This document shows positions 1 through 64,000 of a stretch of 64,000 nt of DNA, piece after piece. Position numbers and translations under genes: made by a program. This DNA comes from Myxococcota bacterium (GTDB taxonomy: Bacteria > Myxococcota_A > SURF-8): contig CAXXQS010000001.1 of NCBI GenBank assembly GCA_963674735.2, positions 1,909,370-1,973,369 of the forward strand, read 5' to 3'. A model generated the notes under the pieces. The model ran no database searches. It saw only the letters and a list, made by a program, of their open reading frames with translations, and was not told the origin of the DNA. Each line of letters starts with the position of its first letter. Position 1 is the stretch's first letter.

Positions 1-870
1 GGATGCGACCACTTCTGCACGTATTGCATCGTTCCCCACGTGCGCGGCCGCGAGAAAAGCCGTCCCCTCAACGAAGTAACCGAAGAAATTCGCTCCTACG
101 CCGCCGTCGGTATCAAAGAAATCACGCTGCTTGGGCAAAACATCAACAGTTACGGAAACGACTTTCCCCAAGGCCCTGATTTCGTGGATCTTCTGGCGGC
201 ATCCGCCGAAATCGACGGCATCGAGCGCCTGCGCTTCGTCACCTCTCATCCCGCCGCAATGACCGACCGCCACATTGACGCCATGGCGGATATCCCCAAG
301 ATCTGCCCTTACCTGCATCTGCCGATTCAGGCTGGATCGGATCGTATTCTGAGCGCCATGAAACGTGGATATACTTGCGCGGAATATTTAAACATAATCC
401 GCCGTCTAAAGGAAAGAACGCCGAATCTGGCGCTGTCGGGAGACATCATCGTTGGTTTCCCGGGAGAAACGGAAGCGGATTTTCAGGAAACGCTTAGAGT
501 CCTAGAAACGGTCCGGTACGATTCGTTGTTTTCTTTCGTTTATTCGGTCCGTCCCGGTACGAAAGCGGCTAATTTGCCGGATGACGTTTCACGAGAAGCA
601 AAACTTGAGAGACTTGCGAGGCTTCAGACATTGCAAAAAGAGATCACACGCGAGGCCAATCTACACATGGTCGGAAGCATCCAGGAGGTTCTGTTGGAAC
701 AGGTCAGCAAAAGAAGCCCTTTGGATTTGAGTGGACGCACTCCCTGCAACAAAGTCGTCAACGTCAAAGCGGATAAAAGGCTGCTTGGATCAACCGTGCC
801 GGTTGAAATCTCTGCCGCCTACCAAAATTCCCTGCGTGGCACCATCATCGAGAAACAACTTGGGAGATAG
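1..870 (+). CDS. miaB: MiaB-type radical-SAM tRNA methylthiotransferase, 5'-truncated at the window edge
   Basis: Frame 1 from nt 1 reads GCDHFCTYCIVPHVRGREKSRP (CxxxCxxC radical-SAM cluster). It continues through the listed ORF 40-870 and has a C-terminal TRAM-like segment (GSIQEVLLEQVSKRSPLDLSGRT). Confidence 0.85.
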   Translation, partial: GCDHFCTYCIVPHVRGREKSRPLNEVTEEIRSYAAVGIKEITLLGQNINSYGNDFPQGPDFVDLLAASAEIDGIERLRFVTSHPAAMTDRHIDAMADIPKICPYLHLPIQAGSDRILSAMKRGYTCAEYLNIIRRLKERTPNLALSGDIIVGFPGETEADFQETLRVLETVRYDSLFSFVYSVRPGTKAANLPDDVSREAKLERLARLQTLQKEITREANLHMVGSIQEVLLEQVSKRSPLDLSGRTPCNKVVNVKADKRLLGSTVPVEISAAYQNSLRGTIIEKQLGR

Positions 871-872
871 TC

Positions 873-1376
873 ATGGCGGCTGGAAAAGAAATGCGATTGG
901 TATCGTTGGATTTGGAATTGACCCGCCAGATGCCGACTGCGGTCTTATGCGGCGTGGAAAGCGGACAAACCTTGCCGCTTTGGATCGAATACGACACCGT
1001 CGATTTTCTCATGGATGCCATGCAAGACAGCAATTCCGGTGAAGAAGGCGTTATCAAAACCTTGCTGGCAGCGATTGCCGCCCTTGAAGGTCAAATCGAT
1101 CACATCGAATTGACCGGGGATGAAGCGGAAAATTATTCGGCTCATGTCATTTTATCGCATAACAACGAACAGTTAAAAACCGTGTCGGCCCCCATCGGCC
1201 TGGCGCTGGCCTTGGCAATACGCACGAAACGACCGATTTTCGCGGATGAAACCATTCTGCCCGAAATCTGCACCCTCGACACTCATGCCCAATCCGGCGG
1301 GAAAACAATCGACGATCGTGCTTCGGAAGGCTTCTCGCCTCTGATTGGATTATCGGACGACAAATACAAAATGTAA
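873..1376 (+). CDS. Bifunctional-nuclease (DUF151/BFN)-like protein
   Basis: ATG lies 3 nt after the miaB stop, with a GGGAG RBS. The LPLWIEYDTVDFLMDAM and APIGLALALAIRTKRPIF segments resemble the DUF151 PIWIG...EA and ARPSDAIALALR...PI motifs. A miaB-DUF151 neighbourhood is common. Confidence 0.5.
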   Translation: MAAGKEMRLVSLDLELTRQMPTAVLCGVESGQTLPLWIEYDTVDFLMDAMQDSNSGEEGVIKTLLAAIAALEGQIDHIELTGDEAENYSAHVILSHNNEQLKTVSAPIGLALALAIRTKRPIFADETILPEICTLDTHAQSGGKTIDDRASEGFSPLIGLSDDKYKM

Positions 1377-1543
1377 TCCCCGGGAATTCTCCATTCTGCT
1401 TGCAAACCGGTGGCGTTCCATCCCTAATATGATATAATTCGAATCGTTATCTCCAGCCCTTTTCATTAACCAGGGTTGTTCTTCCTGACCTGGAGCGAAG
1501 GATATTCCTCCGCTCAGATAGCCATTACGGCCTGGGAGGCATT

Positions 1544-3145
1544 ATGCAGGCGATCATCCATGCATTCGGAACCGAGAATCAAAAACGACAGAAAGCACTG
1601 GCGATTCAGCTGTTTTCATCGGCCATGCTTACAATCTTCGTGATATTTGGAGCCATAGCTTGCTCCAGTGACGATGACGACGGTCTTACCGACTCCGATG
1701 CACCCACCGACGGCGATCAATCGCCCATCGTGACAGACCATGAATTTCCAACAACTGACGGCGACACGACCCCGGATGGCGATAGCGAGGAGGGAGACTT
1801 GGACGTATCGGAAACGGAATCCGATGTGGATCAGGATCTGGAATTTGCGGATGGCGATCTCGACGGCGAGCAGTCGGAAACGTTCGAGTACGAGAATGAA
1901 TACAGCGATTTCGCCCCCGACGGCGATTTCGAGTGGGAGATTCCGGGAGGCGACGAAGACCCGACCGATATCGGCGAACAAGCCGCCGATGAGCTGGTAC
2001 TGCCTTTCGATAACCGCGAAGTCATGGAGTTGACCCCTTTTTGCGCCTGGACTTACCAGGTCGAAAATGCAGCAGAATCACGTGCGGGGCAAGTCGCCAC
2101 CGCCGTTTGCCTAAGCGACCCGCTCGGTAGCGATGAATTGTACCGCCACGACGGCGAGAACGCCTTGGCCAATCCGCCGCTACGCAGTTCCTTCGCACTT
2201 GCCAATGAAAACATGGGCTGGGCCGTTTATCGTCCTTTCAACGCCGATGGTCGAATCGACCATGACAGCCAAGTCGTATTTCGACGAGAGGAAAAGCTGA
2301 ATACCGGTAAAATCGAGGTCGCTTACTTCAGCGCCGATATCCCGGCAATCGACAATTGCCGCTTTGTGCAGACCGCCGCTCTGCCCGTTCAGTCGGACGA
2401 AAAGGACGACCAGGTCGATTTTCTGGCGGCCTATGTATGGGAATATGACGACGAGAACGCCTACCTCGTCACCCGCCCCTACCGGGCCATAACCGGGCCC
2501 GAAAACGACGCCTCCATCACCGCTCTCGCGGACCCGACCTATATCACCCTGAATTATGGGTTTCGACAAGCATCGCAAGTACGCATTGTCAATCACGCCA
2601 ACCAGGTGTGGTTGAATGCCGGGGACTCCCTGCACGCACTCAGCTCCAGCGGCGAATATTTGAACAGTCACCGTCTCAACCTGATCCTCGACGACGATTC
2701 ACGTTTCGATCTCATCGATTTCGCCATTTCTTCAGACGGCGTCTACATCAGCACGCTGACGCAAGTCGAGTTTACCAATGGCTCTCTCGAAACGGTATGG
2801 ACTCTCCAACCTGCCGCCACCCCGCATCAGGTAACCAAGCTTTGGCGTTTCGGATATGAATACAATGCCTACCGCACCGCTTTCAGCGCCGACAGCCGCT
2901 ATGCCATGGTGGCCAACGGCGACCCGAATACGTACGACGACCTGTATGTTATCGACCTCGACCGCAGCCCGTTAAGCGTTCAGGCCACCAACCAGCCCGT
3001 TTGGGGACGTCCGCTTTCCTTTGACGACCCCTCACGACTCTTGCTGGCCTTTCCGATTTCAAGCGATCTGTTCCGCTCCGTGGATCTTCGAATCGATTCC
3101 GTTGCATTCAGTACGTTGCTCGACCGGTCCTTCAACCTGGAATAG
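1544..3145 (+). CDS. Predicted lipoprotein with a long acidic spacer, function unknown
   Basis: GGGAGG RBS. Signal peptide ends in the lipobox FGAIAC. It is followed by about 140 aa of D/E/G/T-rich sequence (SSDDDDGLTDSDAPTDGD...) and then a beta-rich globular part. Confidence 0.6.
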   Translation: MQAIIHAFGTENQKRQKALAIQLFSSAMLTIFVIFGAIACSSDDDDGLTDSDAPTDGDQSPIVTDHEFPTTDGDTTPDGDSEEGDLDVSETESDVDQDLEFADGDLDGEQSETFEYENEYSDFAPDGDFEWEIPGGDEDPTDIGEQAADELVLPFDNREVMELTPFCAWTYQVENAAESRAGQVATAVCLSDPLGSDELYRHDGENALANPPLRSSFALANENMGWAVYRPFNADGRIDHDSQVVFRREEKLNTGKIEVAYFSADIPAIDNCRFVQTAALPVQSDEKDDQVDFLAAYVWEYDDENAYLVTRPYRAITGPENDASITALADPTYITLNYGFRQASQVRIVNHANQVWLNAGDSLHALSSSGEYLNSHRLNLILDDDSRFDLIDFAISSDGVYISTLTQVEFTNGSLETVWTLQPAATPHQVTKLWRFGYEYNAYRTAFSADSRYAMVANGDPNTYDDLYVIDLDRSPLSVQATNQPVWGRPLSFDDPSRLLLAFPISSDLFRSVDLRIDSVAFSTLLDRSFNLE

Positions 3146-3153
3146 CAAAACCC

Positions 3154-3957
3154 ATGTCCGTTTCTCTTGCAAACGAAATATCCGCCGCTTCTTCGGACAG
3201 CGAAGACACGATCATCCGCTTCGATCGGGTATCGAAATCCTTCGGGGACAAACTGGTCCTATCGGAGGTCAGTTGCGATATCCGGCGAAATAAAATCACG
3301 GTGATTGTGGGGCCATCCGGCGTTGGAAAGTCGGTCTTCATCAAACATTTGGTGGGATTGATCAAGCCTGATTCCGGGCAGGTGCTGGTCGATGGCATCG
3401 ATGTGACGGGGCTCAAACGACGCGAATTATTCGCGTTGCGTAAACGCTTCGGCATGATGTTTCAAGACGGAGCCTTGTTCGATTCGATGACCGTCGGGGA
3501 GAACGTCGCGTTTCCGCTCACGCAGCACACCGACCTCTCCCGCCCCAAGATGAAAGCGATTGTGGCCGACAAACTGCGTTCGGTGGGGTTGCCCGGTATC
3601 GAAGCCCTCTATCCCTCGGAACTCTCTGGAGGTATGCGAAAACGGGTGGGTTTCGCGCGCGCGATTGTGATGGAACCGGAAATCGTTCTGTTCGACGAAC
3701 CCAATTCGGGGCTCGATCCGGTGATGGCCGATGCCATCGACAGCCTGATTTTGAACATGCAACGCGAACTGGGCATCACCTTCCTGGTCATCTCCCACGA
3801 CATCGCCTCCACGCGCCGGATTGCGGATTACGTCGGCATGTTGTACGACTCACGCCTGATCGCCTTTGGTGAACGCGAGGCCGTCTTCGGCTCCGACGAC
3901 CCTATCCTGCAGCAGTTTTTCGCTCGCTGCGCCGATGGACCCATCCAAGTGGTGTAA
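3154..3957 (+). CDS. ABC transporter ATP-binding protein, MlaF/Mkl-like
   Basis: Walker A GPSGVGKS, ABC signature LSGGMRKRV, Walker B IVLFDEP. Length and N-terminus are typical of MlaF-type ATPases. Confidence 0.8.
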   Translation: MSVSLANEISAASSDSEDTIIRFDRVSKSFGDKLVLSEVSCDIRRNKITVIVGPSGVGKSVFIKHLVGLIKPDSGQVLVDGIDVTGLKRRELFALRKRFGMMFQDGALFDSMTVGENVAFPLTQHTDLSRPKMKAIVADKLRSVGLPGIEALYPSELSGGMRKRVGFARAIVMEPEIVLFDEPNSGLDPVMADAIDSLILNMQRELGITFLVISHDIASTRRIADYVGMLYDSRLIAFGEREAVFGSDDPILQQFFARCADGPIQVV

Positions 3958-4031
3958 GGACGGCTTGCAAGCATTCCCACTCCGGATTTTCCTTCGATCG
4001 TATTTGGAAGAAATCACCGTTTGGCGATCGA

Positions 4032-4868
4032 TCACACCCAGCTGTTGGTCATCACTTCGCCGATGCCGCCGCCACCGGGAACGATGTAGTGAATGTCCGT
4101 CAATCCGCGTTCCTCATCCCAACGTTCGCCGGGTTTGGTCGCCAAAACATCCGGTGCGGACAAGCCCCGGTCGAGTCGAATGGCGTAGATGATCACATCG
4201 GGATGGTTGGTGGTCAGGTTTTTCAAATATTCAGGCGTCACGATCAGGTGCATGGCTACAGTCTTCTGGGGTTGCCCCGCCCCGACCTGCTTGTAGGTGT
4301 CGAGCGTCTGCACGATGGAGGAACCGGTGGCTCCCATGGGATCGGGCAGAAGCAGGATGCGCCCGTCGAGCGCACCGCCGATTTTGGAGCTGGAAACATT
4401 CGCGCCGGTGACATGCTGCTGTTCGTCGGTGGCGCGGGCGACAAAGAAGCAGTCCAGACGCACCCCGGCCGGATTGACCAGCAGATTGAGTTGATCGTAC
4501 ACCACCTGGGAGGGCAGGATCCCGGCGCGCGCCACCTGCGCCACGGCCACCTTCACCTCGGAATCGAGGTTGTGTCCACGATAGACTCCGTGCTCGGTGC
4601 TGGCGATCATGCGGCTGGGAATCTCGACGTTCTGACTCGGGAATTCGGCGTTGACCGCAATCTTCAACAAGTCGATATAGAGTTCGGTAAAGAGGCGATT
4701 GGCATCGGGTTGGGCGGTCTTTTCCGCGCACACCTTGGCTAAAAGCGTCATCAGCACCGGCGTCGAAACGATATGCACGTTCGGCCCGTAAGCATGTTCC
4801 ACTTCGGGAACCTGATAAGGCAGATTCCGGTACTGGCAGTCGACACTTTTTCCCATCATTTCCTCCAT
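4032..4868 (-). CDS. upp: Uracil phosphoribosyltransferase-family protein
   Basis: PRPP-binding motif LLLPDPMGATGSS and C-terminal YIVPGGGGIGE. Start moved to the ATG at 4868 (MEEMMGK). The upstream part of the listed ORF looks non-coding. Confidence 0.7.
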   Translation of the reverse strand: MEEMMGKSVDCQYRNLPYQVPEVEHAYGPNVHIVSTPVLMTLLAKVCAEKTAQPDANRLFTELYIDLLKIAVNAEFPSQNVEIPSRMIASTEHGVYRGHNLDSEVKVAVAQVARAGILPSQVVYDQLNLLVNPAGVRLDCFFVARATDEQQHVTGANVSSSKIGGALDGRILLLPDPMGATGSSIVQTLDTYKQVGAGQPQKTVAMHLIVTPEYLKNLTTNHPDVIIYAIRLDRGLSAPDVLATKPGERWDEERGLTDIHYIVPGGGGIGEVMTNSWV

Positions 4869-5099
4869 GTGCTGAACCCCGACAACTCCTGCTTCCGTCG
4901 CAGACAGTAAACGACAAAGCGCCCGATTCCGCAAGCCTTTTCATGCTCCATGCCGCCCCGACACTGAATCGCGGAGGCAAACGGATTGTCGAAAGTGGAA
5001 CGGCAATCTCGGCTTCAGCTTTTTTCGAGATAAACTTGAAACATGTCGTTGCTTTGAATAGTGTAAACCGACGAATCGACATCTTACCCGAATCCATGT

Positions 5100-6656
5100 A
5101 TGGGAGTCGCGATGCTGATCCTACAACGACCGCTGATACTATTTCTGTTCTCGGTTCTGACGGCGATCTTGTCTGCCGCTTGCGGTGACGACTCGTCCAT
5201 GCCTGACGGCGATCTCGACGGGGAAACGGCGAACGGCGAGTCCGACATACCCGATAGCGACGCAGACAGCCCAGGCGAGGAGAGCCCCGACGGTGACCTC
5301 GACGCCCCGGAAGGCGAAGAAGGTGAAGCAGACACACTGCGCGTGTTCTACACCGAAGACGGCTTTATCCGCGACCGCGACGGACGGGCCATCATCCTGC
5401 GCGCCATCGCCTTTCCTTCCAAAGACCTGGATTACTGGTCCGAACAGCCGCCCGACCAGGATGAGACCGATCTCGCCTTTATCGCCGAATCGGGCTTCAA
5501 CGCCATTCGCCTTGGCATCAACTGGTCCCGTATCGAACCCGAACGCGATCAGTACGACGAAAGCTATCTCGATCTGGTGGCGCGTCACGCACGTCTGGCG
5601 GCGGACCAGGGGCTTTACATCTTCATCGACATGCATCAGGATCTTTACGGCGTGGGATTCGGTCTTGAAGGCGCGCCCTACTGGACCTGCGACGAGGCGT
5701 ATTACGAATCGTTCGAGCCCATCGAGCCGTGGTTTTTCAACTATTTTTCGGAAGAAGTCAAAGCCTGCTTCGACGGGTTCTGGGAAAGCGAGGAATTGCA
5801 GCGCCACCAGCGAAACGCCGCCGCCGCACTGGCCTCGCGCCTGACCGACAACGCGTACATTCTGGGTTTCGATACTTTCAACGAACCGCTGCCGGGGAAC
5901 ATGAGTTGGGACGATTTCGGCCGCGACGCCCTGTGGCCTTTCCAGGAGCGTTTTTTCGAGGCTCTAAACGCCGCCCTGCCGGGACGCATGGTCTTTTTCG
6001 AACCGGCGGTCACCTTCTCCGCTACCCTCTCGACCACTATGACGGGACCGCAGGGAGGCTTTCCGGCTGTTTTTGCGCCGCATTATTACAACCAGTCGGT
6101 CGAAAACGATTGGCTGTGGGACGGCGATCCCACTTCCGACCGGGCCGCCATCGACGCCATCGCCGCCGAGGCCGAGCGCATGAACGTTCCCTGGGTGCTG
6201 GGGGAAATGGGGGGAGATCGACGCACGACCAACCTCGACGACTACCTGATGTCGCTGTATGCCATGATCGACGAAAAGATGGCCAACAGCGCCATCTGGA
6301 TTTTCTCGAAGGGTACCAAGGGCTTCGGGCTTTACGATTCGGAAAAACAGGACTGGACCGAGCACGCCTCGGCTTATTTGCGTCCCGCCCCTTCGGCGGT
6401 GGCAGGCACCCCGCAGCATTTCGCCTGGAATTACGACAGCTTGACCTTCACGCTGACCTGGGATGAAAAGCCCGGTATCGGCGACACGGAAATCCTGATT
6501 CCCAAATGGATGCGCGAGGCGGGGCTGACCCTCACCGTCGACGGCTCCCCCGCCATACCGGAATACTCCGAGCATCACCGCCTGATCGTTCCCGCAGGCG
6601 ACGCAGCCGTCACCCGCTCGCTGGAAATCATCGTGAAGGAGGAGGATGGGGGGTAG
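5100..6656 (+). CDS. Glycoside hydrolase family 5-like lipoprotein (endoglycoceramidase/cellulase type)
   Basis: Lipobox LSAAC followed by an acidic PDGDLDGE spacer. GFNAIRLGINWSRIEP, FDTFNEP (acid/base Glu) and VLGEMGG (nucleophile Glu) are GH5 hallmarks. Confidence 0.8.
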   Translation: MGVAMLILQRPLILFLFSVLTAILSAACGDDSSMPDGDLDGETANGESDIPDSDADSPGEESPDGDLDAPEGEEGEADTLRVFYTEDGFIRDRDGRAIILRAIAFPSKDLDYWSEQPPDQDETDLAFIAESGFNAIRLGINWSRIEPERDQYDESYLDLVARHARLAADQGLYIFIDMHQDLYGVGFGLEGAPYWTCDEAYYESFEPIEPWFFNYFSEEVKACFDGFWESEELQRHQRNAAAALASRLTDNAYILGFDTFNEPLPGNMSWDDFGRDALWPFQERFFEALNAALPGRMVFFEPAVTFSATLSTTMTGPQGGFPAVFAPHYYNQSVENDWLWDGDPTSDRAAIDAIAAEAERMNVPWVLGEMGGDRRTTNLDDYLMSLYAMIDEKMANSAIWIFSKGTKGFGLYDSEKQDWTEHASAYLRPAPSAVAGTPQHFAWNYDSLTFTLTWDEKPGIGDTEILIPKWMREAGLTLTVDGSPAIPEYSEHHRLIVPAGDAAVTRSLEIIVKEEDGG

Positions 6657-6698
6657 GAAGTGGGAAAAGGCAGAATTTGTTTTAGTGTCGGTGCAGTA

Positions 6699-8444
6699 TT
6701 ATCCACGATGGCCACTAGATTCTGCCACTTTTTCGGGTGCACAATAGTACCGATGCTTGGTTTTGCCCCAAGTTGGGATCATTTCCCTTATGGTTTGTTT
6801 TTGTTCCTCTCCCAGATTATCTGCAGGCTGTTGCAAACGCTGATTTTTAATCCGGCGTATCTTCAACACATGACAAATATAACGAATGAGGGCAACAATA
6901 TTGGCAGATAGGTTTATCAAGAAAGAATAAAGCGGACCGATCATAAGCAGAGTCCTAATAATAAAGCCCCAAACTTGGTCCGGGCCATACACTGCCCGTA
7001 TGGAAATTGCTTTTACTACCAGGCGCTCAACCAACAGCAATAGTATCAGCACCATAATTGCAGGATGAAGTATCTTTCCAGACCAACCCAATGCAATAAA
7101 GTCGGATAAAGGCATGAATGACAACAAATAGAGAGATAGAATCAAGCTGGAAATGTTTATATTACCTACAAGCATCATTTTTCTGTCCCGATACAGCGTG
7201 TACTTGGTCGCGAAATCTCCTTGCCAACTTTTTAGAAAATCCTTTGCCACACTTCGTTCTATACCTGGAAACATGGATTGATACACAACTCCCATCACCC
7301 ATCGAGATTTTTGCCATATCGCTTCACGGAGTGTCTGCGGAAAGTATTCTCTGGTCGCAATATATGCATGGCCACTGCCTCTTTGGTTCCAGAAACAATG
7401 GGAAACCCCTTCTCTATGCAACTTGAGGGCGATTTCGTAGTCTTCCGTCAGATGATATGGATTGAACAGCATGCCATCCGACCTATCATCCAAGAGCTTC
7501 TTCAAAGCTGAGCGTGCAATACCTGTTCCGACACCGGCAGAAGGAACCAATCCTCCAATTCGCCACCTTGAAACAAGGTCTTTGGTGTGCGCTTCTGCAA
7601 ACTCTTCCAAATATACGGCCGAAACTAGGTAATGATGGACTTTCTTAAGTATCGTTGCGGAAACATGATTAACTCGCATCAGCATTGAAGAAACACGTCC
7701 CCTGATAAATAGGTCTTTTTCATTTTCAGAGACAAACGAATTCTGCATATTTGACCAGTCGTCTCGCTCCGGCCAAAACGCCTGAGGGAGGGCAAACACG
7801 GGAGTCTGAACGAATTCGTAATGTTGCCTCGTCATCAATTCGTTGAATAGTTTTAGTTCCTCAGGATGAATAACATCTTCTGCATCATGTAAGACCATTA
7901 TCGAAAACTTTAAGTCATTATCACCTTTAAGCGAACTGGAATTCTCATAGTCTTCTATATAGCGATAGATCTGATTCAAGTTGTCGGCTTTGCTTGTCGG
8001 GCCTCTATTTAAGCCAATAACCATGTGAACTTCCGGATAACAACCTTCGATTTGAGCTTCGGGCCGTTTTTTGCGATCCATCTCTTGCATATCCTTCAAA
8101 TTCTGAATCACCCGCCTTACCTCTTTTTGCGTTTCCCTGTCATTTGGATAGAGACCCACAAAGATATGATAATTGGAATACTGTATAGATTTGATATTAT
8201 TAATCAACATATCACCAATCACCGCAGCCTCATGCCAGACCGGTACCAAGATGGCGATCGTCTGCTCGGCAAGGGCTTGATGACTATCACTGCCAGATCG
8301 CAGCTTTTTGTCGTTTTTTCTTTTCAGGATGTAATGAGTAAAAACGATATCGATAAGCAAATCATCAATTCCATTCAGCAAAGCCGTACTGACAATCAGA
8401 ATTGAAAGAATAATAACAATCTCATCCGACTCTCCGCCAATCAT
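6699..8444 (-). CDS. NfrB-type family-2 glycosyltransferase (putative exopolysaccharide synthase), no C-terminal MshEN domain
   Basis: Colinear by eye with E. coli NfrB: LLIDIVF, AILVPVWHEAAVIG, NYHIFVGLYPND, GPTSKADNLN, LHDAEDVIHPEELKLFN, VPSAGVGT, LTEDYEIALKL, REYFPQTLREAIWQKSRWVMGVVYQ. Followed by C-terminal TM helices. The ATG lies 3 nt after the stop of the upstream TPR gene. Confidence 0.75.
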   Translation of the reverse strand: MIGGESDEIVIILSILIVSTALLNGIDDLLIDIVFTHYILKRKNDKKLRSGSDSHQALAEQTIAILVPVWHEAAVIGDMLINNIKSIQYSNYHIFVGLYPNDRETQKEVRRVIQNLKDMQEMDRKKRPEAQIEGCYPEVHMVIGLNRGPTSKADNLNQIYRYIEDYENSSSLKGDNDLKFSIMVLHDAEDVIHPEELKLFNELMTRQHYEFVQTPVFALPQAFWPERDDWSNMQNSFVSENEKDLFIRGRVSSMLMRVNHVSATILKKVHHYLVSAVYLEEFAEAHTKDLVSRWRIGGLVPSAGVGTGIARSALKKLLDDRSDGMLFNPYHLTEDYEIALKLHREGVSHCFWNQRGSGHAYIATREYFPQTLREAIWQKSRWVMGVVYQSMFPGIERSVAKDFLKSWQGDFATKYTLYRDRKMMLVGNINISSLILSLYLLSFMPLSDFIALGWSGKILHPAIMVLILLLLVERLVVKAISIRAVYGPDQVWGFIIRTLLMIGPLYSFLINLSANIVALIRYICHVLKIRRIKNQRLQQPADNLGEEQKQTIREMIPTWGKTKHRYYCAPEKVAESSGHRG

Positions 8445-8447
8445 CAA

Positions 8448-10373
8448 CTATTGCCTTATGTCATATCTACATTGTTTCGATCCATTGGAATCTAGGAGCA
8501 CTTGTGCGCATTTCCTTCTTTTCTCGGTCTTACGGTAATCCTCTGTATCCGAGCGTTTAAACACATCAGCGCCAAGTGCCTTTCGATAATAATCCAATGC
8601 CTTCTGCAGCATAGTCTTATCCCTACTGCTCAAGTATAATTCGTGATACAATAGGCCAAGGTTCGCTTGCACCCGGGCTAGATCTAGTACGTCACCTTCT
8701 TTCTGGTGATGGGCTTCAATAATTTGGTAAGCATCAAGGGCATTTTCCAAGTTTTCAATTTTTTCCGTTTTTTCGGTTAATGCACGCGCAAGGTGATGAT
8801 GGGAAATCGCCAAATTCAGGACCGTCGCTATATAAGAGTGATAATTGTACTTTTCCAAGTGATCAGCAGCTAAAGCAGCCTTGTAAGCTTTTCCGGCTTT
8901 CAACATATCTTGAATAATTGCGCTAGCTTTTTCGGGATCTGCTTCAGCTTTTCTTCTCTCGGCTCGTATTGAGTATGCAACCCCAATATTAATCTGGTTG
9001 TGCACATGCGGAATGGGGTCTTCATTCAACGTTAAAGTTTCGAGCGCTTTTTCATAGCAGTCAATGGCTTCACTGAAATGATCCTCATTTTGGGTGACAT
9101 AATAATAATTCTGGTAAACCATCCCCTTGACAATATTCAAAATTCCATAATCAAGAGGAAAATCATTCAACCTGACACCAGAACATTCGCCTAACGTTTT
9201 CAGCGCCACCTGTAGAAGTTTATACTTCTTCGCATGATCATTTTCAAGCTTACTCAACTGGGTATAGCAAACCGCGAGATATGATCGTATTCTGATATGC
9301 TCGAGTCGATGCTCTTCTTCTGACAGAATATCCTCGGCTCGTTCAAAGCACTCGATGGTCTCATTTAATAGGTCATTTTTTCGTTTTGTACTTGAATCCG
9401 GGATAATAAGAAACAAGCGCTGAAGAGTTCGCCCTTTGTAAACCTGTACTGTGGCATATTCTTTCGGGTAATTTTGCCTGGTTAAGATTTTGAGTGCTTC
9501 ATCGTGGAGGCTAATAGCTTTTTGAACTTCTTCCGGATCACGGTTTAATTGTCCCAGTATTCCGGTTGCTCTGCCTAGGTATGTACGGGTGATTTCTGTT
9601 TCTTTGATTTGTGAGTCCTGATCCGTCTTTCCAATCAGAAGAAGTGCTTTTTCATGATGGAAATAGGACTTTTCAGCAAGGGAAGATTGGTTTTGGGCCT
9701 CCGTTAACAAATAGTAGGCTTTCCCGATGGAATTATGTATCCTTATTTCATCAGCTACAGCTAAACCAACATTTTTCATTTTCAACGCACGCTTGTAGTG
9801 CCTAATGGCTTCATTCGCATAATTGATTCTGGCGCGTAAGTTTGCACGAAATAAGTAAGCATCCCCTAGCATACGCTCACATTGATATTTGGTTTTATCT
9901 TTTACCGCTTCTTGACCGGCAATCGATTTGATAAGATGAATGGCTTTGCTAAGATGAAGTTCACTGTTTTCCAATGAAGCTAGCTTAATCAAGCATTCTG
10001 CTTGGTGAATACAAATTTCATTGTGAAGCCGATCACTTTCATCGGATAGGATACATGCTTCTTTTAGTTTTCTTTTCTGGGTACCTATTAGGGATAATTG
10101 TTCATTAATCGTTTCAACTTTTTGTTTTTCCGTAAGATAGATTTCGTTTGTTTCATCCAAACGACATTCTATTTTAGCCACCTGCTTGTCGATCATTTCC
10201 AGTTGAATATTATTATCCTTATATTTCTTAAAAGGGTTGGTAATAAAGTATGCGACAAAAAAACAACCGAGAGCGCCAGCTGCCGCCATCAAAGCTTTCG
10301 TAAACAATTTGTTTATTCTTCCTAGCGCCTTATCACTTTGATTGGCTTCTTTGGGCTGATCGCTTTCCGTCAT
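8448..10373 (-). CDS. Membrane-anchored coiled-coil/TPR repeat protein
   Basis: One N-terminal TM helix (ALMAAAGALGCFFVAYFI), then a coiled-coil segment, then more than 10 TPR-like units (repeated ...EAI..Y.KAL... / A...Y..AL pattern). AT-richer than its neighbours. Confidence 0.75.
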   Translation of the reverse strand: MTESDQPKEANQSDKALGRINKLFTKALMAAAGALGCFFVAYFITNPFKKYKDNNIQLEMIDKQVAKIECRLDETNEIYLTEKQKVETINEQLSLIGTQKRKLKEACILSDESDRLHNEICIHQAECLIKLASLENSELHLSKAIHLIKSIAGQEAVKDKTKYQCERMLGDAYLFRANLRARINYANEAIRHYKRALKMKNVGLAVADEIRIHNSIGKAYYLLTEAQNQSSLAEKSYFHHEKALLLIGKTDQDSQIKETEITRTYLGRATGILGQLNRDPEEVQKAISLHDEALKILTRQNYPKEYATVQVYKGRTLQRLFLIIPDSSTKRKNDLLNETIECFERAEDILSEEEHRLEHIRIRSYLAVCYTQLSKLENDHAKKYKLLQVALKTLGECSGVRLNDFPLDYGILNIVKGMVYQNYYYVTQNEDHFSEAIDCYEKALETLTLNEDPIPHVHNQINIGVAYSIRAERRKAEADPEKASAIIQDMLKAGKAYKAALAADHLEKYNYHSYIATVLNLAISHHHLARALTEKTEKIENLENALDAYQIIEAHHQKEGDVLDLARVQANLGLLYHELYLSSRDKTMLQKALDYYRKALGADVFKRSDTEDYRKTEKRRKCAQVLLDSNGSKQCRYDIRQ

Positions 10374-10498
10374 AACTGAATCCCTTCTTACTACCGCCGA
10401 ATAGGAAACTACCCCAAGTTTTTTTATTCAGAAATATTGTAGGCTTATTCTTCAAGTATAACATAAGTCCTTATTATGTATACTTTAATTTTAGACAC

Positions 10499-10527
10499 AA
10501 AAAAACCCGACTCCTTGCGAAGCCGGG
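10499..10527 (-). terminator. Rho-independent terminator of the hydrolase gene
   Basis: The minus strand reads CCCGGCTTCGCAAGGAGTCGGG (8-bp stem including GU pairs) followed by TTTTTTT. It lies 22 nt after the stop at 10549. Confidence 0.6.
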
Positions 10528-10548
10528 CGGGGAAAGAGGCGGGATTGC

Positions 10549-13002
10549 TTATGGGTCGAGGCGCCAGCGTTGGGCGGCCTCGGGGGTAAAGGTCGGCAGG
10601 TCGGGACGACGGTAGGCGCGATACGGGGCCTGCGTTTTGAATGGCACCGGGCTGAGGGAATCCTGTCCGACCGTATCCCAATCCGCGCAATCAAACTCCG
10701 AGCCGCCGTGCTGGTAACAATAGCAGGCTCCCTCATTGGCCAACACCTGACCGATCAAGGCCGAGTCGGTGGTCATGGGAAGATTGGCGGCGATTTCGAA
10801 CGGCTCTCCCTGCACAAACTCGCTGTTGTTCTCCACACACACCCACAAAGACGGGGTGTAATCGCCCTGGGTGAGGATGGCGGTCGGGCACATGCGCACA
10901 TAACGGTTGCTGCCGACGGTTTTGTCGTTGACCTCCGATAAGTAGGCGAAAAAGCCGCCCGTTTCCGGATCGTAATCCAAACGGTTCTCTCCGGCCGTTT
11001 TCAAGCTTTCCAGCCGCTCGATGCCGATATTGGTTTCCATGTACTTCATGCTAATCTGATTCGGCGCCACTTGATTCAAGCTGCCATAGCTGGTCACCGT
11101 CACGATCGGCGTCCCATCCTGAGCGGATCGCGTAACGGCGGCGATGGCATAGCTGCCGTAATCGTGTGTCTCGCCATCTAGCGTAACCTGAACCTCACCG
11201 GAGCCGGGTTGACCGTCCGCCAACACCCCGTCAAGAATGAAAGTCAGCGAATTGGCGGCCTGCGGAGTCAGAAAATCATCCGGCAGGCTGCAGCTCAGTT
11301 CCAGAACCGACGTTTCCCAGGCATCTTCGATACCCAAGTAATAGTTGTTGTAGGCCGGATTTCCCGCGAAATCGATCTCGCGCAAGTCGTTTAAACAACT
11401 CGTGTCGGGCGCGGCTTGCGGATTGTCCATGAACGACAGCATGATCTGCAGACCGCAGTCGCGACTGTTTTCGCTCTGTACGGGCGATTGCGTCAGCACG
11501 CCGTGGTTGGCGAAGGGAATCTCGACGAAGGTCTGATGCTCACCGGTGAGAGCATCCCGCGCCGCAACGGCCACCTCGATGGGGGTTTGCAGATCGAGGG
11601 TTCCGTTCATCGATAAAATCGGCACACTGGGGTCGGCCCAAAGCCCCCAATAGTCGTCGGGTGTGTAAGTCGGCCAGAAGTCGGCCAGACTCATCAGCCG
11701 TTCACCCAGGTAGTTGTTGGTCAACATATCGTTGCGCATGTCTTCCAACTCCGCCACCGTCAGCGGTATTTCGCTCAGCATCTCGGATAGGATAATGTGA
11801 TTACCCAAAGCATATCCGTATTGACGATCCGCGAACGACACCTCACCTCCGAAAATCTTGAAAATGGCGTTGACAATTGCCGCCACATCATCCTCGTTGC
11901 AACGCGCCAACCGATAGTAAAGTGCCGGAACGAGCACCCGCGAGTTCCAGTCGCGTCCCAAGGTGAAAGACGCCATTTGAATGTATTGCATGGTGATGCC
12001 GTAGGAATCGGTCAGCACCGAACAATGCCCATCGCGAAAGTCCGCCAGAGCTTGCTCGGCTGTCGCGGCCGGATCGGAACCGAGTTTTTCGGAACAGAAG
12101 TCGTCTTCGGCGCACATATCGAAAAGTTTGCGCGTGGTCGCATCCGCGTAAACGTCGTAGCGATCGAGATAGGTGGGAATCGAAGGCGGCACCGAGTCCA
12201 GCACGACCCCTTCACTTTGCTCGGGAAAGAGTTGGGCATAGCGATGCCCCCAGTAGGAGCCATAGCTGCAGCCGTAAACGATCACATCCTTGGTTTCTTC
12301 CCGCGCCAGTTCAACCAGGTATCCGACATCAATTGCGGCCTGGGTGGTGGTAAAGGCATGCAACGGATACCCCCAATCCGATTGCAGCCAATCCACGCAC
12401 TGCGTCCACTCGGAATTGGAAAGGCCGAAACCGTTCTCCGAATCGTCGGCCTCGTATTGCGGACAGCCGATTCGCGTCGAAAAACCCACTCCCCGGTGAT
12501 CGAGAAGGTAGATATCCGCCTTGGGATCGGCCTGATTCAGCAGATCCGCCAACCAGGCTAACCCCGTACTCCCCGGTCCGCCCGGACCGCCATGCAGCAA
12601 CCAGATCTGCCGCGTCGCGTCGGCGGACTGCCTGAGACGTTTCACGCGAACGAGCAAGGTCTGGCCTTCGACGTCATACCAGTCCACCGGCATCGGGACA
12701 TCGGCACATTCGGCATCGCGCTGCTGAGCGGAGGTGCTGCCTTCGTAGAGGGGACAATCCGCCCATTCGATCTCCGCCTCAAGCAAGGCCTGCGGCAAAA
12801 CGAAGGGCCCCGGAACATCGCCGTCGGGGTCGTCGCCGTCGGGGTCGTCACCATCGGGCTCATCGCCGTCGGGACTATCGCCGTCAGGGCTATCGCCATC
12901 CGGATTTCCATTGCCTTCAGAATCCCCCCCGCAAGCAATGAGCACCAAGCTCATGACAATCAACGAAGTCCATCTTAAAATCCAGAAGCATCCCTTGCGC
13001 AT
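10549..13002 (-). CDS. Secreted S33-type alpha/beta hydrolase lipoprotein (tripeptidyl/prolyl aminopeptidase-like) with a large C-terminal extension
   Basis: Start set at the ATG at 13002 (MRKGCFWILRWTSLIVMSLVLIACGG, lipobox). It has a (PDGDx)x6 spacer, the oxyanion motif LLHGGPGGPG and the nucleophile elbow GCSYGS. Confidence 0.75.
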   Translation of the reverse strand: MRKGCFWILRWTSLIVMSLVLIACGGDSEGNGNPDGDSPDGDSPDGDEPDGDDPDGDDPDGDVPGPFVLPQALLEAEIEWADCPLYEGSTSAQQRDAECADVPMPVDWYDVEGQTLLVRVKRLRQSADATRQIWLLHGGPGGPGSTGLAWLADLLNQADPKADIYLLDHRGVGFSTRIGCPQYEADDSENGFGLSNSEWTQCVDWLQSDWGYPLHAFTTTQAAIDVGYLVELAREETKDVIVYGCSYGSYWGHRYAQLFPEQSEGVVLDSVPPSIPTYLDRYDVYADATTRKLFDMCAEDDFCSEKLGSDPAATAEQALADFRDGHCSVLTDSYGITMQYIQMASFTLGRDWNSRVLVPALYYRLARCNEDDVAAIVNAIFKIFGGEVSFADRQYGYALGNHIILSEMLSEIPLTVAELEDMRNDMLTNNYLGERLMSLADFWPTYTPDDYWGLWADPSVPILSMNGTLDLQTPIEVAVAARDALTGEHQTFVEIPFANHGVLTQSPVQSENSRDCGLQIMLSFMDNPQAAPDTSCLNDLREIDFAGNPAYNNYYLGIEDAWETSVLELSCSLPDDFLTPQAANSLTFILDGVLADGQPGSGEVQVTLDGETHDYGSYAIAAVTRSAQDGTPIVTVTSYGSLNQVAPNQISMKYMETNIGIERLESLKTAGENRLDYDPETGGFFAYLSEVNDKTVGSNRYVRMCPTAILTQGDYTPSLWVCVENNSEFVQGEPFEIAANLPMTTDSALIGQVLANEGACYCYQHGGSEFDCADWDTVGQDSLSPVPFKTQAPYRAYRRPDLPTFTPEAAQRWRLDP
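12815..12905 (-). repeat. In-frame 15-nt tandem repeat encoding (PDGD-x)x6
   Basis: The plus strand shows repeated atcgccgtcggg(g/a)(t/c)c units. They translate to PDGDSPDGDSPDGDEPDGDDPDGDDPDGDVPG. Confidence 0.8.
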
Positions 13003-13540
13003 GGCGACTCCTTTTCTTCTGCGGCCATAAATTTTATCGGCAATCGTCGGTACTGACTTCATTCCCAGCAGCAACTCACCAAGATCTTCCACGATCGAAA
13101 TGAAAGACATGAACTCCCACAACCGTCGTTTCACTGAGTACTTCGCCCTTTACCGAACTGACGAATCCACGAAATGAAGGTTTATTTTCTTTTTTATATC
13201 GTGATCAGCAGGCTTCATCCAAATAAAATTCGTTTCATATATGGTTATACCGCTCTTTACTAAAGAGCACCTATCCATACACCAGACAACTACCATATTG
13301 TTATTACTGGAATATTTTTGCTTTACAGGCGGCACTTACACAGCATGAACGGATATTGAGAACATACGTGAGAGCATCTGTGCATGCTCTTCACGATTTT
13401 GTGCTCGCATTCTGGTAACGCTTCACAAGCGAAAACGTCCTCCTTACTAGAACGCCGCTCTTTCGGTGTCTGGCAAACAGGGGCGACAAATGACAGGCAA
13501 TTCTGCTCGACCCCATGGATTTTTTAAGGAGGTTCTCATC

Positions 13541-13837
13541 ATGAAAAAAGTACTGCTTCTAACTACCCTGATGCTGGCTCTCACGCTCCCCGTTCTCGCC
13601 GCCGACAACAACGACCGTCCACGCCGCCAAGGTCCGCCCCCGGAATCGCTGGACGCCTGCGCGGATCTGCAAGCCGGCGACAGCTGCTCCTTCACCTGTC
13701 CGGTGCGAGGCATGGAAATCGAAGGGGTCTGCGTAACCTCTCGACGCAGCGACGATCTACACTGTCGTCCGAACGATCCTCCGGGCGGCGGCCGCGGGAA
13801 AGGCCGAGGAAAAGGACGCGGAAACAACAGGAACTAG
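13541..13837 (+). CDS. Small secreted protein with a Gly/Arg/Lys-rich tail
   Basis: AAGGAGG RBS 8 nt upstream of the ATG at 13541. Signal peptide MKKVLLLTTLMLALTLPVLAA, 5 Cys, C-terminal GGGRGKGRGKGRGNNRN. Confidence 0.55.
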   Translation: MKKVLLLTTLMLALTLPVLAADNNDRPRRQGPPPESLDACADLQAGDSCSFTCPVRGMEIEGVCVTSRRSDDLHCRPNDPPGGGRGKGRGKGRGNNRN

Positions 13838-13855
13838 CCGCGATTCTGTGATAAC

Positions 13856-13890
13856 GTCTCCTCAGGCGACGATTGTTCACCTGAGGAGAC
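13856..13890 (+). promoter_or_regulatory. Perfect 11-bp-stem hairpin that buries the Shine-Dalgarno of the downstream gene
   Basis: GTCTCCTCAGG (13856-13866), 13-nt loop, CCTGAGGAGAC (13880-13890). The GAGGAG sits inside the 3' arm, 4 nt before the ATG at 13895. There is no U-tract. Confidence 0.5.
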
Positions 13891-13894
13891 ACAC

Positions 13895-14395
13895 ATGTTT
13901 AAGCTATCCCCCAAAAGCCAGAAGTGGTTGAAAATCCTTCATCTTATCTTTGTTTCGGCTTGGGTGGGAACGGCGATTTGTCTCACGTCCATGTTGGCGA
14001 CCTTGGATGCGAAAAGCGGACAAGAACTTTTGGGATATCTGAAAGCGATGAAATTCATCGATGATTTCATCATCATCCCAGCCGCCATGAGTTGCCTGCT
14101 GACCGGCCTGCTATACAGCACGGTCACCCACTGGGGTTTTTTCAAGCATCACTGGATCACAATCAAATGGATCATTACGGTTTCCAGCATTCTTTTCGGC
14201 ACCTTCTGGCTGGGTCCGTGGCTCAACAGTTTGCTGCCTATGGCCGATCGACTGGGCTTGGCGGCCTTCGCCGACGCCGAGTTCGTCCGAATTTACCACC
14301 TGGATATGAGGTTCGGGATCCTGCAGGTGGCCGCGCTGCTGTTTGCCGTCGTGCTGTCCGTTCTCAAACCCTGGAAAGCCAAACACACAAGTTGA
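13895..14395 (+). CDS. Integral membrane protein (about 4 TM helices), unknown function
   Basis: Four hydrophobic segments and good coding appearance. No motif recognised. Confidence 0.55.
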   Translation: MFKLSPKSQKWLKILHLIFVSAWVGTAICLTSMLATLDAKSGQELLGYLKAMKFIDDFIIIPAAMSCLLTGLLYSTVTHWGFFKHHWITIKWIITVSSILFGTFWLGPWLNSLLPMADRLGLAAFADAEFVRIYHLDMRFGILQVAALLFAVVLSVLKPWKAKHTS

Positions 14396-14526
14396 ACACT
14401 TCGATCCGGACCTCAAACGGTGCAAAATAGTCGGTTATCAGAAGACCTCTCAAATGGGCTTGCCGCCGGAACCCGATTCCGTTACTCTTGCTGGTGAGAT
14501 TTTCAACTCAGCCATCAGGAGATGCC

Positions 14527-14883
14527 ATGCGTTGCGAAAAATGCGGAGCCGCCACAACGGAGCAGGAAGCACACAACCATGCCGGTCAGACCTTATGCGA
14601 CGACTGCTACATGGACGCTCTTTCCCCCACTCGTACCTGCGACCCCTGGGCGGTGCATGCGGCCAAAGGGTTGGAAAAAAGCGATGGGCCTGTTTGCCTC
14701 ACCCCGCGCCAGGAACGCCTGCTGGGCATTCTCAAACAAACGGGCGGTATCGCTCCCGGCAACTTAGCTGCGGAACTGGGCATCGAGATCAAAGAACTTG
14801 AGCGCGATATCGCCGCCCTGCGCCATATGGAAAAACTGCGCGGGGAAATGCGAGACGGGGTCAAACTGATTGTCCTCTGGTAA
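14527..14883 (+). CDS. Zinc-ribbon plus winged-helix-like small protein
   Basis: AGGAG RBS. The N-terminal CxxC...CxxC (MRCEKCG...LCDDCY) forms a zinc ribbon. The C-terminal LTPRQERLLGILKQTGGIAPGNLAAELGIEIKELERDIAALRHMEKL looks like a wHTH. Confidence 0.5.
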   Translation: MRCEKCGAATTEQEAHNHAGQTLCDDCYMDALSPTRTCDPWAVHAAKGLEKSDGPVCLTPRQERLLGILKQTGGIAPGNLAAELGIEIKELERDIAALRHMEKLRGEMRDGVKLIVLW

Positions 14884-14917
14884 ACAAGACCCCCTCGTCA
14901 TTCGCGAAGGAACAGAC

Positions 14918-15415
14918 ATGACCTCCCCCGTCTTTTGTCCGCAATGCGGCAAGAAACTGATGCCCGGAATGCACGCGGAACGCGAGCGTCTGGCCTGCCC
15001 CGACGCATCCTGCGGATATGTCTTCTGGGACAATCCGATTCCGGTGGTGGCGGCCATCATCGAACAGAAGGGCAACGTACTCTTGGTACGCAATCAGGGT
15101 TGGCCGGAAAAGATGTTCGCGCTGGTCACCGGATTTCTCGAACGCGATGAGAGCCCGGAGGAAGGCTGTCTGCGTGAAATTGCGGAAGAAACGGGACTCC
15201 GTGCTGAAATCACCGAATTGGTCGGAGTCTACCCTTTTCTTCCGATGAATCAAGTCATCATCGCCTATGCCGTCAAGGCACAGGGCGAGGTGATATTAGG
15301 AGAAGAACTCGCGGATTTTCGCTGGATCCCGATCGAAAAAGTGCGGCCGTGGCCACAAGCGACCGGACAAGCGCTTGCTCGCTGGCTGGAGAAACAAGGA
15401 GTGGATAGAGCCTGA
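14918..15415 (+). CDS. NUDIX hydrolase with an N-terminal zinc ribbon
   Basis: CPQCG...CPDASCG zinc ribbon. Complete Nudix box GFLERDESPEEGCLREIAEETGL (Gx5Ex7REUxEExGU). Confidence 0.8.
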   Translation: MTSPVFCPQCGKKLMPGMHAERERLACPDASCGYVFWDNPIPVVAAIIEQKGNVLLVRNQGWPEKMFALVTGFLERDESPEEGCLREIAEETGLRAEITELVGVYPFLPMNQVIIAYAVKAQGEVILGEELADFRWIPIEKVRPWPQATGQALARWLEKQGVDRA

Positions 15416-15438
15416 TTTCGATCCACAGCAGGATTCGA

Positions 15439-15657
15439 TCAGCCTTTTTCCAAAATAACTTTGGCCTTGCTCTGATTGTTTGGAAAGAGATCCGAAGGCA
15501 CACGGCCTTTTCCCTTGGCTTTGAAAATTATATACCGAGCGCAATTACTTTTATCGCCTTTGCAATATTGCCGTTTGTAGGAATTCGCCAAGGCGGGCAT
15601 GTTGGCCATCTTGTCATTGAAGAAAATGCAACCGGGAATACATTCACAATCAGCCAT
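15439..15657 (-). CDS. Small Cys-rich protein, unknown function
   Basis: MADCECIPGCIFFNDKMANMPALANSYKRQYCKGDKSNCARY. The 6 Cys are arranged like a metal-binding mini-domain. Resemblance to small conserved deltaproteobacterial proteins is from memory only. Confidence 0.45.
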   Translation of the reverse strand: MADCECIPGCIFFNDKMANMPALANSYKRQYCKGDKSNCARYIIFKAKGKGRVPSDLFPNNQSKAKVILEKG

Positions 15658-15813
15658 GATAGTCTCCAATCATGATAAGGTTCAACCCAAACGCCTCAAT
15701 TCTCATATCGGTCATTGTCTTTTTTATTTTACCATTGTTTCAACCAAGTAGTGTTTTCAACTAAGAAGTAAACAGATGGGTTTTTACCTTGAATTTTGAA
15801 TCAGGGGAAAAAG

Positions 15814-16476
15814 ATGTCTAAAAGCGGAACGTTTAACTACAACGCCGACGTCGCATCCATCTACGACGACATCGCTCGTCGTTGTTGGTCGCACAGTGCG
15901 GAAATCATATTCGGTTTGCTCTATGAATGGATTGAACCGGGGCAACGGATGCTGGATATCGGCATCGGCACCGGTTTAAGCGTCCGGCCTTTTCTCAAAG
16001 CCGGGCTTTCGGTCCATGGTTTGGATAATGCGGAAGCGATGCTGGCTCGCTGCCGGGAAACGCTTCCCTGCAAAGAGCTGCTTCTACACGATCTCACCCA
16101 ATTCCCCTACCCTTTTCCAGACCGGCACTTTCAGGTTGTCACCTGCATCGGTGTTTTTCACTTCATTAAAGATCTCTATCCCGTTCTCGCCGAAGCGGCA
16201 CGCCTGCTTCCGCCCGACGGCGTCTTCGGTTTTACCTATGCCGTTCGTCCGCTGACGCTCGATAAAAACAGTACGGACGTCATCCCGGGACGCATCTCGA
16301 CTCAAACGGACCCGGAAAGCGGAACCCGGCTCTACGCGCATTCCGAAACCTACCTGGAGCGGGGATTGCAACGCGCCGGTTTTCACTTGGAGAAACAAAC
16401 GGACTTTCTGGCATCCAAAGCCGACACCCCGGAGAAGAACGTTTACATGCGGGCCGTAACGGCAAAACGAAGCTGA
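15814..16476 (+). CDS. Class I SAM-dependent methyltransferase
   Basis: Motif I MLDIGIGTGLS, a post-I acidic residue, and VVTCIGVFHF / LLPPDGVFGF motifs. Confidence 0.8.
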   Translation: MSKSGTFNYNADVASIYDDIARRCWSHSAEIIFGLLYEWIEPGQRMLDIGIGTGLSVRPFLKAGLSVHGLDNAEAMLARCRETLPCKELLLHDLTQFPYPFPDRHFQVVTCIGVFHFIKDLYPVLAEAARLLPPDGVFGFTYAVRPLTLDKNSTDVIPGRISTQTDPESGTRLYAHSETYLERGLQRAGFHLEKQTDFLASKADTPEKNVYMRAVTAKRS

Positions 16477-16629
16477 TTCGCCGAAGCCATGCCGTTGGGT
16501 CGCCTCTGATTTTGCAGGCACGAGTCGTCGGAAAAGGCTAGACAAACTCACCTACCTCTAATAGTATTAAGGTTTGTAGGTGCAGTCTTTCCGTGTCACG
16601 AAAAACCGGACAAAAGGAGTCGTTTCATC

Positions 16630-18594
16630 ATGTTTCTGCGACCTGCTCTGCAGCGTTTTCTGGTGGTTGGTTTATTGATCTGCTTAGCCCTTTCCGTCGC
16701 CTGCAACAGTTCCGAAGATTCCAACGGCGAAGAGCCCGTTTTCGATGGCGACGTCGGCGGCTCCGACCCCACCGATGGCGATACTCCCGTCGATGGCGAC
16801 GACACGCCGCTTCCGGCATGCAAACCGATCTGCGAGCGCTATTGCGACCTGCTTAAACAATGCGACACAACCGGTGCCGTCGCTGGCGAAGTTTATGCCC
16901 AATGCAAGGAAAGCTGTGCGGCGATTCGACTGAGCGGCCAATACATACCCAACATTTCCTGTGGAGAAGAAGCCGATTGCGGCACCTTCGTCCGTTGCGA
17001 CTCCAGTAATGGCGACCCCGATTTTCGCTGCGACACCGGCGATGCGCCCGATATCGACGGCGACAGCCCGCAACCCGACGGCGACCAGCCCCAAACCGAC
17101 GGCGACCAGGAAGCGCAACCCGATGGCGACGAAGAAATTCCCGAAGGCGGATGCACCGCGGAAATCTTCTGTCCCGCCCAAACCAATTGCGATCCCGATT
17201 CCCACCTCTGCCTGCCGGACTGCGATCCGTACGCCCCGAATTGCCACGGCGACCAGATCTGCAAAATCATCACCGAACCGGCCCCCTACGGATTGGGCAA
17301 AGGCGTCTGTATCGCCGACCCCGGAGAAGGCGGACTGGAAGGCGAGATCTGCAATCCCGGCCGCCCGTGTCGCCCCGATTTCGTCTGCGGGGACGCCAGT
17401 TTCTGTGAAAAACCCTGTAATCCCAATCTTCCGGACGACGCCTGCACCGACGGTCTGCGCTGCCGCTATAGCGACTCGGTCGGAATCGGCACTTGCGCGT
17501 TCTGTCACCTCGGCTATCCCTGCACCCAGAACAAAAAGTGCCTCAACGGCTACTGCCGCTACGGTCAGGAATGTGAAAGCTCCGACACCTGCCCCAACGG
17601 CGAGAGCTGTTTCAACGGTTACTGCGACGACAACTGCACGGTCACCGGCTGCAATCCCGGCACCTGCGATGCCGACAGCGGTTTCTGCTATGCCGATATC
17701 TGCGACAACGGATGCGACAGCGGCGAATGCTGCAACCGCACAAGTTGCGGTCCCTGCTGCTCTCCCGCCTGTCCGGCAGGCCAAGTCTGCGACTACGATC
17801 CCAGCTGCGGCAACGAGCTTTCGTGCTGCGTCGACCGCACCGACTGCCGCGACATGCCCGACAACTTCTGCAACGGCATTCCCTGCGACCGCGAAACCGG
17901 CGGTTGCCGGGGAGCCTGTCCGGCCAGTTGTCCATGGAACTACGTCTGCGGACAATGGAGCGGCTTCGAATGCGTCCCGACCTCTCCCCAGAGCTGCGAT
18001 GAGCCCATCGGCGGCGATTGCCCGACCTGCACGGCCTGCGATTTCTGGGGCTCGAAACAATGTGTTGCCACCGGAACCTGCGGCATCAGCTGCATCCCGC
18101 GTGGAATCGCCTGCACCCCCACTCCCGGAACCAGCTTCCTTTCCTGCTGCGACGATCAGGTCTGTTGCACCGCCTCCAGCGGCAGCAAGGTCTGCTGTCC
18201 GCCCGGCTGGTGCCAGGTGGGAGTCGGATGCGTCGACCCGGATGCCGACGGCGATGTGACGGAAGATTACACCTGCCCCGAGTGCGACAGCATGGCGGGC
18301 AACTGGTGCAAAGATCCATCCGCCACCTGTCCTTCGCCATGGGAAGAGCTGATCGTGCGCCGTATCAACTCCTACCCGTGTTTCTTCGTGCTCTACCATA
18401 CCGCTTACGAGTTGGACAACCTGCTGACGGACACGGAGTATTGCGACAGTCAGGCCTTGCACTTCTACGACAGTCCGGGGTATGACGAATGCGCGTTGTA
18501 TTGGGATCGTCCCAATGATCGATACACAGTCAAATGCCGACAAGGAACGACCTCGTGCAGTGCCGCGTTCAGCCAAAGCTACTGCAGCAAGTGA
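16630..18594 (+). CDS. Hyper-cysteine-rich secreted lipoprotein (paralogue A)
   Basis: AAGGAG RBS, lipobox LSVAC, acidic DGD spacer. More than 400 aa follow with Cys every 3-8 residues. Colinear with the next gene. Confidence 0.7.
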   Translation: MFLRPALQRFLVVGLLICLALSVACNSSEDSNGEEPVFDGDVGGSDPTDGDTPVDGDDTPLPACKPICERYCDLLKQCDTTGAVAGEVYAQCKESCAAIRLSGQYIPNISCGEEADCGTFVRCDSSNGDPDFRCDTGDAPDIDGDSPQPDGDQPQTDGDQEAQPDGDEEIPEGGCTAEIFCPAQTNCDPDSHLCLPDCDPYAPNCHGDQICKIITEPAPYGLGKGVCIADPGEGGLEGEICNPGRPCRPDFVCGDASFCEKPCNPNLPDDACTDGLRCRYSDSVGIGTCAFCHLGYPCTQNKKCLNGYCRYGQECESSDTCPNGESCFNGYCDDNCTVTGCNPGTCDADSGFCYADICDNGCDSGECCNRTSCGPCCSPACPAGQVCDYDPSCGNELSCCVDRTDCRDMPDNFCNGIPCDRETGGCRGACPASCPWNYVCGQWSGFECVPTSPQSCDEPIGGDCPTCTACDFWGSKQCVATGTCGISCIPRGIACTPTPGTSFLSCCDDQVCCTASSGSKVCCPPGWCQVGVGCVDPDADGDVTEDYTCPECDSMAGNWCKDPSATCPSPWEELIVRRINSYPCFFVLYHTAYELDNLLTDTEYCDSQALHFYDSPGYDECALYWDRPNDRYTVKCRQGTTSCSAAFSQSYCSK

Positions 18595-18620
18595 TAGAAC
18601 CGAATTCAAGGCTAAAAACG

Positions 18621-20216
18621 ATGAAAAACAAAGCAATCCATCTTCCGCTCGTCTTCCTGCTGATGCTCCTGCTCGTCCTCGGCATATCCTGCAAATCGGA
18701 GAGCGACGACTCCGACCCGACTTACCCGGCCGGGGATTCCGACTCAACAACGACCGATGGCGATCAGAATCCCAGCACGGGTGAAAATACGACCGGCACG
18801 GCCTGTGTCGCCAACTGTGAAGGAACCGATCAATATTGCCTGTCGCTCTCGAACGCGGTGGATTGCGATGGCTATTGCATGGCGGCCAGCGGCCAACAGG
18901 ACGGCTTTTGCCTCGGACTGTGTGCGACCGGAACAGGCTGTCCGGCGCAAACCACCTGCTTGACCTGCGCCGACAAGGCCGAGTGGTCGGGGCATTGCGT
19001 CTACAACGACTTGCTGCCCTGGTTCAACAACATCTGCAACTCCGGCAGCGACGGCGACAACGATGCCCCCGATGGCGACGATCCCCTCGACGGCGACTCG
19101 GACGATCCCGTTGTTTACGGCTGCCAGACGGAAAATGATTGTGCGGATGGCGAGCACTGCGATCCGGCGACAAATAAATGCGCGACGGCCTGCGATCCCT
19201 ACACCCGCGAATGCATGGGAGCCCAGGTTTGTCACGTGCTCCAGGAAGGCGAATTGGCCGGAGAAGGCGTGGCCATTTGCGTCGATCAAATCAGCTACGG
19301 TCGGGATGAGGGTCAGTTGTGCGTCGGCGGCCAACTCTGCAAACACCACTTGATCTGCTTCCTGAACGACCACTGCTCGACCGTCTGCGATCCGGATGGC
19401 GAGAACACCTGCCCCGACAACAAACTCTGCCACCTGGATGACACCAGCGGCGTCGGCGTGTGCGAGCGCTGCTCGGACTTCGTCCCCTGCCCGGATGGCC
19501 AGGTCTGCGACGACGGCGTATGCGAAACCAAAATATCCTGCGATAGCTACGAAGACTGCACGCGCCCCATGACCTGCCTGTCGAATTACTGCCAGGACGG
19601 CTGTTCCATAACCGGTTGCATCAGCGGCTTCTGTAATGGCCTGACCGGCTATTGCGAAGAAACCTGCCTCCCCGCCTGCCCGGATGGCCAATGCTGCAAC
19701 CAGGGCGAGTGCGGACCCTGCTGCGACCCACCTTGCTATAATCGTGATATCTGCATCGAGGACGTCTCTTGCGCTCCCGACGCAACCTGTTGCTTTACAC
19801 CGGAGGACTGCCGCGAGCAAACCGACCCGGACGCTTGGTGCGAGGGCGATCTGATTTGCGACAACACCACCGGCGATTGCCGTCCGGAATGCCCGCCCGC
19901 CGGTTGCGGCTGGGGATATGTTTGCGGCATGGAAACCGGGTATGAGTGCGAACCGATCCCGCCCGAACCCTGCGACCCGCTAACGGCCTGCTCGGATTCG
20001 GCTTGTATGGTTTGCGCGTGGCTACAGGGTCAATGCGTTCCAAACGCCAGCGGAAATTGTCCGTTCAATTGCGTTCCGACCGGCGTGGGCTGCGGAACGG
20101 CTATCGGGCAAATGGCCTGCTGTATGGGCGATACCTGCTGCACGGACGAATCGGGAATGTCGACCTGCTGCCCCTCCGGCAGTTGCGTCAGCGGCCAAGG
20201 CTGCCAGGCGCGTTAG
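18621..20216 (+). CDS. Hyper-cysteine-rich secreted lipoprotein (paralogue B)
   Basis: Start set at the ATG at 18621 (MKNKAIHLPLVFLLMLLLVLGISC, lipobox). Cys spacing is conserved with paralogue A, e.g. CDPYxxxC...CGPCCxPxC...GxCRxxCPxxxCxWxYVCG. Confidence 0.7.
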   Translation: MKNKAIHLPLVFLLMLLLVLGISCKSESDDSDPTYPAGDSDSTTTDGDQNPSTGENTTGTACVANCEGTDQYCLSLSNAVDCDGYCMAASGQQDGFCLGLCATGTGCPAQTTCLTCADKAEWSGHCVYNDLLPWFNNICNSGSDGDNDAPDGDDPLDGDSDDPVVYGCQTENDCADGEHCDPATNKCATACDPYTRECMGAQVCHVLQEGELAGEGVAICVDQISYGRDEGQLCVGGQLCKHHLICFLNDHCSTVCDPDGENTCPDNKLCHLDDTSGVGVCERCSDFVPCPDGQVCDDGVCETKISCDSYEDCTRPMTCLSNYCQDGCSITGCISGFCNGLTGYCEETCLPACPDGQCCNQGECGPCCDPPCYNRDICIEDVSCAPDATCCFTPEDCREQTDPDAWCEGDLICDNTTGDCRPECPPAGCGWGYVCGMETGYECEPIPPEPCDPLTACSDSACMVCAWLQGQCVPNASGNCPFNCVPTGVGCGTAIGQMACCMGDTCCTDESGMSTCCPSGSCVSGQGCQAR

Positions 20217-21529
20217 GCTGAGCGCCGGAGACGCCGTTCGAGTTGCGTTCCCACAAGCGCAATCAAGGTCGATCCGGCTAACGCCCAGCCCAGGGCAAAC
20301 GGCGTTTTCGACAGCGCTAAAATCAGACCGGTTGTCCCCCCGGCCATCATCGTAACAACTCCCGTTATTGCCGGTAAGGGTTTACGGATTAACAGCGCCG
20401 CGACAGCGGGAACGGCCAATCCGGACGTGTAAACCGTGTAACTGAGCAATAAAGCGGGGATAATGCCCCCCATCCAAAGCGCGATGGCGATCGAAATCAA
20501 GGCCAGAAACCCCGCCCACAAGCCGACGATACGTGGTTGATCCCGCCGCATCAAATCGAACGAGACGATCGTGGCCGCCGACAACAAACAGGTATCGGCC
20601 GAACTGAGAATCGCCGCCGACAGTCCGATCACCACGACCATGCGTCCCCAGCCGCCCCATTGCCACTCCGCCAACGCGATCCAGAGATTCTCGCCATCGA
20701 TGCCCGGCAAAACGACCCGAGCCGTCAAGCCGACAAAGGTGATGCAAAGCGCCAGGATAAGGACACCCAAGGCGGCCAATCGAAGCGCTTGAACCCGGCC
20801 CGAGGGATGGTTAACGGTGAGCAATCGCGAGTAAATATCGGGGCCGATCAGGAACGGGAACCCGACAACCAAGGCGATTTCGAGCATGCGCAGGGGCGGC
20901 AACGACACAACCGGCACAGCCACTTGCCGCCCGACGTTCGCGCTCCCCCACAACGAACCGGCGATCAGAAGCACGATTCCGGCAAAAAGGGCAAACTGCC
21001 ATTTGTCGGTCCTCAGCACGCCCCGCTGACCGGCCCAGAAAACATAGCCGCCCACTCCCACTCCCGCAAGAAGCGTCAAAACGGCACTCTCGACCGGATG
21101 ACCGGCTCCGGCCAGCTTCCCCACCGCCGCCAGTTGCGCCGCGACAATGCCGACCCAGGCCGGAACGATCACCCCGGCGGCCGCCATGCGCATGTACGGT
21201 CCTCCCTGCAATCCCAACAAGTCGGGGAGACTGAAAGCCCGGTCCATGGGCATGCGTGACACGAAGAACGAGAGAATCCACAAGGCGGCGGCGCCCGAGG
21301 CCAACCAAACCAGCGCGCTCCAACCATGCGCGTAAGCCAGTCCGGCCGTCCCCATGACGGCACTCGCACCGAAGATCGTCGCCAGCAACGAAGTGGCGGC
21401 CATAATCGGAGAGGCCGTCCGACCGGCAACCAGGTAATCGCCACTGGAACGGCGAGCCCGTCGCATCAGCCATCCCGCCAAGGGATGGAGCGCCAGCCAA
21501 AGCGCCAATACCCAGATTTCCCCTTGCAT
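20213..21529 (-). CDS. Sodium:solute symporter family transporter
   Basis: 12-13 hydrophobic helices. The N-terminal GDYLVAGR motif is typical of the SSF family. Confidence 0.8.
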   Translation of the reverse strand: MQGEIWVLALWLALHPLAGWLMRRARRSSGDYLVAGRTASPIMAATSLLATIFGASAVMGTAGLAYAHGWSALVWLASGAAALWILSFFVSRMPMDRAFSLPDLLGLQGGPYMRMAAAGVIVPAWVGIVAAQLAAVGKLAGAGHPVESAVLTLLAGVGVGGYVFWAGQRGVLRTDKWQFALFAGIVLLIAGSLWGSANVGRQVAVPVVSLPPLRMLEIALVVGFPFLIGPDIYSRLLTVNHPSGRVQALRLAALGVLILALCITFVGLTARVVLPGIDGENLWIALAEWQWGGWGRMVVVIGLSAAILSSADTCLLSAATIVSFDLMRRDQPRIVGLWAGFLALISIAIALWMGGIIPALLLSYTVYTSGLAVPAVAALLIRKPLPAITGVVTMMAGGTTGLILALSKTPFALGWALAGSTLIALVGTQLERRLRRSA

Positions 21530-21854
21530 GCGCCAGCACCTCCGCCATCGCTGCGAAAACCCGCTGAGAACCCTTTACCTACCGATTGTGGCCGGGAGCA
21601 TAGGCGCTGGAACAGGTGACTGTCAAATCGAATCCGATCCCGCGCGGATCGGTCCAAGGGGCCAGGCGTCGAATGTGGGGAGAATCCTTGACAAGTCCTC
21701 AGAAATTCGGCTATTTTTCACTTGTTCCTAAGGTGATCGCCACGGACACGACAACCTGGACTATTCAGAACCAAACCCTTTTGTTTCTTTGAGTCGTCTT
21801 CTCGAAGATCGGCGGGGGGCTGAGGTCCAGTTAATAAAAGGGAAATACCCTGCA

Positions 21855-23723
21855 ATGTCAGAACGTTCTATCCACACATCGTCCAAATGGCATCTGCCCG
21901 TCCTCCTTTCATTGTGCCTTTCCCTCCTCCTATCGGCCTGCTTTTACGGATCGCCGGAAGAGGAAAGCTCCGATCCGCAATCAACCATTGTGGTGAAATC
22001 GGACGATTCCGGCATCCTGACATCGCCCGATGGCCGGGTGTACGTACAATTCGAAGCCGGAACCGTTTTACGGCCGACAACTTTTTCCGTAACCGAACTC
22101 GACCGGTCCCAATACCCCGATCAACCGTGGCTGCAGAGTAAGGTTTACATGATCGAGCCGTCTTTGCCGCTTGAAAAGGCCGTCACCGTTACCGTCGATA
22201 TCAAAGGACTGGAAGGCCAAGGGGTCGACATCGCCACGCTCTACAACCTCGACGCGCTGGCCTTGCGCAAAATCCGGCCGCTTATGCGGCCCGAGTATGT
22301 CTCGGTTCTCGAAACCAACATGGACCACTCCGATGGCACCAAACACCGGGTGCTTCTGCACCAGACCGATCAACTCGGCGCTTTCGGCGTCTATGTTCAC
22401 GATTGTTTCCTGATGTGCCGCAAAATCATCGAATGCCCAAGCTACACCCTCGAACCCGATACGCCCATCCGCGAACAGATCTTGAGCTGCATGTCGGAGA
22501 ATGGCTGCCCGGGCGAACTGGAATCCATCAACAGCGACGACATGGCCGCAACCTTCGACTGCGCCTGGAACCGCTCGTGTGCGGATGCCTATGGATGCTG
22601 CCAGGAAGAAAACCACTGCAGCAGCGCTCCGGATGGAGATGATCCCGATGGCGACGATCCGACCGACGGTGACACGGACGGCGACACCGACGGCGACACC
22701 GACGGCGACACCGATGGCGACACCGATGGCGACACGGACGGCGATACCGATGGTGACACGGACGGGGACACCGATGGCGATGACGACGATACCATCAGTT
22801 TCGATCCCCTGACCTGCAACGGCAATCCCGAATGCCCCGACGGCTGGGACTGCATCTATGAGGAATCGATCGATATCACCACCGGTTATTGCATGCGCCT
22901 CGCCTCGCAGGCCATCGCCACCTACTCCTTTAGCGGAACCAGTTGGGATTACGCCGAAATGGTTCCCGATCTCACCTGCGTCGGACAGGATCCCGTCGCG
23001 GGCGGGCAGGGACCGGCGTTCTTCACGCTGCGCGTCCAGGTCGCTCCCTGGTGGCAACTGGAAGACAAATCCAGCATCCAAGTGAAAATGTTCCGAGCCA
23101 CCAATCTCGACGTTCCCTTCATCAGCGGCGTTACCAACGAAAACGGAACGGTCGATTTCACTCAGATTTACCCGGACGAATGGTTCATGCTGCGCTCCGA
23201 ACGGCTCCCGCCCGACGACCGCATCGTGCCCACTTACGATTGGGGTCTCTTCATCCCCAAATCGGTCGCCAAAACCTACACCGATCAATCCGAGCCGGTT
23301 CCGATTACCATTCATCCATTGGACGAAACGCGGTATAACGCCTTTGCCCAGTCACTCGGTTTTTCGGAAGGCATGCCCCTTGGCTACGGCATGGTGATCG
23401 GCCAGGTTTTGGACTGCCATGCAAATCCGTATGCCCTGGCCAACGTCGGCATCGGCTTCAAGGAAGCCTCTCCCGCTGTCATGGGCTATTTCAACAACCA
23501 GGTCGACTATCCGTCACCGATGATGTTGCAAACCGCAACCAATAAAAACGGTTTATTTGTCGGGTTATATATGCCGCCACAGGACAATCTGACAGCCTTC
23601 GCCTTCGGACAGCTATCCGAAGGTGGCGGGTTGTATTCCATCCTGACCGGTCACACCGAACCGTTCCAATTCACCTTGAAACGGGATTCGGTGAGCATAA
23701 TCCGATTCAACCAGACTTACTGA
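21855..23723 (+). CDS. Lipoprotein with a (DGDT)x10 spacer and a carboxypeptidase-regulatory-like beta-sandwich region
   Basis: Start set at the ATG at 21855 (lipobox LLSAC). Internal DGDDPDGDDPTDGDTDGDT... repeat. The C-terminal segment IQVKMFRATNLDVPFISGVTNENGTVDF resembles CarboxypepD_reg folds. Confidence 0.65.
   Translation: MSERSIHTSSKWHLPVLLSLCLSLLLSACFYGSPEEESSDPQSTIVVKSDDSGILTSPDGRVYVQFEAGTVLRPTTFSVTELDRSQYPDQPWLQSKVYMIEPSLPLEKAVTVTVDIKGLEGQGVDIATLYNLDALALRKIRPLMRPEYVSVLETNMDHSDGTKHRVLLHQTDQLGAFGVYVHDCFLMCRKIIECPSYTLEPDTPIREQILSCMSENGCPGELESINSDDMAATFDCAWNRSCADAYGCCQEENHCSSAPDGDDPDGDDPTDGDTDGDTDGDTDGDTDGDTDGDTDGDTDGDTDGDTDGDDDDTISFDPLTCNGNPECPDGWDCIYEESIDITTGYCMRLASQAIATYSFSGTSWDYAEMVPDLTCVGQDPVAGGQGPAFFTLRVQVAPWWQLEDKSSIQVKMFRATNLDVPFISGVTNENGTVDFTQIYPDEWFMLRSERLPPDDRIVPTYDWGLFIPKSVAKTYTDQSEPVPITIHPLDETRYNAFAQSLGFSEGMPLGYGMVIGQVLDCHANPYALANVGIGFKEASPAVMGYFNNQVDYPSPMMLQTATNKNGLFVGLYMPPQDNLTAFAFGQLSEGGGLYSILTGHTEPFQFTLKRDSVSIIRFNQTY
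22665..22784 (+). repeat. In-frame 12-nt tandem repeat, about 10 copies, encoding DGDT
   Basis: gac ggN gac acN units. Copies differ only at wobble positions (ggc/ggt/ggg, acc/acg, gac/gat). Confidence 0.9.
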
Positions 23724-23790
23724 GATTCCGTTCCGGCCATGTAACGGCCGGATCGGCGAGCGCGCATTGTGTGTTTGAAAGGAGTTTTCC

Positions 23791-26667
23791 ATGCGATTTC
23801 AATGGACTGGGGTTTTGTTGGCGTGTGCCGTTCTGGCAGCCTTCTGTTTTGCCTGTGCCGGAGGGAGCGATTCCGGAATCCTGAATATGGGCGATGACGA
23901 TGCCGAAGGAGATGGCGACGCAGACGACGAAATCGCCAATGAAGACGGTGATGACTTGCCGGACGGTGACACGGATGGCGATGGCGAAGAAACCGAAGCC
24001 CTGCCCACCGAAACCAAATGCGATGTGGACCGGCATAACAACGACCGCATCGTGACGTCCAAAGACGGCGGCACCACCCAGGTTTGCATTCCCGGCGATC
24101 CACTGGACGGCGTGAAAGTCAAAATCCTCCCCGATGCTTTGAAAGACGACATCAATGTGACGCTCTCCATCACTGACAATTTCGACGTGGACGACTGGGT
24201 CGCGGTCGGACCCGCCATTTATTTCGAAGCCACTCCCCTTGAAAATGATGGCGAAGTCCTGCTGGAAGAGAATGCCGAATTCGCGATTCCCTTCAAAGTG
24301 TCGCAACTTCCGGAACTCGCCGAAAACTTCCACATCAACGTAGCCGTGGTGCTGGATCCGAAAACCGGTGTTGAGAACGGCGACGATAACGCACCGCTTT
24401 TCATCCCGAAATCGCCCTCTCTCATTCGCATCGACCGCGAACGTGAGTTGCTGATTTTCCCCTACTGGTATTTCGGCACCATCCAGGCGATGGTCCCGGC
24501 GGAAATTTTGCCCCCCACCACACGTCATTTCACCTACAAAGCCGTCAGCGGCGTTTCCATGGGCGGCATCGGATCGTCCATCACGGGCTTCCGCTACCCC
24601 GATCGTTTCGACATTCTCGGCCCGCTGGGCGGATCGATGAACATGGGCTATCTGCTCAACATGATGCATGATCTCCACCTCGGCGGATTCTGCGATTACG
24701 ACACCATCACCGGAGCGGCCGATATCGACGCGTTCGTCACGGATACCACGCAGCAATGCGGTTGGTGCGGCCCCCAGCACGACCCGGAAGACTGGTCCAA
24801 CCCGGGAACCTACTGCTATATGGTCGAACCGCGCAGTCAATACCCGGACGAGCACGCCCAGGGTTACAACCACTGGTATTACGACGACGACGGCGGCAAC
24901 TTCAACCGGTCGAGCTATATGGACATTTTCCGCGACCTGGCCTATGCCTTCGGAAATCCGACGAATTACAACCCGGCCTCTCCCTATCTGCCTGTCGGTC
25001 TGGGCGGCGAGCGCGTTGTCGATCAGGATCGCCTGCAAACCTACCTCGACACCATCTACGACAAAGACCAACAAGCTCATGGATGTGCTGAATTGGCCAC
25101 CTGGATGGCATCGGACCCGCTCACGGAACTCTTCGATCACGAGTACAACCCCGAGGGTCTGTATCCGGCCATTTATTACTGCGACGGAACCAGCCAGCGC
25201 AATGGCCATTGGGACCCGGATGACAGCGGTGCCCGCTCCCGCCGGATGGATATCGGCATCGCCATCGATTTCAACGAAAACGGTGTGCGCGACTACGGCG
25301 AGCCGGTGATTCGCCAGTTCTGGGAACCCTACGAAGATTGCGGCCTCGACGGACTGTGCGACGAAAACGAAACCGGCTACAATGCCGACAGCAATCCCGA
25401 TCCCGCCGGTGACAACTACCACCCCTTCGACAATCCCACCGGCACGGAAGAAAACGGTTTCTGGGACGGTCCGGCAGGCAGCGACCCCGGCGAAACCTAC
25501 CAGGACTTGGGCTTGGACGGCGTCGCGTGCCCGGTCGTCGGGGAGAGCACACCGCAAGCCATTAAAGCCACCTGCCCCTACGATTACGGTGAAGGCAACG
25601 GACAATTCGATCTCAATCCCAATATCGAAACGTACTTCGCTCACGATCCCCTGCTGAATGCGAAAGGCTTGACGGACGAACAGGTCAAGCGCCTCAATAT
25701 CTGGTTCGACGGCGGCATCCGGGATATCTTCAATTTCCTGGTCATGGCCGATGGCGTGGCGATGCAGTTCAACACGCAATCCGAGCCGCTCAACCTGCCG
25801 GTTAAAAAATACCAGCGCTACACCTCGCTGATGGATCCCGTTCAGGATAACATCAACAGCTTCAACTTCTTGCGAGTCAATTACGCCGGACTCGGCCAGA
25901 ACGTTTTGATGCGCTACGGCGACTACGATGCCACCGACGCGATGATCGCCGGAGGCGATGGGCGTCACGTGGGCTACATTCCGCAGCTCTTCTTCCGTAT
26001 CCAGACCTTCTTCTCCTTCGCCAATCACCACTTCGCGAATGGCGATTTCGAACCCGTCGAATCGAGTTCGTTGACCGACCTTCTCTTCAGTTCGATGTAT
26101 GATTCGGATGTGCTGGGCCGGAAAGCGCGCTATTCCGTCGCCCTGCCCCCCGGTTACTATTCCAACAATCAGGACGGAGCCGACGGCGCACCGGACACCT
26201 GCGTCAACCGCTATCCGGTCATCTATCTCGGACACGGCTACGGAATGGATCCGCAAGGCATGGCGGGCGCGTTGACATTGTTCATGAGCTATATGTCGGA
26301 CGGAATTTTCCAGAAAATGATCACCGTCTTCCCCGACGGCGAATGCTACGACCAGGGTACCTGCCGAGGCGACTGCAACAGCCAATGCAACAATGTTTCC
26401 GCCGCCGACAAACCGGCTTGCCTGGACGCCTGTTACACGGAACGCGGATGCGACGATGTGATTACGGAATGTGTCAGAGGCAATTTCTACGTCAACCACG
26501 TCGTATCGGCGGCGAACCCCGTCGACGGCATGTCGACCGGCGGCTTGCACGAAGTCCAGACCGAAGACAGCCTGCTTGAACTGATGGACTACATCGACAG
26601 TCATTATTGCACCAAAGAACCGGAAGACGTGCAGGTCGACGGCGCGACCTTGGATGGTTTGTACTAA
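23791..26667 (+). CDS. Large secreted lipoprotein with an esterase-type alpha/beta-hydrolase core
   Basis: AAAGGAG RBS, lipobox FCFACAGG, acidic spacer (GDDDAEGDGDADDE...). GVSMGG nucleophile elbow within FTYKAVSGVSMGGIGS...PDRFD (putative-esterase family pattern). Cys-rich tail. Confidence 0.7.
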   Translation: MRFQWTGVLLACAVLAAFCFACAGGSDSGILNMGDDDAEGDGDADDEIANEDGDDLPDGDTDGDGEETEALPTETKCDVDRHNNDRIVTSKDGGTTQVCIPGDPLDGVKVKILPDALKDDINVTLSITDNFDVDDWVAVGPAIYFEATPLENDGEVLLEENAEFAIPFKVSQLPELAENFHINVAVVLDPKTGVENGDDNAPLFIPKSPSLIRIDRERELLIFPYWYFGTIQAMVPAEILPPTTRHFTYKAVSGVSMGGIGSSITGFRYPDRFDILGPLGGSMNMGYLLNMMHDLHLGGFCDYDTITGAADIDAFVTDTTQQCGWCGPQHDPEDWSNPGTYCYMVEPRSQYPDEHAQGYNHWYYDDDGGNFNRSSYMDIFRDLAYAFGNPTNYNPASPYLPVGLGGERVVDQDRLQTYLDTIYDKDQQAHGCAELATWMASDPLTELFDHEYNPEGLYPAIYYCDGTSQRNGHWDPDDSGARSRRMDIGIAIDFNENGVRDYGEPVIRQFWEPYEDCGLDGLCDENETGYNADSNPDPAGDNYHPFDNPTGTEENGFWDGPAGSDPGETYQDLGLDGVACPVVGESTPQAIKATCPYDYGEGNGQFDLNPNIETYFAHDPLLNAKGLTDEQVKRLNIWFDGGIRDIFNFLVMADGVAMQFNTQSEPLNLPVKKYQRYTSLMDPVQDNINSFNFLRVNYAGLGQNVLMRYGDYDATDAMIAGGDGRHVGYIPQLFFRIQTFFSFANHHFANGDFEPVESSSLTDLLFSSMYDSDVLGRKARYSVALPPGYYSNNQDGADGAPDTCVNRYPVIYLGHGYGMDPQGMAGALTLFMSYMSDGIFQKMITVFPDGECYDQGTCRGDCNSQCNNVSAADKPACLDACYTERGCDDVITECVRGNFYVNHVVSAANPVDGMSTGGLHEVQTEDSLLELMDYIDSHYCTKEPEDVQVDGATLDGLY

Positions 26668-26709
26668 CGCGAACACGGAAGCGTGCGTTCCGTTCCGGAG
26701 CGCGACGCC

Positions 26710-27402
26710 ATGATTTCGGCGGCCTGCGACTTGGCTGTTATGGCCGCCATGAGTATGGAACTTCAGGCGGTTCGGGAAGGGTTTCCTCTTCTGGAAACCC
26801 TCCCTTCCGCTGGTTCGAATTGGGAAATCCGCGAAACTCCTACCCAAGATAAATTATGGATCGCGCGTTGCGGAGTCGGCGCCAAGCACGCGGACGGATT
26901 GCTCGCGACTTTGCGACAGCGCTCATCCATCAACCGCGTGCTGCTGGTCGGCTGTGCCGGAGGACTGGACCCTGCGCTCTCCGCCGGACAGGCCGTGATC
27001 GCCAGCGAATGCCGAAATTTATCGAGCGGCGTCACGCATTTTTCCGACCCGGCGCTGGTTGAGCAGCTTCAAGCCCTTCTTCCCCTAGCTCAAAAAGGCG
27101 GCATGGCAACCACGTCCCGAGTTTTGGCGTCCGCCCGGGAAAAGAGCGATCTCTTCAACGACACCGGATTTTTAGCGGTCGACATGGAAGCCGCCCTGCT
27201 GGCGGAAAAATCCGCCACGCACAAATTGGCCTTTGCCTGCCTGAAAATGGTTTCGGATTGCGCCCATGAAACCCTGCTCCTGGAAAACTCCCCAGCCACG
27301 CAACCCGACACCCCGCTGACCCTTGCCGACTTCGATCATCGACTGCGCTCGATTGCGTCGATGATCGCCGACCTGCTGGCCGCCCTTACAAACCCATTCT
27401 GA
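26710..27402 (+). CDS. PNP_UDP_1 phosphorylase-superfamily protein (MTA/SAH nucleosidase or futalosine-hydrolase-like)
   Basis: VLLVGCAGGLDP and AVDMEAAL motifs are typical of the nucleoside phosphorylase fold. The start is uncertain (GTG 26683 or ATG 26710). Confidence 0.6.
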   Translation: MISAACDLAVMAAMSMELQAVREGFPLLETLPSAGSNWEIRETPTQDKLWIARCGVGAKHADGLLATLRQRSSINRVLLVGCAGGLDPALSAGQAVIASECRNLSSGVTHFSDPALVEQLQALLPLAQKGGMATTSRVLASAREKSDLFNDTGFLAVDMEAALLAEKSATHKLAFACLKMVSDCAHETLLLENSPATQPDTPLTLADFDHRLRSIASMIADLLAALTNPF

Positions 27403-28312
27403 TTCATTTATAATTCACGCATGGCGAGGCCGACGGGTATTGCATCGACACGACCACACCCGGAGCGCCGTGGGGAATGTCGCGCTTTGCCGCCCTCCAT
27501 TTCCGAGGGGTCACTCTGCAAGGACTTGTTATTACACAGGATACACGCTGTTTCGCCGGTATTTTCCAGCCCGACTCCAACCCTGTAACGGCGATTCGAC
27601 AATAACCGAATCATTTCAACAGGATAGCAGCCCTTCTCTTGAATGTTTTTAATATATTATACTTAATATTTCTTAGAGCCGAGCGTTTGTCGGTCCCCGT
27701 CGAGTCGCGTTCGTCCGCTTCCAATACATTGGCGTTTGCTCTATCTCGTCGAGATCATTCATGATTGCGCGTGTGTGATGCGGCCGCTACCCGGAATCGA
27801 CCCCGCGGCGGCAGCTCGTCCAGCGGCGGCGAATGTGACGTATTACGGCACTCCTAGCATTCCCATCGGCTTACAGTTTTCGGCCCTGTTTCGACGCCGA
27901 AAAAGTCAATGATTTCGCGAAAAGGAAAAAATCGTTCCGAAAAACGGCGCAACGGGCGCAGTGAGCGCATCGGGCGCATTCCAAAACGTAGGAGGCAAAG
28001 CGGCAGGAATTGGCACTGCGCAACCGAAATGGACGCTTCGACCCAAAACACCTGTCACGGCAACGAGACGAAAGCACGCAGCAAGCGAATGAGAGACCAA
28101 AACAAAGGAAGTTTTTCCACGCTGGACGTTGAAACAAACAAGCGCATCAGCCCCTAGGCTCCAGCTTAAAGCCACGATTGCAGGGACCGAAAGCAGAGCC
28201 GAAAGACCCTAAAAATGACGTTGAATGACTTGACTTTCCGCGAGATTGCGTTAGGTTGAAGAAGAGTTTGTACTGGGAATTTTGTGAACGATGTATTGGA
28301 GGGAGGTCACGC

Positions 28313-29062
28313 ATGAGACGGTTATTAATCCTTGCGTTGATGGTTGGGATTGCGAACTTTATGCTGTTGTCGGTCGCCTGTGCCCAAGAAGAAGATGAGA
28401 AGCAAAGCCCGACGGAAGACAGTTTGGATTCCATTTTGACTACCCCGAAGAGCGCGCCGGAACCTGCCGCCGACGCCAAACCGGCCAAACCCGAAGAAGC
28501 ACCGCCGACGGCGATCGAAGTACCCAAAGAAGAATTCCCGGTCGACCCGCGCAACCTGCGCATTTCCATCAAAATGAAGAATGGAAAGTCGATCAACGGC
28601 CGCGTGAAGAATTTCCTGATCAGCGAGCGCCTCGTCGATCATATGGGCGACCCGGCGTTTTCTCTCTGCGACGGTCCCACGGTTCAGTACGAGATGAATG
28701 AATTCGTGATGGATTGGTCCGATATCGGCACCATCGTTTTCAACAAGAAAAACAAGGAAAACGGCGAAATCAGTTGCGTCGAGGTCAGCGATGTTTCCCT
28801 CGAACGCATGGAATGCATCATGATCAATGAATTCAGTGCCTTCGCCCGCGATAAAAGCAAAAAAGGCGCCCACATCATTATCGATAAAAACCTCTTCCGC
28901 TTCGTCGTGGATACGGGAAAAGGCATCGTCAATGTCGACACCCACCTTGGAAAAGTCAAAGTCACAAACGAGCGTGACGAATCGCGCAAGTCCAAGGAAA
29001 TGGTGAAAGAACTCAAGGGTGTTTTCTCCAACGAAGCGATGCTGATCTCTTTCAGCAAGTAA
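28313..29062 (+). CDS. Secreted protein, unknown function
   Basis: GGAGGGAGG RBS. Signal peptide MRRLLILALMVGIANFMLLSVACAQ, then a low-complexity PEPAADAKPAKPEEAPP linker. Confidence 0.55.
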   Translation: MRRLLILALMVGIANFMLLSVACAQEEDEKQSPTEDSLDSILTTPKSAPEPAADAKPAKPEEAPPTAIEVPKEEFPVDPRNLRISIKMKNGKSINGRVKNFLISERLVDHMGDPAFSLCDGPTVQYEMNEFVMDWSDIGTIVFNKKNKENGEISCVEVSDVSLERMECIMINEFSAFARDKSKKGAHIIIDKNLFRFVVDTGKGIVNVDTHLGKVKVTNERDESRKSKEMVKELKGVFSNEAMLISFSK

Positions 29063-29125
29063 CCGGATAAAGTCCGTTTTTTCGGCCACCCTCCCATGGG
29101 TGGCCATTTCTTTTGCGAGACTCCG

Positions 29126-30535
29126 ATGCACACAGACCGGAACTTGCGACAACACGTAGCCCGCTCCATCCGGCAACGAGCGTTGATTGCCCAAGGAGCC
29201 CGCTTGCTTGTGGCCGTTTCCGGAGGGATCGATTCCGTCACCCTGTTGCATATCTTGTTGAGTTTGAAGCAGAAACAGGGCTGGTCCCTGGCTTTGGGCC
29301 ACATCAATCACGGCATGCGGGGCGTCGAGTCGGACGGCGACGAGACATTCGTTCGCGATCTGGCCAAACGCTATGAACTGCCGATCCACGTGCATCGGAT
29401 CGATCCCGCGACCTGGAAAGATCCCGGAAACACGCAAGCCAAAGCCCGCGCCATCCGCTATCAAGTCCTTGAAAACTGGCTGAAAGAAGAGAATTACGAC
29501 CTGATCGCCACCGCCCACAATGCAGACGACCAGGCCGAAACCCTGCTCGACCGTTTGACGCGCGGCTCCGGTGTCGATGGCTTGTCCGGCATTCCCTGGA
29601 TCAATGGTTTGGTCGTGCGGCCGCTGCTGGATATTTCCCGGCAGCAGATTCAGCGATATGGCCAACGCCACGAATTGGCCTGGCGCGAAGATGCCAGCAA
29701 CCAGAGTCTAAAATATTTCAGAAATGCTCTGCGCCACGGCCCCCTGCGCGACATGACCCGCCTGCGACCGACCTCCGTGCGGCAAATGGCCGCCGCGGCC
29801 GAGCGCTTGCGAGAAACCTCGGAAGCCATGGCCTGGCTGTTGAAGCAGGATCTTTCCAAGCGGCTGAATAAACAGAACAATCAGCAGTTTTCCCTCGATG
29901 TCAGCGATTGGAACCAAGCGCCGATCGGTCTGCGGCTGGCCTTGCTGAGAGCAGCCATGAAACAAGTGACGGCGAACGGACTTTGGGGATTCGGCGACGT
30001 TCACTGGCGCGACCTCGACCGCGCGGCCCTGACGCCCCATCGTTTTTCCGAGCGACGCTTTCCACAGGGTATTGCTGTTTTAGGGGGCCGTAACCGCTTG
30101 ATTATCAGTCAGAATCAGCCTCCGACTCCCGAAGCCTACACCCACTCGTTGGACATACCGGGAGAAGTCGATACCCCGCTCGGACGCATTCAGGCAACGC
30201 TCCTCGACACCTCGACCGGCATCCGCTACGAATCGCCGAATACGGCCTATTTCGACGCATCGGCAATCGACTTGCCCCTCCAGGTGCGCTCGCGTTGCCG
30301 AGGCGATCGGATTCAACTGCCGAATCTGGGGCAACGGTCGGTGGCGCGGGTCATGAGCGACCTGAAAACACCTCGATATTCCCGCAGTCATTTGCCCCTG
30401 CTTCTCTCTCGGAAATCGCGGGTTTTGTGGATTGTCGGGCTGCGCCGTTCGAGTCACGCCCTGGTCGGGGCCGAAACACGAAGCATCCTTGGAATAAAAT
30501 TCATCCCCAATGATTCAAACATCTTGGAATTGTGA
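29126..30535 (+). CDS. tilS: tRNA(Ile)-lysidine synthase
   Basis: PP-loop LLVAVSGGIDS. HINHGMRG and ATAHNADDQAETLL motifs. C-terminal substrate-binding region. Confidence 0.85.
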   Translation: MHTDRNLRQHVARSIRQRALIAQGARLLVAVSGGIDSVTLLHILLSLKQKQGWSLALGHINHGMRGVESDGDETFVRDLAKRYELPIHVHRIDPATWKDPGNTQAKARAIRYQVLENWLKEENYDLIATAHNADDQAETLLDRLTRGSGVDGLSGIPWINGLVVRPLLDISRQQIQRYGQRHELAWREDASNQSLKYFRNALRHGPLRDMTRLRPTSVRQMAAAAERLRETSEAMAWLLKQDLSKRLNKQNNQQFSLDVSDWNQAPIGLRLALLRAAMKQVTANGLWGFGDVHWRDLDRAALTPHRFSERRFPQGIAVLGGRNRLIISQNQPPTPEAYTHSLDIPGEVDTPLGRIQATLLDTSTGIRYESPNTAYFDASAIDLPLQVRSRCRGDRIQLPNLGQRSVARVMSDLKTPRYSRSHLPLLLSRKSRVLWIVGLRRSSHALVGAETRSILGIKFIPNDSNILEL

Positions 30536-30636
30536 AACTATTTATGATATGATACCGGGTTGATACATGTGGCAGGACGTCGGCGGGTACAAAAATTCGG
30601 AAGACCATCCGGTCGCCTGCACAAAGCGAGGTTAAG

Positions 30637-32583
30637 TTGAAGCAATCTCAAAAAACGGCCATTCTGTGGATCCTCCTGATCATGATGTTTCTCAGCATCA
30701 TGTACATGATCAACGATCCGCAAAGCAACCGCAATGAAATCACATTCAACCAATTCGTCTCCAAGATGGAGCTGACGACGGAATCCGGCGAGCAGGAGGT
30801 TAAGGAAATCCTGGTCAAAGGTCGTCAGATCGAAGGAACCCTTGCCAATGGCGAACAATTCGTCACCCAAGGCCCCATCTCGGAGAGCTACCTGGACAAG
30901 CTGATTGCAGCGGGCACCGTGGTCAAATTCGAAAAAGAAGAGGAAACCGCCTTCTGGCAGCAGTTTCTGATTTCGTGGTTGCCCATGATCTTTCTGTTCG
31001 CCATTTTCTTTTTCTTCATGCGCCAACTGCAGGCCGGTGGCGGCAAAGCCATGTCGTTTGGAAAGTCCAAAGCCAAACTGCTGAACTCGCCAAACAAAAA
31101 AGTCACCTTCAAAGATGTCGCCGGAATCGAAGAGGCCAAGGAAGAAGTACAAGAAATTATTGAGTTTTTACGTGAGCCTAAAAAATTCACCAGCCTGGGC
31201 GGACGCATTCCCAAAGGCGTGCTTCTCATGGGACCGCCGGGAACCGGTAAAACACTTTTGGCACGCGCCATCGCAGGTGAAGCCGACGTCCCGTTTTACT
31301 CGATTTCCGGTTCCGATTTCGTTGAGATGTTCGTGGGTGTCGGCGCCAGCCGAGTGCGCGATCTTTTCGAACAAGGCAAGAAAAACGCCCCCTGCATCAT
31401 CTTCATCGATGAAATCGACGCCGTCGGTCGTCATCGCGGCGCGGGCTTGGGCGGCGGACACGATGAACGCGAGCAAACCCTCAACCAGTTGCTCGTTGAG
31501 ATGGACGGCTTCGAATCCAACGAAGGCGTGATTCTGGTTGCGGCAACCAACCGGCCGGACGTCCTGGATCCCGCGCTGCTGCGTCCCGGTCGATTCGACC
31601 GCCGCGTGGTGGTTCCCAACCCGGACCTGCTCGGTCGTCTGGGAATCCTGCAGGTTCATTCCTCCCATGTTCCGCTCGATGAAAAGGTCGACCTGGAGGT
31701 GATCGCTCGCGGCACCCCCGGCTTTTCGGGTGCGGATCTCGAAAACCTGGTCAATGAAGCCGCCCTGCAGGCCGCCCGCCGCAACCTGAAAAAAGTGGAA
31801 ATGTCCGATTTCGAATCGGCGAAAGACAAAATCCTGTTGGGCACCGAACGCCGATCGATGATCGTGAGCGACAAGGAAAAACGCATCACGGCCTATCATG
31901 AAGCCGGCCATGCGCTTGTCGCCGCCAAATTGAAAGACTACGACCCGGTTCAGAAAGTGACCATCATCCCGCGCGGAATGGCGCTGGGATTGACGCAAAC
32001 CCTTCCCGAAGAGGACAAATACACGCAGTCCAAAACGTACATCCTCAACACCATCCGTTACGCCATGGGGGGCAGGGCCGCCGAAGAACTCGTTTTCAAA
32101 GAAAAGACGACCGGAGCCGGAAACGACATCCTGCGTTCCACCGCCCTCGCCCGCCGCATGGTCTGCGAATGGGGAATGAGCGACAAACTCGGCCCGCTTT
32201 CGTTCGGGAAACGTGAAGAACACATCTTCCTCGGACGTGAAATATCACGCCAGCAGGACTACAGCGACGTGGTCGCGCGCGATATCGACAGTGAAGTTCG
32301 CAGTATCGCGGAAGGCTGCTACCACGACGCGGTAAGTTCGCTTCGTGAAAGCCTCGACCAGCTGCATGCCATGGCCGAGGCCCTGCTTGAATATGAGACA
32401 CTCGATGCCGCGGAAGTCCGGAAGATCATGAACGGAGAAAAGATCGTTCGTCCCGAGCCGTCGGCGGAGGTTAAAAGCCTCGATACTTTTCTAAAAGCCC
32501 CGGAAGACAAAACGGAATCGGATACGGAACCGGATAAAACCGACCCCAAAGTTCTGGTGCCGCCCAGCTTGGAGAACTCATAA
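30637..32583 (+). CDS. ftsH: ATP-dependent zinc metalloprotease FtsH
   Basis: Two N-terminal TM helices, Walker A GPPGTGKT, Walker [12 protein letters not shown] region, zinc site HEAGHAL. Apparent TTG start preceded by GAGG. Confidence 0.95.
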
Positions 32584-32645
32584 GTCGCCGAGCGGATCGC
32601 GCAATCGGACACAACCGGGTTGCACACTGATGAGGTGTAGGTGCG

Positions 32646-33515
32646 TTGGAGGCGACCCTGGACACGCTATCACTTGGATCGAAAGAACTTGCCTTTGCAA
32701 ACAAGACCCTCGTTATGGGGATCTTGAACGTCACCCCCGACTCGTTCTCGGATGGAGGCCGGTTCGACTCGGTTGAACGCGCGCAACGGCATGCACTCAA
32801 AATGCTGGCGGATGGAGCGGACATCATCGATATCGGGGGCGAATCGACTCGTCCCGGATCGGATGCCATCTCGGCCGACGAGGAGATGACGCGGGTGATC
32901 CCGGTCATCGAGCGCATTCGACTGAAATCGGACGTGCCGATCTCCATCGACACAAGCAAAGCCGTCGTGGCCCGCGCGGCCCTGGAAGCCGGAGCGGATA
33001 TCATCAACGACATTTCGGGCTTGACCTTCGATGCCGCGATGCCGCCGCTGGCCGCTGAAACGGGCGTTCCGGTGGTCGTAATGCACACCTTCTCGAATCC
33101 GAAAGTGATGCAGAAGACCTATCGGTATGACGACGTCGTCGAGGATATTTTCCACTTTTTCAAGGAGCGGCTGGAAGCCCTGACACAAAGCGGCATTCAA
33201 GGCGATCGCATCATCCTGGATCCGGGAATCGGGTTCGGAAAATCGATTCAGCACAATTGCCGCCTGATTCGCGAATGTCGGCGTTTCGGCGAACTGGGCT
33301 GCCCCATCTTGATCGGCGCATCCCGCAAGTCGTTTATCGGTGCGATACTCGACGCGGATGTCAATGACCGCCTCGAAGGGTCGCTCGCGGCGGCGGTTGC
33401 CGCAGCCTGGGCCGGGGCGAACATCATTCGCGCTCACGACGTCAAGGAAACCGTTCGTGCATTGCAACTTTCAGACGCCATTTCAGGACGAACTTCTCTC
33501 ACGGATTTAGCATAG
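32646..33515 (+). CDS. folP: Dihydropteroate synthase
   Basis: GILNVTPDSFSDGG, DIGGESTRPG, DPGIGFGK motifs. The start codon is uncertain (TTG at 32646). Confidence 0.9.
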   Translation: MEATLDTLSLGSKELAFANKTLVMGILNVTPDSFSDGGRFDSVERAQRHALKMLADGADIIDIGGESTRPGSDAISADEEMTRVIPVIERIRLKSDVPISIDTSKAVVARAALEAGADIINDISGLTFDAAMPPLAAETGVPVVVMHTFSNPKVMQKTYRYDDVVEDIFHFFKERLEALTQSGIQGDRIILDPGIGFGKSIQHNCRLIRECRRFGELGCPILIGASRKSFIGAILDADVNDRLEGSLAAAVAAAWAGANIIRAHDVKETVRALQLSDAISGRTSLTDLA

Positions 33516-33523
33516 GCGCGTAT

Positions 33524-34321
33524 ATGGAAAATTTTCTCGGTCTCAACCTCGAAAACGACATCGGACGCATCGCCATAACTTTGCTGGACCTCGTTTTGGT
33601 TTGGTATGTCGTTTATCGCGTGCTGCTCTTGATTCGAGGAACCAAAACGGTGCAGGTGCTGGTCGGCCTGATCTTGATCATCATCGCCTTTGCCGTTTCC
33701 AAGTTCCTGGGTTTGATGACCTTGAGCTGGATACTCGATTATTTCGTCAACTCGTTCATCTTCATCCTGATCGTCGTTTTTCAGCATGATATCCGTCGCG
33801 GCCTTTCCAAAATGGGTCGCAACCCGTTTTTTCACGGGATCAGCACCCTTGAGGAGGTTTTCTTTATCGAGGAACTGGTCAAAGCCTCCTCGGCTCTTTC
33901 AAACAAACGCGTCGGAGCCTTGATCGTCATCGAGCGCGAGGCCGACTTGACCGAATTCACGGAAGAAGGAACGGCCATCGACGCCAAAGTCAACCGCGAG
34001 ATGATCATGTCGATCATGCATCCAAGCTCACCGATTCACGACGGCGCCATTATCGTTCAGGATGGTCGTATGACGTTCGCCGGATGTTTCCTCCCCCTGA
34101 GTTCAAACCCCAAAATTTCGCGTGAATTGGGCACCCGCCATCGGGCGGCGATCGGGGTTTCGGAGGAAACGGACGCCTTGGTCATCGTGGTCAGCGAGGA
34201 AACGGGCAAGATTTCGTTCGTCATGGATGGCCAGATCACACGGGATCTCGATTCCAACACGCTCAAGAAAATCCTTCAGAACACGTTGGGTCTTTCTACG
34301 TCAAAGAAGGCAAAATCCTAA
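33524..34321 (+). CDS. cdaA: Diadenylate cyclase CdaA (membrane DAC-domain protein)
   Basis: Three N-terminal TM helices and a DAC domain with HDGAIIV and GTRHRAAIG motifs. Confidence 0.9.
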   Translation: MENFLGLNLENDIGRIAITLLDLVLVWYVVYRVLLLIRGTKTVQVLVGLILIIIAFAVSKFLGLMTLSWILDYFVNSFIFILIVVFQHDIRRGLSKMGRNPFFHGISTLEEVFFIEELVKASSALSNKRVGALIVIEREADLTEFTEEGTAIDAKVNREMIMSIMHPSSPIHDGAIIVQDGRMTFAGCFLPLSSNPKISRELGTRHRAAIGVSEETDALVIVVSEETGKISFVMDGQITRDLDSNTLKKILQNTLGLSTSKKAKS

Positions 34322-35310
34322 TGGCCCAGGGATCCAAAGAAACATTTGCGAATATGGTGAAGTCGTTGTTGCGTCGCTTGTTCGTCGACAACATCGGGCT
34401 CAAGCTGTTCTCCTTCCTGATTGCCCTTCTGCTCTGGCTCTTTGTTCTCGGCGCTGAAGACGTCACCACCACGGTGGATGTTCCGCTCTTTTTCCGCCTC
34501 TCCGCCGACCGGGTGCTGGTTTCCGACGTTCCGCATCACATTAAAATCAACGTCTCCGGCCCTTGGGCGACTCTGAAAAGCTGGAACACGGAGAACATCG
34601 AAGTTTCGATGGATTTGTCGAAAACGGATCTAGGTCCAAGTGTGGTTTATTTCGAGGAAAGCCTGTTTCGACTTCCCCCCGGATTGAAACTGGTGCGCGT
34701 CAACCCTTCCCAGTTAACGATCAGCCTGGCGAAAAAGGCTTCGAAAATCGTGCGTTTGTTACCGATGCATTCAGGCAAACCCGCAGCCGGGTATGTCGTA
34801 AAGGCCATCGAGCCGATCCCGGAAGTCCTGACCATCGAAGGCGCGGAAAGCGACCTGCTCATTATCGATGAGGTACTGACCGAAGAAATCAACGTAACCG
34901 GCAAACGCGAAACCTTCACCACGACCACGACACCGGTCCGGCTTTCAAAGAACATTCAATTCCCCAGCAAGGATCCGATCCTCGTGACCGTCACCATCAA
35001 GAAAGACCTCATCGAGCGGACCCTCCTCGACATTCCGATCTCGGTTAAAAACACGAACTTCCAGACATCCTTGAAACCTCCAACGACCTCCATCACGGTT
35101 TCAGGACCGCGAGAGGCCGTCGAAAAGCTGACCCGTAAGGAGATTACCGCCTTTATCGATGTCGGCAAGGAGGAAGGCGATATCCCCGGCACCACCTCCA
35201 CCCGCGAAGTGGAATTCGGTCCGCTCCCGGACAACATCAAAATCAAGGCGGGTTCGTATACTGTGAAGCTGATCATATCGAGCGTTCTCAAGAACAAAAG
35301 CGACAACTGA
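34321..35310 (+). CDS. cdaR: CdaR-like YbbR-domain regulator
   Basis: TAATG overlap with cdaA. One N-terminal TM helix followed by repeated YbbR-like beta domains. Canonical position between cdaA and glmM. Confidence 0.75.
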   Translation: MAQGSKETFANMVKSLLRRLFVDNIGLKLFSFLIALLLWLFVLGAEDVTTTVDVPLFFRLSADRVLVSDVPHHIKINVSGPWATLKSWNTENIEVSMDLSKTDLGPSVVYFEESLFRLPPGLKLVRVNPSQLTISLAKKASKIVRLLPMHSGKPAAGYVVKAIEPIPEVLTIEGAESDLLIIDEVLTEEINVTGKRETFTTTTTPVRLSKNIQFPSKDPILVTVTIKKDLIERTLLDIPISVKNTNFQTSLKPPTTSITVSGPREAVEKLTRKEITAFIDVGKEEGDIPGTTSTREVEFGPLPDNIKIKAGSYTVKLIISSVLKNKSDN

Positions 35311-35351
35311 CCGGATATCCTCGGAACCGGAATCGTGAAACAGGACCGATT

Positions 35352-36704
35352 ATGAGAAAATTATTTGGAACAGATGGAATTCGCGGGCAAGCCAATCGCT
35401 ATCCCATGGACGCCTATACCGCCTACAAAGTCGGCGCGGCGGTCGGCCATTATTTCCGCCAACTGCACCGCGCCCCGAAAGTCCTGATCGGCCGCGACAC
35501 CCGTCTTTCGGGTTTCATGCTGCAAAACGCGATTGCGGCCGGACTGTGTGCGGTGGGCTGCGAAGCCGTGGAATTGGGCGTCGTTTCGACCCCCGGCGTC
35601 GCCTACCTCACGCATCATAAAGGCGCCGATGCCGGTATCATGATCAGCGCCTCGCACAATCCCTACATCGACAACGGAATCAAGATCTTTTCCAACGATG
35701 GGTTCAAGCTGCCGGACGCCAATGAACTGGAAATCGAAGACCTGATCCTGAACACCAACAGCGACGACCTGCATGTGGCCCCTGAAGAGATCGGCATGAC
35801 CTCCTCCAGGCCGGAAGCGGTCCGCTGGTACAGTGAGATTCTCAGCAACTCGGTCGGAAAGCGGACCTTCGATGGGATGAAAATCGTGTTGGACTGTGCT
35901 CATGGCGCGGCCACCAACATCGCCCCGCCGATTTTCCGCAGCCTCCGCGCCAAAGTCACCACCATCGGAAACGATCCGGACGGCCGTAACATCAATGACG
36001 GCATCGGCTCGCTGTATCCCGAACAACTCCAGGAAACCGTCCGCAAAACCGGGGCGGATTTCGGAGTCGCCTTTGATGGCGATGCGGATCGCGCCATTTT
36101 CGTCGATGCCAACGGGTTGGTCGTGGATGGCGACTGCATCATGGCAATCTGCGCCAAAAAGCTCAATGATGACGGCCATCTCATGCACAAGACCCTGGTT
36201 GCAACGGTGATGAGCAATATCGGCCTGCACCGCGCCATGGAAGCGGAAGGAATCAAAGTCATCACCACCGCCGTCGGTGACCGCTACGTCGTCGAAGAGA
36301 TGCGGAGCCATGGCTACAATTTCGGCGGCGAGCAATCCGGCCACCTGATCTTCCTGGATTACAGCACCACCGGCGACGGCATCCTCACCGCTTTGCAGGT
36401 TTTGACCATTCTCTACGACAGTGGACGTCCCCTGCACGAACTCACCCAACTGATGACCCGTTATCCCCAGGTTCTGCTGAACCTGAAAGTGAAAGAAAAA
36501 CGCCCCATCGACACATTGCCCTCGGTTTCCGGGTTGATTCGCCAGATCGAAGAAAAACTGGGGAAAGAGGGGCGCGTACTCGTGCGCTACAGCGGCACCG
36601 AAAACCTGGCGCGCGTCATGGTGGAAGGCCTGGATCAGCAAGAGATCGACGGCTATGCCTCCGAAATTCTTGCCGCCATCGACAAGGAGCTCAATCAAAC
36701 GTGA
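35352..36704 (+). CDS. glmM: Phosphoglucosamine mutase
   Basis: MRKLFGTDGIRG N-terminus, active-site ISASHNP, FDGDADR metal loop, GGEQSGH. Confidence 0.95.
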   Translation: MRKLFGTDGIRGQANRYPMDAYTAYKVGAAVGHYFRQLHRAPKVLIGRDTRLSGFMLQNAIAAGLCAVGCEAVELGVVSTPGVAYLTHHKGADAGIMISASHNPYIDNGIKIFSNDGFKLPDANELEIEDLILNTNSDDLHVAPEEIGMTSSRPEAVRWYSEILSNSVGKRTFDGMKIVLDCAHGAATNIAPPIFRSLRAKVTTIGNDPDGRNINDGIGSLYPEQLQETVRKTGADFGVAFDGDADRAIFVDANGLVVDGDCIMAICAKKLNDDGHLMHKTLVATVMSNIGLHRAMEAEGIKVITTAVGDRYVVEEMRSHGYNFGGEQSGHLIFLDYSTTGDGILTALQVLTILYDSGRPLHELTQLMTRYPQVLLNLKVKEKRPIDTLPSVSGLIRQIEEKLGKEGRVLVRYSGTENLARVMVEGLDQQEIDGYASEILAAIDKELNQT

Positions 36705-39064
36705 TATCTTTGCCGACAGGTCTGCCGTTCCGCCAAGGACAGGCAAGCCTGCTCCACGCAATCGGAGTCTTCCTGGTCCTTATCCTTGTTCTTTCTCTGC
36801 CCTGCTCTACCCTGGCGGCTCCCGATTCGACCTCGCACCCCCTGATCCGAACGACGAAACAATCTTTTATCGGCGACATCGCCCTCCCCTCGCCGCCGTC
36901 GACGGTTCGACCACGCCCTTTCGTTAAACCTGCCGACGAAGAAGCCCAGCCCCTCAAAATCCCGAGCGAAAAAGCGAACAAACTGCCTTTGACCGAAATT
37001 CTGGACTTCGCCGATCGCTACAACCACGGACTCTGGCTGGATGTCGGCTCCCCCGCCTTCGCCTTACATACGCGCCCCGGCGAATGGACGGAAGCGGAAT
37101 TCGCTCCGTTCAACAGAAGCACTCAACGTCTTCGGAAAAATAGCGCAACCATTCGCTGTTTTCTTCCCGAAGCCGACACGTATGTCGTAAGCCTCCACGC
37201 CCGAGTCGACCGTTCGGGAGAAACGTTTTCCATTGAAACCTCCGGAAAATCCCCGGTCTCGGTGGCGCTGGACAAAGAGGGCTGGTCAAGCTATTGGTTG
37301 GATCTCAGTGACTGGGATTCGATCAGTGGATATCGGGAATTCACGTTAAAAACGTCGCGAACGCAGTCTATTTCCATCGATCAGGTGCATTTCCACCCGG
37401 TTACCCGCTTTCATCCCAAACCGAATCTGGCCATTCCACCGGTAGAACCCCTTCGACAATCCATCTTTTACGGTCCCCCCGCCCCTCTCTCGCCCTCCAA
37501 ATCCAAACAGGAGGTGTCTCTACCGGGCGAAGGCGGGCTTGTCTGGCATATGGAGGTTCCCAACGCGGTCCGGCTGCTGTTTTCCCTGCGCATCGAACGC
37601 GACATTCCCGGACAAAGTCCGGTCGTTTTGCTGGTACGCGCCGCCAACGCCGACGCGAAACCGGATCTGCTGTTCGTCGAACCTTTCGCGTACCCCTCCA
37701 ACGCACGCAACCATACTTATGCCGTCGATCTGACAAAGTATGCGGGTCGTCTCGTCCGCCTGGAGATATGGACAACCGGAGGAACCGACAGCGACCGATT
37801 GACCCTGATCGATCCGCGCATCGAAACCTATCTGCCGGTTCGCCCTCCAACGGCCTGGATTCCGCCACGCAACGTCATCGTTTTCCTGAGCGATACTCTG
37901 CGCTGGGACAAGATCCATTTCTTCAAACCGGCCGACAACGACATTATCACTCCCAACTTCGACCGAATCGCCAGCGAGGGCATCACCTTCACCAACGCCA
38001 TCTCCCAGGGATGCTGGTCCAAACCCTCGCAGGCCGCCATCATGGGCGGTCGTTATCCGTGGGATCTCCGGATGGAGAAACCGGAGCAAACCCGCGCCGA
38101 TAACGTTCTCTTGATTGCCGATGCCATCAAGGACAAGCGCCCCGAAGTGGTGACGGCCTCCTTTTCCTCCAACGGCTATGTGTCATCCCGCTTCGGTTTC
38201 GCCCAGAACTGGGACTATTCCCGCAACATGATTCGCGAACAACTCCCCAATCGAACGGAATACCTGCTCTCCGCCATGACCCGTACATGGGAGAAAAACG
38301 CGATAAGCGAACAGCCCTTTTTCGTCTGGCTCGGGACCATCGACCCGCATGTGGCCTATAACCCCAGAAAGCCTTTTCTCGATCTCTACGACCCGGACCC
38401 CTATCACGGCCGAATCGTTCCTTATAAAACGGCCTCCCTTTTGTATGAAATCCGCACGGGACGCTTCAAACCATCCAAACGAGACTGGCACCACCTGAAC
38501 GCCCTATACAAAGGCGAAGTTACCTACAACGACGCTCAATTCGGCGAATTGATGAAACAATTGGAGGATTGGGATATTCTCGACGATACGGCTCTGATCC
38601 TCGTTTCGGATCACGGGGACGAATTCCTGGACCACAAAGGCATGGGGCATGGTCATTCTCTTTATGACGAGTTGGTCCGCGTTCCGATGATCGTCTATTA
38701 CCCGCGGGGATTTCGTCAAGCCCGCGTCATCGATCAAACCGTGGAAACCATGGCGATCTATCCGACGGTTTTGTCCATGCTCGACATCGAGCCCAAACCG
38801 GAAACCACGGCCCAAAGCCTTTTACCTTATGCTTTCGGGGCCGCTCCCTTGTGGCCACGCGTGTCCGCCTCTACCCTTTCGCGCTCCCAAACGTTGATCG
38901 CCCTTTCACAATGGCGGCTGCTGATCAAACAAAACGAGCTGCGCCTTTTCGATACGGCTTCAGACCCCTACCAGCAAAATGAACTAGCCGATTCACGGCC
39001 GGATGTTGTATATTACATGTGGAAGCGTTATATGATGTGGAAGTATCGCTATCAACTTTCCTAG
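36701..39064 (+). CDS. Secreted sulfatase-fold (alkaline-phosphatase superfamily) protein with a novel N-terminal half
   Basis: GTGA overlap with the glmM stop, and a signal peptide. The C-terminal half has NVIVFLSDTLRWD, TPNFDRIASEG, LILVSDHGDEF...GHGHSLYDE sulfatase-fold motifs. The FGly motif position reads S-K-P-S-Q rather than C/S-x-P-x-R. Confidence 0.7.
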   Translation: MISLPTGLPFRQGQASLLHAIGVFLVLILVLSLPCSTLAAPDSTSHPLIRTTKQSFIGDIALPSPPSTVRPRPFVKPADEEAQPLKIPSEKANKLPLTEILDFADRYNHGLWLDVGSPAFALHTRPGEWTEAEFAPFNRSTQRLRKNSATIRCFLPEADTYVVSLHARVDRSGETFSIETSGKSPVSVALDKEGWSSYWLDLSDWDSISGYREFTLKTSRTQSISIDQVHFHPVTRFHPKPNLAIPPVEPLRQSIFYGPPAPLSPSKSKQEVSLPGEGGLVWHMEVPNAVRLLFSLRIERDIPGQSPVVLLVRAANADAKPDLLFVEPFAYPSNARNHTYAVDLTKYAGRLVRLEIWTTGGTDSDRLTLIDPRIETYLPVRPPTAWIPPRNVIVFLSDTLRWDKIHFFKPADNDIITPNFDRIASEGITFTNAISQGCWSKPSQAAIMGGRYPWDLRMEKPEQTRADNVLLIADAIKDKRPEVVTASFSSNGYVSSRFGFAQNWDYSRNMIREQLPNRTEYLLSAMTRTWEKNAISEQPFFVWLGTIDPHVAYNPRKPFLDLYDPDPYHGRIVPYKTASLLYEIRTGRFKPSKRDWHHLNALYKGEVTYNDAQFGELMKQLEDWDILDDTALILVSDHGDEFLDHKGMGHGHSLYDELVRVPMIVYYPRGFRQARVIDQTVETMAIYPTVLSMLDIEPKPETTAQSLLPYAFGAAPLWPRVSASTLSRSQTLIALSQWRLLIKQNELRLFDTASDPYQQNELADSRPDVVYYMWKRYMMWKYRYQLS

Positions 39065-39089
39065 CCCCAGAACGCCCAAGAGGTCGCCC

Positions 39090-39971
39090 ATGCGTCGGAT
39101 TGATCGTCTTTTTATTTTCGCCCTGCTCGCCTTTATTCTGAGTTTGAGCAACCCCGCTCACTCAAAAACGAGCAAAGATAAATTCGTCCCGAAAACCGGC
39201 ATCGAACGCAAAACCATCATGATGGCGCCGGTTGCGAAAGAAATCTATATAAACCGAGACATCACCCAGGAAGCTCTGACGCGCCTGGCCTCGATCGAGA
39301 ATTTAACATTTATCGTCGATACGGGCGGTTTTCCGCCAAAGTCATTGTTGGTACGACTGGCCAAACTGGACCGTCCCGTTCGTCTCGTGTTGCCCAATAC
39401 GTTCACCAGCGCTCACACACGACGTTTGTCCGTTCTCGCTGAATACGGTGTCCTTTTCAGGATTTCAGGATCCACCATGACCGAGGAGGTCGCGAATCGC
39501 GTGCTGGCGCTTGGACCTCGGCGCAAAACATTCGAAGTCGACCTGCAAGAGCTGACTCCCAAAACCCTCAAACTGCTCTCCAAAGTCGGCCCATTCGACC
39601 TGCGAATCCGCCTTTCATCCACTCGCACTCTGTCCCGTACCGATTTGGGTATGTTGAGCCGGCTTAAAGTCATGAAAGAACTACTGGTTCCGGCCGACTA
39701 TCCGCCCAAAATGATTCAGAGGCTCGGACGTTTCTCGCAAACACGCATTTTGCTGCACACACAGGGAGTCGGTCCCAACCAGGACCAAGTCAAGGTGTTG
39801 AATAAACTACGAAAAGTTGAATGTGGCGCGATCGTCCGCGGTCTTATTAAAAGTCGTGAAGCCTTCAACTACCTCATGCTCGACAACCTGCGCGTCCTTT
39901 ACATTTATCCCGAGGACTGGACAGTCACCCAGCAATTCGTCGAGATGATGAATAGTCGCGGGGCAATCTAG
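39090..39971 (+). CDS. Secreted protein, unknown function (leucine-rich)
   Basis: Signal peptide MRRIDRLFIFALLAFILSLSNPAHS. Coding-like composition. No motif recognised. Confidence 0.5.
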   Translation: MRRIDRLFIFALLAFILSLSNPAHSKTSKDKFVPKTGIERKTIMMAPVAKEIYINRDITQEALTRLASIENLTFIVDTGGFPPKSLLVRLAKLDRPVRLVLPNTFTSAHTRRLSVLAEYGVLFRISGSTMTEEVANRVLALGPRRKTFEVDLQELTPKTLKLLSKVGPFDLRIRLSSTRTLSRTDLGMLSRLKVMKELLVPADYPPKMIQRLGRFSQTRILLHTQGVGPNQDQVKVLNKLRKVECGAIVRGLIKSREAFNYLMLDNLRVLYIYPEDWTVTQQFVEMMNSRGAI

Positions 39972-40080
39972 GAACAAAGCTGAAGTAACACTTAAAGACT
40001 TTCATTATTTTCTTTTTTTTGCTAGGCTTTTCGACTGATTCCAGTCAAAATAATTATTCGACGATTTAATTGTTTTTTTC

Positions 40081-40109
40081 TTGACAGCCTATGACCCTTC
40101 TGGTAAAGA
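40081..40109 (+). promoter_or_regulatory. Candidate sigma70-type promoter for tRNA-Val/infC
   Basis: TTGACA (40081-40086), 17-nt spacer, TAAAGA (40104-40109), about 40 nt upstream of the tRNA 5' end. Confidence 0.35.
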
Positions 40110-40148
40110 AATCACTCACTTGCGGGCCGTATCGGCTTGCAGGCAGAC

Positions 40149-40223
40149 AGGCACGTAGCTCAAGGGTAGAGCGCCATCTTGACGTGGTGGATGTTGGCGG
40201 TTCAAGTCCGCCCGTGCCTACCA
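40149..40223 (+). tRNA. tRNA-Val (anticodon GAC)
   Basis: Hand-folded cloverleaf: acceptor AGGCACG/CGTGCCT, D arm GCTC-AAGGGTA-GAGC, anticodon arm CCATC-TTGACGT-GGTGG, T arm GGCGG-TTCAAGT-CCGCC, encoded CCA. Confidence 0.9.
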
Positions 40224-40273
40224 TCTTTGATTTATAGGATGGTTTACCAAACACGTATTGCAGGAGGACCCCC

Positions 40274-40801
40274 ATCAAGTCCGATAAAGATAAAAGCGCA
40301 CGGATTAACGATCAAATCCGTACTCCGAGCGTCAGAGTGATCACTGAAGACGGAGAACAGTTAGGGATTCTCGCTATACATGATGCGCTCGACATCGCGT
40401 TCGATCGTGGTTTGGATCTTGTTGAAGTATCGCCCAATGCGGATCCGCCGGTTTGCAAGATCATGGATTTTGGCAAATTCAAGTATCAGCAAAGCAAGCG
40501 CAAGACGGAAGCCAGAAAAAAACAGACGATCATTCAAGTTAAGGAAGTGAAGCTTCGCACCAAAACCGAGACGCACGACATCCAGACGAAAGTGAAAAAT
40601 CTGCTTCGGTTTATCGGTGAAGGAAATAAAGTCAAGATTTCGGTAATGTTCAGCGGTCGTGAGATTACACACCCCGAATTAGGTGTGTCGGTTCTTAACC
40701 GGGTTATGGACGAAGTCGGCGAAAAGGTGACAATCGATACCCAACCCCGGATGGAAGGTCGCTGTATGGTCATGTTCGTGTCGCCACGATCTGACAAATA
40801 A
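40274..40801 (+). CDS. infC: Translation initiation factor IF-3, non-canonical ATC start
   Basis: AGGAGG sits 7 nt before the ATC at 40274. The in-frame extension IKSDKDKSARINDQIRTPSVRVITEDGEQLGIL matches the conserved IF-3 N-terminus, which the ORF track (start 40337) cuts off. Confidence 0.85.
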   Translation: MKSDKDKSARINDQIRTPSVRVITEDGEQLGILAIHDALDIAFDRGLDLVEVSPNADPPVCKIMDFGKFKYQQSKRKTEARKKQTIIQVKEVKLRTKTETHDIQTKVKNLLRFIGEGNKVKISVMFSGREITHPELGVSVLNRVMDEVGEKVTIDTQPRMEGRCMVMFVSPRSDK

Positions 40802-40819
40802 TGACAACAGGAGTCGACA

Positions 40820-41020
40820 ATGCCTAAGATGAAAACGAACCGAGCCGCAGCTAAACGTTTCAAACTGCGCGCGAGCGGTTCGATCAAGCGGAAGCGGGCG
40901 TTCCATTCGCACATCTTGACGAAGAAGTCCACCAAGCGCTGCAGGAATTTGCGGCAGCGAGCTGAACTTGACGCTAGCAACTTCGATAACGTTGCCCGTC
41001 TTATTCCCAAAGTGAAGTAA
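40820..41020 (+). CDS. rpmI: 50S ribosomal protein L35
   Basis: [15 protein letters not shown]... canonical L35 sequence. Confidence 0.95.
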
Positions 41021-41032
41021 CGGAGATTTTCG

Positions 41033-41392
41033 ATGCCTCGAGTGAAACGCGGATACAAAGCACGTCACCGCCGGAAAAAAATACTCAAGCTTGCCAAAGG
41101 CTACCGCGGCGCACGTTCGAAGCTTTATAGGGTTGCAACCCATACGGTTAAGCGGGCCTTGGTTTACGCTTTCCGTGATCGACGTGTGCGGAAACGGGAT
41201 TTTCGCCGTCTTTGGATCACCCGTATCAATGCTGCCCTGCGAGCGGAATCGGTTTCTTACAGCCGCTTTATCAATGGGCTGAAACATGCAGAAATAGCGC
41301 TTGATCGGAAGATTCTGGCCGATCTGGCCGTGACAGATCCAAATGGGTTCAAGGCTGTCGTCGAGCAGGTGCGCCCACATTTGGCTGGCTAG
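41033..41392 (+). CDS. rplT: 50S ribosomal protein L20
   Basis: [26 protein letters not shown]... canonical L20 sequence. Confidence 0.95.
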
Positions 41393-41437
41393 CCGTATTG
41401 TGAGGGGTTGCACCGGCGGCGCAAACGGGAGGACCGC

Positions 41438-41725
41438 ATGACCAAAGCCGACTTGATCGAAAACGTGTATCAAAAAATCGGATTCTCGAAAAAGGAGTCT
41501 GCCGAAATCGTTGAGATGGTTTTCGATATCATCAAAGAAACCTTGGAAAAGGGTGAAAAGATCAAGATTTCCGGCTTCGGCAATTTCGTCGTACGGGAAA
41601 AGAAGTCTCGCATCGGGCGCAATCCCCAGACGGGTGAAGAGATCGAAATCTCATCTCGTCGCGTGTTGACTTTCAAGCCGAGCCAGGTACTGAAGAACCT
41701 GTTGAACGGTGGCATCGAGGTCTAA
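41438..41725 (+). CDS. ihfA: Integration host factor alpha / HU-family DNA-binding protein
   Basis: GGGAGG RBS. GFGNFVVREKKSRIGRNPQTGEEIEI beta-arm motif. Confidence 0.85.
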   Translation: MTKADLIENVYQKIGFSKKESAEIVEMVFDIIKETLEKGEKIKISGFGNFVVREKKSRIGRNPQTGEEIEISSRRVLTFKPSQVLKNLLNGGIEV

Positions 41726-41749
41726 CGACGAGTAAGGCGGGAGATCGGG

Positions 41750-42112
41750 TTGAACGTCGAGATCCCTGACAAGATCTATTTCAAGATCGGCGAAGTGAGT
41801 CGGATTGCTGACGTTAAACCGTATGTTTTACGGTATTGGGAAAGCGAGTTCCCGTCGATTAGGCCGACGAAGTCGAAGAGCAATCAGCGGCTTTATCAGC
41901 GCAAGGACATAGAAGCGATACTCGAAGTGAAGCACCTCCTCTATGAGAAGCGTTTCACAATCGACGGCGCGAGGTCTTACATAAGAAGTTCCAGTTCATC
42001 CAGCCCTACGGACGATTCCTCAGGCTTTAACGATTGGACTTTACTAAAAGAAGAATTACTTGGTATTCGGCTTAAGTTACAAGCCGTTCGGGATCTTTTA
42101 CAGAATAGTTAG
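41750..42112 (+). CDS. MerR-family transcriptional regulator
   Basis: N-terminal HTH YFKIGEVSRIADVKPYVLRYWESEF. TTG start. Confidence 0.75.
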   Translation: MNVEIPDKIYFKIGEVSRIADVKPYVLRYWESEFPSIRPTKSKSNQRLYQRKDIEAILEVKHLLYEKRFTIDGARSYIRSSSSSSPTDDSSGFNDWTLLKEELLGIRLKLQAVRDLLQNS

Positions 42113-42117
42113 CATAT

Positions 42118-42194
42118 CGGGGCGTAGCGCAGTCTGGTAGCGTACCTGAATGGGGTTCAGGTGGTCGCTGGTTCAAATCCAGTCGCCCCGACCA
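42118..42194 (+). tRNA. tRNA-Pro (anticodon GGG)
   Basis: Hand-folded cloverleaf: acceptor CGGGGCG/CGCCCCG, anticodon arm CCTGA-ATGGGGT-TCAGG (GGG, G37), T arm GCTGG-TTCAAAT-CCAGT, encoded CCA. Confidence 0.9.
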
Positions 42195-42202
42195 TATAAG
42201 TC

Positions 42203-42240
42203 AAGGCATCTCACTTAGTTGTGTGATGCCTTTTCTTTTT
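42203..42240 (+). terminator. Rho-independent terminator after tRNA-Pro
   Basis: AAGGCATC ... GATGCCTT perfect 8-bp stem followed by TTCTTTTT. Confidence 0.7.
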
Positions 42241-42332
42241 GGGATTGACCCTCCTGACCGAGAGCTACCAAGGAGCTACCATAGAAAATCGCAAACCATG
42301 CACGAAAATGAACGATGCAGTTCTAATTGCTG

Positions 42333-43232
42333 TCAGTGCTGAGACTCACATAGGGGCTCTGCTACCTCGATACTTGGGAAGTCCGAGAGTATTTGATCAA
42401 CGCGGGATTGAAGATTGGCAATGAGTTTTCTTATCGTGGGCGTACCTAAGAGAGATTCAACGTCTTCGCGATTACAGCCACCGTACTCCGCCATGATCCA
42501 GACAAACTCCACTGTGTAGTCTGCATTCATCTTGAGAAGTGACCGTCGTGCGGAGTTGATTTCTTTCCGATCAGCCGGTAGCCATTTCACACCTTGTCTG
42601 GCCAGGATATGGATTACCTTTAGCAGGCACCGTGAATCTGAAGTGTCAATATCGTGGACCTTATTTCGACCATACAGATCGATGCTCCGGGTCCATTCTA
42701 AGCCAATAAGACAGGACTGCATCAGGGAGGCACCTCCGTCGGGCATATCCGCAAACTGATACCCCTTCTCGATCAACTCCATGAGGAATTGGGCATTCCC
42801 TGCAAAGCAAGCTTCCCGTAGTATTACTTCGGCGATCGGATGGTCTGGCGGAACGTTAACTTGCTTGAGCTTGAAAATATCGAATCTTCGGCACTCCGCT
42901 GCCCATTCTAAGGCAGACATGTCTCCATCTGGATCGGGTTCATCATCTGGTGATACAGGCCCCCTGGTGTACGGATCTGCTCCTGCCCACAACATGAGCG
43001 ATACCCATTTCATATTGCCTTCAAAACAATGGTGTCGTAACGCGTTGTTCATTTGCTCCTGGAAGTTGGGGAATTGATGTCCGTAACGCTTGATCACACC
43101 AAGGGTAGTTCGGATTCTCCAGCATGCTTTGCTCCCCGTTGCATGGACCACCTGAAGAGTTAGAATCCGGGTTGAGAATGAGCCATGCGGCTCGACCGTT
43201 TGGATCGTAGCACAAGTTTCCCTTCCAATCAC
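42333..43232 (-). pseudogene. Degenerate ankyrin-like repeat gene, probably frameshifted and 5'-truncated
   Basis: ALRHHCFEGNMKWVSLMLWAGADPY-type ANK-like units. The only start for the long ORF is a GTG. A second frame (ORF 43021-43290) reads protein-like sequence (DWKGNLCYDPNGRAAWLILNPD) running up to the IS boundary. Confidence 0.3.
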
Positions 43233-43397
43233 CTTTTTCGTGATACACTTGTCGTACCCGTCCGGAGGATCGGGCTCTGCGGGAGCGCAACCCGAGCGCC
43301 GGGCGGGTGCTTATACCGATGGGCGCTGCCTTATGGCGGCGTCCTTCATATTTTCGCTTTCATCATCCTCGTTTCCCTAAGGCCCATCGGATAAGCC

Positions 43398-44237
43398 TTA
43401 AAGCGCTAAACTCCGGGGGTTCGGGGGCAGCGCCCCCGAGAAGAAACGCTGCCGCTCCTCTTGCGGCGTCCGATACTCCAGACTACTGTGTGGACGATAC
43501 GTGTTGTATTTCCTACGCCACATTTCCGTCTTTACCTGCGCTTCCCTAAGCGTCAGGAATATCTCCATGTTCAAATGCTCGTCGCGCACCTTCGAGTTGA
43601 AACTCTCGATGAAACCGTTCTGCCAGGGACTGCCCGCGTCGATGTGCAGCGTGTCCGTGCCGCGCTTATTGAGCCACGTCTTGAGTTTCTCGGCAATGAA
43701 TTCCGGGCCATTATCACTGCGGATAAAGGCCGGATTGCCGTACTGATTGAAGAGGCCATCGAGTATGCATATTAAGTCATCCGACTTGATGCCACGGTCC
43801 ACATGGATCGCCAGGCCTTCCCGCGTGTACTCGTCCTCCACCGTCAACAGCTTGATCCGCCTGCCGTTGCTGAGCGAATCGAACATGAAATCGTAAGTCC
43901 ATACGTGGTTCGGGCACTCAGCCTTGACCGGCAGGCCCGCCGACTTCGTTTTCTTTTTCTTGCGCGGTTTGCGTCTTGGCAGGCAAAGCTCCATCTCCCG
44001 CCAGACGCGGTACACCCGTTTCAAATTGACGATGTCATCCCGGACGATCACGCCCCAGGCCCGGCGATAGCCGAAACGCGGCTCGTCTTCTGCAATCGCT
44101 TTCAGTCGGGCCGCCAAGGCTGAATCATCACGCGGATGGGCCTTGTAGTAGTACGTGGATCGTCGCAGTTTCACCAACGCGGACAGACCACGCGAGGCCG
44201 CGTGATCCACCGCACACCGACGCTGCGCCGCCTTCAC
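43398..44237 (-). CDS. IS3-family transposase OrfB (DDE integrase core)
   Basis: HVWTYDFMF, LTVEDEYTRE, IRSDNGPEF, SPWQNGFIESFN, YNTYRPHSSL motifs. Expressed in the -1 frame relative to orfA. Confidence 0.9.
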   Translation of the reverse strand: MKAAQRRCAVDHAASRGLSALVKLRRSTYYYKAHPRDDSALAARLKAIAEDEPRFGYRRAWGVIVRDDIVNLKRVYRVWREMELCLPRRKPRKKKKTKSAGLPVKAECPNHVWTYDFMFDSLSNGRRIKLLTVEDEYTREGLAIHVDRGIKSDDLICILDGLFNQYGNPAFIRSDNGPEFIAEKLKTWLNKRGTDTLHIDAGSPWQNGFIESFNSKVRDEHLNMEIFLTLREAQVKTEMWRRKYNTYRPHSSLEYRTPQEERQRFFSGALPPNPRSLAL

Positions 44238-44503
44238 CAGTTTTTTTCCAACAACTCCTTGGCCACGTCGAGTTCCAGATCCCGCTCGGCCAACAGCCGT
44301 TTCAAGCGGGCGTTCTCTTTTTCAAGATCTTTAAGCCGCTTTGTCTCCGAAACCGACAGGCCCCCGAATTTTTTGCGCCAGCGATAGAACGACTGCTCCG
44401 ACACCCCGTGCTTGCGGCAGATCTCCTGCACCGTCGAGGTCTTGCACTCCGCTTCCTTCAAAATCGTCACGATCTGCTCGTCCGAAAACCGCTTTCCTTT
44501 CAT
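44234..44503 (-). CDS. IS3-family transposase OrfA (HTH)
   Basis: MKGKRFSDEQIVTILKEAE...SEQSFYRWRKKFGG...LKDLEKENARLKRLLAE leucine-zipper region. Confidence 0.9.
   Translation of the reverse strand: MKGKRFSDEQIVTILKEAECKTSTVQEICRKHGVSEQSFYRWRKKFGGLSVSETKRLKDLEKENARLKRLLAERDLELDVAKELLEKNW
44241..44247 (-). promoter_or_regulatory. -1 programmed frameshift heptamer A AAA AAC of IS element 1
   Basis: T7 on the plus strand equals GAA AAA AAC TGG TGA in the orfA frame. A -1 slip reads AAA AAA CTG GTG AAG GCG, which is ...KKLVKAAQRR, the start of orfB. Confidence 0.8.
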
Positions 44504-44615
44504 CAGAATCCCTCCTTGAATCATCGGAGGATTCTAACACATCAGCGGTCCAGCTTTTGGGGGGCAAGGCAGCATGTTAGAATTCAGCTGAATTTCCTAG
44601 AAAGGAGTCGCGGTT

Positions 44616-44891
44616 ATGGCGAAGCGAAGGAGTGTTGAAAACATCATCGGTCAGTTGCGCAAGGTCGAAGTTTTGCAATCCCAGGGGCAAACGATTGCGC
44701 AGTCTGTCAAGGCAATTGGCGTAACAGAGCAAACCTACTACCGTTGGCGCAAAGAGTATGGCCGTTTGAATCTGGACCAGGCCAAACGTCTGCGCGAGCT
44801 TGAGGATGAAAACGCCCGTCTGAAGAAGCTGGTGGCCGATCTGTCCCTGGACAAGGCGATCCTGAAGGAAGTTGCCGAGGGAAAGTTCTGA
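44616..44891 (+). CDS. IS3-family transposase OrfA
   Basis: [18 protein letters not shown] and [22 protein letters not shown] zipper. Confidence 0.9.
44879..44885 (+). promoter_or_regulatory. -1 programmed frameshift heptamer G GGA AAG of IS element 2
   Basis: GAG GGA AAG TTC TGA in the orfA frame. A -1 slip reads GGG AAA GTT CTG AGC CCT ... and enters the orfB frame (..[16 protein letters not shown]). Confidence 0.75.
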
Positions 44892-44914
44892 GCCCTGCGA
44901 AGCGGCAAGCGGCG

Positions 44915-45775
44915 GTGAGGCATGTGATGGCGATCCAGCATGTTTCCGAGCGTCGGGCTTGTTGCGTCCTGGGCCAGCCCCGTTCGACCCAACGTCGCGT
45001 TCGAATTTCTCGCTCGGACGAAGCTCTGCTGACCCAAGCTATTGTCAAATTGGCAAGCCGTTACGGACGCTACGGATATCGTCGGATCACTGCGCTCTTA
45101 CGCGCAGACGGCTGGCGTGTCAACCACAAGCGGGTGGCTCGGATCTGGCGTGAGCAGGGATTGAAAGTACCGAAGAAGCAGCCGAAGCGCGGGAGATTGT
45201 GGCTGAATGATGGGAGTTGTATTCGACTGCGGTCACTCTTTACTGATCATGTTTGGAGCTATGATTTCGTGCAGGATCGCACACGCGATGGGAGAGCTTT
45301 GCGAATTCTGTGCGTGATCGACGAGTACAGCCGGGAGTGTTTGGCACTGACGGTGAAACGGAATCTGAATTCTCAAGACGTGCTGCGAACTCTGGATGAT
45401 CTGTTTATCAGGCGTGGCATCCCGAAGCATATCCGCAGTGATAACGGGTCTGAGTTTACGGCGAAAGCAGTGCGTGACTGGCTGAAGATGCTTGCAGTGA
45501 AGCCACTCTACATCGAGCCGGGCAGTCCGTGGGAGAATGGTTACGTTGAAAGTTTCAATGGGAAACTTAGGGATGAATTGCTGAATCGAGAGTTGTTTGA
45601 TAGTTTGAAGGAGGCTCAGGTTCTGATCGAAAGTTGGCGGCAACATTACAATACGGTGCGTCCGCACAGTGCGTTGGGCTACAAGCCACCAGCACCGGAG
45701 TCGATTTTACCGCCGATTGCCGTCGGAGAATTCCAAGGTCTCCAAAGTCAATCGGCTGGTTATCGTCTAACATGA
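44915..45775 (+). CDS. IS3-family transposase OrfB (DDE integrase core)
   Basis: [50 protein letters not shown] motifs. Confidence 0.9.
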
Positions 45776-45843
45776 AAACTGGAGTCAATATCGGGGTCAG
45801 GTCAGTACAACATGCTAATATTGGCTTCATGCCACTCAACGTG

Positions 45844-47700
45844 TCATATACCATCATTGATTGTTCTGACAAGCCGGAAGCCAACATGATTTGCTTTGTT
45901 CGCAGGTTGGCGATAACAACGTCTACCAAGTATGCAAGCTTCCGCTGAACTTCCCCAGAAACACCCCCGAAACGCGATGCCATAGTTTTCCGAGCCCTCT
46001 GAAAAATCAATTCCCGCAGGACTCGTCTCCGGATCATTTCCAGAATATAGATGGATATCAGGATTAAATTTGTCATAAACCCATTCTCTTGTGTTTCCGA
46101 GAATATCGTAAATACAATTTCCGTTAGGCTGTTTCAATGCAATTGGCTTCGTTCCACAATATATTCCCGAAGGTCCGCCCAGTATCGAACACTCCACGGC
46201 ATCTTCATACTCAACGTGAGAATTCATAAGATACCACGCGCTTAAATCAAGCACCGGGTCCAATACATCATCGTAAATCGTAATATTTCCGTTGTATGCA
46301 TAGGTCGTTGTGCCTGCTCGCGCAACATATTCCCATTCAGCCTCTGTGGGTAACCGGTAACCTTCACAATCGTAGGCGGAAGCAACCTGATTAAGCGTGA
46401 TTACTGCATTGGAAATGCCTCCGCGCGTAAGGCAATCCGCCTCGGCTTCCACCGTTTCGTCGTTTCCACACGTAATGGAATCAAATATGTAACACGGGGT
46501 AAGTCCTTCCTGCTGCGACAAATTGTTTGCGTAGTGTAGGGCATCGAAATAAGTTACGCTCTCGACCGGGCAAGTTGGGCCGCAAGCGGAGAACTCTGAA
46601 GGGTTGCTTCCCATCAGCGATTCATAATCTGCTTGCGTGACCTTTGTGTTCATTACATAAATATCGCGGCTTAGTGAAACTTGATGCGGAGTCGCCATCA
46701 TATCGAGGGAAAACCCCATCGTAAAGGAACCCGCTGAAATCGGCACAAAACGGCGCTCGACGACCGGTGGCGTACACGTCGATGTATCGAAAGCGGTGCA
46801 TTGATCGTTACAAGTCGCTATTTCATCTGCATAATCGGAACAGATATCGGAACACAGTATCGTGCTTGAATCACAAACTTCTTTATCTTCCAGAGTTTCA
46901 TTTCCACAAATATTTTTCAGACATCTCCCGTCCTCGCAACCCAACTCGCATTCCGTAACCTCGAAGTTGTGGCAATCATAATAATATTCGTAGATGCAAT
47001 TTTCCAAATTGTCTACGTTGCAACGATGCCAGCTTCCTATACATTCATTGTTGCAGGTAACACAATATGACACATCGGGACAGAAACCGTTTAAGCATTC
47101 GTGTTGCTTGACCCACGTCGTGCAGGTATCGCTTATACGCTCGCAGGTCCACATCGCCGCAAATTCCCAGTAATTACACTGTTCCTCACCGATTACGCTG
47201 CAAGGGTAGGGGCAATCCTCGCTCTCCTCTTCGGTGCTTTCATTTCCTTCGAAGCTATCGTCTTCCGTGTTGTTCTCGTTTTCATTGCTTTCAATGATTT
47301 CTAATTCTTCGTCGGCATCGAACACATCCTGCTCGACAATTTCGTTATCACCATCGCTTTCATTTTCATAATCACTATCTGAATCCAGGTCACCATCACT
47401 TACGCTCTCGCAATCACTATCGGAATCCATTCTATCGAAATCGGAATATTCATCCGATTCTTGATCGCCATCGGCAGGCAGATCACCGTCAATCGAATTG
47501 TCCTCATCGTCCGCTAACTCGCGATCCAAGTCGCCGTCTTCCGGCGTGGATGAATCATCCTCTGTAAGCTCATCAGCTTCACGATCGGACTCAATATCCA
47601 ACTTGAAATCACCATCGCGATCGCCGTCGAGCGTATCGTCATTCGATGAATTGCAGGAAATACAGAGCGCAGCCAACAAGGCGAGTAATAGAAGCTTCAT
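45844..47700 (-). CDS. Lipoprotein with acidic spacer, Cys-rich module and a C-terminal FGE-sulfatase (SUMF1/C-type-lectin-fold) domain. Operon gene 4
   Basis: GAGGTG RBS before the ATG at 47700. Lipobox ALCISC and a long D/E/S spacer. CGNETLEDKEVCD resembles a Myxococcus Cys-rich repeat. GYRLPTEAEWEYVARAG ... NHVGFRLV are FGE-family signatures. Confidence 0.75.
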   Translation of the reverse strand: MKLLLLALLAALCISCNSSNDDTLDGDRDGDFKLDIESDREADELTEDDSSTPEDGDLDRELADDEDNSIDGDLPADGDQESDEYSDFDRMDSDSDCESVSDGDLDSDSDYENESDGDNEIVEQDVFDADEELEIIESNENENNTEDDSFEGNESTEEESEDCPYPCSVIGEEQCNYWEFAAMWTCERISDTCTTWVKQHECLNGFCPDVSYCVTCNNECIGSWHRCNVDNLENCIYEYYYDCHNFEVTECELGCEDGRCLKNICGNETLEDKEVCDSSTILCSDICSDYADEIATCNDQCTAFDTSTCTPPVVERRFVPISAGSFTMGFSLDMMATPHQVSLSRDIYVMNTKVTQADYESLMGSNPSEFSACGPTCPVESVTYFDALHYANNLSQQEGLTPCYIFDSITCGNDETVEAEADCLTRGGISNAVITLNQVASAYDCEGYRLPTEAEWEYVARAGTTTYAYNGNITIYDDVLDPVLDLSAWYLMNSHVEYEDAVECSILGGPSGIYCGTKPIALKQPNGNCIYDILGNTREWVYDKFNPDIHLYSGNDPETSPAGIDFSEGSENYGIAFRGCFWGSSAEACILGRRCYRQPANKANHVGFRLVRTINDGI

Positions 47701-47767
47701 GCTCGTCCACCTCATGAAGGGAAATGAATTATCCCCAATATTCGATCACTACAGGAATAAAGTTTCC

Positions 47768-49102
47768 TTATTGGGTCCATTCATCGAGCGGCCCGGCGAT
47801 CCCGCGAATGGAATAATCGTAGGGCGATAGCCACATTACATCGCCGTCGTCGGTAACAAGCCAGTGCTGCGTCGAGCCGAGAATCGCATCGGAGGCTGGT
47901 GTGCCATTCGGCGCGAAACCATAAAGATTGGACTGCATGGGCACACCTGCGACCCGCTGGAGACCACCACGCTCGGCATCAATAATGAAAAGAGCGGAGT
48001 GAGTGCCCGAGAGGACGTAGGTAATTCCGTTATAGGAAATAATGCTTTTATTGCTTATACAACAATCTAAAGAAAATGGCAGCCATGCCGCTTCGCACTC
48101 AGGATATTCAACCCAATGCTTGCACACCTCCAGTTCGGGCTCCAGGTGCGTTTCCAACAACCAATCTCCATTTTCGTTCGTATCTATTGAAACAAGCCGA
48201 CCAATAAACTCTGCCCAGCCCCGCCGATTTAGGATAGGAAAAAGGAATCCTCCATAATTTGAGTATTCCGGTTTATTGATTCCTCCACACGCCGAATAGT
48301 AGGTGCCGTCAGGATCACAATATGACCGAATCAGCTCCATGTAATTGTTCTGAATCGACACTCTATAAAATCCACTTTCCTTGCGCATTACAATACTTTC
48401 TTCAGTTTCTTCTTTCATACGACCAATAATATCAATTTCAGACCAGTTCGCGATTGAAAGAAAATGAAAATGAGATTCTTTCTCGGTTAAATCATAAGCT
48501 AATATCCCTGATGCGACATAATCAGGATTCTCGTATAGCCATCCGTCTTTATAGAATGATAAATATAATCTATCATCAATAATAACACTATCAATGACTT
48601 CGGGCGGAGTTGTCTGCGGCTCCCATCCTTGTTCGGAAATCTCCGGCAACTTGATGTAATCCAAAATCTCGGACGTCTCTTCCGTCAGCGAATACAAGAC
48701 GAAATCCCAGTCCTTGTTGTAACTGATTTTAGTGGGATCAATTGCTAGAATTCGCTTGTTGGCTTCGTCCCAAACAATCGGAAAATTCATGCCGGTTGTC
48801 GGGATTTGCGGGTAATAATCGCGCGGGAAAAAGCCCCAGGTGAAGGTCTGCCCCGTCTCAACTTCATCACGCCAGAGAGTTTTTGGATACTCCACATCCG
48901 CGGGATTTTCCGGGCGGGGTCGCGCTTCTGCCTCTTGTTCCTCTTCCACCTCGATATCGCTGTCGCCATCGATTTCGAGGTCTTCATCCCCGCCGCTCAA
49001 CTCACCGCCACCGCAACCGACGACCAGCACTAGGCACAAATATACAATTACTGCCCATCCGCATCCGCGGTTTCGACACTTCCGGCTACGCTTCTTGCTC
49101 AT
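47768..49102 (-). CDS. Lipoprotein with acidic spacer, beta-rich, unknown function. Operon gene 3
   Basis: ATGA start/stop overlap with the upstream giant gene. Lipobox LVVGCGGG, then GGDEDLEIDGDSDIEVEEEQE. Confidence 0.65.
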   Translation of the reverse strand: MSKKRSRKCRNRGCGWAVIVYLCLVLVVGCGGGELSGGDEDLEIDGDSDIEVEEEQEAEARPRPENPADVEYPKTLWRDEVETGQTFTWGFFPRDYYPQIPTTGMNFPIVWDEANKRILAIDPTKISYNKDWDFVLYSLTEETSEILDYIKLPEISEQGWEPQTTPPEVIDSVIIDDRLYLSFYKDGWLYENPDYVASGILAYDLTEKESHFHFLSIANWSEIDIIGRMKEETEESIVMRKESGFYRVSIQNNYMELIRSYCDPDGTYYSACGGINKPEYSNYGGFLFPILNRRGWAEFIGRLVSIDTNENGDWLLETHLEPELEVCKHWVEYPECEAAWLPFSLDCCISNKSIISYNGITYVLSGTHSALFIIDAERGGLQRVAGVPMQSNLYGFAPNGTPASDAILGSTQHWLVTDDGDVMWLSPYDYSIRGIAGPLDEWTQ

Positions 49103-52100
49103 TCAACCTCTTTCCAGTAGGCAACCGGAGATTTTAATCGGGCCACGACAAACACCACGTCGATACGACTGATCTTATCGACATCCTTCCATGTGTTATC
49201 GAATTCGTTCTGATAGGAATATGGCGTAGGATAATCCTGGCCTATCTGGCTCATTAGGATGTCCGGCGCATCGGTATCCCTCTGCTCATTATAGCAGAGA
49301 TTGCTTGGAATGGAGTAGCCATAGTCTCGATTATGCGATCTGACCACCCGAGTTAGCTCTTCCGCCCGATCGCCATCGTAAACCAGATACCAAGACCCTA
49401 AGACAGGAAGACCTCGGATATGTGAAGAGTAGAGGTATTCCATATCTTGCATTATGGAACCGCTACGATAATCGTTTACAATTGTTCCGTTTCCCGTGGT
49501 TGCGGCATCTTCATGGAAAAGATGCTGTCGCTCATACCAGCTAAGCAAAGGTTTCGGACACGTCACCGCCCGTTTTGCAATTTCTCCACTTAGACCTTTA
49601 AACGAAACCGTGACTGGGCTGTTGCATGTCAATTCTCCATCGATCCTAAGCGGCTCAAGCCCCCAAGCGGCAGCATTGACAATAAACAGGTTTCCTTGAT
49701 CATCTTTGTGCGGAAATCCGTTTTCGTAATAATAAAAGTTGTCGTGTACACCGCCATCGGGACATTCCAGCGGATTTACTCCTGTTGATGGATCATTGTC
49801 CAAATCCGCCGTTATGCAGCAGTTAACCTGCATACCCGTTTGTGCGTCATACTCACACCAGTAATCGGCATAATAAACCTTATACCGCACCTCGTAAACG
49901 ACCGGAGGCGCGATATGTATTCCATTTTCATCAACGATGCTCTCGTAGGTATTAATTCCAAGATCCTGCGGAGACACCGTGAACTTGGTCACACCTTTCG
50001 AAAGAAAGGCATCCGCAGGTCCAGCGTAGTGGCAATCCTCGTCCGGACAAACTTCGAACGAGCTTCTATCGCAGTAGCGCGGCTGCTCGATCAGCAAGGT
50101 CGCCTGACAGTTTTCTCCGTTTTCATCGCAATCTTCGACCATCTCCCCGGTATCTTCTGCCTCGTAGTAACATGGAATACGTTCGAGCGTCTTCACGACA
50201 TACGTAAAGGGCATAAACGTTTGACCGCCATCGCCGAGTGACAATTTCAGATTATCGACACTTTCCGCGAGTAGACTTGCATAGCCGCTAGTCATGCTCT
50301 CAATCTTTTCTTCAATATTCTCTACTATCCAATGATCTTCATTGTAATCCTTTCTTGCTTCTAATACCTTTTCTCTATATGATGAATCAATAGCATCATA
50401 TTCTTGTTCCTGCATGATGGCAGGCAACTGGAAACGGTAGTTAGACAGGTTATCCCAAAGGCTGGTGTGAAAACCATATCTGGGATAACGCTTGAAAGCG
50501 TTTTCCTGCGGACTCCAAGATGCGGGAAGCGTAACATAGGGCGGGACTTCACTCTGCCCTAAAGTCGTGTACATAATCTGCGAAGCGCTGTAGATCTCTC
50601 GTTTTGCGGCCTCGACGGAAAGCCTCAATCCTTCGCATGTACTACCCAACCCAACACGGTCGTATTGATCGTCGCGCCAATTCAAATTAACGTATTTCCG
50701 CCAACTCGCGATATCTTCCAAAAATGTTTCCTGGTTTTCGATGTTCTGTCCATGGTAATTCATTGTCAATAGCGCCTGTTGTAACTGCATTTGTATCATC
50801 TGGGAGCTGATGCGCATTGATTCAACGATTTGTGAAATCGTTAATAACTGAATTTGGAATTCAGCCAAATGCATTTCTAAAAACGCCCGATCATTTCCGG
50901 GACAAGGATCTGTTCCAAATATCCACTCTAAAACCGTACTGAGTGTCCCCAGAGCTTCGCCAATGGGTCCGAAAAAGTCTGCCATTTCGCCTAAAACATC
51001 CGAAACCTCACCCAAATTTTCGTATACACCGAAATATTCCGGCATGGCCATACTCATGAGATAGTTATCTCGCATTTCATATAAACGCATCGTGTTTTCA
51101 TCAAAGCAAAGTTGCCGTATCTTATCGCACAATGTTTTCCCTTTACTAAAAGCTTGTGTCATGTATCCATTCACATCGCGTGCGGTGTTCAACATTTCCG
51201 TATTTATATACTCTTCACCGTAACATCTATCCGTCATTTCGTTGAGCATCTGCACAAGGCCAGTTTCCCGATTGCAAACAAGTCCCTCTTCCGTCATATC
51301 GCAACCCAGCATTAGTTGCGCACGTCTCGCAAAGCCATCCAGAGACTCGTTAAGTTCTGCCTCTAATGCGATTAAGCTATCCACTAGCATTTTGAAATCG
51401 TAAATCTGCTTTGAGGATGTGTTGATCTGTTGATCCGCATATCTAGTCAGAATTTCGCCCATCATGTCCATTCGTTCTTGAAGTCCCTGAGTAAAGATCG
51501 CATCTTGGCGTCGATCTCGAAGGGTTGTAAGCAAAATATTGATGCTATCTTGAAGCTTGTACCAGCGTTGAATATAACTATCGAACCCAGTTGGACGCGA
51601 TACATAAGCGTAGGAATTCAAATATGGATCCATATATGAAGGATTTTCGTAATCTTCTCCTTCATTTGCTAAATCGAAGTTTGACAACTGATACCAAGAT
51701 CGTGCAAGTGAACCATAAGGCATATCTATTGAGTTCACCTTAATGCCCAGCAAGTCTTCTTGTTTCGGATTCCTATATTCTTCCAACTTTTCAAATGTAT
51801 CAGATCTTAATGCACACTCTTTTACTGAATAGGGATGTTGTCCCACTATGACATATCGATTAGTTTTAAAATAATTATCTATTGCTTTAGCGAATAATAA
51901 TGTCAATCTCGGAGAATTCGGGTAATACATTGGTAAAGCATCAAACAGCTCATATGCAAGTTTCAGGAAATTGTTTTTATCTCTCATTGGTATGGCAGCT
52001 GCATCATCTGCTCTATCTGCAGCCTGCAAATATAAATTGAACAACTCAGTGTTGGACAATGTGAATTGAATGTCCTTTGTCAAATTGGGAGCAACCGGCC

Positions 52101-54207
52101 CTTCTTCGAGAGGGCCGTTTACTTCCGATTCTATATGATCTATTGAATTTTTCCATTGAGCAAGACCACGTCTCAAGTTGCCTTGCACCATATCCTTCTG
52201 GGACATGAGAGCAACTGGCATCGTTATTCCGAACGATGAAACCGGAAAATTTAACTCAGTACTTGCATCCATTTGAGGGTTTTCGCCGACATTGTAACAC
52301 CTCCATTTAGTGGATGACAAACCTCCAGAATTACCACAATCGGACGTCGGTAATTCTTCACCATCTGATGGGCATTGATCATTAATGCATGTAGGAATAC
52401 TATCACCCACGCATCCATTTAAACAATACCGCTCAATTTCCACACTTCCAGATACTACTGTTAAACATTTATTTTCAGATCCAAACAGATTAACCATGTT
52501 TTTCGACTTTATACAAAGCTCTATCTCGGAAAAGCCAGAATAGTCTTGCATTTGAAGAAGGCTTGAATACATCTTATAGTACAACGCATCAACAACTTCC
52601 TGTGCACCGGCGTACTGATTAAATATTTGTACAGTGTTTCTTTTATAAGCCGGTGCGTTGTGTTTTTGATTTGTCGATCCTTTGGCATAGTAAAAGCTGT
52701 CTTTTGAGTATACAGCGGCAAATCCTCCTTCAACTTCTTCATGGAACGTCGGCAATTCAAGCGTCCAGGTAATCTTTTTGTTATTGCCACTTCCCGAAAT
52801 ATTCTCGGTAAATAGTTCTAATGCTTCCAATTCAACAAGCGCTGCGTCGGTTCCATTGGGATAATAATCTTCAGCAGTCATATTGTCTTCGTGTAGGCTT
52901 CCAACTTCTACCCTATCATAAAACATTCCTTGCTGTGCATAGCCTAATCCTTCCCAATAGGCACGCGTGTTTATTCTGACAAGAGCATGTGCTGGCTTAA
53001 TGTTTTGGTGACTTGATAGTGCGGGAGGAATGCTATTTGTCTTTACTTCTTTTATACCAGTAACGTTGTTTGCCGCAACTAACAACACCGATGGAGTAGG
53101 AGTGTAAGCCCATACTCTCTTAAGCACTTCAAGTTCGCTTAGAGGCCTCGTACTTCCTGTGCTTGTTGGCGTACCATTTCCAACCCATTCAACGTCAATT
53201 TTTGTTTTAGGCTGTAGATTATCTACAATACCGGTTATTTTATTTGACAACAATATGGTGTTTAACCCTAGTTTAATGTAGTTTACAGGGATTTTGATAT
53301 TGGGAGCGGCAATAACTACTGTATTGGGGTTTTGTTCAAACAATTCTTCGTTTTCTCGCCGGTTATTATACAACCTTGTAAGGATTTGAGTTTTGTTGTC
53401 TATGCCATATCCTGATGCCGCTAAAGCAACAATTTCACCGGCATTTCCTGCTAATATATTATTCCTAGATAAGAATTCACATATTCCTAAAGCTAAGTCA
53501 TCTTCAGAACATATATATCTAGGATCCAGAACATAACCAATGTTTGTTGCAGGATCAATTGCGACCGTTAGTAACTCCGTTGCCGTCGAATTGCCATTCA
53601 ATCTATACTTGACAGCTGCTTTTGTTAGTATAAACCCGAACTTCGATCCAAAAATCAATGTGGACTTCGTATTCGCCTTTCCCATATAATCTGCGATTTT
53701 CTGAAGTTTCAGACTATCAATGTTGGGGTCGAATATTGCACCGGTAGCTGTAAACCTATTTGTTATTTCCTGGGTGTTAACTTCACTAAAATCAACCTGC
53801 TTGGGCCACATGTCGCAGTTGCTACCATCGATAAATCCCACCTTGTGGTAACCTAGCATCTCAGTTGAAGGCCTACTGTTCTTTATAAACTCGATTTCTG
53901 AATAGGATTCATCGTAAACGCTCACGTTTATCGGATGGTAAGACGTTTGAACCCCTTCAAAAGACCAGCCAGTTAAATCCGTTTCATTTGTAACGACTCG
54001 AATTTCATCAATTTCATTTATAGACTCGACCTTAACATCATTCATGCTGACCATCGTCGATTGTGTCTCAGAGTCAATATTGATTCTTATAAATGGCTCT
54101 TCTGCAGAGACTTCATAATCGCTTATTGTTACATCGGAGATCTCAGCAATGGGCAAGCTACGACCGCTAAAATCTATTGTAATGGCTTGCCCGTCCACGT
54201 GTGGCAT
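49099..54207 (-). CDS. 1702-aa orphan giant protein with no recognisable signal peptide or catalytic motif. Operon gene 2
   Basis: Uninterrupted 5.1-kb ORF in an AT-rich context, where long ORFs do not arise by chance. Beta-rich N-terminal third, a largely helical-looking centre and several Cys clusters. Confidence 0.75.
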   Translation of the reverse strand: MPHVDGQAITIDFSGRSLPIAEISDVTISDYEVSAEEPFIRINIDSETQSTMVSMNDVKVESINEIDEIRVVTNETDLTGWSFEGVQTSYHPINVSVYDESYSEIEFIKNSRPSTEMLGYHKVGFIDGSNCDMWPKQVDFSEVNTQEITNRFTATGAIFDPNIDSLKLQKIADYMGKANTKSTLIFGSKFGFILTKAAVKYRLNGNSTATELLTVAIDPATNIGYVLDPRYICSEDDLALGICEFLSRNNILAGNAGEIVALAASGYGIDNKTQILTRLYNNRRENEELFEQNPNTVVIAAPNIKIPVNYIKLGLNTILLSNKITGIVDNLQPKTKIDVEWVGNGTPTSTGSTRPLSELEVLKRVWAYTPTPSVLLVAANNVTGIKEVKTNSIPPALSSHQNIKPAHALVRINTRAYWEGLGYAQQGMFYDRVEVGSLHEDNMTAEDYYPNGTDAALVELEALELFTENISGSGNNKKITWTLELPTFHEEVEGGFAAVYSKDSFYYAKGSTNQKHNAPAYKRNTVQIFNQYAGAQEVVDALYYKMYSSLLQMQDYSGFSEIELCIKSKNMVNLFGSENKCLTVVSGSVEIERYCLNGCVGDSIPTCINDQCPSDGEELPTSDCGNSGGLSSTKWRCYNVGENPQMDASTELNFPVSSFGITMPVALMSQKDMVQGNLRRGLAQWKNSIDHIESEVNGPLEEGPVAPNLTKDIQFTLSNTELFNLYLQAADRADDAAAIPMRDKNNFLKLAYELFDALPMYYPNSPRLTLLFAKAIDNYFKTNRYVIVGQHPYSVKECALRSDTFEKLEEYRNPKQEDLLGIKVNSIDMPYGSLARSWYQLSNFDLANEGEDYENPSYMDPYLNSYAYVSRPTGFDSYIQRWYKLQDSINILLTTLRDRRQDAIFTQGLQERMDMMGEILTRYADQQINTSSKQIYDFKMLVDSLIALEAELNESLDGFARRAQLMLGCDMTEEGLVCNRETGLVQMLNEMTDRCYGEEYINTEMLNTARDVNGYMTQAFSKGKTLCDKIRQLCFDENTMRLYEMRDNYLMSMAMPEYFGVYENLGEVSDVLGEMADFFGPIGEALGTLSTVLEWIFGTDPCPGNDRAFLEMHLAEFQIQLLTISQIVESMRISSQMIQMQLQQALLTMNYHGQNIENQETFLEDIASWRKYVNLNWRDDQYDRVGLGSTCEGLRLSVEAAKREIYSASQIMYTTLGQSEVPPYVTLPASWSPQENAFKRYPRYGFHTSLWDNLSNYRFQLPAIMQEQEYDAIDSSYREKVLEARKDYNEDHWIVENIEEKIESMTSGYASLLAESVDNLKLSLGDGGQTFMPFTYVVKTLERIPCYYEAEDTGEMVEDCDENGENCQATLLIEQPRYCDRSSFEVCPDEDCHYAGPADAFLSKGVTKFTVSPQDLGINTYESIVDENGIHIAPPVVYEVRYKVYYADYWCEYDAQTGMQVNCCITADLDNDPSTGVNPLECPDGGVHDNFYYYENGFPHKDDQGNLFIVNAAAWGLEPLRIDGELTCNSPVTVSFKGLSGEIAKRAVTCPKPLLSWYERQHLFHEDAATTGNGTIVNDYRSGSIMQDMEYLYSSHIRGLPVLGSWYLVYDGDRAEELTRVVRSHNRDYGYSIPSNLCYNEQRDTDAPDILMSQIGQDYPTPYSYQNEFDNTWKDVDKISRIDVVFVVARLKSPVAYWKEVE

Positions 54208-57200
54208 TTCTGCATGGTAAAGTTTAAGGTCCGCTGCGATGTTAATGGCCCCATAATGTCAAAACGTGTTAATTCACTATTCTTATTTCCTAGCACATAC
54301 AGATTTACGCCTTCGAAATTGATTGAAGGAGCATAAAAAGCGGGCCCACGGAAGATAACAGTTCCGTTCCCTTTCGTTACCTCGCTGCTATTTATTATCT
54401 CGACGCTAGTGTTATCGCTAACTTCAATAATTCCGTTTACAGCACTTATTTTGCCAACAATAAAAGATGAAATCATATCGTCCACTATAACTCGTCGGTA
54501 AGAATCTTTTTTATTCACTTGCAACTCACCTAGACGGATTTCGCTACCGTCAATTCCGGCAACTACACTCTTCCTGTCTCCTGTGAAATTGATTGCCGCA
54601 TTACTGATATCCGCAGATGCCGTTTTTAATATTATATTTGAGTTTACGCTAACAGAAATTCCCGGATTTGTTATGAATTCTCCTTCATGTATAGTTAATT
54701 GCTCCAACTCCAATTCTGGCGTAGTTACAATTACAGTTCCTCCTCCATAAAGCACAAGATAATTTGCATATATTGGACTACTGATATATCGAATCTCCCC
54801 CTCAGGAACTAATAAGCCAATCTCCTCTACATCATTATGTGTGAGATCATCATCCATTAGAACTGGTATCTCGTTTTTACCGATATACAGGTAATCATGA
54901 TTATCTGGAGTGTAATTGTATTCATGCCGTCCTTCTAGTTTACTTTCACCCGTCAGCAACAACTCTCGTGGAAGCCGATAGTTTTCCGCTTCTTCAAAAC
55001 AATTCATACTCCCGACTACAAATTCCGTTGATCCAAATGATTTTAAGGTATTTCCATGGGCAGTATTAATATAATTAATATAGCTATAGTCGGCATTAAA
55101 TTCCGTTAATGAGAAAAATATCTTCTCCCCACATGAAATTGCTCCGCTAGGCTGAATATTATTTACAACAATTTCCTGCCCAATTTCTTCTCCATCAAGG
55201 ACTTTATGTTGGCTTATAATTGTTTTAACATCATTCAAGTAATCACTTGGAATATATTTAACTATACGCACTGCACCTTCACCGGTGAAGGACGCAGAAA
55301 TATAGTTGCCCGGATGCTTGTGTATCCATGCAGGAGAATCAGATATGTAAAATGTTCCTCTTTCATTAAACCCCATCGCATGTAGACTGATTCCCGATGA
55401 ATTTCTAGCTACAAAGTACATATTTCCTTCGTATTTAGCGGTATCAAAGTCAAGAAATCCTCCAGCCACAACAACATCATGATCGCTTATAGTTCTGACG
55501 CGGATTTCATCAATATCAAGTACAGTAATTTTTCCTGCGAGATCATTTAGAGAATTCTTGGGTCCACCGATGAGAACCTCTTCAAACCCATCACCATTTA
55601 CATCTAAAGAATCAATATTACAATACGATCTGTCAGGGATCATGAACTGTGAATACCATAATCCTTCTCGATGCAATTCACGCAATCCAGGATAAGTATA
55701 CACGGCGACTGAAACAACTTGATCCTTTACTTCGCATGTTGCCATTGCCATTCGACCAGTTTTCATTTTGAAGAATGTCTTTGCGTAAGAATTATAACTT
55801 GTCATCGACGGCACTTTAGTTGAATATTCGAAATAATCGCTACTAAAAGCAACCGGAGAACTCGCTAAATCGGACGGTTCAATAAGCACATGACGCATTG
55901 CATTGATATAGCAACTGCTGCCACCGATGAAAGTTCCGTTAAACTGCCCCTTGTCTACATCGCATTCCCAGCAACCATCTTCCGTTCTTTGGTTGTCCTC
56001 AATACATTCACCTTTGATATAACACATATTATTGCTTATACTCATAACACATTGACCCATGCTACATGCATACTGGCCGCAGCTAGGAGCGTCATTTCCA
56101 CTTGAGCAGGATTGGCCTTCTGATTCACTATTCCAGTACCAAGAATACTTGAATACGTTGGGATTACACAGAGAACAGCCATTCGGAGATTGCTGCCCTT
56201 CGGGAATACATTGATTATCGATTAAACAATATCCATCAGATACATCAGCAACACATTGGGACTCATGGCAAGTTCCCAATACGCAAGGCAAATCAGAATC
56301 AACATCGCAAGATTCACCATCATCAATCCTGTGTACGCACCCTAATTCGACGTCGCAGGCATCAGTTGTACAAGGATTGTCGTCATTACAATCTAAAAAC
56401 GACTTGGGGGTACAAACACCATCAATACAAGTATCACCGATCGTACATTCATCTTGATCGTTGCATGGTAAGTAGGAAACAGATGACCATTTATTCGGCG
56501 TAGTGGAGTCGCATAGCTGACATGGTTCTTCTGGTTTTTTCATTCCCTCTTCGAAGCAATATCCATCAATATAGCAAACTCCCTCCTTAAGGCGCGTTGC
56601 ACATGTACCAGAAAAAGAACTGCAGTAAGCCGAATGACAATTTGAGTCTAGATACTCGCAATCATTATCTGTGTCGCATTCTCCGGAGTATTGGCATCCA
56701 TTTATGGTGCAGATTCCGTTTCCTAAACATGTATTCTGGCCTATGCATACTCCTTCCGAGCAGCGATCATTATCTGTGCATGAAAACGTATCATCACATG
56801 AAGTTCCATTTACTGCATGTGTAGAAACGCATTCCTTTTGTGAGTCATCGCAAATTCCAACTGTGCAAGCACCATCATCTAGATATGAACAATCGAGCTG
56901 TGGATTTTCGCAAAATGGCAAAATTGTAATCACGATCTCGGCGGAATTTTCATTTTTATACGCCGTTATTTTGTGAACGCCTACAGGCAGATTTGATTTT
57001 TTAAATTCCCATGGATATCCTTTTCCAATGGGATTAATGTCCAGCTTGAACTCGGAATTTCCAATTGTGTTAACGGTGCCATCAGGCGCAGTATGCTCAC
57101 TTTTCCAATTCACCGTTCCAGTTCCGTTGTACTCGACATCAAAGTGAATTTCATCCTTCTCGTAGTATTCACTCTGAGTTGGTTTTTCAATGGTTACCTT

Positions 57201-57275
57201 GCACGAGACGGCGATAAGGGCAACAAAGAAAAATACGATAACCCGCATGGTTGCTAACATACAAGTATTACGCAT
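54174..57275 (-). CDS. Large lipoprotein: Ig-like N-module, tandem Cys-rich C-x-D-x-N-x-C-T-type repeats, FG-GAP-like segment, beta-helix-like C-terminus. Operon gene 1
   Basis: AGGAG lies 6 nt before the ATG at 57275. Lipobox LIAVSC. Repeats such as CNDQDECTIGDTCIDGVC / CNDDNPCTTDACD. DVNGDGFEEVLIGG is FG-GAP-like. The C-terminal repetitive N/G/S/I/V-rich strands suggest a beta-helix. Confidence 0.75.
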   Translation of the reverse strand: MRNTCMLATMRVIVFFFVALIAVSCKVTIEKPTQSEYYEKDEIHFDVEYNGTGTVNWKSEHTAPDGTVNTIGNSEFKLDINPIGKGYPWEFKKSNLPVGVHKITAYKNENSAEIVITILPFCENPQLDCSYLDDGACTVGICDDSQKECVSTHAVNGTSCDDTFSCTDNDRCSEGVCIGQNTCLGNGICTINGCQYSGECDTDNDCEYLDSNCHSAYCSSFSGTCATRLKEGVCYIDGYCFEEGMKKPEEPCQLCDSTTPNKWSSVSYLPCNDQDECTIGDTCIDGVCTPKSFLDCNDDNPCTTDACDVELGCVHRIDDGESCDVDSDLPCVLGTCHESQCVADVSDGYCLIDNQCIPEGQQSPNGCSLCNPNVFKYSWYWNSESEGQSCSSGNDAPSCGQYACSMGQCVMSISNNMCYIKGECIEDNQRTEDGCWECDVDKGQFNGTFIGGSSCYINAMRHVLIEPSDLASSPVAFSSDYFEYSTKVPSMTSYNSYAKTFFKMKTGRMAMATCEVKDQVVSVAVYTYPGLRELHREGLWYSQFMIPDRSYCNIDSLDVNGDGFEEVLIGGPKNSLNDLAGKITVLDIDEIRVRTISDHDVVVAGGFLDFDTAKYEGNMYFVARNSSGISLHAMGFNERGTFYISDSPAWIHKHPGNYISASFTGEGAVRIVKYIPSDYLNDVKTIISQHKVLDGEEIGQEIVVNNIQPSGAISCGEKIFFSLTEFNADYSYINYINTAHGNTLKSFGSTEFVVGSMNCFEEAENYRLPRELLLTGESKLEGRHEYNYTPDNHDYLYIGKNEIPVLMDDDLTHNDVEEIGLLVPEGEIRYISSPIYANYLVLYGGGTVIVTTPELELEQLTIHEGEFITNPGISVSVNSNIILKTASADISNAAINFTGDRKSVVAGIDGSEIRLGELQVNKKDSYRRVIVDDMISSFIVGKISAVNGIIEVSDNTSVEIINSSEVTKGNGTVIFRGPAFYAPSINFEGVNLYVLGNKNSELTRFDIMGPLTSQRTLNFTMQKCHTWTGKPLQ

Positions 57276-57488
57276 TTCACGCTCCTTAATAGAATTCACA
57301 TGAGCTTACTATGAGTACAATAAACAACTAAAACATACAAATTACAAAGTCAATAAAACAATCATGTGCAAGAATTATTACTGTGTAACTATCGCTAATA
57401 TGTAGTCGTATCAAATAGTTTGTTACATAATTTAAAGTGTAAAAGTCAAGAGCCTCCCGGACAGTTAGTCCTCTCGGTTGTTGGCTGA

Positions 57489-58574
57489 CTAGGCCGTTTC
57501 GGGAGTCGGTTCCTCCATTTCTTTTTTCTTGTTTTTCGTCTCTTTGATTTCGATGATTTCAGCTCGCTTCTTCTTTCCCATTTCAAACGTTTCGACCGGT
57601 CTTCGTCCCTGGTTTCTGTACCCGCGATGGGGGCGTTGATTGTTGTAAGACTCGAGCCAGGCGTCGAGATCGGTCTGGAGTTCCTCCAGGCTGAGATATA
57701 GCTTTTCCCTGAAAGCGGTTCTGAAGAATTCATCGAGTACGGTTCGGTTGAAGCGTTCGACGAATCCGTTTGTCCTCGGTGTTGCGACCTTGGTGTAGCG
57801 ATGCTTGATGCCGTGCAGCTCGAGCAAGATCTCGTAGAGATGGATCATGGGTCGTCCCTTGAATTCGGTTCCGTTGTCGGTGAGGATGTTTTCAATGATC
57901 AGTTCGTTTTCCTCATAGAACGGCAGGACGTGGTCGTAAAGGACATCGGCTGCGGTTTCCGGTCTTTTGGATGTATAGAGCTTTCCGAAGGCGATGGAAG
58001 AGTAGGTATCGACCACGGCCTGCAGATAGATTCTTCCGACGCCTTTCATTCGTCCGACGTACAAAGTGTCCTGGCAGATCAGCTGGCCGGGATACTCGCT
58101 CTCCACATGGCGCTCCCTGAAACAGGGATTTGCTTTTTCAATGAGACGGATCTGTTCTTCTGTCAGTTCGACACCCGCTTCTTTGACGACTTTTTCCTCA
58201 AGCAGCAGCAGTCGCTTGTAGCGGGTTTCCATGTTTTCCTTGATCCAGAGATTGCGTACGGATGATGCGGATACGGAGACGCCTTGAAGCTGCAACTGGT
58301 CGGCGATGCGCTGCTGTCCGAATGTCGGATGCTTTAGAGAGAGCGAGATAATCGTCTCCTTGGTCTCATCGGAAAGCTCGTTTGGGTGTGGCCCTGGAAT
58401 GGGCGGTTTGTCCATCAGGCCTTCGAGGCCGAACTCCTGGAAATCGCGTTTGTACTCATAGAATTGACTTCGCGACACCTCTTGCAGACGACAGGCTTTG
58501 GATACGTTTCCGAGTTTTTCAGCAAGCTGTAGCAATGTGAGTCGTTTTCGTGCTAATTTTTCCTTGGCGATCAT
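57489..58574 (-). CDS. IS481-family transposase (HTH plus integrase core)
   Basis: AAGGAG RBS before the ATG at 58574. Motifs QDTLYVG, ENILTDNGTEF, TPRTNGFVERFNRT, YNNQRPH. Confidence 0.9.
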   Translation of the reverse strand: MIAKEKLARKRLTLLQLAEKLGNVSKACRLQEVSRSQFYEYKRDFQEFGLEGLMDKPPIPGPHPNELSDETKETIISLSLKHPTFGQQRIADQLQLQGVSVSASSVRNLWIKENMETRYKRLLLLEEKVVKEAGVELTEEQIRLIEKANPCFRERHVESEYPGQLICQDTLYVGRMKGVGRIYLQAVVDTYSSIAFGKLYTSKRPETAADVLYDHVLPFYEENELIIENILTDNGTEFKGRPMIHLYEILLELHGIKHRYTKVATPRTNGFVERFNRTVLDEFFRTAFREKLYLSLEELQTDLDAWLESYNNQRPHRGYRNQGRRPVETFEMGKKKRAEIIEIKETKNKKKEMEEPTPETA

Positions 58575-58638
58575 TGATATCTCCTTCTCGATAAATGGTG
58601 GTTTGGTCACTGTCCATTATACCGAGAGGACGACCGCC

Positions 58639-58678
58639 GGCCAGTCCTGGGAGCTTTGCGGCTCCCTACGGACTGGCC
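58639..58678. repeat. 40-nt imperfect palindrome inside the transposase-proximal end of the IS481 element
   Basis: GGCCAGTCC-T-GGGAGC-tttgcg-GCTCCC-TAC-GGACTGGCC. This segment has no counterpart at the other IS end, where CCCGGACAGT is followed directly by the shared GTCCTCTCGGT. Confidence 0.7.
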
Positions 58679-58959
58679 TCATACTAAGCTTCGACTGTCC
58701 GGGAAGATCCTAACTTTTTCACCTCGATATTCCAATAACCATCAATGATACCGATGATCTCGTCAAGAACACGGTTTGATGAGAAAAGCGGGAATCTTGA
58801 AGGCAAAGACAAAAGCCGGGGCAGGAGTGATGTCTTGTTTGAGAAAATTGGCGCTGGGCATCATGCACGAAATCAATGGTGATCGAACCATTCCAAACCT
58901 CATGTATCATCTTGCTACAAAACTTCGTTACGCTTTTTCAAACTTAGAATTGAATCGCC

Positions 58960-60312
58960 GTGGTCCATGGCAGACAAGGATGGACTTGGTTGAGATTATC
59001 TGGTATTGCACTGAAGAATTATGTGATAGACGAACAGGAGGAAACACCGCTGCTCAATAAAAAAACAGATACAGTGACCTATTCAATCGATAGCTGGCGA
59101 CGGAAGGCGACCAACGTATACAGCCTTTTTATGATGGTTGCGACTCTTCCTGTCCTTATTAGCGTCTATTTTCTTGATGTCACTACGCTGCAACAGAGCC
59201 TTTTGGGTCTATCCGCATGGTTGCTGACCTTTTGTGCGGCTGCTCTACGGCGCTTGGATGTACGATATCGTATTATGCTTATGGTTATTTCAGTCTGGAT
59301 TTTAACGTCACTCATACTTACCCATGGAGGTATGTTTCTCAATTTTCGTTTGCCCTTAATCAATTTACCTATGATGGTTTTGATGCTTGGTGGGGCGCGC
59401 TTTGGACTCGCAGTCGGAGCCATTAACCTGCTGATTATGTTGCTTGCGGTCTGGGGAACTCAAACAGGGTTGCTGCCACAGGTTGCCCCTGAATGGAATG
59501 ACACCATTGCCAAGATGCAATATTTAACGGCGTTCACGCTCTTTGTTCCACACCTTCTATTGCTGGCATGGTTCAGTCATCACCTGACAAGCGCCATTCG
59601 CCGGGAGCATTTGGCAACGGCGCGTTTACAGAAAGAAGCACAGCAGCGGATGCGGCTTGAAGTTGAAGTCGTGGAAACTGGTGAGCGTGTAAGCCGACAT
59701 ATCGGGAGTGAACTTCATGATGGGGTGTGCCAGGATCTGACCGGGTTATTGCTTCGCACAAAGCGTGCTCAGAAGACTTTGACGGCCAATAATCGTCCGG
59801 AAGCAGATACCTTGAATGGAATCGTCGAAGGGCTGGGAGATGCCATTGGCGAAATTCACGGTCTTTCACAGACCTTGAGTCCAGGTTTTCTGACCTGTCG
59901 GGATTTGGCGGATGCGATTGAGGTTGTGGCTCAGCGCTTCGGAGAAGCTTCGGACGCCAGTATCGAATTTCGGGTTCAGGGAGATGGACCGGTCCAGAAC
60001 GAACAGGCCACGCTTCACCTCTATCGGATAGCTCAAGAAGCGATTGCAAATGCTATCCGACATTCCGGAGCAAAGCGGATCGAGGTTTCTCTGATATATA
60101 AGCCGGACATGACCGTTCTGCTTGTGGATGATGACGGGCAATGGATTGTGCCGAATGAAAAAGCACAAGACGGGCTTGGACAGAAAACAATCCGCTGGCG
60201 GGCATCCGTCATCGGAGGAACCCTCACTGTGGGATCCAAGGCGAGAGGCGGCAGTCGTGTTGAGTGCCGGGTGCCTATTGAACAGAAAGATGTCGAGGTA
60301 AAACATGATTAA
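58960..60312 (+). CDS. Membrane sensor histidine kinase, NarL/DegS type (HisKA_3 plus HATPase_c)
   Basis: About 6 TM helices. H-box SELHDGVCQDLTGL, N-box EAIANAIRHSGA, G-boxes DDDGQ / GLGQKTI. The start is uncertain (GTG 58960 or ATG 59131). Confidence 0.8.
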   Translation: MVHGRQGWTWLRLSGIALKNYVIDEQEETPLLNKKTDTVTYSIDSWRRKATNVYSLFMMVATLPVLISVYFLDVTTLQQSLLGLSAWLLTFCAAALRRLDVRYRIMLMVISVWILTSLILTHGGMFLNFRLPLINLPMMVLMLGGARFGLAVGAINLLIMLLAVWGTQTGLLPQVAPEWNDTIAKMQYLTAFTLFVPHLLLLAWFSHHLTSAIRREHLATARLQKEAQQRMRLEVEVVETGERVSRHIGSELHDGVCQDLTGLLLRTKRAQKTLTANNRPEADTLNGIVEGLGDAIGEIHGLSQTLSPGFLTCRDLADAIEVVAQRFGEASDASIEFRVQGDGPVQNEQATLHLYRIAQEAIANAIRHSGAKRIEVSLIYKPDMTVLLVDDDGQWIVPNEKAQDGLGQKTIRWRASVIGGTLTVGSKARGGSRVECRVPIEQKDVEVKHD

Positions 60313-60964
60313 AGATAAAGCAGCGACACGCGTAATACTCGTAGACGACCACCCGGTAATACGGCAAGGGTTATCCGGGCTTCTTCAGGATGAAGGATTC
60401 CAGATTGTCGGAATTGCGAGCAATATCTCTGAAACAGTTGAACTACTTGCTAAAACGCCTCCTACGGATGTGGCCGTCGTCGATCTTTCCCTTGAGAACG
60501 AATCGGGCTTTGATGTACTGGCTTTGATCCGAAAAGAAACCCCCAAGGTAACTACGGTTGTCTATTCGGTCCATGAAGACATTGTTAACGTTCGGCGAGC
60601 ATTGAAACTGGGCGCAATGGGTTACGTCACAAAGCGTGAAGACCCGGAAGTATTGGTTGATTGCATCAATAAAGCACATGCCGGGGAACGGTATCTGAGC
60701 CCCAGAGCTGCTCACTTTTTAGCTGATGCCTTGGCTGGCAATGGGGAGAAAGCGCCTGATGAGGTTTTAAGTCCGCAGGAAATGCAGGTTTATACCTTGA
60801 TGGGAAAAGGCATCGCCACTCCGGACATAGCCGACAGCATGGGTATCTCTGCCCGAACGGTTGAAACATACTACAGCCGTATTCTGTTTAAGTTAGGACT
60901 ACCCGGTCGCCGCGACCTGCTCCAACATGCTATCGAATATGCCCGTCTATCGTCTGAATCTTGA
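60305..60964 (+). CDS. NarL/FixJ-family response regulator (REC plus LuxR-type HTH)
   Basis: 8-nt overlap with the kinase gene. ILVDDHPVIRQGL, phospho-acceptor region VAVVDLSL, HTH LSPQEMQVYTLMGKGIATPDIADSMGISARTVETY. Confidence 0.9.
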   Translation: MIKDKAATRVILVDDHPVIRQGLSGLLQDEGFQIVGIASNISETVELLAKTPPTDVAVVDLSLENESGFDVLALIRKETPKVTTVVYSVHEDIVNVRRALKLGAMGYVTKREDPEVLVDCINKAHAGERYLSPRAAHFLADALAGNGEKAPDEVLSPQEMQVYTLMGKGIATPDIADSMGISARTVETYYSRILFKLGLPGRRDLLQHAIEYARLSSES

Positions 60965-61210
60965 ATATTCCCTGATGACCAATTCGCTTGCATCTATGTA
61001 GATGGATTCACTTACATGCTTGTCCGCAGATCCCAGTCTATCTAAGTGTTTCAAATTTTGATAGCGTTATCGCTAATTAAGGCCTTGACTGCCCATGGAT
61101 AGCATGGAGCTGCAAGGCTGTAAATCGAGCGAAATCAAGAGACGATAAGGTTCGCAGATATGGCGGCATCCGTGCGGACTTTTTCTCCTAATTAAAAAGG
61201 GTTATTGAGA

Positions 61211-64000
61211 ATGAAAGGCCTAGGAGTTATGAACAGCAACTATCAAAAAGCAATTTATGCTTTGGTGCTAATGCTTGTTGTCGCTTGCGGTACGGGTTGC
61301 AAGGTGACAATTGAAAGCCCAACCGGGAGCGAATTCCTCGAAGGGGAACCAATCCATTTTGCAGCGGAATACAGTGGAACCAGCAGTATAAGCTGGAAAA
61401 GCGAATATACGGCTCCCGATGGTTCGACACAAACTATTTCCGAAACGGATTTCCGCCAAGGTGTTTTAGATATCGGCAAGGGATATCCCTGGGAATTTAG
61501 CAAAGCGAATCTTCCCGTGGGGATTCATCTTATCACGGCCTACCATAGTGACGACACGGACACGATCTCTCTTGTGGTCCTGGCAAAAAACGGAGCGGGC
61601 GTTCCCACCCAAACCACGCTCTCATCAAACATAAGCTCCTCGTCCTACGGGGAAGAGATCGAACTCACGGCAATTGTTGGCGGCCAGTGTGAGTCTCCGA
61701 TCGGCCACGTTCTATTCATCGATGGTAGTTTCGTGCTCGGTGTCGGTGAGCTAGACACTGACGCTCGAACCAGTTTCACTACGCGGGAACTGAACGTCGG
61801 TATGCACGAACTCACCGCCGTCTACCTCGGCGATTCGACCTGCGCAACTTCCACGAGTTTTATCGTCGATCATGAAGTTATAGCTGCCATTGCTGAAATA
61901 TCGGTACGCTCATCGCAAAGCCCGTCTCAAATTGGGGAGAACGTTATCTTCACGGCCTTCGTTACCGCACCGATTAGTTCAGGAACACCGACCGGATCGG
62001 TTACTTTCTTCGATGGTACTGACGAGATCCATACAACCGCGCTCGACGGTGCGGGCGAAGCGGCGTTAAATATTGCGACATTTACCGTAGGAACCCACGA
62101 AATCTCCGCGCACTATAACGGTAGCACCAAGCACACAACTGCCGCCAGCGAGGTTCTGTATCATACAGTGGCCCTGGCTTCAACCAGAATCGTGCTCTCA
62201 AGTTCTCATAATCCCGCAAGCTACGGTGAGAGTGTGACCTTTACCGCTACCGTGGTGGCACGGTCCGAGGCGGGGCCATTTATCGGTTCGGTGACTTTCT
62301 TCGACGGGACAGAGGTCTTGGGAGAACTCGACCTCGACGCCACAGGCCACGTTTCCCTGGAGATCTCGGACCTCAAAATCGGCGCGCATATTGTTACCGC
62401 CAAGTTCGATGGCGACGAAACACACACCCAAGCTCGAAGTGAAGAATTTACTCAGACTATAAACGCTGGACCACCGGATCTGGCACTTGCCGCATCCGCA
62501 AGCCCCTCTCGTTTTGGTGAAACTGTGACGTTTGCCGTAACCGCGTCTACGCCACCCGGAGCGAATATGCCGGAAGGTACGGTAACATTCAATGATGGCA
62601 GTTCCGTCATCGGGACGGCCTCCTTTGACGATGCCGGTGTCGCATTCATCGAAACTTCTGCGTTAGCTGCGGGAGGGCATCTCATCGTGGCCGCCTACGA
62701 GGGTAGCGTTGTGTTCGATGCTGCGAAGAGTGAACCGATCTTCCATGTAGTCGTACCAGCCGAAGGCGGCACGACGCTCACATCCACCCTCAATGCATCG
62801 CGCTTCGGGGACGCTGTCACTTTTACCGCAACGGTGGTCGGTCCGGCTGGTACGGGCATCCCTATCGGTGCGGTAACCTTTCGAGACGGGACTGCCATAC
62901 TCGGCCTGGCTTCCCTCAACACCTCTGGCGAAGCCGCGATCACAACCACGGCACTCGCTGTGGGTGATCATGAGGTCACGGCAATGTATGGCGGCAGCGA
63001 AGAACTCACAGCGTCCACCAGCGAGGTGTTGATTCAGGTCGTTGAACGAGGTTTGACCACCGTCTCTATGGTCTTGGCTCCCACTGTTACGCATTTCGGT
63101 GAGCGTGTCGACTTGGCGACGAGCGTGCAGGCACCGACAGGGACAGGGGCGCCAACTGGCTGGATCACCTTTTACGATAATGCCGAAAATATTGGGGCAG
63201 CAGCCGTAGACACAAACGGAAATGCAGCTCTTGCCATATCAGAATTTACGGTGGGTGAGCACGCACTTGAGGTTTCTTATAGCGGCAATGATGCACTTGA
63301 ACCGGCTTCAAGCGAAGCCATGGTGCTCACGGTGGAGAAAGCCGTACCGACGATAATGCTCGACGCAGCTCCCAGCCTCTCGCAGTTCGGTGAAACCACA
63401 GTACTTAGAGCCTGGGTGTTGCCACCTGCGAACGCTGGTCAGGCAACTGGCTCGGTGACCTTCCGCGATGGCGAGGATGTTCTGGGAATGTCGAACTTCG
63501 ATGAGTTCGGCTTTGCCTCGCTTGAGACAAACGTTCTTGATGTCGGTCTACACTCGATCACGGCCACTTACAATGGTAGCGATACGCTCACGTCCGTCGT
63601 GAGCGGGAGTGTCGAGCATGTGGTCGTCCCTGTTGAGGTCAGCGTTCTGATAGCATCCACGCCCAACCCGGCCAGATATGCAGAAACCGTCTCCTTCACC
63701 GTAACGGTCGTCACGCCGGAAAATGGTGGTGCGCCAATTGGTGCAATCATATTTTACGACGGTGAAACCGAACTTACGACGGTCGAACTGGGAGCACACG
63801 GCGTTGCGCTTTTTTCGACAGCAGAACTTGCCGTGGGCCCACACCAAATTAGGGCGGTGTACGGTGGCAGTGAAACATGGAATCCGGCACAGAGTGATAC
63901 GCTTACCCAACTCGTTGTAGCCGGCACCCCGGGAGTATCGCTTGCTTCGTCCGTCAATCCTTCCCGTTACGCGGAACCCGTTATCTTTTCCGCCACGGTC
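61211..64000 (+). CDS. Large Ig-like-repeat surface lipoprotein, 3'-truncated at the window edge (absent from the ORF track)
   Basis: My own translation: MKGLGVMNSNYQKAIYALVLMLVVACGTGCKVTIESPTGSEF... The frame is open for 930 codons to nt 64000. Repeated ..S.NPS.(Y/F)GE.VTFTA.V......G.VTF.DG...LG...LD..G.A.L....L..G.H.I.A.Y.G. units resemble bacterial Ig-like group 3 domains. Confidence 0.8.
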   Translation, partial: MKGLGVMNSNYQKAIYALVLMLVVACGTGCKVTIESPTGSEFLEGEPIHFAAEYSGTSSISWKSEYTAPDGSTQTISETDFRQGVLDIGKGYPWEFSKANLPVGIHLITAYHSDDTDTISLVVLAKNGAGVPTQTTLSSNISSSSYGEEIELTAIVGGQCESPIGHVLFIDGSFVLGVGELDTDARTSFTTRELNVGMHELTAVYLGDSTCATSTSFIVDHEVIAAIAEISVRSSQSPSQIGENVIFTAFVTAPISSGTPTGSVTFFDGTDEIHTTALDGAGEAALNIATFTVGTHEISAHYNGSTKHTTAASEVLYHTVALASTRIVLSSSHNPASYGESVTFTATVVARSEAGPFIGSVTFFDGTEVLGELDLDATGHVSLEISDLKIGAHIVTAKFDGDETHTQARSEEFTQTINAGPPDLALAASASPSRFGETVTFAVTASTPPGANMPEGTVTFNDGSSVIGTASFDDAGVAFIETSALAAGGHLIVAAYEGSVVFDAAKSEPIFHVVVPAEGGTTLTSTLNASRFGDAVTFTATVVGPAGTGIPIGAVTFRDGTAILGLASLNTSGEAAITTTALAVGDHEVTAMYGGSEELTASTSEVLIQVVERGLTTVSMVLAPTVTHFGERVDLATSVQAPTGTGAPTGWITFYDNAENIGAAAVDTNGNAALAISEFTVGEHALEVSYSGNDALEPASSEAMVLTVEKAVPTIMLDAAPSLSQFGETTVLRAWVLPPANAGQATGSVTFRDGEDVLGMSNFDEFGFASLETNVLDVGLHSITATYNGSDTLTSVVSGSVEHVVVPVEVSVLIASTPNPARYAETVSFTVTVVTPENGGAPIGAIIFYDGETELTTVELGAHGVALFSTAELAVGPHQIRAVYGGSETWNPAQSDTLTQLVVAGTPGVSLASSVNPSRYAEPVIFSATV
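61612..64000 (+). repeat. About 291-nt (97-aa) diverged tandem domain repeats, roughly 8 complete copies plus the start of a ninth
   Basis: Units begin near 61612, 61885, 62176, 62470, 62765, 63050, 63340, 63630 and 63925. They are conserved at protein level and diverged at DNA level. Confidence 0.7.

Follow-up and report, generated by a model that had tools for sequence, protein, structure and literature searches.

A probable and very rare three-gene lipoprotein cassette in a Myxococcota genome, with a giant gene apparently cut by the loss of one base

The variable protein TvpA of Treponema denticola (PDB 2y3c), which belongs to a diversity-generating retroelement (DGR), is the closest solved relative of the FGE-sulfatase/C-type-lectin-fold domain encoded by gene C of the locus described here, and a divergent loop near the C-terminus can be recognized by eye in both. 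Unlike TvpA, gene C has no retroelement, template repeat or Asn-rich variable codons in the window, and it has a 145-residue acidic tether, a 23-Cys spacer and the setting of a three-gene cassette. In Myxococcus, the outer-membrane-exchange receptor TraA carries a C-terminal sorting tag as its anchor, along with a PA14-like variable domain, and its partner TraB has an OmpA domain. The sorting tag, PA14-like domain and OmpA domain were not seen in our cassette, whose giant protein is N-terminally lipid-anchored and about four times as large, and the only similarity to any Pfam or NCBIfam family is to a Cys repeat of the Dicty_CTDC type, found in the 5′ part of the giant gene. TraA/TraB (PMC13184517) is nevertheless similar in being a surface-type system of Myxococcota-like bacteria with Cys-rich repeats between the anchor and a distal head and with an adjacent partner gene, and it offers a conceptual template for a receptor with a stalk and a head. 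PorK/GldK and GldJ are FGE-sulfatase-fold lipoproteins that work with very large surface adhesins, but gene C scores only about one-tenth of the cut-offs for these families, and no machinery genes lie nearby. Giant multidomain adhesins and Ig-repeat lipoproteins, such as a Big_3_5 protein in the same window, share the modular, very large, extracytoplasmic design. In contrast, about 1,900 residues of our giant, made up of the head and a beta-strand-rich region, had no hit to a Pfam family or a PDB sequence in single-sequence scans and PDB profiles.

We analyzed a 64,000-nt stretch of a Myxococcota genome, referred to here as the window. Four minus-strand ORFs, located at 45844–47715 (623 aa), 47768–49102 (444 aa), 49099–54207 (1702 aa) and 54174–57299 (1041 aa), are joined by a 34-nt overlap, a 4-nt ATGA overlap and a gap of 52 or 67 nt. 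A preliminary description had listed these ORFs and their tight junctions, and we reproduced both. The most upstream ORF, called gene 1, has its real start at ATG 57275, which is preceded by an AAGGAG Shine-Dalgarno sequence and gives 1033 aa; gene C probably starts at 47700, giving 618 aa. Below, gene A denotes the giant lipoprotein (gene 1 plus the 1702-aa ORF), gene B the 444-aa predicted propeller protein and gene C the FGE-fold protein. With a probability of about 60%, we read the locus as a very rare, horizontally acquired three-gene lipoprotein cassette that works outside the cytoplasm, and not as a four-gene operon. The features of the region are as follows.

42118..42194, plus strand: tRNA-Pro (GGG), the last core feature before the foreign region
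43398..45775: two distinct IS3-family copies in divergent orientation, ending 68 nt from the gene C stop codon
43398-44524, minus strand: IS3 copy 1, with orfA at 44234-44524 and orfB at 43398-44237
44616-45775, plus strand: IS3 copy 2, with orfA at 44616-44891 and orfB at 44915-45775
45844..47700, minus strand: gene C, 618-aa lipoprotein with lipobox LCISC, acidic linker, 23-Cys region and FGE-sulfatase/C-type-lectin-fold domain
47768..49102, minus strand: gene B, 444-aa lipoprotein with lipobox LVVGC, acidic linker and an all-beta propeller model
49099..54207, minus strand: gene A 3′ part (the "1702-aa giant"), with N-domain, Cys cluster, predicted helices and beta-rich C-domain
54174..57275, minus strand: gene A 5′ part ("gene 1", 1033-aa ORF), with lipobox IAVSC, Ig-like base, 46-Cys region, FG-GAP and the start of the beta-strand-rich region
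54249..54252, minus strand: GGGG run, CCCC when read on the plus strand; frameshift site, where one inserted G joins both ORFs
57437..58722, minus strand: IS481-like element (inverted repeats of 29 nt; 373-aa DDE transposase), lying 162 nt upstream of the cassette start codon
61211..64000, plus strand: second large lipoprotein with at least 8 Big_3_5 Ig-like repeats, running off the window, with a signal peptide and first domain 45% identical to those of the giant

By sequence pattern, gene 1, gene B and gene C each encode a probable lipoprotein, with the lipoboxes listed above. The acidic spacers that had been reported are also present, with 45–46% D+E. A Shine-Dalgarno sequence precedes genes A and B, and none precedes ATG 54207, the apparent start of the 1702-aa ORF. 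Promoter and terminator scans returned no more sites than in shuffled sequence.

Judged from the sequence, gene 1 and the 1702-aa ORF are a single giant lipoprotein gene, interrupted because one G is missing. At the GGGG run the sequence passes from one reading frame to the other, and the addition of one G yields a stop-free ORF of 2733 codons (2725 aa from ATG 57275), of which the 1702-aa ORF makes up the C-terminal 62%. On a metagenomic contig, L001, the corresponding gene is one ORF of 2943 aa (P0006), to which gene 1 aligns over residues 128–1127 (39% identity) and the giant from residue 1139 onward. The repaired protein matches P0006 in one HSP, residues 25–2733 against 128–2942, and P0009, from a second organism, likewise has no break across the junction. 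Upstream of ATG 54207 the giant frame still encodes GAINIAADLKLYHAE, for which the orthologue has GQVSVAADFKLHHVE. Homology in this frame extends 17 codons upstream of the ATG, and homology in the gene 1 frame ends exactly at the G-run; after residue ~1016 the gene 1 ORF is out of frame, and the orthologue has nothing that corresponds to its final 21 codons. We interpret the 34-nt overlap as a frameshift scar, because one added G restores a single ORF, and the giant appears without a signal peptide because gene A is split.

The preliminary description had instead proposed four separate, translationally coupled genes in which three lipid-anchored partners surround a signal-less 1702-aa giant. 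The ORFs do exist as drawn, the public annotation lists two separate CDSs (P0010, 1033 aa, and P0001, 1651 aa), and a mechanism by which tRNA-Gly slips by −1 on G-GGG can be imagined. However, this reading is largely refuted, and we hold it to be very improbable: the two parts form one ORF in two other organisms, L001 keeps no frameshift, homology crosses ATG 54207 in one frame and stops at the G-run in the other, and that ATG has no ribosome-binding site. Furthermore, the 1702-aa ORF has 38 Cys and Cys-rich regions, counts that would suit an oxidising compartment. The signal-less giant is then an artefact of the split and belongs to the gene 1 lipoprotein; as the product of a single-base frameshift, it is an unfit basis for a four-component model, and the two annotated CDSs should be taken as one interrupted gene. 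A recent mutation or a sequencing error in the homopolymer would account for the frameshift. A genuine deletion means that the head stays unexported and that the cassette was inactivated only recently; in the case of a sequencing error all three genes are whole. This genome may produce no intact main protein.

Gene A would encode, in order, a lipid anchor, an Ig-like base, a Cys-rich region with many disulphides, an FG-GAP segment, a beta-strand-rich region and an orphan head of ~1,700 residues. The Ig-like module reported for gene 1 was confirmed as a base domain in common with the nearby Big_3_5 protein. The Cys-rich region holds 46 Cys in 337 residues, although the "many" repeats of the type C-x-D-x-N-x-C-T-x-D-x-C claimed for it were overstated, with one strict occurrence and three looser forms. 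The FG-GAP segment, DVNGDGFEEVLIGG, occurs as one copy that is sub-threshold in Pfam (E = 0.018); in the orthologue the same motif scores 25.3 bits, above the cut-off of 22.1. The 1702-aa part contains an N-domain with NCDMWPKQ and GSK motifs, a Cys cluster and a conserved beta-rich C-domain (GLPLLGTWYLV...IDVVFVV), and it has no Shine-Dalgarno sequence, signal peptide or transmembrane segment. The repaired giant has 84 Cys, and its signal peptide is the only strongly hydrophobic stretch. The 1702-aa part had no match in Pfam, NCBIfam, PDB, PADLOC or PHROG. When the head, the N-part and gene 1 were searched against the PDB by sequence and by profile, the only hits were one integrin FG-GAP repeat (E = 0.012) and spike HR1 coiled-coil matches at chance level. 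AlphaFold2 modeling of head residues 640–1702 with five sequences gave a pLDDT of 35, an unusable model. In gene A the lipobox Cys is followed by Lys, and in the orthologous giant, whose lipobox is ILSGC, by Arg. In Myxococcus lipoprotein sorting, such a residue at this position may mean retention at the inner membrane rather than surface display.

Gene B has three homologues at 39–42% identity, and the lipobox Cys is invariant in all four proteins. An AlphaFold2 model built from the four sequences is all-beta, with a pLDDT of 63 and a pTM of 0.71. A Foldseek search with this model returned 318 PDB matches at E ≤ 0.001, and the top 50 listed are almost all propellers, at TM-scores of only 0.35–0.47. 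The model thus suggests that the body of gene B is a beta-propeller, with matches of a generic kind.

In gene C, the FGE-sulfatase domain spans residues 322–617 (623-aa numbering) and matches Pfam PF03781 over profile positions 4–255 of 255 (E = 1.3e-25), confirming the C-terminal fold named in the preliminary description; a 145-residue acidic linker and a 23-Cys region lie ahead of it. The best solved relative, TvpA, matches residues 315–616 at E = 5e-24, and structures of FGE from human and bacteria score E = 1e-6 to 4e-7. The FGE active site has a C-x4-C cysteine pair that binds copper and substrate. At the presumed position, as compared by eye on the alignments to solved structures, gene C reads RGCFWGSSAEACILGRRCY, with no C-x4-C there, and TvpA reads RGGSWAGSADYCAVGERV; both proteins may lack the pair. 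Scores for the EgtB, SenA and PvdO equivalogs were far below their cut-offs. The equivalent of the TvpA variable loop is the most divergent part of the protein, ~19% identical by eye between two gene C orthologues versus 46% overall.

In L001 the three genes (giant, propeller, FGE-fold) keep their order, with a 1-nt overlap and a 55-nt gap at the junctions, and show identities of 36%, 42% and 46%, respectively. The cluster is thus conserved elsewhere and co-inherited, with its order and tight junctions kept, and this conservation rests on n = 2 full copies. Another contig, L003, has a remnant of the giant C-terminus directly upstream of the propeller gene and beside a tRNA-Leu, a decayed copy. 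A Peptidase_M6 giant that also lies beside the L003 propeller homologue is unrelated to the gene A giant and separated by the tRNA, and we consider this adjacency coincidental. L002 has the propeller gene without the giant, and therefore the three genes are not an obligate unit. A HMMER search with the last 1,200 residues of the giant against 1.84 billion representative proteins found four relatives besides itself. The giant had no match in GTDB representative genomes, so the cassette is absent from the species representatives; a word-indexed protein search with the giant found only itself, a profile of the N-part found only the annotated gene 1, and exact look-ups of proteins from the window in a contig index had no hit. 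Scans of IMG/VR and JGI metagenomes gave a 243-aa fragment, P0008, as the only hit, and a phage origin is therefore unsupported. Literature searches by accession number returned nothing.

The cassette is compositionally foreign in both hosts. Its GC content is 43% versus 55% for the core genome, and in L001, where a tyrosine recombinase (integrase) adjoins it, 36–41% versus 51–61%; the AT-rich composition noted earlier applies to both copies. Core genes (infC-rplT-ihfA-merR-like) run up to the tRNA-Pro, where the composition changes. A tRNA-Pro-linked island, as had been suggested, would agree with this border, but the window contains no integrase and no repeat of the tRNA-Pro end or other att-type repeat; the far border may lie outside. 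Both sets of insertion sequences previously reported as flanking the block, IS481 upstream and the IS3 pair downstream, were located. A composite transposon is excluded, as the upstream element is IS481-like, the two downstream copies are different IS3-like elements that have no long repeat in common, and no long repeats bracket the cassette. A 33-nt similarity at 40724, inside infC, to the start of the Big_3_5 lipoprotein (61301) was dismissed as chance. The flanks hold only IS elements and a two-component system, with no PorL/M/N or Gld genes.

The cluster fits no characterised system, as had been proposed: searches of PDB, PADLOC, PHROGs, Pfam and NCBIfam gave no match to a secretion, toxin, pilus, defence or enzyme family. 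Domains of Tc, Rhs/YD, MARTX and CDI systems (VRP1/TcA, RHS/YD, RTX, haemagglutinin/TPS and PT-VENN) were absent from the window proteins in Pfam and NCBIfam and from the four relatives in Pfam. The most likely role is that of a lipid-anchored complex binding a ligand or a cell. After Sec export and lipidation, the three proteins would stay tethered to a membrane, and the giant would project its head away from that membrane on a rigid Cys-rich stalk, a term we use by analogy. On its long acidic tether and Cys-rich spacer, gene C would display an FGE-type C-type-lectin fold without enzymatic activity, and together with the propeller it may act as a co-receptor or scaffold, so that the giant and its partners jointly bind a ligand on another cell or a polymer. 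The proteins may lie at the outer surface and may bind or attack another cell, as had been proposed, although no homology ties any of the three to adhesion, binding or exposure at the surface. If it is functional, the cassette represents a previously undescribed family of very large lipid-anchored proteins, one that is accompanied by two dedicated partner lipoproteins and moves horizontally between distant "deltaproteobacterial" hosts. Such systems are candidates for cell-cell recognition, adhesion or predation.

Several other functions can be weighed against ligand binding, and two of them start from gene C. As TvpA is a DGR variable protein and the loop equivalent to its variable region diverges most between two orthologues, gene C could be the target of a DGR and the cassette a hypervariable receptor system. 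DGR mutagenesis is expected to leave an Asn-rich codon pattern in the target loop, but by eye there is none here. In the 64-kb window, the longest second match that blastn finds to the last 307 nt of gene C is 24 nt (83% identity, E = 6.6), and Pfam or NCBIfam scans of ~30 ORFs, all but a few of those with 180 aa or more, found no reverse transcriptase. With the template repeat absent, we reject this proposal for the window and give it next to no credence. A gliding or type IX-like machinery, with gene C as a PorK/GldK/GldJ-type lipoprotein and the giant as an SprB-like mobile adhesin, would account for the pairing of a giant surface protein with an FGE-fold lipoprotein and for weak NCBIfam matches of gene C to GldK/PorK (E = 1.2e-10), GldJ and the Fibrobacter TIGR02171 lipoproteins. 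We find it highly doubtful: the bit scores reach 41.3 versus 350 for GldK, 21.3 versus 383 and 18.8 versus 458 for GldJ, and 56 versus 544 for TIGR02171, and the similarity is restricted to the generic FGE fold. Neither the cassette nor its flanks has the PorL/M/N or Gld genes, and the giant has a lipobox and a C-terminal domain that matches no Pfam or NCBIfam family.

A contact-dependent weapon, in which the head is a membrane-inserting, pore-forming or fusogenic module used on prey or competitors while the lectin-fold and propeller proteins recognise the target, is unlikely in our view, although several features point toward it. A low-confidence model predicts two helices of ~65 residues each in the head, and between them a conserved G/A/L-rich, moderately hydrophobic segment (residues ~2100–2125 of the joined ORF) is kept in all full-length members. 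The cassette is mobile and patchily distributed, as is often the case for weapons, and host marker genes are closest to Myxococcota and related "deltaproteobacterial" MAGs, a group that includes predators. On the other side, there is no toxin, Rhs/YD, Tc, MACPF, RTX or CDI signature, and the most hydrophobic window of the segment averages only 1.0 on the Kyte-Doolittle scale. The C-terminus is conserved rather than polymorphic, no immunity-like small gene lies downstream, and the matches to spike HR1 do not rise above chance, with a best E of 0.034 and all others between 0.5 and 4. The long helices themselves are a low-confidence secondary-structure call. We regard as quite improbable the wider proposal that the ~1,700-residue head on a Cys-rich stalk, with propeller and lectin-fold co-receptors, would represent a novel type of contact-dependent device that acts on membranes by pore formation or fusion and is mobile among Myxococcota-like bacteria.

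Finally, the large lipoprotein at 61211–64000 has a signal peptide, a lipobox and a first Ig-like domain that together are 45% identical to those of the giant. By this comparison, the base domain of the giant is a reusable anchor-proximal module.

Four long ORFs lie on the minus strand at 45844-57299, with an insertion element upstream:

54174-57299, minus strand: gene 1; likeliest start ATG 57275, preceded by AAGGAG, giving 1033 aa
49099-54207, minus strand: the giant, 1702 aa
47768-49102, minus strand: gene 3, 444 aa
45844-47715, minus strand: gene 4; better-supported start 47700, giving 618 aa
57437-58722: IS481-like element bounded by 29-nt inverted repeats

The 1033-aa start of gene 1 was also chosen in the preliminary description and in the public annotation (P0010), and gene 4 read from 47700 has a textbook lipoprotein signal, MKLLLLALLAALCISC. 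The lipoboxes claimed for genes 1, 3 and 4 are present in all three sequences; in genes 3 and 4 the lipid-modified Cys is followed by a linker of 45-46% Asp+Glu. The ORF coordinates agree with the junctions described previously (a 34-nt overlap, an ATGA overlap, and a 52- or 67-nt gap), but orthologue alignment largely refutes the reading of the 34-nt overlap as coupling of two genes.

The 444-aa protein has three homologues, all out of a single metagenome assembly. On one of these contigs (L001), the gene upstream of the homologue is a single 2943-aa ORF (P0006), which aligns with gene 1 over its residues 128-1127 (39% identity) and with the giant from residue 1139 on (34%). The orthologue reads FNVTGQVSVAADFKLHHVEIPSFY at the junction; in the window, FDIMG lies in the gene-1 frame and is followed in that of the giant by GAINIAADLKLYHAEMPHVDG, a stretch that takes in 17 codons 5' of the supposed giant start ATG 54207. 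The final 21 codons of gene 1 have no match in this comparison. The frame switch sits at ATGGGGCC, at a GGGG run (54249-54252), and one G added there gives a 2733-codon ORF without interruption, whose product aligns with the orthologue in one HSP (25-2733 against 128-2942, 35.9% identity). A second relative, P0009, likewise spans the junction. Genes 1 and 3 have a ribosome-binding site, and none was found before ATG 54207. Given the collinearity with the orthologue and the frame switch at the GGGG run, the overlap reads as a frameshift scar, and gene 1 and the giant are very probably one gene, interrupted in the window. The split accounts for the giant's missing signal peptide: it would be the C-terminal portion of one ORF and not, as first described, a separate gene. 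The original observation is real, but the feature that stands out most in it is an artefact of the frameshift. We refer to the rejoined giant gene, gene 3 and gene 4 as the cassette.

A programmed frameshift at the GGGG run is unlikely because the orthologue has none. The 5.1 kb 3' of the frameshift remains fully open, so the frameshift either happened very recently or reflects a homopolymer miscounted during assembly. Of the window's conserved genes, those examined (tilS, ftsH, cdaA, glmM and a GH5 gene) are intact, which argues weakly against a generally error-rich assembly and does not decide the matter. Elsewhere, at 16630-20216 on the plus strand, two long ORFs (654 and 560 aa), neither with a Pfam or NCBIfam match, share 61 nt. 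This pair might be another split gene, in which case it would be relevant to the question of indel errors in the assembly.

In the numbering of the 2733-codon repaired ORF, the giant is arranged as follows:

1-33: signal peptide and lipobox
34-128: base domain, sharing 45% identity (E=9e-34) with the N-terminal part of a lipoprotein at 61211-64000
129-465: Cys-rich region with 46 cysteines and one Dicty_CTDC-type repeat near threshold
about 566: single FG-GAP motif, sub-threshold
about 800-1130: beta-strand-rich region, the putative beta-helix-like tail of the preliminary description
about 1130-2733: N-domain, Cys cluster, long-helix region and beta-rich C-domain

The repaired protein has 84 Cys, with the signal peptide as its sole hydrophobic segment, and we infer an exported, disulphide-bonded protein. 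The Cys-rich region is real, although of the "many" C-x-D-x-N-x-C-T-x-D-x-C repeats described in it the strict motif occurs once and looser forms three times. Similarly, the FG-GAP-like segment passes threshold in the orthologue but not in the window protein; a weak integrin alpha-4 match was also seen. The N-domain has conserved NCDMWPKQ and GSK motifs, GLPLLGTW and IDVV are invariant in the beta-rich C-domain, and the long helices between the Cys cluster and the C-domain are predicted with low confidence. An AlphaFold2 model of the head (the C-terminal ~1,700 residues), covering residues 640-1702 of the giant ORF and built from five sequences, had a pLDDT of 35, too low to give a usable fold. 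The lipoprotein at 61211-64000 (plus strand), which extends past the window end, matches the giant's start over its signal peptide and first ~95-residue domain, followed by at least eight Big_3_5 Ig-like repeats. The match to this neighbor supports an Ig-like fold for the base domain, which appears to be a reusable anchor-proximal module and may be lineage-specific. The neighbor's gene has a host-like GC of 0.54, in contrast to the cassette.

The AlphaFold2 model of gene 3, from four sequences, is all-beta (pTM 0.71, pLDDT 63). Foldseek returned hundreds of matches; the top ones listed are almost all beta-propellers, with no specific one standing out and TM-scores of at most 0.47. Gene 3 is a probable beta-propeller lipoprotein. 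For gene 4, the FGE-sulfatase domain noted previously was confirmed at the C-terminus. Its closest solved relative is TvpA, a Treponema variable protein (5e-24), whereas true FGEs match at about 1e-6. TvpA is a binding protein with the FGE subtype of the C-type-lectin fold (PMC6328139). In the two gene 4 orthologues, identity falls to ~19% between RGC.W and GFRLVRT, against 46% overall; such a pattern, here from only two sequences, would be expected of a ligand-contact surface. By eye, no C-x4-C pair is apparent in gene 4 at the presumed position of the FGE active-site cysteines. Weak NCBIfam matches to GldK/PorK, GldJ and TIGR02171 score about a tenth of the cut-offs and reflect a common fold only. 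A retroelement was also rejected for gene 4, with no second copy of its 3' end within the window and no reverse transcriptase among the ORFs scanned.

When the final 1,200 residues of the giant were used in a HMMER scan of 1.84 billion representative proteins, five were recovered: the protein itself, P0006, P0007 (partial, with an added CARDB domain), P0009 and P0008 (a 243-aa fragment). From IMG/VR and the JGI metagenomes, the sole addition was the contig of that fragment. PDB sequence and profile searches gave no relatives, and nothing further came from comparing window proteins with Pfam, NCBIfam, PADLOC and PHROGs, or from scanning the giant's relatives one by one in Pfam. A large region of the giant has no relatives beyond these, and the cassette is rare and uncharacterised. 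P0007 has, besides its C-terminal CARDB domain, a ~90-residue module twice (residues ~700-790 and 1725-1815; DSYDFSE...YLKDLKFYANNVGQ...IVFRVH), so the head family can acquire extra domains.

The cassette recurs in L001, with the three genes in the same order and tightly joined (1-nt overlap, 55-nt gap). Identities to the window are 36%, 42% and 46% for the giant, propeller and lectin-fold genes, consistent with inheritance as one block. The L001 cassette is AT-rich (36-41% GC versus 51-61% in the flanks) and is adjoined by a tyrosine recombinase. On a second contig (L003), a 90-codon remnant of the giant's C-terminus (9229-9991; 41% identity to repaired residues 2646-2727) lies just after tRNA-Leu and directly upstream of the propeller gene, and represents a decayed cassette beside a tRNA gene. 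A third (L002) has the propeller gene without giant or lectin-fold partner. The L002 and L003 propeller homologues (~10000-12000 in each) lie in AT-rich patches (0.40-0.41 GC in contigs of about 0.5), so the gene looks foreign even where it occurs alone. On these limited numbers, the cassette is a conserved, mobile unit. It was absent from GTDB representatives. The host belongs to a 'deltaproteobacterial' lineage that lacks close representatives, and its GlmM and FtsH are at most 56% and 67% identical to those of Myxococcota and Desulfuromonadales genomes.

The cassette comprises one interrupted giant lipoprotein gene and, closely joined to it, the genes of two partner lipoproteins, a trio of foreign composition conserved in a second organism. 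The searches used on it detected no catalytic or toxin signature. The three lipoproteins would be exported by Sec, lipidated and tethered through acidic linkers, with the lectin-fold and propeller partners binding a ligand. If Cys-rich stalks like that of TraA (PMC13184517) are taken as the model, the giant could adopt a stalk-and-head geometry. We favour a tethered binding or recognition complex. The picture as a whole is given roughly 60%, and the gene structure within it is very probable; binding as the actual function is more tentative, at somewhat under even odds. The main live alternative, a contact-dependent membrane-active weapon, draws only on the long helices that were predicted and on a conserved segment that is Gly-rich and mildly hydrophobic; the conserved C-terminus and the lack of an immunity-like gene or toxin signature make it improbable. 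The location of a tethered complex may also differ from the outer surface. Immediately after the lipid-modified Cys, the window protein has Lys and the orthologue has Arg, and in Myxococcus lipoprotein sorting either residue at this position may mean inner-membrane retention. The cassette falls within a broad group, that of giant multidomain surface lipoproteins and adhesins, and nothing in our analysis shows a categorically new system. What remains after frameshift correction is a rare, mobile three-gene lipoprotein unit with a large relative-less region, possibly inactivated in this genome.

The flanks match the preliminary description, with the IS481 element upstream and an IS3 pair, two different IS3-family copies, downstream; the AT-rich composition was likewise confirmed (43% GC in the cassette versus 55% in the first 40 kb of the window). 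Beyond the IS3 pair are core genes up to tRNA-Pro (42118-42194), and the foreign DNA begins at this tRNA. Neither an integrase nor a duplicated tRNA end was found in the window. The first gene of the foreign region, directly after tRNA-Pro, is a 299-aa ORF (42333-43232, minus strand) with no family match, integrase families included. The interval from the IS481 element to the Big_3_5 lipoprotein encodes a HisKA_3 histidine kinase together with a LuxR-type response regulator (58960-60964, plus strand). Two plus-strand core clusters are intact throughout: infC-rplT-ihfA-MerR-like-tRNA-Pro (40238-42194) and tilS-ftsH-(289-aa ORF)-cdaA-(329-aa ORF)-glmM (29096-36704). Within the latter, ftsH, cdaA and glmM co-occur in most of 80 related 'deltaproteobacterial' loci fetched. 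An AT-rich patch at 7000-11000 (0.40-0.48 GC), with a family-2 glycosyltransferase (6699-8447) and a TPR protein (8448-10373) on the minus strand, is probably another acquired segment.

Follow-up and report, generated by a model that had tools for sequence, protein, structure and literature searches.

The question raised by this locus is how a giant protein with cysteine clusters of an extracellular type could leave the cytoplasm without an export signal. The window analyzed here, a stretch of 64,000 nucleotides, contains on its minus strand an open reading frame (ORF) of 1702 aa (positions 49099–54207), for which the coordinates, strand, and length given in the initial annotation were confirmed. 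The missing export signal that it reported was also reproduced: pattern and hydropathy tests found no lipobox at the N-terminus, 12-aa hydropathy peaked at 1.03 within the initial 46 residues versus 3.3–3.5 in the three flanking lipoproteins, and no transmembrane-like segment occurred across the ORF (maximum 19-aa Kyte-Doolittle value, 1.24; approximately 1.0 within the helical region). The compact clusters are present as described, with 18 of the 32 cysteines in three clusters (residues 565–637, 1346–1392, and 1451–1482), which contain no His. Eight cysteines within a span of 75 residues would occur with P ∼0.006 under random placement. Furthermore, 28 of the 32 are kept in the relative P0002 at an overall identity of only 36%, so the clusters are considered to be real and under constraint.

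The public record annotates this ORF separately as a protein of 1651 aa that starts at Met52. No Shine-Dalgarno sequence is present before Met1 or before the annotated Met52, and the frame stays open for 17 codons 5′ of the ATG, an extension that keeps its homology to P0002. Searches of the giant ORF against Pfam, NCBIfam, PHROGs, PADLOC, and PDB sequences returned no matches, and profile searches detected no sorting domain, whether of the T1SS, the T9SS, or another system. The protein had been called an orphan, and a word-indexed search did retrieve only the protein itself, but an exhaustive phmmer (HMMER) search over 1.84 billion cluster representatives identified four relatives: P0002 (E = 1e-196), P0003 (E = 1.5e-21), P0004 (E = 8e-6), and P0005 (E = 5e-4). 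A metagenome scan added one fragment, L084, which, like P0004, is a fragment of the C-terminal beta-rich domain. P0002 is a predicted lipoprotein of 2943 aa (ENA assembly ERZ21878204, contig ctg9164l; locus L081), and P0003 (GCA_019314235.1, JAFCZR010000105.1) and P0005 (Logan SRR29278625) are shorter family members.

One gene split by a missing base

Upstream of the giant ORF lies a lipoprotein ORF of 1041 aa on the same strand (54174–57299, minus), and P0002 is one uninterrupted ORF that spans both. P0005 likewise crosses the frameshift position as one ORF. The site is a GGGG run at 54249–54252 on the minus strand (coding strand ATT ATG GGG/GCC), which is one base short relative to the in-frame homologue P0002. 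When one G was added there, a 2733-aa ORF with zero internal stops was obtained, and BLASTP aligned it with P0002 in a single segment (residues 25–2733 versus 128–2942; 35.9% identity over 2869 columns). At the junction, the upstream frame reads ...RFDIMG and the downstream frame AINIAADLKLYHAEMP, the joined pair matches FNVTGQVSVAADFKLHHVEIP of P0002, and the alignment is gapless (TRFDIMGAINIAADLKLYHAEMP in the repaired ORF and TIFNVTGQVSVAADFKLHHVEIP in P0002). The reconstructed gene occupies 49099–57275 on the minus strand and has ∼2,725 codons from the Met preceded by a Shine-Dalgarno sequence, or 2733 from an upstream GTG. In all probability, the ORF at 49099–54207 does not represent a separate gene but the distal 62% of a single lipoprotein gene of ∼2,730 codons, of which the upstream ORF forms the first 1,025. 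The initial annotation had offered physical joining to the neighboring gene as one of two options, and the continuity of P0002 and the restoration of the 2733-aa ORF by one G bear this out. Its remark that both options would be unusual found no support, as a one-base indel that splits a long accessory gene is ordinary.

The frameshift falls inside a beta-helix-like domain that runs unbroken in P0002 and P0005, and it is accompanied by no slippery heptamer, downstream RNA structure, or conservation, which argues against recoding. The missing base may instead reflect either an indel introduced in the assembly or a genuine mutation of recent origin. The reading frames of the housekeeping genes of the window are intact, which is evidence against an error-prone assembly, so a real mutation stays quite possible. 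If the missing base is real, the cell makes a truncated lipoprotein of 1041 aa and hardly any, if any, of the distal part.

Export signals and domain architecture

The repaired gene has an AAGGAG Shine-Dalgarno sequence 6 nt 5′ of the ATG at 57275 (Met9 of the upstream ORF), followed by the lipoprotein signal peptide MRNTCMLATMRVIVFFFVALIAVS/C (57201–57275, minus strand), with a PS51257-like lipobox pattern and a hydropathy of 3.47. The equivalent lipobox in P0002 is LLILSG/C. With a signal peptide and a lipobox heading the joined protein, the export puzzle of the giant ORF disappears. When P0003 was extended to the first in-frame upstream Met, it started with MGISIARLIPLTVCLVSLLLLGAGLAFA/GE, directly before the core motif VGFVDGTNC, and its C-terminal end carries an extracellular CARDB domain (E = 6e-16). 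P0003 thus shows the conserved core to be a predicted Sec substrate. Given this Sec signal and the lipobox of the joined protein, the other option first proposed, non-classical export relying on the flanking lipoproteins, need not be invoked, and the interpretation of the cysteines as extracellular and of a disulfide type gains indirect support from their conservation, the export signals, and the CARDB domain of P0003. P0005 itself lacks a signal peptide, and its ATG overlaps the stop (ATGA) of an upstream ORF cut by the contig end; judging from this protein, the distal module may also occur naturally in a signal-less form.

All of the following regions lie on the minus strand. The Cys-rich repeat region (55911–56912; residues 130–463 of the upstream ORF) has ∼46 cysteines and a Dicty_CTDC repeat, with an E value of 1.2e-5 in the window protein and of 3e-7 in P0002. 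An FG-GAP-like repeat (55521–55610) lies within a Cys-free region of ∼400 aa; in the window protein its match (E = 0.018) falls short of the Pfam threshold, and in P0002 the match reaches E = 1.4e-5 and 25.3 bits, over the cut-off of 22.1 bits. The beta-helix-like repeat region (53878–54782), which consists of residues ∼840–1025 of the upstream ORF and 1–110 of the giant ORF, spans the frameshift and is collinear with P0002 and P0005, and residues 1–99 of the giant ORF form short regular strands according to DSSP of a low-confidence AlphaFold2 model. The conserved N-terminal core domain (52528–53865; residues ∼115–560 of the giant ORF, as are all residue numbers hereafter), which rests on invariant columns of alignments A1, A3, and A5, has the motifs GF[IV]DGxNCxxWPKQ, GSK, IGYxLxxRYxC, APxI, GIKxV, and LPx7GGxAA, and in P0003 it comes straight after the Sec signal peptide. 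It is followed by Cys cluster 1 (52297–52515; residues 565–637), with cysteines conserved in P0002. The long-helix region (50239–52194; residues ∼672–1323) contains helices of up to 62–66 residues in AlphaFold2 DSSP, with a pLDDT of 50–62 only at residues ∼940–1170, and holds the conserved C995 and the motifs VNxIDxxYGxxARxWYQ, MYTxxQILxTTxG, and GFxxSLWD (alignment A1). The C-terminal beta-rich domain (49102–50220; residues 1330–1702; alignments A1 and A2) shows the strongest conservation within the protein. Besides Cys clusters 2 and 3, both missing from P0005, it has the invariant elements C1528, C1550, C1638, GLPLLGTWYLVF, and IDVVFVV. The two AlphaFold2 models are of poor quality (pLDDT 36.5 and 38.5), and DSSP on them agrees with the helical middle and beta-rich ends noted at the outset. 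No Pfam, NCBIfam, PHROG, PADLOC, or PDB entry matched the core of ∼1,600 aa.

P0002 is collinear with the whole repaired protein and shares its lipobox start, Cys-rich repeats, FG-GAP-like and beta-helix-like regions, and core, but its ORF is uninterrupted and has no G run where the window gene is frameshifted. P0003 and P0005 share the conserved core domains and motifs; however, P0003 lacks the Cys-repeat, FG-GAP-like, and beta-helix-like extension and adds CARDB and a repeated module of ∼120 aa, and P0005 begins only at the beta-helix-like region. The repaired protein appears to be a very rare giant surface protein. The intact protein would cross the inner membrane by Sec and then be lipidated, most likely becoming anchored in the outer membrane of a Myxococcota/Desulfobacterota-like host, where the 28 conserved cysteines could form disulfides outside the cytoplasm. 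From the lipid anchor outwards, the predicted order is a small beta domain, a Cys-rich repeat stalk, the FG-GAP-like region, a beta-helix-like spacer, and a conserved head of ∼1,600 aa, which would combine an alpha/beta domain with a bundle of very long helices and with a beta domain stabilized by disulfides. In Myxococcota-like bacteria, the large multidomain surface proteins with Cys-rich repeats include the outer-membrane-exchange receptor TraA, whose head is PA14-like and whose C-terminus carries a MYXO-CTERM tag. The window protein resembles TraA in being exported, with a Cys-rich repeat stalk presumably holding a distal recognition module off the cell, but differs in its N-terminal lipobox and unrelated head, and no NCBIfam or Pfam model of the TraA kind matched it.

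Alternative explanations

Alternatively, the 1702-aa ORF could be an independent protein that reaches the surface by a non-classical route, for example, riding on or handled by the flanking lipoproteins. It does have an ATG and a separate 1651-aa entry in the public record, the signal-less P0005 also has an ATGA start overlap, and the gene for the 444-aa lipoprotein overlaps the stop of the giant ORF in the same manner. We consider this quite improbable, however, since the split lies inside a domain continuous in P0002 and P0005, homology runs in the ORF's own frame into the 17 codons before the ATG, neither candidate start has a Shine-Dalgarno sequence, no sorting domain was detected in the profile searches, and P0002 and P0003 bear classical signals. 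It is very improbable that the cell uses the frame change, by a programmed −1 slip on G GGG or by slipped-strand phase variation, to produce both the short 1041-aa and the full-length protein. Surface proteins are frequently phase-variable, and tRNA-Gly on GGG can re-pair one base back, which makes the required GCC the following codon. Nevertheless, the X XXY YYZ heptamer is absent, the 97 nt downstream fold worse than 195 of 200 shuffles (z = +1.68), the site is unconserved (P0002 has aatgttaccggtcaagtt, with no G run), and a G run of just 4 nt is far under the tracts known to vary at useful rates. Location of the protein in the cytoplasm, with the clusters binding metals, is barely credible: the unrepaired 1702-aa ORF lacks a signal peptide and compact Cys clusters can be zinc sites, but lipoprotein or Sec signals and an extracellular CARDB domain occur among the relatives, His is absent from the clusters, and two of the three clusters are simply missing from P0005.

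A further proposal concerns the activity of the distal core, which might be a membrane-active bundle of long helices, a pore former or fusogen-like module comparable to the ClyA family or TcA, carried on a lipid-anchored stalk as a contact-dependent weapon on a mobile cassette. The ∼650 helical residues, with helices of 62–66 residues, recall the very long antiparallel helix bundles of ClyA-family toxins; Foldseek with the low-confidence model places ClyA (HlyE), Hbl-B, AhlC, and SmhB among its top matches (E = 0.006–0.1), profile A1 weakly matches coronavirus S2 heptad-repeat helices (E = 0.018–0.8), and the cassette is located among mobile-element genes. However, neither set of matches is significant, the model, at a pLDDT of 36.5, is unreliable, and F-BAR domains, clusterin, and designed bundles appear in the same Foldseek list, so the matches reflect generic long helices only. 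Alignment of the family profile to Escherichia coli ClyA with hhalign gave a probability of 0.14%, and the window protein has no sequence or profile similarity to these toxins. It also lacks a hydrophobic tongue or hairpin (given the low hydropathy maxima above), and its helical part is double the size and sits within a lipoprotein of 2,700 aa. No small immunity-like gene and no toxin domain were found, and a link to TcA, MACPF, or other pore formers, for which the initial annotation had suggested a remote-homology search, could not be demonstrated. We regard membrane activity as unlikely.

The three-gene cassette and its mobile context

The repaired lipoprotein gene is the first of three genes on the minus strand. 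The second (47768–49102) encodes a lipoprotein of 444 aa, its ATG overlapping the stop of the giant ORF (ATGA), with 39% full-length identity to the 443-aa gene after P0002 in L081. The third (45844–47715) encodes an exported protein of 623 aa (PF03781, E = 1.3e-25) in which a signal peptide, an acidic linker, and a Cys-rich region precede an FGE-sulfatase domain; its lipobox-like ISC fails the strict lipobox pattern. This protein is 46% identical to that of the third gene of the L081 cassette, which is longer (782 aa versus 623 aa). The order of giant lipoprotein, ∼444-aa lipoprotein, and FGE-sulfatase protein thus recurs in the genome of P0002. PorK/GldK of the type IX secretion ring resembles the third protein in its FGE-sulfatase fold and is among its best NCBIfam matches, but the score is 41 bits versus a family cut-off of 350, no other T9SS gene is present beside it, and the CxPxR substrate motif is absent from all cassette proteins. 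Our best guess, based on the architecture, is that the giant protein may be a surface-exposed adhesin or cell-contact protein that acts with its two cassette partners.

The cassette is bordered by mobile-element genes. Directly upstream is an insertion sequence (57437–58722, minus strand) with 29-nt terminal inverted repeats (I1) that encodes a DDE transposase of 373 aa (rve and HTH domains), and two IS3-type transposase ORFs (43398–45775; 43398–44237 on the minus and 44915–45775 on the plus strand; rve, rve_3, and HTH_21) adjoin its downstream end. The base composition of the cassette is anomalous and looks foreign, with a GC3 of 0.35–0.50 versus 0.65–0.72 in housekeeping genes. In L081, the GC content of the cassette is 0.35–0.42 versus 0.52–0.56 in the downstream housekeeping flank, and integrases and a Y1 transposase lie upstream. 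In both genomes, the cassette is carried in a low-GC stretch bordered by such genes.

The giant ORF and the ORF upstream of it

The giant ORF comprises 1702 codons (49099..54207, minus strand), according to the ORF listing and its translation, and appears in the public record, on a 2.69-Mb contig, as a separate 1651-aa protein with Met52 as the annotated start. The initial annotation had described it as a protein of this size with no export signal, with Cys clusters and with a helical middle between beta-rich ends, and the ORF listing, hydropathy profile, Cys counts and AlphaFold2 models agreed with that description. Neither a lipobox nor a hydrophobic N-terminal stretch was present; the hydropathy peak (12-aa) in the first 46 residues was 1.03, compared with 3.3–3.5 in the three neighboring lipoproteins. 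As a lipoprotein signal, we required a basic N-terminal stretch, a hydrophobic stretch and a lipobox whose Cys lies among the first ∼35 residues, and the giant ORF alone lacked this combination whether read from Met1 or from Met52. The hydropathy scan detected no transmembrane-like segment, the 19-aa maximum being 1.24 across the entire giant ORF and about 1.0 in its helical region, which spans approximately residues 672–1323 and is flanked by beta-rich ends in the AlphaFold2 models (low confidence). The C-terminal T9SS/T1SS signals that had been proposed for inspection were also not recognized: no C-terminal sorting domain or tag (T9SS CTD, T1SS/RTX, MYXO-CTERM or PEP-CTERM) was matched in Pfam or NCBIfam, and the C-terminus (...IDVVFVVARLKSPVAYWKEVE) has no hydrophobic-plus-basic tail. 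Of the 32 Cys, 18 fall in three clusters, and the probability of finding 8 Cys in 75 residues by random placement is ∼0.006. The giant ORF had no match in Pfam, NCBIfam, PHROGs, PADLOC or the PDB sequences.

A relative of 2943 aa, P0002, carries an N-terminal third that is homologous to the ORF directly 5′ of the giant ORF. This upstream ORF (54174..57299, 1041 aa) encodes a predicted lipoprotein that contains Cys-rich repeats, and it shares 34 nt with the giant ORF. A Shine–Dalgarno sequence (AAGGAG) lies 6 nt 5′ of its Met9, and none was found before Met1 or the annotated Met52 of the giant ORF. The 17 codons 5′ of the giant ORF ATG are open in the same frame (HYGAINIAADLKLYHAE-M), and the match to P0002 continues through them. 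When one G was added to the GGGG run at 54249–54252, a 2733-aa ORF with no stop codons was obtained. This joined protein aligned with P0002 in a single BLASTP segment (residues 25–2733 vs 128–2942, 35.9% identity, 2869 columns), and the alignment at the junction was gapless (joined protein, TRFDIMGAINIAADLKLYHAEMP; P0002, TIFNVTGQVSVAADFKLHHVEIP). Both P0002 and another relative, P0005, are in frame across the position of the break, which is located inside a beta-helix-like repeat domain, away from any domain boundary. Judged from its place within this domain and from the Shine–Dalgarno sequences, the frame break is no gene boundary. The suggestion that the giant protein is joined to the upstream gene product was thus borne out by the one-G repair and the single-segment alignment, and since the two belong together, it is no longer puzzling that a protein of exported appearance should lack a signal. 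The finding is ordinary in kind, i.e., the gene of a predicted giant surface lipoprotein split by a frameshift. It also holds a lesson for annotation, in that a one-base frame break created an apparent paradox and placed a fragment in the public record as a separate protein.

We then considered the nature of the break itself. Programmed recoding would require the ribosome to change frame at this site. The sequence here, AUG GGG CCA, contains no slippery heptamer (X XXY YYZ) and would allow nothing more than a single-tRNA slip on G GGG. The 97 nt 3′ of the break folded worse than 195 of 200 shuffled sequences (MFE −14.9 kcal/mol vs a shuffle mean of −19.9, z = +1.68), and no stimulatory RNA structure was identified 5–9 nt 3′ of the break. 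The two-frame arrangement is also not conserved, P0002 and P0005 being in frame and P0002 having no G run at the site. Programmed recoding is therefore unlikely, given the lack of a heptamer, the weak downstream folding and the missing G run in P0002. For phase variation to be efficient, a run of four Gs is too short. The break is accordingly either an assembly indel or a real, recent mutation; any real mutation must be recent because the 5.1 kb 3′ of the break are fully open. The genes for FtsH, TilS, FolP and GlmM, together with other genes of the window, are intact, and the sole other overlapping same-strand pair found among the larger ORFs (16630/18534) consists of two separate lipoproteins. 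The assembly thus appears not to be error-prone, and with the window genes intact and no other split pair among the larger ORFs, a true mutation at the break is plausible.

Predicted export of the joined protein and its relatives

The start of the joined protein (MRNTCMLATMRVIVFFFVALIAVS|C) fits a PS51257-like lipobox pattern, with a hydropathy of 3.47, and P0002 displays the same type of lipoprotein signal (LLILSG|C). The product of the joined gene is therefore a predicted bacterial lipoprotein, which would be exported by Sec and processed by signal peptidase II. In a third family member, P0003 (L083:119-5860), the gene caller set the start (nt 416) 99 codons downstream of an in-frame Met at nt 119, which is too late. 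When read from this upstream Met, P0003 begins with a classical Sec signal peptide (MGISIARLIPLTVCLVSLLLLGAGLAFA|GE), followed directly by the motif VGFVDGTNC of the core, the conserved ∼1,600-aa distal part of the family; P0003 also carries an extracellular CARDB domain. The signal peptide directly before the core motif in P0003, together with the lipoboxes of the joined protein and P0002, indicates that the core is a Sec substrate, so an unusual export route is unnecessary. The non-classical export that had been offered as one option for the giant protein is hence not needed. Wherever the N-terminus can be judged, members of this family are always predicted to be exported.

The distribution of the cysteines was also examined. 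As many as 28 of the 32 Cys of the giant ORF are conserved in P0002 at an overall identity of 36%, which fits predicted disulfide-stabilized extracellular domains. Clusters 2 and 3 are absent from P0005, which marks them as variable inserts rather than a catalytic or metal center.

No signal peptide is present in P0005 (L082:60-4835). Its start codon shares bases (ATGA) with the stop of an ORF lying upstream, which is cut by the contig end and retains just 20 codons (L082:1-63). The 20-aa tail of this ORF was compared with the upstream ORF of the window, and the scoring was unsupportive, with no convincing similarity. In P0005, either the family occurs naturally as two genes or the frame is broken here as well.

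A rare family and its core

Relatives were collected with an exhaustive phmmer search, in which residues 504–1702 of the giant ORF were used as the query against 1.84 billion cluster representatives. Four relatives were detected: P0002 (2943 aa, E = 1e-196), P0003 (1815 aa, E = 1.5e-21), P0004 (243 aa, E = 8e-6) and P0005 (1591 aa, E = 5e-4). Columns that are invariant across the family alignments include GLPxLGxW, TC and ID, and on the basis of significant collinear similarity in the core and these shared motifs, the giant ORF is assigned to the family of P0002, P0003 and P0005. A metagenome scan matched one 1.6-kb fragment, so that five sequences and one fragment represent the family among the roughly 15 billion proteins predicted; giant exported proteins of this family are extremely rare. 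No relative was found when the species-representative genomes were scanned with the giant ORF, no homologue of it was detected in the viral contig scan or in tblastn searches of plasmids and phages, and a literature search on the accession numbers of the relatives found no papers. The word-indexed protein search returned only the giant ORF itself when the whole ORF or the family alignment was the query, and nothing with the N-terminal 503 aa, its own database entry included. P0002–P0005 were never returned by this search, though phmmer assigned P0002 an E-value of 1e-196. The word-indexed search is uninformative for this family, and the label "orphan" would have been wrong if it had rested on that search alone.

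Among all five family members, the only Pfam matches (E up to 5) were CARDB and DUF11, both in P0003, and the NCBIfam scan of the relatives yielded nothing. The profiles built from the family had no Pfam counterpart. P0003 contains a ∼120-aa module (DGDSYDFSE...GGD[FL]YLKDLKFYANNVGQ) twice, one copy being inserted mid-protein and the other located after the C-terminal CARDB domain. When the giant ORF was compared with its neighboring genes, it shared no internal similarity with them; the same comparison identified Cys-rich repeats common to the upstream ORF and the 623-aa protein encoded nearby.

The AlphaFold2 models, built from alignments of 4–6 sequences, were poor, with the C part at pLDDT 36.5 and the N part at 38.5, and we took only the secondary structure from them. 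In the structural comparison suggested in the initial annotation (Foldseek), the N part had no match in the PDB at E ≤ 0.001 (best, 0.98), and the C part gave weak, generic long-helix matches at a model pLDDT of 36.5, with the ClyA family first (E = 0.006–0.1, TM up to 0.30). A ClyA-family toxin would be expected to form an elongated helical bundle with a hydrophobic head or tongue; long helices are predicted in the giant ORF at this pLDDT, and no segment or hairpin in it was hydrophobic enough (19-aa maximum, 1.24). In an hhalign comparison, the family profile A4 gave a probability of 0.14% over 7 aligned columns against E. coli HlyE, and no Pfam match was obtained; we reject ClyA-family homology. 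As for the proposed TcA-like, MACPF or other pore formers, in Pfam and NCBIfam (E up to 5) none of the five members matched the Tc toxin A subunit, MACPF, RTX or any other annotated toxin family. A profile search of the PDB sequences produced matches to coronavirus S2 helices (best E = 0.018, no single stretch over the threshold). These matches are non-significant and typical of coiled-coil background, and the reading as a class I viral fusion heptad repeat (HR1/central helix) was rejected. The ∼1,600-aa core matches nothing known.

The cassette, its genomic setting and a possible role

The stop codon of the giant ORF overlaps the start of a gene for a 444-aa lipoprotein (ATGA), which is followed by a third gene, for an exported 623-aa protein that has an FGE-sulfatase domain. 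These three genes recur with their order preserved in L081, the locus carrying P0002, where the second and third products are 39 and 46% identical to those of the window. Gene order was compared with L081 alone, since its flanks are long enough, whereas P0003 and P0005 lie on contigs too short for this. In the window, the GC3 of the cassette is 0.35–0.50 vs 0.65–0.72 in housekeeping genes, and in L081, its GC is 0.35–0.42 vs 0.52–0.56 in the downstream housekeeping flank. Three tyrosine integrases and a Y1 transposase are encoded upstream of the L081 cassette. In the window, the cassette is immediately preceded by a complete-looking insertion sequence (57437–58722), whose 29-nt terminal inverted repeats are 83% complementary and enclose the gene of a 373-aa transposase containing an HTH and an rve domain; two IS3-type transposase ORFs of 279 and 286 aa in opposite orientation (43398–45775) lie directly downstream, with tRNA-Val (40149) and tRNA-Pro (42118) just beyond them. 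The low GC3 or GC and the flanking mobile-element genes in both genomes indicate that the cassette is accessory, and it was probably acquired horizontally. The GlmM of the host is 50–56% identical to those of Myxococcota and Desulfobacterota genomes. Scanning for promoters and terminators gave results at background level. We also considered whether a cassette protein is an FGE substrate; the C/S-x-P/A-x-R (CxPxR) motif is absent from the joined protein and its two partners as well as from P0002 and P0005.

The product thus belongs to a very rare, uncharacterized family on a mobile three-gene cassette. As a working model drawn from its architecture, the joined protein would be anchored by its lipid at the cell surface, where the Cys-repeat, FG-GAP-like and beta-helix-like regions would form a stalk presenting the conserved 1,600-aa head, and the head, acting with the two partner proteins, may mediate adhesion or cell contact. 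That the long-helix bundle acts on membranes is a minority possibility. A more elaborate reading, which we consider very improbable as a whole, is that the core, with its long-helix bundle set between two beta domains, defines a new class of machine displayed on the surface and acting on membranes or in cell contact, that it would have spread together with two helper proteins on a mobile cassette of three genes, and that in some lineages a separate, signal-less distal module (P0005, and possibly the window if the four-G run is real) would reach the surface via its partners. If a function is found, for instance adhesion, kin recognition or contact-dependent attack in predatory or social Myxococcota-like bacteria, the known repertoire of bacterial surface proteins would gain a new module. 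The remaining interest is modest, and a new principle is not yet indicated.

Several other features of the window were recorded. A second low-GC stretch (6699–10373; GC 0.40–0.43, GC3 0.39–0.44) encodes a family-2 glycosyltransferase and a 641-aa TPR protein, and may be another acquired segment. Two long ORFs overlap almost completely, one of 1046 aa on the minus strand (23707–26847), which had no Pfam match, and one of 958 aa on the plus strand (23791–26667). Four predicted lipoproteins (1544–3145, 16630–18594, 18534–20216 and 21789–23723) had essentially no Pfam matches, apart from one sub-threshold match in 21789–23723, and in all four the lipobox is followed at once by an acidic linker rich in D, G and E. 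The 444-aa and 623-aa cassette proteins share this N-terminal layout, and an acidic linker after the lipobox seems to be a habit of this lineage.
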